Both the position numbers and the translations under genes were made by a program. From NCBI GenBank assembly GCA_963713825.1, contig CAVQNG010000006.1, forward strand, positions 1 through 22,696: 22,696 bases of DNA, in the 5' to 3' direction. How positions within the stretch are numbered: position 1 is the stretch's first letter; each line of letters begins with the position of its first letter. The DNA comes from an uncultured Acidobacteriota bacterium (GTDB taxonomy: Bacteria; Acidobacteriota; Thermoanaerobaculia; Multivoradales; JAHEKO01). Positions 1-22,696 of this stretch are shown one piece after another. Under the pieces are notes generated by a model that had not been told where the DNA came from, ran no database searches, and saw only the letters and a program-made list of their open reading frames with translations.

Positions 1-1100
1 TACCCCGGCCGAATCTCCAGTGTCGGCTGGATATCGATATTGCGTCGGGTGATCTCAGCGGTGACACGGCCGATCTCTTGGCCGAGGGCCGCGGCGGCGA
101 TCTGGGTGGCGGAGGGGGCGCGGCCGTCGAAGGATTCTTGAGGTTGAGAGAGCTGGACACCGGCGGTGATGGCGGAGAGGAGGAGTGCGCTGCCGAAGGT
201 GCGGACGAAGTGGTTGTTCACTTTGTCGCGGACTCCCGCCATGGCGGCGAGATCGGTGCCTGGCATGGTGCCGAGATCGAGGCTCCGACCGTCGGGAAAG
301 ATCAAGCGATTCCAGGCTAGCAGTACCCGTTTCTGACCCCAGGCGATGCGACTGTCGTACTCACCGATCAGGCGCGAGCCCTGAGGAATCAGGAGATGCC
401 GCCCGGTGATCGTGTCGTAGACATTCTGGCGAACGAGAGCTTGGGTCTGGCCGGGCAGATCCGAGTTGATGCCGGTCATCAGGATAGCCGGGATCAGGGA
501 GCCCTGCTTGATCTCGAAGGGTGATTCAGGTGCCACGATCGCAGACGGAGACCGGTAACCTGCATTGTTTCTGTGTGGTGCCTCGGGCGAAGACACTGGC
601 TTGTCGGGCTGTTCCTCCGAGCGAATCCGCCGGAGCGCGGCAGTTGAGGCCTGGACTGCACGAGCCCTGGAAGCGGCGCCGAAGCGCTCGAAAGCCGGCA
701 CAAGGACCTCCGCCTTGTAGGCCCGTTCGAGGCGAGCGTCACCTGCGGGGACAGCGCGACGTGGAACACGGCGAGAAGGCTCGACGCGGGGTGGAGGTGT
801 TGGCGGCACCAACTTCCTCGGGGGCATCGGGAGAGTCTCGACTGAGTCTCGATTGGCGAGCGCACTTTCCCGAAGGCGATCAATGACTAGGCCCCTTTGC
901 TGGAGCGGTGAGGGCTTGGTCTCGTGCTCAGGTCCGCCGAGACGAGGCCGGCTGCTCAAGACGAAGTAAGCAGCCCACAGGACGAGGATGGCCACAATGG
1001 CAACCAGCAGCACGGCCAGGCGATTCAGCCGCTTGACCTTGAGTCGCGGTCGGAGGTCGAGGTCTTGATCTGGGGGTGTGTACGGCGCTTCCGGTTCCAT
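1..1100 (-). CDS. trbI: Conjugal transfer protein TrbI/VirB10 (3' end runs off the window)
   Basis: Manual translation from ATG 1100 (GGAGG RBS upstream) is open to the window edge: N-terminal TM helix, Pro-rich linker, then SPFEIKQGSLIPAILMTGINSDLPG...NVYDTITGRHLLIPQGSRLIGEYDS...WNRLIFPDG. It is absent from the ORF track because it has no stop in the window. Confidence 0.93.
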   Translation of the reverse strand, partial: MEPEAPYTPPDQDLDLRPRLKVKRLNRLAVLLVAIVAILVLWAAYFVLSSRPRLGGPEHETKPSPLQQRGLVIDRLRESALANRDSVETLPMPPRKLVPPTPPPRVEPSRRVPRRAVPAGDARLERAYKAEVLVPAFERFGAASRARAVQASTAALRRIRSEEQPDKPVSSPEAPHRNNAGYRSPSAIVAPESPFEIKQGSLIPAILMTGINSDLPGQTQALVRQNVYDTITGRHLLIPQGSRLIGEYDSRIAWGQKRVLLAWNRLIFPDGRSLDLGTMPGTDLAAMAGVRDKVNNHFVRTFGSALLLSAITAGVQLSQPQESFDGRAPSATQIAAAALGQEIGRVTAEITRRNIDIQPTLEIRPG

Positions 1101-1103
1101 GGT

Positions 1104-2085
1104 TCAAGATCCTCCAGTCGGCAAGCCCTCGGTTGAGAATCTCGACCTTCTTGCGCTTGCGGCCGACACCGACCACCAGCTCAGCTCGTGGGAAGAGACC
1201 GTCCACGATGTACCAGGAGCCCCGAACCCGGTAGTTGCTGATTCCCATGCCACCGCCTTCGACCTCGACTAAAAGAGCGGGGAGATCGGACGAGCTCGCG
1301 GCGGAGGGTAGTTGGATGTACACATGTTCGCCGTCGTCGAAGACGGTCTGAGGCAACCAAGGGATCTTTCGATCCCCTTTGATCGTGTACTTGAAATTGA
1401 GCCGGTCGACGGAGACAGCGGAGACCTGAGCCAGCGTAGTGGTCTGGGAGTCTTTCTCGAGCCTTTCGCGCTGCTGATCGGCATTGGCCCACAGCTCGAC
1501 GACTTCCTGGGGGTAGTAGAAGCCGACGTGACGGAGGTAGGCCGTCTCCGCCTTCTCGATCTCTGTTTTCGAAGGACTGATGAGGGAAAGGTGGTAAGTC
1601 CTTCGATCGGTGGCGATGACCAGGTTCGTGGCGAGGTCGTAGCCTTGAGGTTTGACGATCACATGAGGTGTCGGCCGACTGAGATCACCGGAGGCCAGAG
1701 GGCTGGTCACCCAGCGTTCCGTGTCTCCCAAGGCCACGCCCATCACGATCTCGCCAGCCTGAAGCTCGATGTCGCAAGCGCGCAAGGGTGTGCATTTGAC
1801 CTCGGGTTGGCTCTTGCCAAACGGGAAGACGACAGTCGCGCTTTGGGTCAGAACCGCGGCCTCACCGGTGGTGCGGAAGCGCTCAATGGCCTTGCCCACC
1901 TCTTGGTCCGGGACCCGGGACGTCGCCGGCGCTGGTGAGTCCAGTGGAGGCGCTGATCGATCAGACTCTGGCGAGGAGCTGAGTTCCTTGCTGGGGCCAG
2001 GCGGAGGTTCCTGGGCCAGCGCAGCTCCTGAACATCCTATTACCGTAAGAGTTGTAAGCGTGAGAAGAGTCTTCTTGAAGAGCAT
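1104..2085 (-). CDS. trbG: Conjugal transfer protein TrbG/VirB9
   Basis: Signal peptide, then CTPLRACDIELQAGE, LGDTERW, TNLVIATDRRTYHLSL, VFDDGEHVYI. The ORF track runs on to 928 over trbI; the true stop is probably TGA 1104-1106 after a 1-nt indel near 1125. Confidence 0.9.
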
Positions 2086-2098
2086 TCGGGATACCTCC

Positions 2099-2774
2099 CT
2101 AGAGCGTCGGAGTCCAGTGGATCTCGGTGATGTAGAGACCGAGGGGATTGGTGAGGATGGCTTCGGTGGTCTCCGGTGGGTCCACGTCCACGGAGAGGAC
2201 GGCCTGCCAGGCTCGACTCTCGTCGGCTCGTCCTTCGAGAGACCGTGCAGTCTCGAGCCACTGAATCTGCCAGGTGTTCTCTGAGAGTTGCAGGATGCTG
2301 CGGACCTCGACGTCGACCCTCCGGCGATTGGCCGTCTCGAAGGGGTTGAAGCGCGTGAAGTGATCGTTGAGGAAAGCCACCGCGGATCCTCGGGTGTGAG
2401 CGTACGCCCGAGTCAGGAGCTCATTCTGGGCCACCGCATCCAACGAGCACCGTGCGAATGTCGCGGACATACATCCCGAGCTCGTATCGCAGCATCCGCT
2501 CGTCGCTCTTGCGGAGCTTCTCAGCGGGGCCGAAGGCGACAGCCTGACCGGATCGATCCACTTCGACGACAAAGGGTGTTACGCGGCTTTGGGTCGAGAG
2601 CCACGTCAGCGCCACGGCCAGGACCAGGTTGGCAAGCAGCAGTGCTCCCGCCACGATCTGCCAATTGCGCTTGCCACGAGCCAAGCCATAGAAGCGATCG
2701 TTCCATTCGAGGCGAGCGCGAAGAAACGGCGAGTCGGCCTCGCTCACGCGTGGTTTGGCTCGGCTCATGCTCAT
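2099..2774 (-). CDS. trbF: Conjugal transfer protein TrbF/VirB8 (frameshift near 2445)
   Basis: N-half in ORF 2421-2774 (SPFLRARLEWNDR...NWQ, TM, TPFVVEVDRSG) and C-half in ORF 2099-2572 (TWQIQWLE, NPLGLYITEIHW). Confidence 0.9.
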
Positions 2775-3580
2775 TCTGACCCGTAGATGCGGTCAAGGTT
2801 GCCGGCCCGATGGCTGATCATGGCGGCGGCGAAGTCGGGGATCTTCCACACGAGTGAGGCGAAGATGAAGCTCGACCCCATGATCTCGAAAAGCGGAACC
2901 GGGTTGAGCAACAGAAAGTCATCCTGAACCATGTCGTACCAGCCATTGGTCATCGTCGTGAAGAGTCCCACCAGCAGATAGATCACAAAGAGCTTGACGC
3001 CGACCCGTAGGGCGTGAAGTAGATAGCCTTCCGAAAGGCCCACAGTCCAGCGCGAGCCACCGAACCCGAGGAGCAAGACGCCACCGCCGAGCACGATGTA
3101 GCTTTCGACCAGGGTCATGAGCATCTTGGTGGTGATGACCAGAAATGAGAAGAAGACCAAGAGGGGTGGCAGCAGCAGGAAGCCTGGAATCAGATTGGCC
3201 AGAAAGAACTTCGCCGTGGTCTTGAGCATCAACCAGGAGATCTGGACGCCTTGAGAGAAGACCGTGCCGGGATCGAGCGTGCCGATCCCTGATGCGAGCC
3301 CACCGGCCTGGGTGAAGCTGCCGATGAGCATCGGCATCCAGGTCGGTGCCAGCAGAAGAACGGTGTAGAAGAAGAACAAAGTTACGACCTTGCGCAGCAG
3401 ACTCACCATCACGATCTCGTCGGCGCGTGAGGCCAGGGCCCACCAGATCCCGGACCAGGTGAGCTCGATCGTGGCTAAGAGAATAAACAGCCGTTGCGCG
3501 ATCGGGATGAGGGTGTCGAGCCACTGAAGCGTGGCGGTCTGAAAAGCGAGATCGATGTTGTTGATGAGAGTGCTGGGCAT
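2771..3580 (-). CDS. trbL: Conjugal transfer protein TrbL/VirB6 (short form)
   Basis: Multi-TM protein with LVESYIVLGGGVLLLGFGGSRWT and GVKLFVIYLLVG; sits between trbJ/K and trbF. Confidence 0.9.
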   Translation of the reverse strand: MPSTLINNIDLAFQTATLQWLDTLIPIAQRLFILLATIELTWSGIWWALASRADEIVMVSLLRKVVTLFFFYTVLLLAPTWMPMLIGSFTQAGGLASGIGTLDPGTVFSQGVQISWLMLKTTAKFFLANLIPGFLLLPPLLVFFSFLVITTKMLMTLVESYIVLGGGVLLLGFGGSRWTVGLSEGYLLHALRVGVKLFVIYLLVGLFTTMTNGWYDMVQDDFLLLNPVPLFEIMGSSFIFASLVWKIPDFAAAMISHRAGNLDRIYGSE

Positions 3581-3582
3581 CT

Positions 3583-3981
3583 CTAGCCGTCACCAGGCTT
3601 GTCTGAAGACCTGTCCTCGGAATCAGATTCCGACTTTGGGGGATCTTGAAGGCCCTCGGGTACACCGGTCGAACCGGAGCCGACCCCGTATTCCGGAAAG
3701 GGCCTATCGGTCGCTTTCTCGAGGCCCTGAATGAAGGCGGTGCTGAGGACTACGGCGCAGTTCGGGTGTCCGCTGGTCAGCTTCCTTCGGCAGAGCTCGA
3801 CTGCGCGATGCCATGTCTTGCTGTCGACTGCAGCTTGATCGGCCCAGAAGGCTGCGTCGTAGTCTGAGGAAAGCGTTGGCTCCTTCAGGGATTCGATTGC
3901 GTCAGGGCTGCGGGTACCGCGGGAGCAAGCCACTGAGACCACGGCCAGTGCGAAAAGCACCAAGAGAGAACGGACTGTCAT
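3583..3981 (-). CDS. Lipoprotein in the TrbK/entry-exclusion position
   Basis: Lipobox (LAVVSVA-C) and two further Cys (ELC...PNC); lies between trbJ and trbL. Entry exclusion is inferred from synteny only. Confidence 0.6.
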   Translation of the reverse strand: MTVRSLLVLFALAVVSVACSRGTRSPDAIESLKEPTLSSDYDAAFWADQAAVDSKTWHRAVELCRRKLTSGHPNCAVVLSTAFIQGLEKATDRPFPEYGVGSGSTGVPEGLQDPPKSESDSEDRSSDKPGDG

Positions 3982-3997
3982 GGATCGCCTCACTTTC

Positions 3998-4765
3998 CTA
4001 GCCCCCACAGGAGAAGCAGGGATACGGCCACCCCGAGGGAATCCCGTTGGATCCTCCCTCTCCTAGATAGTCGGGAAAGGGCTGCTCTCCGTTGTCCAGG
4101 ACCCAGCGCTGGGTGGCTTCACGGTTGGCGTCGAGCGTGACTTGATAGCCCCAGTAGACGTTTTGCGCGTTGATGCTGGCCGCGAGAAGCTGATTCAGCT
4201 TGGCCAGCTCTTGGCCGCTGTGGGCGCCGATCATGTTGGCGACGTTCAAAGCCTCGAGGTTGCCCTCGGCGCTGTCGGCCAGCGCCTGGAGCTCGGCGAG
4301 CTGCTCTTGGGTGGAGAAGTAGTCGCGAGCCTGGGCGCTCACGGCATCCAGCGTGGCGGCCAGGGTGTCCAGGGTCGTCGTGGTCCACTGCCCGAAGGCC
4401 TCGTTGTAGTTCGGTTCCTCCGTGGGCACGGCCCCGGCGAAGAGATCGCGGTACGCCTCGTAGAGACCCTCGAGCGAGTAGGAGAGGGCTTCCCCCTGCT
4501 GGGAGAGCTCATTGAGATAAACCAGCCACCCTCGTAGATCACGCCAGCTGGGGTCGCCGATCCGCTCGAGATTTCGATACATGGTTTCGATCTGGTCGAT
4601 CTGGTTCTCGATTTGCTCGAGCGCCCTCACCGCCTGGAGGATGTTCTCGGCCAGGTTTGCGGGGTCGATCACGGCCATCTGACCGATGGTCTTGGGTGCA
4701 GCTGCCAGGGACAACAACAAGCAGACGGCGGTGACGCGAGCCCGAAGAGCCACAGAATGAGTCAT
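3998..4765 (-). CDS. trbJ: Conjugal transfer protein TrbJ/VirB5
   Basis: Signal peptide, VIDPANLAENILQAVRALEQIENQIDQ, SAEGNLEALN; ATGA overlap with the trbE stop. Confidence 0.88.
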   Translation of the reverse strand: MTHSVALRARVTAVCLLLSLAAAPKTIGQMAVIDPANLAENILQAVRALEQIENQIDQIETMYRNLERIGDPSWRDLRGWLVYLNELSQQGEALSYSLEGLYEAYRDLFAGAVPTEEPNYNEAFGQWTTTTLDTLAATLDAVSAQARDYFSTQEQLAELQALADSAEGNLEALNVANMIGAHSGQELAKLNQLLAASINAQNVYWGYQVTLDANREATQRWVLDNGEQPFPDYLGEGGSNGIPSGWPYPCFSCGG

Positions 4766-7199
4766 GCGATGTTCTCCTTTGGGATGCCGCTGAGCTGATC
4801 CGCCCAATCGCCTAGACCACGTTCGCAGAGCCACCGGCTGGACCAGCCCTGCCCGTGCTCGGCTTCCAGCTCCCCAATCCTTCGCAGGCTCTCCTTGTCA
4901 CTCGAGCCCACAAAGGAGAGCGCCACAGGTCCGAGATTCAAGTCGATCAAGCGCCGGCCTAAGGCTGAGGTGTAGTAGTAATCCCGCTTCGGCACAGCGG
5001 CGGCCACAGTCTCCGTCTCGCGATCGCTCAGGCCGATCTCGCGATAGAGGGCCGCGCCATGCTCGGTGGCGGCTTCAGGATTGGGCAGGAAGAGCTTCGT
5101 CGGACAGGACTCATAGAGCACATAGCGTTCCTCCGAGCGATGAATGTCGGCCAAGCTCTGGGTAGCAAAGATGACTGCCGCATTCTTCTTGCGCAGTTCT
5201 TTAAGCCAGGTCTGGATTTGCTCGCCGAATAGGCCATGCATGAGAAAGGTCCAGGCCTCATCGATGACGATGAGCGTTGGCTCCCCGTTGAGGCGTTGCT
5301 CGATGCGGTGGAAGAGGTACAGAAGTACAGGCACGACCACCTTCTCGCGCAGCTCCATCAAGTGACCCATTTCAAAGACCTGGAACCGCCCGTCCACCAG
5401 ACCGTCTTTCCGCGCGTCGAGCAGCGTGCCGAGATTGCCGTTCAAGGTGTAGGGCCGAAGAGCTTCGCGGAGCGCACTGTCCTGGAGCCGGATCTCGAGA
5501 TCCGTCAAAGTGGGCTCGGGTGAGGCGGCCAGGAGCTCGAGGGCGATGTAGATCGCGGTTCTCTGTCGAGGCGTAACGTTAAGTCCTTGGAGGTCGAGCA
5601 GGACCTCGAGCCACTCGGCGGTCCAGACACGCTCAGAGCGATCACGGATTCCGGCCAGCGGACTGAAGCTCAGGCTGTCGACGCTCTGGCCGGCGATGGC
5701 GTAGTGGTGTCCTCCGGCAGCTTGGACCAGGGGCTTCGCAGAGTAGCCCTTGTCGAAGACGAAGACTTGGGACTCGGGGTATCGGAACCACTGAGCCTGC
5801 ATGAGCCCCAGCAGCGTCGACTTGCCGGACCCCGTGGGCCCAACCACCAAAGTGTGCCCAACGTCGCTGACATGGAGATTGAGCCGAAAAGGGGTCGAGC
5901 CGCTCGTAGCGGCCCAGAGCAGGGCCGGGCTCCCCGTGCGGAACATGGGGGAGGGGTTCGCGGGGAGCCCAGCCCAAACACTGGTCAATGGCAAAAGATC
6001 GGCAAGATTCCGCGTGCTGATCAGCGGCCGTCGCACGTTGGGGTGGCCGTGGCCGGGAAGGCTCGCGAGAAAGGCCTCGATGGCATTGACCTCCTCGAGC
6101 CGGGCGCCGAAGCCGTGGTTTCGGAGCTCTTTCAAGACCAGCCGTATGGTCTCCTTGAGCTCCGAGCCCTCCTCGTTCATGAGGATCAGGGCTGGGGTGT
6201 AGTAGCCATACCGGACTGCGTGGGAGGCGGCGTCGGCCATTGCTTCATCGGCGTCCCGTGCCATCCGCAAAGCGTCTTTGTTGGGGAAGACGTGGCGCCG
6301 TTTCCCCGCTGGACTGACGATCTCGGCCAGTAACCCGGTCAGCCCGCGGCGCTTCTGCCACCATTTCATGCGGTACCGGCGGATGTGACGAGAGGCGGTC
6401 TCAGGATCTAACGGTATCCAGCGAGTCGAGTAGCGGTAGGAGACCGGGAGTCGGTCGAGAAAGGAAAGGACTCCGGGGGTGGTCTGACCCGGGAAGCTGG
6501 TGAGGCCGATCGGCGCGATCCACTCACGACCGATCCGTGGCGCAAAACCACCGGAGAAGTCCTGGTCGGCCAGCACGGCGTCTAGGTAGCAGGGTGGATC
6601 GGGCACAGCGACCGGGTGATCCAGACCCGTCAGGCAGCGATGGAGATGCGCAAGAACATCCGAGGAGTCGAGCCGGCAAATCGAGAGAAGGCTCGAGAGA
6701 CGATCTTCGACGTCGCTGAGCTGCTTTTCGAAGAGCTCGAGCTGCTCGTCCCAGTCGATGCCGCGATCCTCGCTACCCTCGATGAACCACTTGACGGCCC
6801 GCGAGGAGGCTTCCTGGGGCGGCATGTGCGTGACAAGGAGGGTGTAGCTGGTCTCATGGTTCTTCCGGCGCCTGTGTAGTGGCGACGGCGCTCCTCGTCG
6901 ATGAGCTCGGTGATGGGATCGGGGAAAGCTCCAGCGGTTGGATATTCGGCGGAGGGGCTGCGAACCGCATCGACCTGAAGCATCCAGTTGTGGCCAAGCG
7001 GCAGCAGGGCGGCGTTGACCTGGCGCGCGAGAATCGCCAGCTCTTCGGGCGAGGCGGAGTCCATGTCTGGCCCGCGATAGGTCCAACCAGCGAGAAAGCT
7101 TCCGTCTTTGTTGACGATCACACCAGGTGCGACTAGGGCTCCCCAGGTCAGGAGATCAGCGAGTCCCTTGGGCTTGCGCCGGTGTTCGCGGAGCAACAT
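4762..7199 (-). CDS. trbE: Conjugal transfer ATPase TrbE/VirB4 (frameshift near 6860)
   Basis: N-terminus LADLLTWGALVAPGVIVNKDGSF...YRGPD (in ORF 6630-7667); Walker A GPTGSGKS, FDKGYS, Walker B IVIDEAW and FATQS (in ORF 4762-7086). Confidence 0.95.
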
Positions 7200-7201
7200 G
7201 G

Positions 7202-7528
7202 CTAGCGCGGTTGCTTGTGGAACGGATGGATCGGTGCGAGCGGAGCCTCGAAGCTCGCGAGCGCGGGGTAGAAGGGCTGATAGAGCAGATGGCGGGCATA
7301 AACCCTCCACATCTGTGGGTCGAATCGCGCAGCAATCACCAGCAGAGAGTGGCCTGCCGAACCGAGAAGAGCAGCCAGCAGAAACGTGATTGGATGCGGC
7401 CCAACGCCGAGCAGGAGTACGACGATGGCCAGGAGATTGATCAACACCAGCTCCCGCTCGGCTCCGCCCAGGAGGATAGGTCGAACCAACGAGGCGTGAA
7501 TCGGGGCCTCCAGGGAGTTGCGGCTCAA
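7202..7528 (-). CDS. trbD: Conjugal transfer protein TrbD/VirB3
   Basis: PIHASLVRPILLGGAERE, two TM segments, ARFDPQ; TTG start overlaps the trbC stop. Confidence 0.88.
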   Translation of the reverse strand: MSRNSLEAPIHASLVRPILLGGAERELVLINLLAIVVLLLGVGPHPITFLLAALLGSAGHSLLVIAARFDPQMWRVYARHLLYQPFYPALASFEAPLAPIHPFHKQPR

Positions 7529-7845
7529 AAGACCGCTCCTGTGAATCCGAGGGCGGCCAGGAACGTGACTGCAGCCAGAGCGATCGCGCCACCGAAGACG
7601 ATCTGAGAGACCTTTCGGCCGCCGGTGCCATGCTCGGTGAAGGACCAGGCGAGGCCGGCCACGACAATCGCGGCGATCACCAGCAGGCGCGCAACCGTGC
7701 CGGTCAAGTTGTCGATCAGGGCCTGGAGGCCCGTGTCCCACGGCATGGCGGGGCCGCTGATGCTTGCCCCGGCCACGGCAGGGAAGAGGGTTGCCAGCAC
7801 GAGTGCCCAGGCGGCAAGACGGAGGCTAGGAGGATGTGAGTTCAC
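7525..7845 (-). CDS. trbC: Pilin TrbC/VirB2
   Basis: AAGGAG RBS and GTG at 7845; signal peptide, MPWDTGLQALIDNLTGTVAR, two hydrophobic helices. Confidence 0.88.
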   Translation of the reverse strand: MNSHPPSLRLAAWALVLATLFPAVAGASISGPAMPWDTGLQALIDNLTGTVARLLVIAAIVVAGLAWSFTEHGTGGRKVSQIVFGGAIALAAVTFLAALGFTGAVF

Positions 7846-8835
7846 TCGGGATTCTCCTTCTTCAGCAGGTGGATCGGCGATCGGCTCGACATGGAATTCC
7901 CCGTCCGGGCCGAGTCCCTGAACGGAAACGAGTTGCCGGACCCGGCGACTGCTGCCCTGGCGTTCCATGTGGACCACGAGGTGAACCGTGGAGGCAATCA
8001 GGCGTGTCTGGGAGGGGACGCCGGCTTCCTGTGCTAGCTGGTCGAGGCGAGTCAATGCCTCAGCCGGCGCTATTGGCATGCACCGTGGCGCAGCCGCCGG
8101 GGTTTCCGGTATTCCAGGCTTTGAGAAGGTCCAGGGCTTCCGCACCACGGACCTCACCGATGATGATGCGATCGGGTCGCAGTCGGATCGCGGCCCGAAC
8201 CAGGTCTCGCAGGGAGACGTTCTCGGTCGTGTGGAGGGTGACGTGGTTGGGTGAGTTGCACTGGAGCTCGTAAGTGTCCTCGAGGAGCAGAAGGCGTTCC
8301 GCCCGCGGTGCCAGCCATTCCATCTCACGGATGATGGCGTTGGCCAGAGTCGTCTTACCGCTGCCCGGGCCTCCGGAGATGAGGATGTTCTTGCGGCCGA
8401 AGATGGCTCCCTGAAGAACATCAGCCTGCGCTAGGGTGAGGATGCCCTCTTCGACATACTGATCCAGCGTGTAGATCGAAGTGGCCCGCTTGCGGATCGC
8501 GAAGACGGGGGAGGGGACTACCGGAGGCAGTAGGCCCTCGATCCGGCTCCCATCCAGCGGCAGCTCCGCCTCGAGGATCGGATGCTGATCGTTGACGACT
8601 CGATTGAGTAGACCGGCGACCGTGGAGAGCAGGCTCTCAGCCTGTGGATCGTCCATCGTGGCATCCAGCCGAACCAGCCCCTTTCTCGCGAGTCGATCCA
8701 CAGCTCGCCATCGGCGTTTCGCATCACCTCCGTGATGTCGTCATCAGCCAGTGCTTTGGCGACAGAATCGCCGAGCTCGCGGAGGAGGGATTCGCGGTGG
8801 CGAGTCGTGGATTCGTGATGTGAAAGGATTTTCAC
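7842..8835 (-). CDS. trbB: Conjugal transfer ATPase TrbB/VirB11 (2-3 frameshifts)
   Basis: Pieces in three frames: ITEVMRNADGELWID; ELPLDGSRIEGLLPPVV, Walker A GGPGSGKTT, LEDTYEL, LRPDRIIIGEVRG, WNTG, TVHANS; EALTRLDQL. Confidence 0.92.
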
Positions 8836-8846
8836 TGGGCGCTAAC

Positions 8847-8883
8847 TCCTATTTCTGTAGTAGTTAATACTACAAAAATAGGA
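8847..8883. promoter_or_regulatory. AT-rich 37-bp inverted repeat over the likely trb promoter and RBS (putative operator)
   Basis: TCCTATTT-C-TGTAGTA-gttaa-TACTACA-A-AAATAGGA. On the minus strand TTGCAC-17 nt-TATTAA and AGGAG precede the trbB GTG. Confidence 0.65.
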
Positions 8884-8923
8884 TAGGTGCAAGAGGAGCA
8901 ATTATTTGAGGGGAGATGGGGGA

Positions 8924-8981
8924 CCCTAGGCGAGGCGATCAGCGACGCGAAACGTCGTCCGTCTGCATTGCCTTCCTAGCC
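8924..8981 (-). repeat. attC-like 58-bp hairpin with non-canonical core
   Basis: Minus strand GGCTAGG-AAGGC-AATGCAGA-...-GCTGATC-GCCTCG-CCTAGGG gives the 7/5/8...7/6/7 spacing of integron attC sites. Confidence 0.6.
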
Positions 8982-9583
8982 AGTTCCCGCTGTGTGTTCC
9001 CAGCCACTTCGACAGCGCGCCTCAACCCTGCGTGGGTAACCGAATTGCCGGACAGTTCTCGCAAGGACGGCAGCGTGATCGAGTGCTGGCTTCGTTCTCG
9101 ATTGTCGAGCAATATCGTTGGGATGACGAAGAACTCCCATTGAGAGACCTCAAGAGGATCGAGAGTCTCTTGGTCGGTATGCGCAAGCAGCGCGAAGACA
9201 TAGACCTCCGCTTGCCGTCGCGTGTGGTCGCTTTGCCGGCCAGTGTGCTTGTCCCATGCACGAGTTTTTGGGACCCGAAAGGTGATTTGTGAGAGTTTGT
9301 CCTGATGCCAGCTCTGTATGTAGGCTGCAGACTTGACTTCAACTTGTGTGCCATCGAGTGCCTTCAGATCGTAGGCAGCCCATTCCTCGCGGACACCTCC
9401 AGCAACTCCGAGCGCCTGAGCAACGAGGTACTCCGCGAGAACGCCCCGCGTCGCATTGCTGACGACATCCGACGCACTCCACTGCCAGAAGCTCAACAGG
9501 TCGAAACCCAGCGTTCGGCCAGAAGCGTGGAAAGACTCGTGTCCGTCTCGTCTCTTCACCTCAATCGGTCCGAGATTGCTCAT
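8939..9583 (-). CDS. PD-(D/E)XK restriction-endonuclease-like protein
   Basis: RGVLAEYLVA...WAAYDL...DGTQVEVKS catalytic pattern; the start overlaps the 3' end of the Shedu gene. Confidence 0.7.
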   Translation of the reverse strand: MSNLGPIEVKRRDGHESFHASGRTLGFDLLSFWQWSASDVVSNATRGVLAEYLVAQALGVAGGVREEWAAYDLKALDGTQVEVKSAAYIQSWHQDKLSQITFRVPKTRAWDKHTGRQSDHTRRQAEVYVFALLAHTDQETLDPLEVSQWEFFVIPTILLDNRERSQHSITLPSLRELSGNSVTHAGLRRAVEVAGNTQRELARKAMQTDDVSRR

Positions 9584-10717
9584 CTGATTCACCCTCTAGT
9601 GCCTCAATAAGTATGCGCAATTTTGCTACCAGCTCATCAAACGTAACCACCACCACATCCTTCAGTTCAGCACGAAAAAGCTCGATGGCAGGTTTCCTCG
9701 TCGGAACTAGTTGGCACTGGTGGCGTTTCCAATGATGACGAGACACTTTGGCCGAAACGCGTGGAATCGACTTTGCGACCTTCCTACTAGTCCATCGTAT
9801 TCCTTCACCAGCGAATCACGATAGGTCAGGACCTGCTGACTGATCGCGCCGGCCAATTCGCGGCTCGGCGCATAGACACCAGTCCTGTACTCGTGCGATT
9901 CCAGCAGCGGGGTGGTCGGTGTCTTCAGCTCCACAATAACGGCGTTTTGGGTGACAGGGTTCTTTGCCAAATAGTCGGCAAGATGTCCACCGTGATACTC
10001 AATCCCCTTGCCCCCCACAAAGGCCTTCCCCTTGATGATCAAGATCGGGACCGCCACGAGTTGGGCCAGCACGAAAGCATGCTCTTCTAGAGCAGCTTGC
10101 CAGTAGTCCTCGCCTCCCTCCTCAAGTCGGCCTTCCCATTCAGAGAGAACATTCTTGAGGCTCGCGAGTCGGGTCAGGACACCAAGACGATCAAGGCTCG
10201 ATATGTCCAACCTTTGAATCCGATCGACGACGACCTTGGAATCACCCACAGAGGCGACCCACTCAAGGAACTGCGACAGAACATCGACCCCAGCCCTTTG
10301 GCTGAGCGCTACGATACGCTCGAAGTCGAAACGATTGGCAACTTCTTCGGCGTTGTCGTCTGCAAGGTCGAGCTTGAGAAGATGGATCTTCCCACTAGGC
10401 AGACCATGACGTTGGTGGTGGCGGTATAAGGCAGCCATGTGCCGTAAGAAAGCATGGACCTCGTCCGCACTCAGCTTCAGCTTGACCCACTCACTTGCCT
10501 TGAGGTGAGTGAGCTTCAGTTCGCTATGATCCTCCCAATCCTCGGCTTTTCGTTTTCGCTGAAACACGAACGTGCCATCAATGCAGGCCTTTGGATCATT
10601 CGGGTTGTTCAACAGAACGGCCTTGAAAACCAGTCTCCGCTGATCAGTCTCCCGAAGCGTTATTGGCTGGCATTCAGCCGTTCTTCCGGACGTTCTAGTT
10701 ATTGAGAAGGTGTCCAT
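9561..10717 (-). CDS. sduA: Shedu anti-phage nuclease SduA (DUF4263), frameshift near 9715
   Basis: ADYL...VIVELKTP, ELAGAISQ(Q)VLTYR, CLVIIG; the family C-terminus ELFRAELKDVVVVTFDEL is in ORF 9561-9746. Confidence 0.85.
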
Positions 10718-10773
10718 TCTTGCTCATCTAGGCAAGACTTTAGGGAGTGAGCACATCTTAGCCTCAACACCCG

Positions 10774-10833
10774 TCAAGCGGGATGATCTGAGCGGCCCGC
10801 CAGCGGCGGTTCTGCTCAAATGATGGATTAGGT
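10774..10833 (-). repeat. Degenerate attC-like 60-bp hairpin
   Basis: Minus strand ACCTAAT-CCATC-ATTTGAGC-agaaCCGCCgctGGCGGgcc-GCTCAGA-TCATCC-CGCTTGA. The TAA in the first box is the upstream gene's stop, as in gene cassettes; the R' box is decayed. Confidence 0.5.
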
Positions 10834-11659
10834 GGCCTCCTCGGCCGCTTCAACCTTGTCTTCGGATTTCATGTTGATGCTCGATAATTGCTGAAGTGGA
10901 TACGTTTCTAGCACGATCAGGCGATCCCGCAGCAAGACGCCGGACCACTTCTTGTAGACGAGTACGGAGGATTCGATGCCGTTGACGAGGGTCTTCATCG
11001 GTTCGAACGTAGCGCTGCCTTCCGTCATTTCTTGAGAGATCACCTGCTGCCTTTCCTCTGGGGATAGGTACATGTGCGGCAGGATCATGTAGCTGACTCT
11101 TGGGGGACTCATTGGTCTGAATCGATTCAGACATACCTTTTGCCAGAGGAGCGGTGCGCTTGGGCCCAAGTATCGGCGATCGATCTTCTTCATGAGCCGA
11201 AGCGCCATTGCAACGGCTCTGAGGATCAGCCGGTAATCGATGTGAAGGTACGTTCTGTCGTCCCATGTCTGTGGCGCAACCTTGTGACTGATGTCGCGAT
11301 CGCGTTTCTCCTTGAAACGGTTGTTCCGAATGAACCGGGAGAAGTACTTAGCCTCATCTTCGAGGTCACCTAGTTTGAGGGTGGCCAGATGGAAGGTCAG
11401 TCGCGTTTCTTTGCGTTCAGCTAGTTCCGCTAACCGGGCGGTGAGTTCGTCCGCAAGCTTGTCGGTGAGGATACGCAGCGCAGTGATCTCGGGATTCTTC
11501 ATGTCCGCAGCGACATCGTCAGTTTGAGATCTGCGGAAGTTCCACCGAGAACGATCGAAGCAGCGTCCAGGTCACAATCACCTCTCCGACCTCTCCTCGG
11601 AGGTTGGAAATAGGGACATCAGTCTGCGTTCGGAGGACTCGTAGCTTTCGTTTGTTCAT
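10828..11659 (-). CDS. Putative HEPN-domain protein (AbiU2-like), frameshift near 11535
   Basis: Helical protein with an Rx4-6H motif (KRDRDISHK); the N-terminus MNKRKLRVLR...LRGEVGEVIVTW is in the adjacent frame. Confidence 0.55.
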
Positions 11660-11931
11660 CAAGAGCGTGCCAGGGCCACCAGGGAATCGATTTCTATACC
11701 TACGATAACGAATAGTACCGCAGCAATTCACATGCCGTCGCATCTTCTGGATGCTGACCGAATCGCGTTGTATCCTTCTGCTCCCCAATGAGTTACGTCC
11801 CGGCGGAATCTTTTCTTGGGCGGCTTCAGGAGGCTGTATAGACCGAGAATTTCTCGCAACCCTTGGTCCAGCGTTGGGGGCGGCTTCAGCGTTATCTGGC
11901 GGTCTCTCGCAACCTGTCCAGATAGGAGGGT

Positions 11932-13891
11932 TCACCTGTCGGACTCTGCTGGAGAGGGTAGCTCGCCCTGGTCGCTAGCAACCTGTCTCAGGAAGTACCG
12001 AATCTTCCTCGCCCGAATCGGCGGATGCCCCGCAACAAAGATCAGCGCCTCGTCATCGGGCAATCGCATAGCTTCATCAGGCGTCAAAAGCCGACGCTGG
12101 ACCTGCTGCTGGGAGACGTACTGCTTGTTGAGAACCAGATCGAAGCGATCGCCGCGGTAGGAGCGCTGTTCCATGTGGACGGTCATATCGCCGGCCATGC
12201 GGCTGAGCAGGTCGGCGGTTTCGGGTTTGTTCGGAGCGAAGGCGATGCGGATGTGGCAGTTACCCGTGATGGACTCCTCGCGCCCGTAGACCCCGTAGTG
12301 CTGTGACAGGTCCTGGGTGATGAGAAAGGCGCTGATGCCATAGCCGGCGAGGTAGGCCAGGCTTTCCTGAAAGAAGGCAAGCCGACCCAGGGCAGGGAAC
12401 TCATCCAGCATCAAAAGGAGAGGTTGTCGGTAGTGGGGCACTTGCCGACCGTTCTCGAAGATCATCTTCTCGGTCAGGCGCCGAAGGGCCTGGTTCAAGA
12501 GCATGCGCACCAAGGGCCTCGTGCGGGCCAGATCGGATGAGGGCACAGTGAGGTAGAGACTCACCGGTCGCTCATGCTGCATCAGGGACTCGAGTCTGAA
12601 ATCGCTGGTCTCGGTGTTGGCTGCGAGAATGGGATCACGAAAGAGATCGAGAAAGGTCAGCGCCGTGGAGATCACGCCACTTCGCTCGTTGGGTGACTTG
12701 TCGAGAAGAGCCCGGGCGCTGGCGGCGACCACAGGGTGAATCGTGGTTGGCTCGCCGGTGGGGGAGTCAACCCAGCCCATCCGGCCCTCTGGATCGTGCT
12801 CGGTCAGGATCATGGCCTCGAGCGTTTCTTCGACAGGCCTCGCCGGATTTGTCAGGAAGTTGGCACAACCACGCAGGGTCTTGTCGGCCTCGGCATAGAG
12901 GATGTGCAGAATGACCCCGACGAGTAGGGCGTGCGCTGTCCGGTCCCAGTGGTCGCGGGCCCGATCACCGTTGGGGTCGATGAGAATGTCTGCGACGTTC
13001 TGGGCGTCACGGACCTCGTGGGGGCCGAGCCGGATCTCGGACAACGGGTTGTAGCGCGCGCTCGTACCCTCGGCGTCGGTCGGGTCGAACCGAATGCAGA
13101 CGCTCCCAAGCGCACGCTTCCGCCAACCGGCCGACAGGGCCCAGTTCTCACCTTTGATGTCATGCACCAGGACCGAGTGGGGCCAGGTGAGCAGATTGGG
13201 AAGCACCAGCCCCACACCCTTGCCGGTTCGTGTTGGTGCAAAGACAAAAACATGCTCGGGGCCATCATGGCGGAGATACCGGGGTCTCCCGCGATCTGAC
13301 CAGATACCCAGCAGAAGTCCCCTCTTGTTGTCGAGGAGTCCCGCCTCTCGAACCTCCGTCTCGGAGGCCCAGTGGGCCGATCCATGAGTGTCGGGCTTCT
13401 CGCGGAAGCGTGATGACTGAATCGTCAGATAGGTGAGGAGAAACACGGTACTGCCGCCGGCAGCGACAATCAAACCTATTCGCGGGGCTGCGAGAAGTAG
13501 CTCGAGGTCCCCACTCGCGCGGTATCGCCAGATCCAGAGCAGGATGTGGACGTGGAGTATAGAGAGGGCCGACGGCTAGAGCTCCGCTCACAAAGCTGAT
13601 GCATGCGAGCGGCACCACTGCGCGGCGAACGGAGCGAAGAAAGAGAACTGCTATGGCGGTGACACAGCTGCCCGCTGCCATCAGCAGGAGGTAGCGCCCA
13701 GCCTGAGCGGGGTGTTGGATCCACGGATCACCGAGATCGGGGTGATACCCGAGCTGGTGCGCGAAGTGCTGGGTGAAGAACCAGGAGACGATCCCTAAGA
13801 AGAGGAGATAGAGACCGAAGCCCTGGAAGACCAGGCCTCGATACTCCATCCTTCCGAAAGTGGGAAGACGATAGAGCTCCTTCTTTTTCAC
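11932..13891 (-). CDS. traG: Type IV coupling protein TraG/VirD4 (frameshift near 13555)
   Basis: N-terminal TMs, HGSAHWA, Walker A APTRTGKGVG, DIKGENW, Walker B LLMLDEFPALG, ITQDLSQ, RRLLTPDE. Confidence 0.95.
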
Positions 13892-14436
13892 TGGAGGGAG
13901 TCGGGCTGGGCCGGATCGATAATCCAGAGGGGTTGGACCTGGCCCAGGACCATTGAGCTCTGAACGGGCCCAAAGAACCGGCTGTCCCAGGAGTTCTCGC
14001 GGGGCGAGAACAGCCAGAGCTGGCCAGGGGAAAGGACATAAGAGCCGGCGGCAAGAGGGTAGAGGGTGCGACCTTTCGAGTCGACGGCCGGCGCCGGGCT
14101 CTGGATGTGCTGCCCATCCACGAACACTCCTTCAGGTTTGATCTCGACGCGACTGCCTGACGCAGCGACCACGTGTTTGATGACCGGCGAGGCGCCGGCG
14201 GGACATGAGCCCTGTCTCAAGTAACCGCGCTTGCGACCTAGCGTGCCAAAAGACTCGGGCAAGCAGGCAGCCACCAGATCTCCGAGCCCCACAGGAGATT
14301 TGCTGAGCCGGTAAAGACCAATCGGCACGCTTGGCGTCAGATTCAAGCGAAGGCCAGCGGCTTCAACGGCCCAGCAGGTTATGGCTGTACCCGCCAACAG
14401 GAGGATCGGCGTAAAGGATCGCGGTCGAAGCCTCAC
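13888..14436 (-). CDS. traF: Conjugative pilin-maturation S26 peptidase TraF
   Basis: NLTPSVPIGLY, RGYL..G.CP...VIKHV, SWDSRFFGPV. Confidence 0.92.
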   Translation of the reverse strand: MRLRPRSFTPILLLAGTAITCWAVEAAGLRLNLTPSVPIGLYRLSKSPVGLGDLVAACLPESFGTLGRKRGYLRQGSCPAGASPVIKHVVAASGSRVEIKPEGVFVDGQHIQSPAPAVDSKGRTLYPLAAGSYVLSPGQLWLFSPRENSWDSRFFGPVQSSMVLGQVQPLWIIDPAQPDSLQ

Positions 14437-15629
14437 GAGCGCCCACCTCTGTCCAACTCGAGAGAAGCATCGGCCACCTTGCGGCTGAGTGAGATCGTCA
14501 GTCGCAGTAGCTGTAGATGAGGGGCCGGCACTACCCGCGCGACCAGATGCCAGCCGAGCCGACTGATCAACCTGGTGGCAGTCTGAGATAGCTCTGATGT
14601 CTTGGGCTCTCGGTGCCGGGCGGGGGCCTTGGGACGGACCATGGCCTCGGCGACCTGCATAGTGCTCTTCGCTGCTCCTGTCTTGGAGATCGCGTGCTGG
14701 AGAGCGGTGCGAGCTTCGCGGAGGCTCGGGACCATGACTTCGCGGGCCGCCCTCTCGCTGCTTCGCTGAATCGCGATCCTCTCGGCTGTCTGACGGAGCT
14801 CGTGAATTTCCCGCCAGCGACTGGGTTGGGGTTTGGCAAGGGATTTGTCTGTCTGAGCCTCAAACGGTCCCAGCCGCTTCTGAAGCCGGCCGAGCGAGGC
14901 GTCACGATCCACAAACGATGCCTTGACCCTCCGCCGTCCGTCGGTCACGACCAGACCTCGGCCTCTCTTCTCGAGGTGAAGGCCGTAGTCCGCCAAACGA
15001 GTGTGGAGCTCTTTCCATGAGCGGGACTCCTGGAGATCTCGGCGAGCTACCTCCCGCACGTGCTCGCCAAAGGGGCGTTCCCCCGTGAGAGTCGAACCCC
15101 TGCGATCTCCGCTGCTGAGCTGAACACCGGTGTATCGATCTTGGTCGGGTAAGGCAGAGTGGCGACCAGGGACCTGTCGCAGCCCCAGCTCCAGCTCCTG
15201 ACGGCGGAGCGACCGCTCGAGGCGGGCGTAGTCATTGCCTGTGTGCCAGGCACGCTTCGTTTCCGGGTGGACGCGGTTCACCATGACATGGACGTGCTGG
15301 TGAGGAGTGTCATTGTGGGCCACTACAAGAGCCTGATGCTGATCCAGGCCCAGGTCCCGAAGGGTGCGGTCGACGACCTGGAGCATTGCCTCTCGGCCAA
15401 GGCGCTCCTCCGGGGGCAGATTGAGCGTCAGGTGATAGACGGGCTTCTTGACCCGCGCTCTCTCATTGGCAGTGACCCGCATGAAGGAGGCGGCGATCTC
15501 TGGATCGGTTGAAGGGAGATTTCGGCCGGAGACCCATTCCACTCGATCGGCTGCCTGACCGTCCTTTCCGGTCAGCAGATAGGACTGCAGTCCTTTGAAT
15601 CCTCGACCGTGGGTGACTTTCGCGATCAT
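14433..15629 (-). CDS. MOBP-type relaxase (Relaxase/VirD2-like)
   Basis: GRGFKGLQSYL (catalytic Tyr), PVYHLTLN, 3H motif AHNDTPHQHVHVMVNRVHP. Confidence 0.92.
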   Translation of the reverse strand: MIAKVTHGRGFKGLQSYLLTGKDGQAADRVEWVSGRNLPSTDPEIAASFMRVTANERARVKKPVYHLTLNLPPEERLGREAMLQVVDRTLRDLGLDQHQALVVAHNDTPHQHVHVMVNRVHPETKRAWHTGNDYARLERSLRRQELELGLRQVPGRHSALPDQDRYTGVQLSSGDRRGSTLTGERPFGEHVREVARRDLQESRSWKELHTRLADYGLHLEKRGRGLVVTDGRRRVKASFVDRDASLGRLQKRLGPFEAQTDKSLAKPQPSRWREIHELRQTAERIAIQRSSERAAREVMVPSLREARTALQHAISKTGAAKSTMQVAEAMVRPKAPARHREPKTSELSQTATRLISRLGWHLVARVVPAPHLQLLRLTISLSRKVADASLELDRGGRS

Positions 15630-15955
15630 GAGAGATGCCGTATGGCGCTGAGGATCTGGGTGAGTACCTCATTCAGGTGCCGCGTGTCGCCGAGTCGACC
15701 TGTCGCGTTGGCGACGTAGGCCAGTTGGTTCAGGTTGTTGCCGATGCGACCCAGGTGGTAGATGGCCTTTTCCTCGACACGCCGAGGCCGGGCCCGAGGA
15801 ATGGTGCCCAAAGCGGCCGTCCGTAAGTAGGTCGAGAGGGGAGTGCCGCAAAGCTCCGCCCTTCGGGTGAGCTTCTGATGTTCGTGAGGCGAGAGGCGAA
15901 CGGACAGGACCTCGGTGCGCCTGTGGACCGCGTCGACCCTGCGGTCACACGCCAC
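15626..15955 (-). CDS. mobC: Relaxosome accessory protein MobC (RHH)
   Basis: SVRLSPHEHQKL...LSTYLR..AL and LGRIGNNLNQLA; AAAGGA RBS before GTG 15955; ATGA overlap with the relaxase. Confidence 0.9.
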   Translation of the reverse strand: MACDRRVDAVHRRTEVLSVRLSPHEHQKLTRRAELCGTPLSTYLRTAALGTIPRARPRRVEEKAIYHLGRIGNNLNQLAYVANATGRLGDTRHLNEVLTQILSAIRHLS

Positions 15956-15988
15956 AGCCGTTCCTTTTGAGCGCCCGGCAGGGTTGCG

Positions 15989-16017
15989 AAAAAGAGGGCT
16001 TTCCCACGGGAAAGTCC
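15989..16017 (-). terminator. Hairpin plus U-rich tract upstream of mobC (terminator or oriT inverted repeat)
   Basis: Minus strand GGACTTTCC-CGTG-GGAAAGCCC followed by TCTTTTT. Confidence 0.45.
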
Positions 16018-16204
16018 CGAGCCGTGATGACAGAAGCGCCCCCGGCGCGTATGACATCGCATTGCTCGCATAGGAAGCGAAGTGCTGTCCACACCCATCC
16101 TGTGTGCTCGAGGCGCTGGACTTCGAGCGTCAGGGTGGACGACGGACCTGGATCGCTACCGGGAGCTCGGGTTGGTGGTCGTGGCGGGCTCCATCGCCTC
16201 GCCG

Positions 16205-16375
16205 GCTTGGAAGACAGTTTTGTTCTGGTCTCGCGGCAGATGAACCATGCTCGCATTCGGGCCTCGTGGGCCATCTCTTCGTTCGGTTCGGTGAGGGTGC
16301 ATAGTCTCGCTGGAGTGCCTTGGACGGTTTGTCCTGGGCCATGCAATGCGTCGATGCTGTCCCTCGAATCCTTTT
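16205..16375 (-). ncRNA. Putative bridge/seek RNA of the IS110 (ends approximate)
   Basis: Two consecutive stem/internal-loop/hairpin units (16287-16368 and 16210-16280) carry the target match (16338-16350) and the donor match (16248-16256). Confidence 0.7.
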
Positions 16376-16459
16376 GCCGGAGAGCCGTTTGGCGCCTCGA
16401 CACCAGGCCCGCCTCCGCCGGTCGCGGTTGTCGGTCCGTTCCGGTCGGGAGTCGGGCGC

Positions 16460-17497
16460 CTAGGTCATGGCTCGGTAGACCTCCTCGTTCTTCCACATGG
16501 CCAGTACGGTTGCGGCGATCTTGCGTGCAATCGTCAGCCTGGCCAAGGGCGGGCGAGTGCCGGCCTCCAGGAGCCGGTTGTAAGCCTCTTTCAAGGGATG
16601 ACCGGCCTTGGTCTGATGAATGGCTGTAATGGCCGCGCCCTTGAAGATCGCCTTGAGCGTCGGATTGTGGTTGCGATTGAGCCCTCGAGTCTGGACGGCC
16701 TGGGCCTTGATCCAGCCGCTTTCGGTCTGCACCCAGTCGGCCGAGCTGCGCGTGACGACTCCGAAACCGCAGTAGCTCCAGAATTGCCGTTTGCTGCGAA
16801 ACCGGTGCGGCGTGATGACGGTCGCGATCAGCATCGCCGCCCGGATCGGTCCGATGCCCGGAGCCGTCTCCAGCACCCTCGAGATCCGATACGTGTGCGA
16901 CTCCTTGACCAGAGCCCGCTCGGCCTCGGCTCTCAGCGCGGTCACGGAGTCGAGCTCGAGTCCGAGGAGTCTCGCCGGCGCTCGCATCGCCGCGGGCAAC
17001 TGCTCCAGCCACGGGTCTCGGTGCTGGGGATCGTAGACGCTGTTCCCTGAGCAGTGAATCCCACGGCGGCGCAGGTGGCTCTTGAGCCGATTCTTGGTCC
17101 GCGCGACATCCTGAGTCATCACACGATAGACACGGGCCCACTCGCGTAGCTGCCGGAAACGTCTTGGGGACTTGAACACTCCGGGTCCGGCCAGGCCGAT
17201 GCGCAGCTTCTCGGCCAGGCCGTGCGCATCGATTGCATCGCTCTTGGCTCCCGGTGACCACTCGTTCTGGTAGACCACCAGCTGGGCCGCATGTGGCGAG
17301 AGGATCTCGTAGAGCCATTCGCTCCAGGTACTCTCTTCGATGCAAATGTGCAGCGTTCCCCGCAGCTTGCCCACCGAGCTGACCAGGGCATGCCCGTTGG
17401 TGGCCACGACCTCCTGGGTCACGCGCTTGCCGGTAGCGCTCAGCACACAGATCGTCGAGCTGTCGCGGTGGACGTCGACACCGATGTATCGTTCCAT
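16460..17497 (-). CDS. IS110-family DEDD recombinase/transposase, 345 aa
   Basis: AGGAGG RBS and ATG 17497; YIGVDVH, CIEES, KSDAIDA, TAPGIGPI, RFRSKRQFWSYCG...RSS, ARKIA. Confidence 0.95.
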   Translation of the reverse strand: MERYIGVDVHRDSSTICVLSATGKRVTQEVVATNGHALVSSVGKLRGTLHICIEESTWSEWLYEILSPHAAQLVVYQNEWSPGAKSDAIDAHGLAEKLRIGLAGPGVFKSPRRFRQLREWARVYRVMTQDVARTKNRLKSHLRRRGIHCSGNSVYDPQHRDPWLEQLPAAMRAPARLLGLELDSVTALRAEAERALVKESHTYRISRVLETAPGIGPIRAAMLIATVITPHRFRSKRQFWSYCGFGVVTRSSADWVQTESGWIKAQAVQTRGLNRNHNPTLKAIFKGAAITAIHQTKAGHPLKEAYNRLLEAGTRPPLARLTIARKIAATVLAMWKNEEVYRAMT

Positions 17498-17612
17498 GGC
17501 GGTGTTCCTCCTTTCGGGCTCGATGCCCGGGTCGTTGTCTTGCCAACCCAAGCATCTCCCGATTGGGGGAGACCGCCACCATCGGATTCCTCAATTCAGG
17601 TCTCTCCTCTGC

Positions 17613-17650
17613 ATGGCGACATGACGCGTCTTACTACGTAGTCTTGCTGC
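17613..17650. other. Putative oriT (nic-proximal part), split from mobC by the IS
   Basis: Directly upstream of mobC in the empty allele; hairpin arm, palindrome ACTACGTAGT (17633-17642) and GTCTTG|C resembling MOBP nic sites. Confidence 0.45.
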
Positions 17651-17767
17651 TCCGTGCACGTGGATCTGTCTCCGACTCGTCAATCTCCAACTTTCCCGCT
17701 GTCGTCGAAGCTGTTGAAGGTGGGGGAATCCCTCCGGGGTTTCCAGGTTGGGGGTTCGGGAGGGCAC

Positions 17768-17906
17768 CTTCCACAGCTGGCCGAGCTGCTACAGGAAGAG
17801 ATCTACAGGAACCACTATAGGGAAGGGGTGAGAGTTTATGCGTGGTCGCGGTCGCCAAAGGGGGAGAGTTTATGCGTACCGAGGGGGAGTGTTTATGTGT
17901 GGAAAT
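17768..17906. repeat. Iteron array / putative oriV
   Basis: Three copies of AGGGG(T)GAG(A/T)GTTTATG(C/T)GT (17823-17843, 17858-17877, 17882-17900), CTACAGGAA twice (17789, 17803) and a DnaA-box-like ATTTCCACA on the minus strand (17898-17906), all just downstream of repA. Confidence 0.7.
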
Positions 17907-17929
17907 TCCAGGTTTTCCCCAGGTTGAGA

Positions 17930-18793
17930 TCACGGTTCGAGTCGTCTCCGAATGTGGCAGGGTGAGGGCTTGAGAAGGAGTCCACCGCGGACCTGCTCGA
18001 CTCGAGCAGCGGGGTAGAGTACGAGTACCTGGCGGAGTCCGGCGAGGAAGTAGCGCTTGAAGTCTTTACGGTCTCGATAGTCGGCCCCGAATTGCACCGC
18101 AAGAGCAGCCCAGGGAATCCGAGAGGGCTTCCTCAGGTAGCTGTTGCGATGGGTGAGCCAACTGTAGATATCGAGCGCCATCGGGCTTCTGAGGGCTTTG
18201 AAGGCGCGAAGGTCTATCGGAACGGGCCGTTCACACACGGCCTCGAAGAACCCGGGGCTCAAAGAGACCGTTGAGCGCCACGAGACCGCCTGCTCAGGCC
18301 TCACTGGGTTCCACCAAAGATGAGCTTCGTCTGAAACTCGAAAACCCCGGTCGTGCCATTCGCCTGAAGCCCGTTTGTCCCAGGTGAAGGCAATGGTCGC
18401 TCCGAATAGCCGTTGCATCTGGTCTCGGAGTCGGCCGATGGGACCAGTCCGTCCGCCTCGTGGGAGCAGGCCGAGCTGAGCCATGAAGCTGCTCAGCGAC
18501 GGGCCGAGCTGCAGTACAGGCTCCCGAGTTCGAACTGCCTCCGTCGTGACCCAGGCCATGAGGAGTCGAGGGTAGCGGCCGTACGGTAGCTCTAAGAGCG
18601 GATGAGCCGTGATCGAGACGCGGAGTGAACCGTTGGTGCGCACAAAGGTCTTCGTCCGCTGTCTGCTGTGGGGGAGAGTGGTCTGAACGAGCAGCCGCGC
18701 CATGAAGCCCAGTGCACCAGCTCTCTTGGCTTCCTCCGCCTCGATGAGGAGTGACTCTCGGAGGAGTCTGTCTTCGGGCGTCTGACGGCCGAT
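17930..18793 (-). CDS. repA: Plasmid replication initiator RepA (RepA_C type)
   Basis: IEAEEAKRAGALGFMARLLVQTTLPH, LPYGRYPRLLMAWVTTEAVRT, SPMALDIYSWL, QFG. Family-like sequence extends upstream of ATG 18703 to an in-frame ATC at 18793 behind GGAGG. Confidence 0.85.
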   Translation of the reverse strand: MGRQTPEDRLLRESLLIEAEEAKRAGALGFMARLLVQTTLPHSRQRTKTFVRTNGSLRVSITAHPLLELPYGRYPRLLMAWVTTEAVRTREPVLQLGPSLSSFMAQLGLLPRGGRTGPIGRLRDQMQRLFGATIAFTWDKRASGEWHDRGFRVSDEAHLWWNPVRPEQAVSWRSTVSLSPGFFEAVCERPVPIDLRAFKALRSPMALDIYSWLTHRNSYLRKPSRIPWAALAVQFGADYRDRKDFKRYFLAGLRQVLVLYPAARVEQVRGGLLLKPSPCHIRRRLEP

Positions 18794-18875
18794 CTCGAGC
18801 CTCCAGACCTAGAAATGCGCATTCTTCAAGGTCTCGAAGGCTGTCAGTTGGGCGATCAGTGGATTCCAAGTGGTG

Positions 18876-18891
18876 CCCGTTGGGGACACCA
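18876..18891 (+). repeat. att core 1: tRNA-Glu-like 3' end fragment
   Basis: CCCGTTGGGGACACCA, identical to 21465-21480; it ends in CCA and has the GGGGAC acceptor strand typical of tRNA-Glu. Confidence 0.8.
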
Positions 18892-19197
18892 ATTTTGTGC
18901 CAATCCACCGAGAACAGGCTCTGAGGTGACGCTGCTGACTTGGACCCCCTCCGCGACCAGCCCCGCTTCCAGGCCCTGCTGGAAAGTCAAGGGCAGGACG
19001 CGGAGTAGCCTCGGAAACCGGCTCCCGGAAGCTTCGGTAGCTTTGGTAGGGTTCGTAGTCTTGAGGCCTGTGGGGACTCTGGCCCTGGTGGGCGAAAAAC
19101 ACCGAGCAGGCCTTACGATATATCGAGGGCGAACCCGATCTGGGACTCCGAGTGTCGCTACTGTTGACTAAATAGCTGTCCTGCCTACTCATACTCT

Positions 19198-20247
19198 ATG
19201 TCGAACCGGTTTTCAGCAATATCGCTTGGGCTCCTGGCTCTCCTCTCGGCCGAGGGTAGACCGGGTGCGGCAGAGTTATTGCAGGCCACCGCTGGAGAGC
19301 AAGGATTGTATGCGGTACGCATCGGTGAGCAGCTGATCGTCAGAAGGATCGGATCGGAAGGTACGTCGATCGATGCTCCGCAGAGCTCTGATCTCTACTC
19401 ACTGCGCCCGACGGCTCACGGCTGGGTCGCCGGCGGTCACGCGCTGACCGATACGGGTGATGCCGACCTTCTGTTGGTGCAGCAATTCGAGGGTCAGCTC
19501 GAAATGCTGCCGCTGCCCGACAAGGGCGCTGGCATGCTGCGAGGACAGCCGGTAGTGCTCGTGAGCGACGGTGGTCTCGTCGGACTAGCCTGGGTCGAAG
19601 GCGACAGGCAGAGTGACCTCCAGATTTGGGCTGCCAGGTGGACCGGTAGCGAGTGGGGTGAGACGGAGGCGGTATCTGGGCCTGGGCCAGGGAGTCAGTT
19701 GGCTCTGGCCGGGGCTGTTCTGGAAGACGGCAGCTGGCTGCTGGTCTGGACCGGTTTTGACGGCGAGGACGACGAGACGCTGTTCAGCCGCAAGGTCCAG
19801 GGAATCTGGTCAACGCCCGAGCTCGTGCATGCGGACAACCAGGTACCCGACATTACACCAACTCTCGTTGCTCTGAGCGACGGTGCGGTGGCTGCCTGGA
19901 GCTGGTTCGACGGCAGCGACTACCGCATCAAGACGGCGCGTTTCGATGGGCAGGATTGGACCGTCAACGAGGCGATTGGCGGCAAGGGTTCGGTCTACCC
20001 AACTCTTGTTTCCACCGAGCTGGGTGCACAGCTCCTGTTTCATTCTGTCTCTCCAGAAACCTGGACCGTCGTCGAAGTCGACGCGATGGGCTTGTTGTCT
20101 CGCATCACGTCTCTGCCGAAGAGCACTCGGAGCCGGCCGCTTCTTTTGGGCTCGACTTCCGATGAGGTGAGATTCGCATGGCCGTCGGAGACGGGGATGA
20201 TCGATGGCGCGGCGATCAGGAACCAACCCTGGGAGCCGCTGCGGTGA
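19198..20247 (+). CDS. Secreted hypothetical protein (beta-rich, Trp-repeat, possibly propeller-like)
   Basis: 349-aa ORF with a signal peptide and repeated 'W...DG.D...W' segments; its stop overlaps the next GTG. Confidence 0.7.
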   Translation: MSNRFSAISLGLLALLSAEGRPGAAELLQATAGEQGLYAVRIGEQLIVRRIGSEGTSIDAPQSSDLYSLRPTAHGWVAGGHALTDTGDADLLLVQQFEGQLEMLPLPDKGAGMLRGQPVVLVSDGGLVGLAWVEGDRQSDLQIWAARWTGSEWGETEAVSGPGPGSQLALAGAVLEDGSWLLVWTGFDGEDDETLFSRKVQGIWSTPELVHADNQVPDITPTLVALSDGAVAAWSWFDGSDYRIKTARFDGQDWTVNEAIGGKGSVYPTLVSTELGAQLLFHSVSPETWTVVEVDAMGLLSRITSLPKSTRSRPLLLGSTSDEVRFAWPSETGMIDGAAIRNQPWEPLR

Positions 20248-21332
20248 GATTGGCGGTGAGATTCTTCCTTCGGGGCGTTCTGATCGGGGCGTTTCTCAGT
20301 GCACCGGCTTCTGGGCAGATTTTTCGCTGGTTGGCATTTGGCGACAGTATTACCGCAGGTTGGTCTGATGACATCAACCCTTCGGGCGGTTATCCAGGAA
20401 GGCTCGAGAACGACTTGGGCTGCACACCCTCGACCTGTCAGGTCGTAGAAAAGGGCTTGAGCGGCGAGACCACGTCCGAGGGTGTCACCAGAATCCGACA
20501 GGTGCTCAACAACAGTGGCCCCGACCCTTACGATGTAGCGTTGATCATGGAGGGGACGAACGACATCTTCCAACCCAACAACATCAGCAACGTCTCGATA
20601 CCCACGATCATGTTCAACCTCAACCAGATGGCGACGAAGGCGGAAAAGGCGGGGACCGAGGCAGTTCTCTCTTCGATCATCTGGCTACACCCTGGAGGAC
20701 AGCACGGCACCAGTCGCGATCAGCTGGTGGAAGACCTCCGCGACCGGATCTCGAGCTCCGCCAGGAACAATTCACGGCTCTTTGCCGATACCTGGTCGAG
20801 GTTGTGCCCAGACGGGCAGGATCAGCACGGGCATTCACAAAACGCGTGCTTCTGGAATCATGACCACTACTGGCTCAACGGTGGGCAGCCCGATGTTGTA
20901 GGGCACCCGAACAGCTCCGGTTTCCGGATGATCGCGGACGAATTCTTCGCCCTGATCGACTCGAGCCCGGTGCCGGGCCTGGCGGTACCGAGTACCCCGT
21001 CGGGCATGATCAACGATGCGACTCCAATCCTGACTTGGATGAAAGAGAGTCCAGCCTTGGCGTCGTGGTATCAGGTGCGAGTCACCGGACCTGGAGGCAC
21101 GTACTTTCAGTCCTGGGTCAAGGCGAGCCAGGTCTGCTCTGGAAGCACCTGCTCTACCGAGGTGACTTCATCACTCGATGACGACAATTATGCCTGGCAG
21201 GTCATGAGTCGCAACGTGCGAGGCAGAAGTGGCTGGAGCAGTCAACAGAGCTTCACGATTGGTAGCCCGGCCATGTTCGACGACGGCTTCGAGTCCGGCG
21301 ACACTTCGGCCTGGTCGAGTACAGTCCAGTAG
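20244..21332 (+). CDS. Secreted SGNH/GDSL hydrolase with C-terminal FN3-like domain and FxDGFESG tail
   Basis: Blocks FGDSIT, GLSGETT, EGTND and D..GHPN; GTG start at 20244 with signal peptide; ends MFDDGFESGDTSAWS. Confidence 0.85.
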   Translation: MRLAVRFFLRGVLIGAFLSAPASGQIFRWLAFGDSITAGWSDDINPSGGYPGRLENDLGCTPSTCQVVEKGLSGETTSEGVTRIRQVLNNSGPDPYDVALIMEGTNDIFQPNNISNVSIPTIMFNLNQMATKAEKAGTEAVLSSIIWLHPGGQHGTSRDQLVEDLRDRISSSARNNSRLFADTWSRLCPDGQDQHGHSQNACFWNHDHYWLNGGQPDVVGHPNSSGFRMIADEFFALIDSSPVPGLAVPSTPSGMINDATPILTWMKESPALASWYQVRVTGPGGTYFQSWVKASQVCSGSTCSTEVTSSLDDDNYAWQVMSRNVRGRSGWSSQQSFTIGSPAMFDDGFESGDTSAWSSTVQ

Positions 21333-21458
21333 CTGGCCGGGCCGCACACCCAGTCCTTTCTTACCATCGGTTTCCGGGGGGCATTCCCCTCGCGGGATGA
21401 CACGGCCCGCCGCGTCCCGTCCACCGGAAACCACCGATCTATGCGTATCCACAAGGCG

Positions 21459-21480
21459 TCAAGTCCCGTTGGGGACACCA
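21459..21480 (+). repeat. att core 2: longer tRNA-Glu-like 3' fragment
   Basis: TCAAGTCCCGTTGGGGACACCA includes part of a T-loop; no 5' tRNA half lies upstream. Confidence 0.8.
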
Positions 21481-21555
21481 GCTCGCCCCCAGCCCGACCA
21501 CCCGCCTCGCCGGTGCGCCCAACAACAGGGTTGAACCCCTGCCTATTCGAAACTG

Positions 21556-21963
21556 TCAACCGATCCGGGTCGACGCTAGGTAAGTGATAGCGCTGATGCT
21601 CGTACAGAGCACCATGCCCCAGGCCATGTCGACCAGCACCACCCGCAGGGGAAACCCCTCGAGGGTTGCCAGGTTGGTGAGATCGTAGGCGGCGTAGGTG
21701 ACGAGTCCGAAGAGGGCGCCGAGGATGCAGGCGTGGCTCAGGCTCTGGCGCTCCATGGCCGGCCCCACCACGAGCACGATGATGCCGAGAATGAAGACGA
21801 GGTAGAACGCGATCGCTGCGATCCAGTTGACGTTGGCGCGCATCAGGTGGCCCATGTGGGTCTGGTAGAAGGAGCGCGCCACGACGCCAAGCCAGACGAG
21901 ATCGATCACCAGGAAGCTGATGAGAGCGACCGCGTAGAGCTTCATGAAGTTGGGCATGGTCAT
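21556..21963 (-). CDS. DUF2177-family membrane protein
   Basis: IDLVWLGVVARSFY, GALFGLVTYAAYDLTNLATL, DMAWG. Confidence 0.85.
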   Translation of the reverse strand: MTMPNFMKLYAVALISFLVIDLVWLGVVARSFYQTHMGHLMRANVNWIAAIAFYLVFILGIIVLVVGPAMERQSLSHACILGALFGLVTYAAYDLTNLATLEGFPLRVVLVDMAWGMVLCTSISAITYLASTRIG

Positions 21964-22000
21964 GTCGTCTTCCCTCTTGCTGACGAGATCGTCGCTCCTA

Positions 22001-22474
22001 TCATCGGTTGAGCATCCAGATCGAGCCATTGAGTACTGCGGCAAAGCTCACCCATGCCAGGTAGGGCAGCATCAGAAGTGCGGCAGCCGGGACGACGCGA
22101 CGGAAGATCCACACGGTGGCGACGATCGAGAGCCACAGCAGAAGGATCTCGGCAAATGCTACTCCCGGCGACTGCAGACCAAAGAAGAGGATCGACCAGA
22201 GCCCGTTGAGGGCAAGCTGGGCCGCGAAGAGGGTGAGGGCGAGCCTGACGTCCTTGGTGCTGAAGCCCTGGCGCCAGACGAGGAAGGCCGCCACTCCCAT
22301 CATGATGTAGAGCACGGTCCAGGTGGGTCCGAAAACCCACGCCGGCGGGTTGAAGAAGGGCTTGGTGAGGGTTGGATACCATGTCGCGACGCTTCGGGCA
22401 GTTACAAAGCCTGATAGGCCACCGACCGCCAGTGGGATGGCGACTGCGATCCCAAGTTTGAGGGTGTTGTTCAT
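22001..22474 (-). CDS. tspO: TspO/MBR tryptophan-rich sensory protein
   Basis: WYPTLTKPFFNPPAWVFGPTWTVLY, QLALNGLWSILFFG, PYLAWVSFA. Confidence 0.95.
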   Translation of the reverse strand: MNNTLKLGIAVAIPLAVGGLSGFVTARSVATWYPTLTKPFFNPPAWVFGPTWTVLYIMMGVAAFLVWRQGFSTKDVRLALTLFAAQLALNGLWSILFFGLQSPGVAFAEILLLWLSIVATVWIFRRVVPAAALLMLPYLAWVSFAAVLNGSIWMLNR

Positions 22475-22582
22475 TGGCACTGGACTCGATGATACCGAGA
22501 GCGCTGAGGCAGAGTCCAAGACGCACGCTCTCGGAGTCGATCGTCCTCACCTCGTCGATTCCCTGCGGCTGGTCGTCCGGTG

Positions 22583-22640
22583 CCCGGGCTCAGTAGTTTC
22601 CCGAGGCGGCTTCCTTGAGGATCTCCTGGTCCAGCATCGG
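22583..22640 (-). pseudogene. IS3-family transposase scrap (orfA/orfB junction)
   Basis: LDQEILKEAASGNY* overlaps GKLLSP in another frame through the GGGAAAC slippery sequence. Confidence 0.6.
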
Positions 22641-22696
22641 CTCGGGCTGAGATGTGCGAACAGGGCAAGAGCATGACTCGTCGGCAACCGCTGGCT

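Follow-up and report, generated by a model that had tools for sequence, protein, structure and literature searches.

The window, which is a complete 22.7-kb contig of conjugative plasmid-like character, carries an insertion sequence of the IS110 family with an IS1111-type layout that very probably inserts under RNA guidance at the site CA-GC(G/A)AG-CAATGC. Its copies, ends and empty sites, the conserved fold of its RNA, and the co-variation between guides and DNA were all observed, and every part can be read directly: two identical copies, two empty sites, three guides, and a natural mismatch in the core. The element and the target sequences beside it are laid out as follows.

16065-17642, minus strand: IS110-family insertion sequence, 1578 bp with one copy of the 5-nt core; equivalently 16070-17647.
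16065-16069, minus strand: core copy at the right junction, donor-type, GCGAG in the element orientation and CTCGC on the plus strand.
17643-17647, minus strand: core copy at the left junction, target-type, GCAAG in the element orientation and CTTGC on the plus strand, with one mismatch to the other core copy.
17627-17638, minus strand: left subterminal repeat-like segment, homologous in alignments to the ATCATAGGAAAG segment of relatives.
16069-16079, minus strand: right subterminal repeat-like segment, CGCTTCCTATG, seen in alignments.
16070-16238, minus strand: distal 3' non-coding region, conserved in the aligned relatives L007, L030, and L008.
16058-16064, minus strand: right target flank read by a guide, CAATGCG in the element orientation.
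17648-17656, minus strand: left target flank, CACGGAGCA in the element orientation, continuous with the core in record 21 of metagenome run X6.

The ends were fixed with a second copy, with relatives, and with two uninterrupted sites. The genome holds two copies of the element, the second of which, on contig C35, is 100% identical to that in the window, with identity over 1550 bases. A preliminary description of this DNA had placed the element at 16063-17612, with TGC as the core. The triplet is indeed present at 16063-16065 and 17610-17612, and the end at 16063 lies within 2 bases of the one fixed here; however, the other end falls 30-35 bases inside the element, the real left end being 17642/17647. 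Thus, the two copies remain identical past 17612 as far as 17644, differ by one mismatch at 17645, and then have four more bases in common. A homologue of 17613-17644 is found 5' of the transposase genes in L007 and L008 (79% and 66% protein identity), and bases 17613-17642 are missing from both uninterrupted sites. The 5-nt stretch that is found at both junctions, and once in the empty sites, is CTCGC/CTTGC on the plus strand rather than TGC; in the C35 copy, the left junction too carries core letters of the donor type. Because 17612 is internal, the target that had been assembled by joining the flanks through one TGC is wrong, 17613-17642 being element and not flank, and so is the circle junction that had been built on that end.

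The first uninterrupted site (locus L121) is in G120, a genome of the same genus, and was found when the DNA of 401 genomes from the phylum was searched with the repA-side flank. There, ca. 326 bases separate the two flank homologues versus ca. 1930 in the window, making the interval between the same landmarks ca. 1.6 kb shorter, and the order across the site is a right flank of the C35 type, one CTCGC on the plus strand, and the left flank. The second is contig record 21 of run X6, which matches 17643-17750 without differences and in which a right-flank sequence like that of C35 and G120 ends exactly at the expected target joint, before 17643. Both the other copy and the empty alleles therefore have ends different from those in the preliminary description. 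We also considered a third nikA-like remnant (C3, L088) as an empty site; it was rejected since its similarity stops before the target site.

The placement of ends was calibrated on a relative that is present ten times in a single genome (L017-L026, genome G001), which is inserted into a repeated palindromic element (REP). A search of that genome with the left flank gave 68 matches, and of 40 distinct contexts compared, the site is uninterrupted in 33 and occupied in seven. The 4-nt core of this relative, CGAC, occurs once in the empty REP site and at both junctions when the site is occupied; the bases 5' of CGAC belong to the target, though they are identical in all copies. In the window element, the non-coding ends measure ca. 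390 nt on the right (16459-16070) and ca. 145 nt on the left (17642-17498). The inverted repeat formed by 17627-17638 and 16069-16079 is weak, with a best local match of 6/7 and a score of 9 versus a shuffle mean of 11; for 21 relatives tested, the score was one that at most 1% of shuffles attain in six.

The protein-coding part of the element consists of a single gene.

16460-17497, minus strand: transposase gene (P0001), 345 amino acids plus stop, frame intact.

As the preliminary description had recognized, the element is of the IS110 family; the gene product is a DEDD transposase. It matches PF01548 (DEDD_Tnp_IS110, the N-terminal DEDD RuvC-like domain; 5.9e-15, 55.8 bits against a cut-off of 29) and PF02371 (Transposase_20, the C-terminal domain; 1.1e-12, 48.6 bits against a cut-off of 21.3). 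The NCBIfam model NF033542, 'IS110 family RNA-guided transposase', is matched along its full length by residues 4-339 with 134.5 bits, below its cut-off of 140, a near miss that is consistent with a divergent clade. Among proteins of solved structure in the PDB, only IS621 (E 5.8e-6) and ISCro4 (E 6e-4) were recovered, and the nearest protein among 72,556 plasmid records is 26% identical, whereas a large protein collection holds many relatives at 58-99% identity, nearly all of them metagenomic. In the plasmid collection, DNA searches turned up nothing closely related to the element. A search for relatives found 467. Across 35 aligned relatives, D8, E55, D87, and D90 never vary, and conservation is at least 90% at E54 and S252. 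S252 aligns opposite the serine of the ESG motif of IS621, which we take to be the catalytic serine. The surrounding C-terminal motif, GFGVVTRSSA at 244-253, keeps this serine, while the proline and glycine of the GL-P----S(T)G pattern are replaced.

Both copies might be inactive relics that have kept their guide and ends and lost movement. The genome has only two of them, the left-junction core in the window mismatches its guide, and the subterminal repeat is weak, all of which would suit such a history. Against it, the two copies show no difference over their 1550 bases, the reading frame is unbroken, and conservation holds at the catalytic positions. In addition, the same sites are found both occupied and empty among related genomes and metagenomes, which points to recent movement. 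We therefore regard loss of activity as improbable.

The element lies between repA, which is accompanied by iteron-like repeats, and a nikA-relaxase operon, with all of these on one strand. A repeat search found three iteron-like direct repeats at 17823-17900; Tandem Repeats Finder returned nothing for 17650-18000. The rest of the contig encodes type IV secretion proteins (TrbI, VirB9-like, TrbL, TrbE/VirB4, TrbC), a coupling protein, a TraF-like peptidase, the relaxase, NikA/MobC, and RepA, and a DNA comparison of this neighborhood with the plasmid collection yielded only two RepA matches, at 74%. The sequence CAATGC follows the core in the window, in C35, and in the empty sites of G120 and X6, and it also flanks a different element of the subclade, L030, whose protein is 73% identical and which lies in a homologous context. 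Both copies and L030 thus occupy one motif in one orientation. Because a different element uses the same motif, CA-GC(G/A)AG-CAATGC (written in the element orientation) is a landing pad shared in this family of conjugative elements. The insertion sequence homes to a conserved position that has the replication module of a conjugative element on one side and the transfer module on the other, a way of spreading with plasmids that spares genes.

A structured RNA is encoded downstream of the gene for the transposase, within the right non-coding end.

16239-16371, minus strand: core of the guide RNA, 133 nt, delimited by a covariance model.
ca. 16365-16293, minus strand: stem-loop 1, with a large internal loop.
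ca. 16287-16244, minus strand: stem-loop 2, with a large internal loop.

Covariance model R1 was built from 35 sequences, leaving out the window and its three close relatives. It nevertheless matched the window RNA over its full length (model positions 1-135) with 91.7 bits and an E value of 6.6e-22, and it also recovered the RNAs of L001, L007, L008, and L030; the two empty-site loci gave no credible match. The consensus fold of 39 non-identical RNAs (alignment A4) contains two stem-loops with 23 pairs, 12 of which are changed on both sides. Of the helices proposed earlier, the stems GAGGG/CCCTC and GCAT/ATGC, as well as an inner hairpin, GGAC/GTCC, are all present in the window, and the two stems, together with an inner helix, recur in this consensus. 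The 3' non-coding region as a whole is conserved in L007, L030, and L008, and its first part across 66 distinct downstream regions (80 loci). A search of 15500-18200 against Rfam 15 with E values up to 1 returned no family: its sole match, to Actino-ugpB on the other strand, scored 21 bits versus a gathering score of 42.5 (E 0.91). When folded as a single sequence, the RNA is no better than shuffles (z -0.38); single-sequence folds at shuffle level are common for RNAs dominated by internal loops.

Three segments in the internal loops differ among relatives, while the scaffold around them is constant.

16343-16350, minus strand: right-target guide (A), CGCATTGC, 5' loop side of stem-loop 1.
16306-16312, minus strand: left-target guide (B), CAGCGAG, 3' loop side of stem-loop 1.
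16248-16256, minus strand: left-donor guide (C), ATGCGAG(CA), 3' loop side of stem-loop 2.

Guide A is complementary to the top strand at 16065-16058, that is, to the last core base and 7 nt of the right flank. Guide B, which the preliminary description lacked, has the letters of the left-flank CA and the core; all seven letters agree in the C35 copy and at the G120 empty site, and 6/7 in the window copy. From the REP sites that are empty in G001, the genome of the ten-copy relative, guide B is seen to read the target and not the element. Guide C has the letters of the right end of the element and the core (16071-16065) followed by the first 2 nt of the right flank. The segment ATGCGAGCA, pointed out earlier in stem-loop 2, does occur twice on the minus strand, at 16256-16248 and 16071-16063, and its interpretation as a donor guide held up, as guide C changes in step with the right end, both in L007, L030, and L008 and across the family.

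Co-variation was assessed by comparing each guide, as taken from the alignment columns, with its own locus and with the loci of unrelated guides. For guide A, at most one mismatch in 8 was found in 17/31 own pairs versus 2/890 cross pairs, the right end having been impossible to fix at eight of the 39 loci, which were left out; five of the 31 own pairs have four mismatches. For guide B, at most one mismatch in 9 was found in 26/34 own pairs versus 33/946 cross pairs, and for guide C, by the same threshold, in 26/36 versus 37/620. These sequences share ancestry, and the counts are not independent trials; the contrast between own and cross pairs is large despite this kinship. Together with the covariance model, the tests bear out the earlier proposal of a downstream two-loop RNA whose loop segments match the element's own DNA, and the guides co-vary with the flanks across homologous copies as guidance predicts. 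The ca. 39 related RNAs, each with its own target, are a possible starting panel of orthologues for work on programmable recombinases.

The same data bear on a reading in which the 3' region is a structured untranslated region (a terminator, an mRNA stabilizer, or an antisense regulator) and the matches at the ends are terminal sequences recognized by protein. Some parts of the loops, such as the 5' loop side of stem-loop 2, are indeed constant across the family, and contigs assembled from RNA libraries gave no transcript of the guide RNA. Those of library X18 cover 16059-16116, 16157-16195, 16344-16593, and parts of 17295-17538, the longer pieces being ca. 95% alike, and those of X20 cover 17072-17251; neither reaches 16255-16315, and the contigs, which may be DNA carry-over, do not amount to evidence of transcription. 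However, the variable loop segments follow the right and left flanks, which lie outside the element and differ among relatives, and ends recognized by protein would not make an RNA vary in step with the host DNA beside them. In published experiments, moreover, family members were found to require the RNA, which was programmable. This alternative to RNA guidance is therefore very unlikely.

The preliminary description had taken the 13-mer CGCATTGCATGGC, which is present on the minus strand at 16350-16338, as one contiguous target guide. Its first 8 nt, CGCATTGC, stand as guide A; its last five, ATGGC, are conserved scaffold, since a TGG-containing scaffold occupies this place in nearly all 39 relatives. 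As 17613-17642 is not flank, the 13-mer resolves into a real 8-nt guide complement followed by 5 nt of scaffold with a chance complement. The match on the ATGGC side, to 17617-17610, is exact in 1/27 related elements, and 16% of 2000 shuffles give one or more exact 8-mer complements of the RNA to the left end; by these counts, the match is chance. The anatomy that combines the 17612 end, a TGC core, a 13-nt guide, and a circle junction there can still point to the 13-mer, to both TGC triplets, and to L007, where the triplet at the corresponding internal position coincidentally matches the one at the right junction. Set against the scaffold and the bases beyond 17612, which the second copy and the relatives share and the empty sites lack, these agreements leave it with hardly any credibility. 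The opposite orientation of target and donor guides, earlier noted as an oddity, is what dual-strand pairing in bridge RNAs and seekRNAs leads one to expect: guide A would pair with the top strand, and guides B and C with the bottom strand.

For the RNA-guided element delimited here, RNA production, protein binding, circle formation, and pairing-directed strand exchange would proceed as published for the family. A DEDD/serine recombinase would be guided by the ca. 133-nt RNA transcribed from the 3' non-coding region, with stem-loop 1 reading the target and the 3' loop strand of stem-loop 2 reading the element's own right end and core. The element would be excised as a circle with abutted ends, and the RNA would align the circle junction with the target for strand exchange within the core. 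Recombination of the circle with CA-GC(G/A)AG-CAATGC would then give insertion in one orientation, with the 5-nt core left at both junctions. The window copy offers a record of one such event, since it carries target-type core letters on the left, as in the X6 empty site, and donor-type letters on the right, the two differing at the third core base. If no repair intervened, this arrangement places the exchange on the AG side of that base and suggests that the effective core may be AG, which is the part of the core common to the four members of the subclade.

A search by eye of the family alignments found no right-donor guide in the 5' loop side of stem-loop 2 or further downstream; the former is near-constant in the family and has no complement to the core plus left end. 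Within the subclade, guides B and C extend through the core into the neighboring 2-3 bases of the integrated junctions, with 10 contiguous matches of guide B to left flank, core, and element and nine of guide C to element, core, and right flank. Because these guides run contiguously through the integrated junctions, the RNA may recognize the inserted element for excision besides the substrates of insertion. Identity to annotated plasmid transposases is at most 26%, the NCBIfam score falls below its cut-off, and Rfam has no model for the RNA. We put forward, as a rather doubtful possibility, that the elements form a deep-branching IS110 clade whose RNA has three guides and no right-donor guide, is tuned to the inserted element for excision too, and directs exchange at AG.

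The layout resembles that described for the IS1111-group seekRNA elements ISEc11, ISKpn4, ISPst6, and ISPa11 (Siddiquee et al. 2024, PMC11187229). As in that account, a long non-coding region lies 3' of the transposase gene and the left end is short, the protein of 345 amino acids falls within the range of 330-350 reported for the group, and the two guide matches overlap in the target, with the complement to the top strand coming first. Insertion is likewise site- and orientation-specific, without a long target duplication, and the same site is used by different relatives (PMC11187229). With the AG core counted on the left, ca. 6 and 2 nt extend past the repeats, compared with 7(6) and 3 in the same source. 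In contrast to the 11-13 bp near-perfect repeats reported there, the subterminal repeats are weak here, and GFGVVTRSSA takes the place of GL-P----S/TG. The short description of seekRNAs in this source concerns target matches, whereas the window RNA has a second loop with a clear donor match too. Since strong subterminal repeats and the GL-P----S/TG motif are not cleanly present, and since no transposase in the plasmid collection exceeds 26% identity to the protein, we assign no subgroup despite the IS1111-like layout.

In the bridge RNA of IS621 (Durrant et al. 2024, PMC11208160; PDB 8WT6), each loop is described as pairing one strand with the top and the other with the bottom strand of its DNA, both including the core. 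The window RNA shares with this description two stem-loops with internal loops, the target loop preceding the donor loop, as well as a core within each guide and predicted pairing to both DNA strands. The enzyme, from the alignment, is likewise predicted to be a DEDD and serine recombinase, albeit with protein similarity to IS621 at only E 5.8e-6. Relative to the published IS621 account, however, the RNA lies in the right end rather than the left, and the polarity of the target loop is reversed, with its 5' side directed to the top strand and right flank and its 3' side to the bottom strand and left flank. The donor guide is on the 3' side of its loop, with the right-donor guide not found, and the duplicated stretch is 5 nt, with AG as a possible effective core, versus CT in IS621 (PMC11208160). 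Bridge RNAs predicted for the IS1111-group elements ISCARN28, ISAzs32, and ISPa11 (Durrant et al., Extended Data Fig. 10, PMC11208160) are, as far as their published description goes, similar to ours in lying at the right end and in having loops complementary to target, donor, and core.

Taken by its sequence, the element belongs to the IS110 family in the broad sense and is a new, divergent but well-preserved member of the known RNA-guided IS110/IS1111 kind, with an unusually full record at the level of sequence; nothing outside that kind was seen, and the known picture of the family is unchanged by it. A difference from its relatives concerns the right end, where the -35-like TTGACA found in many of them reads TGGACA in the window element, with different spacing.

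Guide B, the left-target guide in the loop of stem-loop 1 (16303-16312), matches the left integrated junction in this element's subclade over 10 contiguous bases and runs past the core into the element; guide C, the left-donor guide in the loop of stem-loop 2 (16248-16256), matches the right integrated junction over 9 contiguous bases and runs past the core into the right flank. These overruns beyond the core are 2-3 bases long. The junction matches may have a role in excision, or they may be a by-product of the scaffold.

The 170 nt that lead from the two-loop RNA to the right end of the element (16070-16238, minus strand) are likewise kept in three close relatives, and alignment with these relatives reveals a conserved pair of segments, TCGA...TCGAG, within the region. 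The whole 170-nt stretch could belong to a longer precursor RNA or take part in recognition of the donor. Elsewhere in the family, one branch carries an extra hairpin of ca. 24 nt in the outer stem of stem-loop 1, between the TTCG and the GAGG strand. The sequences of this branch (L043, L045, L046, L049, L056, L057, L061, L062, L077 and L082) are left out of the guide RNA alignments A4 and A6.

One relative of the element is present in at least 10 copies in a single genome, G001 (loci L017-L026, L086 and L090-L119). Its target is a REP-like palindromic repeat that occurs 68 times in that genome when up to two mismatches are allowed. At several of these loci, the repeat forms tandem arrays and two elements lie near each other.

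The contig's set of type IV secretion and transfer genes suggests that it is a conjugative plasmid or an integrative element. The contig carries these features:

3-15629, minus strand: type IV secretion and transfer module, with TrbI, VirB9/CagX, TrbL/VirB6, TrbE/VirB4, TrbC/VirB2, a VirD4-type coupling protein, an S26 peptidase, a MobA/VirD2 relaxase and NikA/MobC.
9707-10717, minus strand: open reading frame with domain matches to both Shedu SduA domains (PF21407 and PF14082).

The latter lies amid the conjugation genes; Shedu SduA is a family of anti-phage defence nucleases. Directly downstream of the end of the repA gene are three direct repeats of ca. 21 nt each (17823-17900), with the core GAGAGTTTATGCGT and identities to the first repeat of 100, 90 and 71%. 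They resemble the iterons found at replication origins.

The genome contains a third nikA-like stretch (L088, G000:C3:1149254-1149574), which is 59% identical. Since this stretch is interrupted by two in-frame TAG stops, and its upstream likeness to the window ends ca. 15 bases short of the insertion site, it looks like the decayed remnant of a related element.

Follow-up and report, generated by a model that had tools for sequence, protein, structure and literature searches.

An IS1111-type IS lies beside an IncP-like transfer module, and we consider it likely that it entered there by RNA-guided insertion at the CT of ATTG^CT^YGCTG, a candidate nick region of an oriT, with the probable consequence that the origin has been disabled. 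The target adjoins a long inverted repeat, following immediately on its 3' arm, and lies 110 bp upstream of the start of a traJ/mobC-like gene, after which comes the gene for a MOBP-type relaxase. Reconstruction of the site before insertion, from natural empty sites in related genomes, separates the letters that belong to the host from those that belong to the IS, while two short segments of a predicted guide RNA match the two sides of the reconstructed target.

We analysed the window, which is the whole of contig G000:C6 (22,696 bp, ~61% G+C). Its minus strand carries the transfer module, with a TraJ/TraI/TraF/TraG gene set. Reading leftward from the IS, the order is a NikA/MobC-like accessory gene, a TraI/MobA(P)-like relaxase gene, TraF, IncP-type TraG, a Shedu gene and TrbB/C/E/J/L/F/G/I; right of the IS are iteron-like repeats and a RepA_C gene. 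An IS110-family transposase gene is placed between the accessory gene and repA, and the initial annotation was right in locating an IS110-family IS there, where a MOBP oriT is expected. The neighbouring features are:

14433 to 15629, minus strand: MOBP-type relaxase, TraI/MobA(P)-like (Pfam PF03432 at 1.5e-30, plus TraI_middle)
15626 to 15955, minus strand: traJ/mobC-like relaxosome accessory gene (NikA-like at 1.3e-18, MobC at 1.7e-6)
15964 to 15994, plus strand: conserved box CTTTTGAGCGCC...GCGAAAAAG in the leader of the accessory gene
17930 to 18703, minus strand: RepA_C replication protein, flanking the origin region on the side away from the relaxase (PF04796 at 8.3e-28)

The relaxase scores 215.5 bits against NCBIfam NF041893, under the 250-bit cut-off. 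The reading frame of the accessory gene is open to 16057 and its domain begins at residue 46 of this long frame; the probable start is the GTG at 15955, with AAGGA 8 nt upstream, which puts the gene 110 bp from the insertion point and bears out the distance of about 110 bp given originally. The leader box covers the ribosome-binding site and is found, in altered form, in L058, L059, L064, L068, L076, L006 and L007. A third mobC homologue in the genome (C3:1149257-1149574) is a remnant whose similarity to the window ends near 16048 and which has no copy of the target motif. Searched against PLSDB plasmids, the 3.7-kb region matched in only a 107-nt stretch of repA (2 records), and the 111-nt origin leader gave chance-level matches only (E ~0.9). 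Farther along the module, trbB and trbE are each split over two reading frames, which could fit an element that no longer transfers or could be an assembly error.

The IS itself is an IS1111-type member of the IS110 family:

16065 to 17644, minus strand: IS1111-type IS, with a body at 16067-17642 (1576 bp) and CT at both junctions; boundaries from empty sites
16460 to 17497, minus strand: DEDD transposase, 345 aa (PF01548 at 5.9e-15, PF02371 at 1.1e-12)

The transposase combines a DEDD (RuvC-like) N-terminal domain with a Transposase_20 C-terminal domain, as IS110-family transposases do, and scores 134.5 bits against NF033542, just under the 140-bit cut-off. We assign the element to the IS1111 group because a long non-coding region lies 3' of the transposase gene (~394 nt, 16067-16459, vs ~146 nt on the 5' side) and because it has subterminal inverted repeats. 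These repeats, at 16069-16079 and 17627-17638, read CGTAGTAAGACG and CGCTTCCTATG, with 9 matches over 11-12 letters and one indel; in the sister IS of L009 the subterminal repeat is perfect (CGTAGGAAGG). Beyond them are terminal extensions of 6 letters (AGACTA) and 2-4 letters (CG, with or without AG), according to the side to which the core is given. For the IS1111 group, PMC11187229 gives perfect or near-perfect subterminal inverted repeats, 11-13 bp long, with extensions of 6-7 bp at the left end and 3 bp at the right end.

The genome contains exactly two copies of the IS, one in the window (contig C6) and one on contig C35, and they are 100% identical. Leftward, the two copies cease to match just before GCATTGC; rightward, their identity runs 34 letters past the boundary that had been drawn in the initial annotation, to ...CTACGTAGTCT. 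Two relatives (G004:C201 and G033:C22) carry the C35-type site uninterrupted, as ...GTATTACGAAAGCATTGCTCGCTGCC..., and there the 34 letters are absent: the left flank ...GCATTG is joined directly to CTCGCTGCC..., without GCATGGCGACATGACGCGTCTTACTACGTAGT. A third sequence, G016:C1, is an uninterrupted window-type site (...CGCGTATGACATGCCATTGCTTGCTGTG). The natural empty site is the 3' arm of the inverted repeat plus ATTGCTYGCTGC. Metagenome contigs tell the same: X1, X6 and X7, from three runs in three studies, match the window's right flank only from 17643 rightwards, and in X1 and X7 the letters before that match are ...GAGAGCATTG, i.e. ...GCATTG. At the other end, X1, X2 and X6 match the IS only from 16059, with C35-type flank before it, and contig ends at 16059 and 16069 mark the left junction. 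The 34-mer has also diverged in sister ISs, in step with the rest of the IS. Since empty sites, contigs and sister ISs all place the 34-mer within the IS, the right boundary is 17644 and not ~17611, and both ends of the element are fixed. Recombination between origins was also considered as the source of the two copies and was rejected, the flanks diverging exactly at the IS ends.

With the IS removed, the origin region can be read as follows:

15996 to 16018, plus strand: distal inverted repeat GGGCTTTCCC/GGGAAAGTCCC, a stem in the reconstructed empty-site fold
16024 to 16060, plus strand: nick-proximal imperfect inverted repeat, from the same fold
16061 to 16066, plus strand: left half of the target (ATTG) and a copy of the CT core, from empty sites and contig ends
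17645 to 17649, plus strand: right half of the target (TGCTG), from motif conservation, with nic presumed to follow just after

We used relaxase homologues to ask how widely this arrangement recurs, fetching 29 such loci from 300 genomes of the order. Within 1.1 kb upstream of the relaxase gene, 6 of the 29 have an exact ATTGCT[CT]GCT and a seventh has it with 1 mismatch, against ~0.06 exact matches expected by chance (our own estimate); the other 22 lack the motif. C35-type sites have it as well. Long homologous inverted repeats occur in L059, L061, L058, L066, L068 and L077 and end directly at ATTGCT, and in all six natural sites and the reconstructed window site the motif follows the 3' arm of an inverted repeat, the sequence of the repeat varying while the motif stays constant. 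Folded as 110-nt segments, the sites give energies of -20 to -35 kcal/mol. More distant loci have, at the same position, ACTGGCT(C/T/G)GCTC (ACTGGCTYGCTC), TATCCTGG or TATTCTGA, and of these TATCCTGG is close to the published MOBP core (C/T)ATCCTG(C/T), which in RP4 sits right after an inverted repeat, according to the part of PMC3772185 that deals with it. Comparison of these sequences establishes the conservation and placement of the motif. Because of this conserved layout beside the inverted repeat, the motif is the best candidate for the nick region, and we lean, somewhat beyond an even balance, towards a nic that follows YGCTG.

Another way to view the motif is as a regulatory sequence: the boundaries and the RNA guidance would hold, the motif would be a promoter, operator or leader of the accessory/relaxase operon, and nic would be elsewhere. 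We regard this as unlikely, though of the alternatives it is the one that deserves most weight. It draws on the departure of the motif from YATCCTGY, since the site reads ATTGCTYGCTG(C/T) and agrees with the MOBP core in only the last three letters and the next pyrimidine; a literature search for a nic ending in TCGCTG returned unrelated primer matches only. The distance of ~110 bp from the gene is also plausible for a promoter, and the nearby box at 15964-15994, overlapping the ribosome-binding site, is conserved too. However, wherever the motif occurs it adjoins the 3' arm of a variable inverted repeat, as described for MOBP origins, and distant relaxase loci have TATCCTGG or TATTCTGA in the same place. 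C35-type islands, moreover, keep the motif though no relaxase gene comes after their mobC. The sole nearby match to the MOBP core itself, CATCCTGT at 16096-16103, is inside the IS and is not kept in sister ISs.

The choice of this target by the IS would be explained by a predicted RNA encoded in the 3' non-coding region, in which the following segments were recognised:

16242 to 16365, minus strand: predicted seekRNA/bridge-RNA-like region, with two stem/internal-loop domains
16343 to 16352, minus strand: guide T, GACGCATTGC, which complements the mobC-side part of the target strand running in the transposase's direction
16302 to 16314, minus strand: guide B (TCCAGCG, itself at 16308-16314), then AGACTA, the first six letters of the IS
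16250 to 16256, minus strand: donor-end-like guide ATGCGAG (IS 3' end plus core), the third variable segment

These segments emerged from alignment of the 3' non-coding regions of six relatives (that of L089 was read as well), in which conserved blocks are broken by short variable segments. The first of these, guide T, reads in each IS as the reverse complement of the flank on its mobC side, which is GCAATGCG in the window and L008, GCAATG in L009, GGAATCGT in L025, GCAGTGGG in L012 and GCA(A/C)AACC in L089. Across seven sites it matches its own flank at 8, 7, 8, 6, 8, 8 and 7 of 8 positions, whereas the guide T of each of the three most diverged sister ISs, set against foreign flanks, agrees at only 2-6 of 8. 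In L012, L025 and L089 the guides are different and the flanks differ to match, and a sibling IS in L108 has the guide ACAGTAGA together with a matching flank. The last 4-5 letters of guide B follow the repA-side flank in C6, C35, L009, L025 and L089. Both guide segments agree with the target and, among six sister ISs, change as the flanks change, and the donor-end-like guide behaves similarly with respect to the IS itself, reading ATGCGAG here and ATGCAAG or ACGCAAG in sisters, with the IS ends changing alike. On the transposase strand guide T precedes guide B and both reach the core; this is the order given for IS1111-type RNAs in the relevant passages of PMC11187229, where the complement of the top strand comes before the match to the bottom strand and the two overlap at the insertion point. 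We conclude that complementarity between the predicted guides and their targets, with natural reprogramming among relatives, is established at the level of sequence.

The region 16242-16365 folds at -37.7 kcal/mol (z = -1.77) with the guides in loops, and a structure drawn by hand has 82% of cells paired across 14 relatives, vs 31-54% when the partner columns are slid. Covariation for this structure in the same 14 relatives is not significant (108 of 500 shuffles reach the same value), RNAalifold run on them returned the second domain only, without compensatory pairs and compatible with the hand-drawn structure, and Rfam at gathering thresholds gave 0 matches within the window. Taken together, structural support for the predicted guide RNA is modest.

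From guide T, which would pair with GCAATGCG, and guide B, which reads as CAGCG + AG, an ideal target of CGCATTG-CT-CGCTG on the plus strand can be deduced. The window departs from it by T for C at the tenth letter, and C35 by A for C at the first. Two 14-mers elsewhere in the same genome (C4:282687 and C25:874827) have 1 mismatch to it and are unoccupied; sequence match alone is therefore no predictor of occupancy, and the IS may depend on some further cue besides these 14 letters, for which the neighbouring repeat is a possible candidate and the ISPpu10 preprint a comparison.

We then considered where the IS and its relatives sit. Copies with identical guides are found in the window, C35, L112 and L113, and 4 of 4 are beside mobC homologues. 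The MobC homologues at these sites are 47-72% identical and the transposases 98-100%, from which it follows that the IS is younger than the elements that host it. The window and C35 in particular have unrelated backbones within one genome, their MobC proteins being 47% identical; C35 is an island with an integrase, RepA, a DnaB-like helicase and mobC, and without a relaxase. Two further loci carry traces of insertion at the corresponding position. L108 has an 85-nt remnant of the same IS end at a window-type site with a MobC homologue adjacent, and L013 has a diverged IS end exactly at the position of the G033 empty site, with an 80-nt flank that is 96% identical and the mobC side off the contig.

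Mapping of the clade's insertion sites, a check proposed in the initial annotation, gives a different picture for the clade at large, with 6 of 18 sites oriT-like and 12 elsewhere. In L008, L009, L012, L047 and L089 unrelated genes are adjacent; in L025, L049, L111 and L114 the IS is in the loop of a palindrome; L109 and L110, which share the same 24-nt IS end, are next to GNAT and DinB genes, with no mobC; and the sibling IS in L108 is inside repA. Among more distant relatives (32 loci) no match to MobC or relaxase was found, and neither a relaxase nor a MobC turned up when the ORFs downstream of the C35 mobC and next to L008, L009 and L013 were scanned loosely with Pfam (E up to 1). Specialisation on oriT is not a property of the whole clade. 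The proposal that the IS is programmed to hit origins must be limited to one lineage, because all four same-guide copies are by mobC homologues, with guides that match the site, but 12 of the 18 clade sites are elsewhere. As far as the data go, the lineage with these guides appears to be aimed at origins.

If even this lineage had no specialisation, the IS would land at any 13-14-nt match, and its proximity to mobC would reflect the sampling of related elements with ancestral insertions. The 12 non-origin sites of the clade speak for this, as do L109 and L110 with their different surroundings, and L112, L113 and C35 share one site type, so that their insertions could share ancestry. Against it, the backbones of the window and C35 are unrelated, with MobC only 47% identical; the transposases are 98-100% identical where the neighbouring MobC proteins are 47-72% identical, which makes the IS the younger; and the diverged end in L013 and the remnant in L108 are at the same position in further elements. 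We therefore judge the absence of any specialisation improbable, more so than a regulatory role for the motif, and retain the reading of a lineage directed at origins.

The initial annotation had put the insertion in the loop of a hairpin which the IS was thought to recognise, the empty site being CGCGT-ATG-aca-TCGC-attgcatg-GCGA-CAT-g-ACGCG with nic ~30 bp to its right. The strings are there (CGCGTATGACATCGC at 16046-16060, GCGACATGACGCG at 17616-17628) and, joined, do fold into the hairpin described, at -8.3 kcal/mol with DNA parameters; among 1000 shuffles of the right arm only 16 reach such a fold, and sister ISs (L025, L049, L111, L114) truly are in a palindrome loop, GGGGACACGA-AG-GAATCGTGTCCCC. 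This account nevertheless has next to no chance of being correct, since it pairs the target flank with the IS's own end: the right arm (17616-17628) is absent from natural empty sites and contigs and diverges with the IS among relatives, 56 of 3124 17-mers of the IS pair equally well with the left flank, which together with the shuffles leaves the pairing little above chance, and the C35 copy, because its left flank is different, reaches no more than -5.6 kcal/mol. The natural empty sites already refute this account, and its hairpin is an artefact. What was taken for its left arm is really the 3' arm of the nick-proximal inverted repeat, with a partner upstream at ~16024-16040, and the target, instead of a hairpin apex, is the conserved motif immediately beyond the foot of the long inverted repeat on its 3' side. 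The nic that had been proposed, between ACTACGTAGTCTTG and the following C (17633-17647), fares no better, 12 of its 15 letters (17633-17644) being the end of the IS.

We thus return to RNA-guided insertion into a candidate nick region. In our model, a structured RNA, encoded in the stretch 3' of the transposase gene, would pair through two of its segments with the two target strands and guide recombination at the dinucleotide CT, which placed the IS at 16065-17644. The left junction restores ATTGCTCGC and leaves out the last two letters. Insertion would put 1.58 kb between the inverted repeat, a likely binding site for the accessory protein and relaxase, and the last five letters of the motif (YGCTG). 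We infer that the motif holds nic, in which case the insertion most likely disables the origin in cis and blocks transfer. More tentatively, and as a possibility we would put below even, an IS1111-type lineage of sediment Acidobacteriota may be guided against the nick regions in the oriTs of a family of IncP-like elements, both conjugative and mobilisable, and its sibling against their repA, so that both would be parasites of mobile elements, with the inverted repeat perhaps serving as a structural cue and the insertion switching off transfer. The relatives named here as carriers of related ISs are MAGs of Acidobacteriota/Thermoanaerobaculia.

The significance of the motif, if it is the nick region, is that a natural RNA-programmed element would be severing the relaxosome binding site from nic. 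Such an element would be relevant to conflict among mobile elements, and its guide and target would form a ready pair with which origins could be switched off. For the MOBP-like elements of Acidobacteriota, with their uncharted origins, the motif also supplies an oriT consensus that can be tested.

Targeting of a functional repeat in another mobile element has parallels in this IS family. IS4321/IS5075 home on the ends of the Tn21 family and the IS1111-attC group on integron attC; the present IS is alike in family and in the kind of repeat it targets, and differs in target class. The bridge RNA of IS621, in the IS110 group, reportedly directs recombination at a 2-nt core, with guides in internal loops and a second loop that matches the IS end. 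The CT core on the plus strand, the guides in predicted loops and the match to the IS end all resemble that system; unlike in IS621, the RNA is encoded 3' and not 5' of the transposase gene, and the loops here are assigned by prediction. The putative origin resembles the IncP/RP4-type (MOBP) oriT, in so far as that type is described in the source cited above, in lying upstream of traJ-like and relaxase genes and in having an inverted repeat immediately before (5' of) a conserved motif, and is unlike it in its core, T(C/T)GCTG vs ATCCTG, at what is here a candidate nick region.

Our searches of abstracts and article text found no IS110/IS1111 element aimed at a conjugative origin. As far as these searches reach, the mechanism is already known and the target class is unreported. 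RNA-guided IS110/IS1111 elements are described, in the accounts we cite, as choosing specific sites such as REP repeats. The nearest relatives in mechanism are the seekRNA-guided IS1111 ISs (ISEc11, ISPa11, ISKpn4 and ISPst6; Siddiquee et al. 2024, PMC11187229). As described in that paper, they share with the present IS a DEDD transposase, a long 3' non-coding region, broadly similar subterminal repeats and short asymmetric extensions, the order of the RNA segments (top-strand complement, then bottom-strand match) and natural reprogramming among relatives; the IS described here differs in that its target is by the inverted repeat of a putative conjugative origin, its repeats are imperfect (9 of 11-12) and its RNA is a prediction. 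The closest parallel for the setting of the target is ISPpu10, for which a 'dual-match' has been described in bioRxiv 10.64898/2026.03.19.712850, with a base-paired target beside a target-encoded stem-loop, a 5' extension in a REP-type repeat, and a measured effect. Here too the base-paired target would be directly beside a stem-loop; unlike in ISPpu10, the stem is an origin-type inverted repeat, it is on the other side of the target, and its part as a cue is putative.

In contigs from two public metagenome runs (X1 and X7), a mobC-side flank of the C35 type is followed by a repA-side flank exactly like that of the window. Sediment communities therefore hold mosaic combinations of the origin region's two halves. 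Two further loci lie in the window's own genome:

G000:C35, 1-20000 (L003): second copy of the IS, in an island
G000:C3:1149257-1149574 (L004): third mobC homologue, 58% amino-acid identity

The island on C35 encodes a P4-type integrase, RepA_C, a DnaB-like helicase, mobC, an RHS-repeat protein and a Crp-like regulator that is split between two ORFs. No relaxase was found in the island (1-20000), and the relaxase of the window might mobilise it in trans via the motif common to both. The third mobC homologue is a truncated remnant, since its likeness to the window stops near 16048, just short of the target motif.

On the other side of the insertion, the region upstream of repA contains a set of repeats:

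Window 17826-17905: three direct repeats, GAGAGTTTATGCGT / GAGTGTTTATGTGT, iteron-like

These repeats are also kept in the relatives with an uninterrupted C35-type site (G004 and G033) and are a probable replication origin. A match to the MOBP nick core, CATCCTGT, lies at 16096-16103, inside the IS and close to its end. Because among the sister ISs it is confined to the window's IS and that of L008, being absent from the other sisters, the match is probably due to chance.

Two genes of the transfer module are each split, as judged from profile positions, into two reading frames: trbB (8060-8701 and 7525-8421), with positions 47-245 and 246-298 of the TrbB profile in separate frames, and trbE (4762-7086 and 6630-7667), with TrbE positions 2-113 and 111-803 likewise separated. 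Either the element is decaying and the frameshifts are real, or the splits come from errors in the assembly. The module also has a defence gene embedded in it:

Window 9707-10717: Shedu (SduA) defence gene, flanked by trbB and traG

One relative of the IS (57-58% amino-acid identity; L029-L038 and L046 of one MAG, and G075) has at least 11 copies, three of them in tandem at a spacing of about 2.2 kb, and neither MobC nor a relaxase was found near the copies. On a 2308-nt metagenome contig (L108), an origin-type site holds 85 nt left over from the end of the window's IS, and this remnant passes straight into a truncated repA, itself interrupted by a sibling IS (79% nucleotide identity) whose guide T (ACAGTAGA) agrees with the repA flank. 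A further sister has taken another target:

L025:534-2116 (also L049, L111 and L114): sister IS, about 78-80% amino-acid identity

This sister lies within a palindrome, in the loop of GGGGACACGA-AG-GAATCGTGTCCCC (of a variant in L111 and L114), and its guide T is altered and agrees with the palindrome target. Here the IS does have a hairpin apex as its target, and the palindrome that it hits is probably a REP-like repeat.

Follow-up and report, generated by a model that had tools for sequence, protein, structure and literature searches.

The window analyzed here is the whole of contig C6 (G000:C6:1-22696, 22,696 nucleotides), from a 5.4-Mb assembly of 38 contigs that is 96% complete. Positions 1 to 18891 are the minus-strand body of a Trb-type (MPF-T) integrative conjugative element that extends from repA to trbI and off the contig start. 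According to Pfam, repA, encoding a RepA_C family protein (17930 to 18793), is followed by a small open reading frame (ORF), an IS110 transposase, NikA/MobC, a MobA/VirD2 relaxase, an S26 TraF peptidase, a VirD4-type coupling protein, and Shedu SduA, and then by TrbB, TrbC, VirB3, TrbE, TrbL, VirB8, CagX/TrbG, and TrbI. The IS110-family insertion sequence (16460 to 17551, minus strand, PF01548 and PF02371) lies between the repA module and mobC, and trbI (3-1100, minus strand) is open at the contig end. A relaxase, a coupling protein, a VirB4-type ATPase, and mating-pair genes occur together on the one element by Pfam, and this stretch is a conjugative element with type IV secretion of the Trb/VirB kind. 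The RepA_C match (PF04796) scores 97.9 bits against a cutoff of 26 (E, 1.1e-27), marking the protein as a putative replication initiator; its relatives in public collections come mostly from metagenome-assembled genomes of Thermoanaerobaculia (Acidobacteriota). To the right of the element, an unstranded chromosomal flank (18892 to 19015) leads to a chromosomal gene at 19198 to 20247 that is divergent from repA. Rfam gave no match in 17500 to 22696.

A site-specific junction separates the element from the chromosome at about 18891/18892. The 16 nt CCCGTTGGGGACACCA at 18876 to 18891 (plus strand) correspond to the 3' end of tRNA-Glu(UUC) and are identical at 16 of 16 positions to the 3' end of the genome's own tRNA-Glu(UUC), which is beyond a chance match. 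That tRNA gene lies on the minus strand of contig C11 (C11:1-75), its 3' end coinciding with base 1, and the contig start falls within the 3'-terminal CCA, inside the 16-nt identity block; a contig break at this place is compatible with a mixed population or an unresolved repeat and is proof of neither. ARAGORN found no tRNA within 1 to 22696 of the window. In a genome of the same genus (G004, contig C42), the flank after an intact tRNA-Glu shows 82% identity to window positions 18876 to 18922, and because this homologous flank accompanies an intact tRNA, the sequence to the right of the 16 nt is the native region downstream of the tRNA. In two further genomes (G003 and G005), collinearity with the window begins only at about 19016, and a 60-bp dispersed repeat (18939 to 18998) lies in between. 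An unpublished genome (G006) enters three tallies and one row of a further comparison, and none of our conclusions depends on it.

Logan contigs place the boundary at the same base. Four runs from four studies were compared, one of which (X3) had no coverage of the junction part. In the other three, from three studies, the fit ends exactly at 18891 and is followed by three different sequences. Up to that position, X1 shows 7 differences from the window, and X6 and X8 are identical to it; the loose end beyond 18891 in X8, at 30 nt, is too short to be assigned. A further contig of X1 spans the junction just as the window does. The only RNA runs, X19 and X20, contained a share of just 0.07 of the sequence words.

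On the minus strand, the conserved coding sequence from 18892 to 18812 holds 27 codons (LVSPTGTTWNPLIAQLTAFETLKNAHF) that we read as the severed 3' end, or tail, of a large serine recombinase gene. Positions 18892 to 18875 are TTG GTG TCC CCA ACG GGC (L-V-S-P-T-G), after which the frame continues as TTWNPLIAQLTAFETLKNAHF to a TAG stop (18809 to 18811, minus strand). Only this TAG separates the tail ORF from repA, which is in the same frame, and a GGAGG at 18800 to 18804 (minus strand) is the likely Shine-Dalgarno sequence of repA. A first-pass annotation of this DNA had reported the minus-strand L-V-S-P-T-G, the stop at 18809, the GGAGG, and the repA frame; its coordinates and readings were all correct.

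The tail is a conserved and recurrent coding segment. A degenerate pattern built for it matched 65 metagenome stretches, of which some 55 are genuine copies, and the upstream module of the window is also present at RepA relatives in genome collections. A pattern scan across the class matched 5 of 401 genomes, each of which other searches had also found. Two decayed tail copies lie near tRNA-Glu(CUC) on contig C3 of the same genome. Detailed comparison used the 37 intact copies out of 51 unique copies beside repA. Over codons 10 to 27 in these copies, the summed column entropy at codon positions 1, 2, and 3 is 8.73, 5.96, and 14.17, leucines swap synonymously between TTG and CTG, and the position of the stop is constant in 37 of 37 copies (TGA in 25, TAG in 11, and TAA in 1). 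The first nine or so codons vary at all positions and follow the target tRNA (summed entropy 8.04, 10.66, and 7.78), and the flank columns are random as far as the first base of codon 1, with 1.6 to 2.0 bits each and mostly about 1.9. Two main types occur: that of the window, VSPTGTTW... with the core TGGTGTCCCCAACGGG, and a second, VARLVPTS... or VALRLPLS..., with the core TGGTAGCCC. At one locus (L037), tail and repA are in different frames and there is no GGAGG.

Conservation beside a replication gene need not reflect a protein. One possibility is that selection acts on the DNA alone, as the P' arm of a recombinase site, an origin, or iterons, and that the open frame is incidental. Replication origins often adjoin repA genes, and the first nine or so codons vary at every position and track the target tRNA as a half-site would. 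Against this stand the coding pattern of codons 10 to 27, with its excess of third-position variation and its TTG/CTG synonymy, the constancy of a stop written in three spellings, and the natural recombinases described below that carry the tail peptide as their end. We consider conservation at the DNA level alone extremely improbable.

Another explanation treats the 27 codons as a leader peptide or upstream ORF of repA, begun at an NTG created at the junction and later captured by some recombinase genes. Codon 1 is Met in 12, Leu in 14, and Val in 4 of the 37 copies, and since the junction NTG is thus a possible start in 30 of 37, the 27-codon ORF could be translated while the element is integrated. 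The first base of that codon is supplied by the flank, however, and no conserved ribosome site precedes it, the flank entropy being about 2 bits. A tail profile run against 1.84 billion representative proteins returned 19 matches, of which 16 are ORFs of 36 to 128 aa that have the tail as their end, as a leader peptide might. These short ORFs begin at arbitrary positions in the flank. The three remaining matches are one protein with the tail at its N terminus, one partial match, and one unrelated repeat protein.

The proteins that run into the tail point to a different origin. One of the 16 ORFs, a 91-aa fragment (P0132), begins ...LWVEADLDQRQRLQKLFFPEGLTWAYGEFRTAVTCPYFNNLEG... and then passes directly into ...MVALRDRLSNPLIVDLTDFESLRTAVG. 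In its initial portion it matches the C-terminal region encoded by a degenerate recombinase gene of another genome (G021), and that gene reads into antisense tRNA-Glu. Most of the 38 homologues of this G021 segment are about 500 aa long, and most have Resolvase, Recombinase, and zinc-ribbon domains; PTGFEP lies within the last 40 residues in 33 of them, and the other 5 have ends derived from the antisense of other tRNAs. The first-pass annotation had stated that recombinases reading into tRNA-Glu finish in ...SPTGFEPV, and the 33 homologues bear this out. Among 18 matches obtained when P0132 was used as a query against longer proteins, P0178 (503 aa) is 96% identical to it over the shared part but has an antisense-tRNA end (...MVAHTGFEPVLPP / ...GEMVAHTGFEPVLPP). 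The suggestion that the tail is a severed, alternative recombinase end is upheld by this pair, in which one protein runs into the tail and its near-identical relative ends in antisense tRNA.

The same contrast recurs elsewhere in the family. A related tail, ...SSNTPGDSNTLVSWLREVAALRQAA, is the end of P0188 and P0190, whereas P0184 and P0186 end in antisense tRNA, P0186 being 91% identical to P0188 over 329 aa. A full-length protein of 535 aa (P0194) has all three recombinase domains and a tail-like end, ...WNRVADWLREAERFSTAA; P0188 has PF07508 and PF13408, and the recombinases of two genomes discussed below (G042 and G032) have all three domains. At one metagenome locus (L087), the last 25 recombinase codons, the tail, and repA are contiguous, the contig being cut 25 codons upstream, and at another (L105), a decayed recombinase C terminus is continuous with the tail. 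These two loci may be circles or tandem junctions, and in both cases the reading frame crosses the site. Judged by sequence, the owner of the tail is a family of large serine recombinases about 500 aa long, and both C-terminal forms exist among natural sequences from relatives. With the tail continuous with recombinase C termini in P0132, P0188, P0190, P0194, L087, and L105, we regard its origin as a repA leader peptide as very improbable.

Other owners of the tail were considered and rejected. A tyrosine integrase was one candidate; the genome has five PF00589 matches, none of them on C6. The C-terminal helix of a tyrosine integrase near repA in G043 was another possible source, and BLASTP gave no alignment between it and the tail. 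A serine recombinase running off the contig end at C3:1 belongs to a family that is conserved as far as ...GSEAAQFEL and then carries other tails, such as GHSWTKPWAA, among the 120 matches listed of 161.

The tail stop is followed after 4 nt by the GGAGG and after 15 nt by an ATC (18793 to 18791), which begins at the 16th nucleotide and is our proposed start. From 18808 on, the RepA frame is open, and its first ATG, GTG, or TTG is the ATG at 18703, by which point the conserved N-terminal region of RepA has already begun. A GGAGG occurs 5 to 10 nt past the tail stop in 35 of 37 copies, and a canonical in-frame repA start within the first 16 codons after the stop occurs in 0 of 37. The sixth codon past the stop encodes Ile in 35 of 37 copies (ATC in 23, ATT in 11, and ATA in 1) and is GTT and CTC in 1 copy each, and the codon directly before it varies at all three positions, like an untranslated spacer. 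An AUC codon can initiate by itself, weakly. The absence of an evident promoter, remarked on in the first-pass annotation, held up in a scan of 18400 to 19400 for sigma-70-like promoters, which found none; the crude sigma-70 consensus that was used counts as weak evidence in this phylum, and the tail itself could contain a promoter. Read-through of the stop to give a recombinase-RepA fusion was judged unlikely, as three different stop codons are used and the L037 tail is out of frame.

RepA could come mainly from an excised circle, because repA has no canonical start but a strong ribosome site, and because the DNA upstream of it in the integrated state is arbitrary chromosomal sequence adjoining a divergent gene (19198 to 20247). 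It could also be that the tail is a split recombinase end, as we propose, and that repA is nonetheless expressed independently of excision, from a weak promoter in or near the tail and the AUC start in either state, the adjacency of tail and repA reflecting compact packing around attP. Such an arrangement would suit the L037 locus, with its tail out of frame and no GGAGG, as well as a distant relative (G032) in which an ATG of its own is available to repA about 125 nt past the tail stop, and promoters that are not of the sigma-70 type would escape a consensus scan. It fits less well with 35 of 37 copies, across two tail types, having kept the 15-nt stop-to-start spacing, the GGAGG, and the noncanonical start. 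Nor would it predict that a canonical repA start appears in none of the 37, or that the DNA upstream is arbitrary chromosomal flank with an entropy of about 1.9 to 2.0 bits. Excision-independent expression of repA seems to us unlikely. The distant G032 repA, having its own ATG, indicates that the tight coupling of tail and repA is confined to a subfamily.

The first-pass annotation had placed an integrase at the far end of the element, reading into a tRNA. In this genome, the gene is absent from the assembly. A search for PF00239 and PF07508 matched only C3:798-1479, a different family, and tblastn with six family members picked up only a recombinase remnant that runs into a tRNA-Glu-like site (C12:1818-2207). 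The element's own recombinase is missing because C6 stops in trbI and the tRNA-Glu lies at the end of C11; with the assembly 96% complete and C6 broken in trbI, the gene may simply be unassembled. No terminal overlaps were found among the 38 contigs. Among the metagenome matches, there was no attP contig for the window's own tail type, and of the approximately 55 tail-bearing metagenome stretches, only L087 runs into intact recombinase sequence.

In relatives, the far-end position is borne out. Three genomes have the tail, repA, and a recombinase gene in this order on one strand, over about 20 kb in G042, about 9 kb in G041, and about 11 kb in G043, with a full recombinase at the opposite end, downstream of repA. 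The recombinases of G041 and G042 read into non-tRNA sequences or tRNA-like remnants, and ARAGORN found no tRNA in the 40 to 60 kb walked from repA in these two genomes. The complete form spans about 97 kb in G032, where a 32-codon tail (VVDLTHPSSNTLGDSNTLWAWLREVAELRQVA) is followed by repA, trb genes, and a recombinase that ends in ...RRMVARTGFEPVLPA and overlaps tRNA-Glu(CUC) by 38 nt. We infer that this element's own recombinase has the same far-end layout.

The relatives also bear on how the attachment site should be read. The first-pass annotation had called the 16 nt an att core, and their complete identity with tRNA-Glu stood. However, since the enzyme is a serine recombinase, the 16 nt at 18876 to 18891 are better read as a P' half-site and crossover region of attR than as the duplicated core of a tyrosine-type system. 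In the G042, G041, and G043 elements, the two junctions have only GGTAG(C) in common, and so short a shared sequence fits serine recombination with crossover near the CCA end of the tRNA, in which case most of the 16 nt would be a P' half-site that mimics the half-site of the tRNA.

Taken together, these data suggest a model in which an attR junction, a split recombinase gene, and a circle-linked repA are parts of one arrangement, and we consider this model as a whole probable. The element sits at the extreme 3' end of tRNA-Glu(UUC), where a large serine recombinase would have inserted it, with 18791 to 18892 as attR. The recombinase gene would lie at the opposite end on the repA strand and span attP. 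Integration would sever its last 27 codons, leave them beside repA, and give the integrated gene 12 antisense-tRNA codons as its end instead (VSPTGFEPVLPA). Since the 27 codons look like the cut-off end of a gene spanning the att site, excision should rebuild the recombinase gene with repA behind it. Rejoining of the ends would restore the conserved tail to the recombinase (...NPLIAQLTAFETLKNAHF) and put its stop 4 nt before the GGAGG and 15 nt before the repA AUC. Because all element genes in the window read one way, transcription could run round the circle into repA, which would be transcribed with the recombinase gene and translated by coupling or by reinitiation at the AUC, mainly or only in the circle. 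RepA may even be made only by the excised circle, and expression bound to the circle would tie plasmid-like replication to excision.

A swap of the C terminus on excision, with repA placed directly behind the gene, had been proposed in the first-pass annotation. Relatives supply both C-terminal forms and the contiguity of recombinase, tail, and repA, and no attP contig represents the window's tail type among the metagenome matches; the contiguous recombinase-tail examples could also be junctions of tandem copies rather than circles. The earlier interpretation as a whole is partly supported.

A bolder version of the model would assign a function to each recombinase end. According to this version, the circle makes the tail-bearing form for integration and the integrated copy makes the tRNA-ended form for excision, so that two isoforms serve two reaction directions. 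The conserved tail, which looks amphipathic, would adjust directionality, the binding of partners, or stability. Ribosomes that finish the tail-bearing form would reinitiate at the repA AUC, a topological translation switch that would supply the initiator from the circle only and in fixed proportion to the integration enzyme. We offer the combination of two isoforms and a translation switch tentatively and rate it as rather doubtful.

Excised conjugative elements risk loss at cell division, and to our knowledge, the timing of their replication is understood in only a few models. The family described here suggests a purely topological solution, in which excision itself rebuilds a reading frame and sets an initiator gene lacking a usable start codon behind it. 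If this is true, excision, the capacity to reintegrate, and copy maintenance would be linked without a dedicated regulator. Large serine recombinases are widely used genome-engineering tools, and if the model holds, their extreme C terminus could be a natural state-dependent module. For annotation, the arrangement would account for the short "orphan" ORFs beside repA and for the odd ...SPTGFEPV ends of many recombinases in databases.

Genes that are switched on by the joining of element ends have precedents. In ICEclc, an outward-facing promoter drives the integrase, in Tn916, the transfer genes depend on the joint, and in Tn4451, a promoter formed at the joint serves TnpX. As in these elements, end joining here would create a transcription unit specific to the excised form. 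They assemble a promoter with a gene, whereas the window family would rebuild an ORF across attP, and unlike in those cases, the gene proposed to be switched is that of a replication initiator with a noncanonical start. In mycobacteriophages such as BPs, which show integration-dependent immunity, attP lies in the repressor gene and a tyrosine integrase swaps a degradation tag. The likeness is that attP lies inside a coding gene, so that integration exchanges the C terminus of a protein; in the phages, that protein is a repressor with a degradation tag, and in the window family, it would be the serine recombinase's own C terminus.

Recombinases with attP within their own gene are also described. 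According to the excerpted account, archaeal integrases of the SSV type are split in this manner on integration (PMC8371274). In that account, they are tyrosine recombinases split near the middle and so inactivated, whereas the window family would exchange only the last 27 codons. A further parallel is offered by the ssrA islands of Dehalococcoides, where, in excerpts of the report (McMurdie et al. 2011, PMC3146451), the 3' end of the gene for the large serine recombinase DsiB always overlaps attL and reads into the antisense of the small RNA gene. In these excerpts, the authors suggest that the recombinase may reach full function on the circle alone. They call the C-terminal parts divergent, in contrast to the conserved tail and the repA placed 15 nt past its stop in the window family, and the excerpts mention neither a conserved alternative tail nor a replication gene behind attP, nor any conjugation genes (PMC3146451). 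In the main texts of the open-access literature, we found no description of a conserved alternative recombinase tail coupled to repA.

The element body itself resembles a known family. A Tn4371-like integrative conjugative element in G043:C6 (L057) has repA, mobC, a relaxase, and trbB to trbI, in the same gene order as the window element and with a RepA of the same RepA_C family. Directly upstream of its repA, it carries a tyrosine integrase (PF00589 and an arm-binding domain) and no tail. The window element has an att site and a tail at that position, with a serine recombinase probably at the far end, and the tyrosine integrase at the repA-proximal end that is a trait of the Tn4371 family has no PF00589 match on C6.

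Timing of a plasmid-type initiator with excision is known from SGI1, an integrated element whose repA is timed with excision and whose replication is triggered by a helper, according to excerpts of two reports (PMC7826253, PMC7433901). There, as the excerpts present it, control is transcriptional and is exerted by the activator of the helper plasmid; in the window family, the topology of the att junction is proposed to play this part. The tail-repA arrangement is a variation on known circle-dependent switches.

RepA_C-family genes matched nine times in G000, the 38-contig Acidobacteriota assembly to which the window belongs. Other copies of the subfamily lie on contigs C1 (four copies), C3 (669962), C11 (9967) and C35 (7189), and 70 to 110 codons upstream of repA they carry antisense fragments of tRNA 3' ends, which read GFEPT, RDSNP or IRTR. 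These fragments argue that an att site adjoining repA is a wider habit of these repA-bearing elements. Downstream of tRNA-Glu(CUC), locus L059 on contig C3 holds two decayed remnants of the recombinase tail joined to repA (G000:C3:1146822-1146900 and 1155562-1155640). An incomplete tyrosine integrase gene and a tRNA-like fragment lie close by, and the locus has the look of a hotspot where elements integrated in tandem long ago.

Within the window, a second copy of the 14-nt att core (21465-21478) falls inside a conserved non-coding stretch of about 150 nt (21333-21482, plus strand), further copies of which lie at G000:C12:1690-1857 and C34:18275-18443. All three are preceded by genes ending in FESGDTSAWS, and the C12 copy is entered by the reading frame of a recombinase-family remnant. 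The stretch ends in GTCAAGTCCC(G/C)TTGGGGACACCA, which matches the T-arm and acceptor 3' strand of tRNA-Glu(UUC) at 19 of 24 nt; a comparison of window 21333-21482 with Rfam returned no match. Possible roles for the stretch are that of a secondary attB and that of a tRNA-like RNA. Also on contig C12, at 672-763 (plus strand) of locus L140, a c-di-GMP-I-GGC riboswitch (78.7 bits, above the gathering score) lies upstream of a gene.

The conjugative element carries as cargo, between traG and trbB, a Shedu anti-phage defense gene with both N- and C-terminal SduA domains (9707-10717, minus strand), around which G+C falls to about 0.53-0.56. One of the element's operons may be interrupted by an IS110-family insertion (16460-17551, minus strand), which separates mobC from the repA module. 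A dispersed 60-bp repeat (18939-18998) has numerous copies in the genus; in the compared sequencing runs, contigs pile up on it to a very high depth and many of them have loose ends there.

A second large serine recombinase, frameshifted and running off the contig end, occupies locus L015 (G000:C3:3-2067, minus strand). Its family, with 161 matches, is conserved as far as GSEAAQFEL, beyond which the tails vary among the matches listed, a pattern that suggests that in this family, too, attP lies inside the recombinase 3' end.
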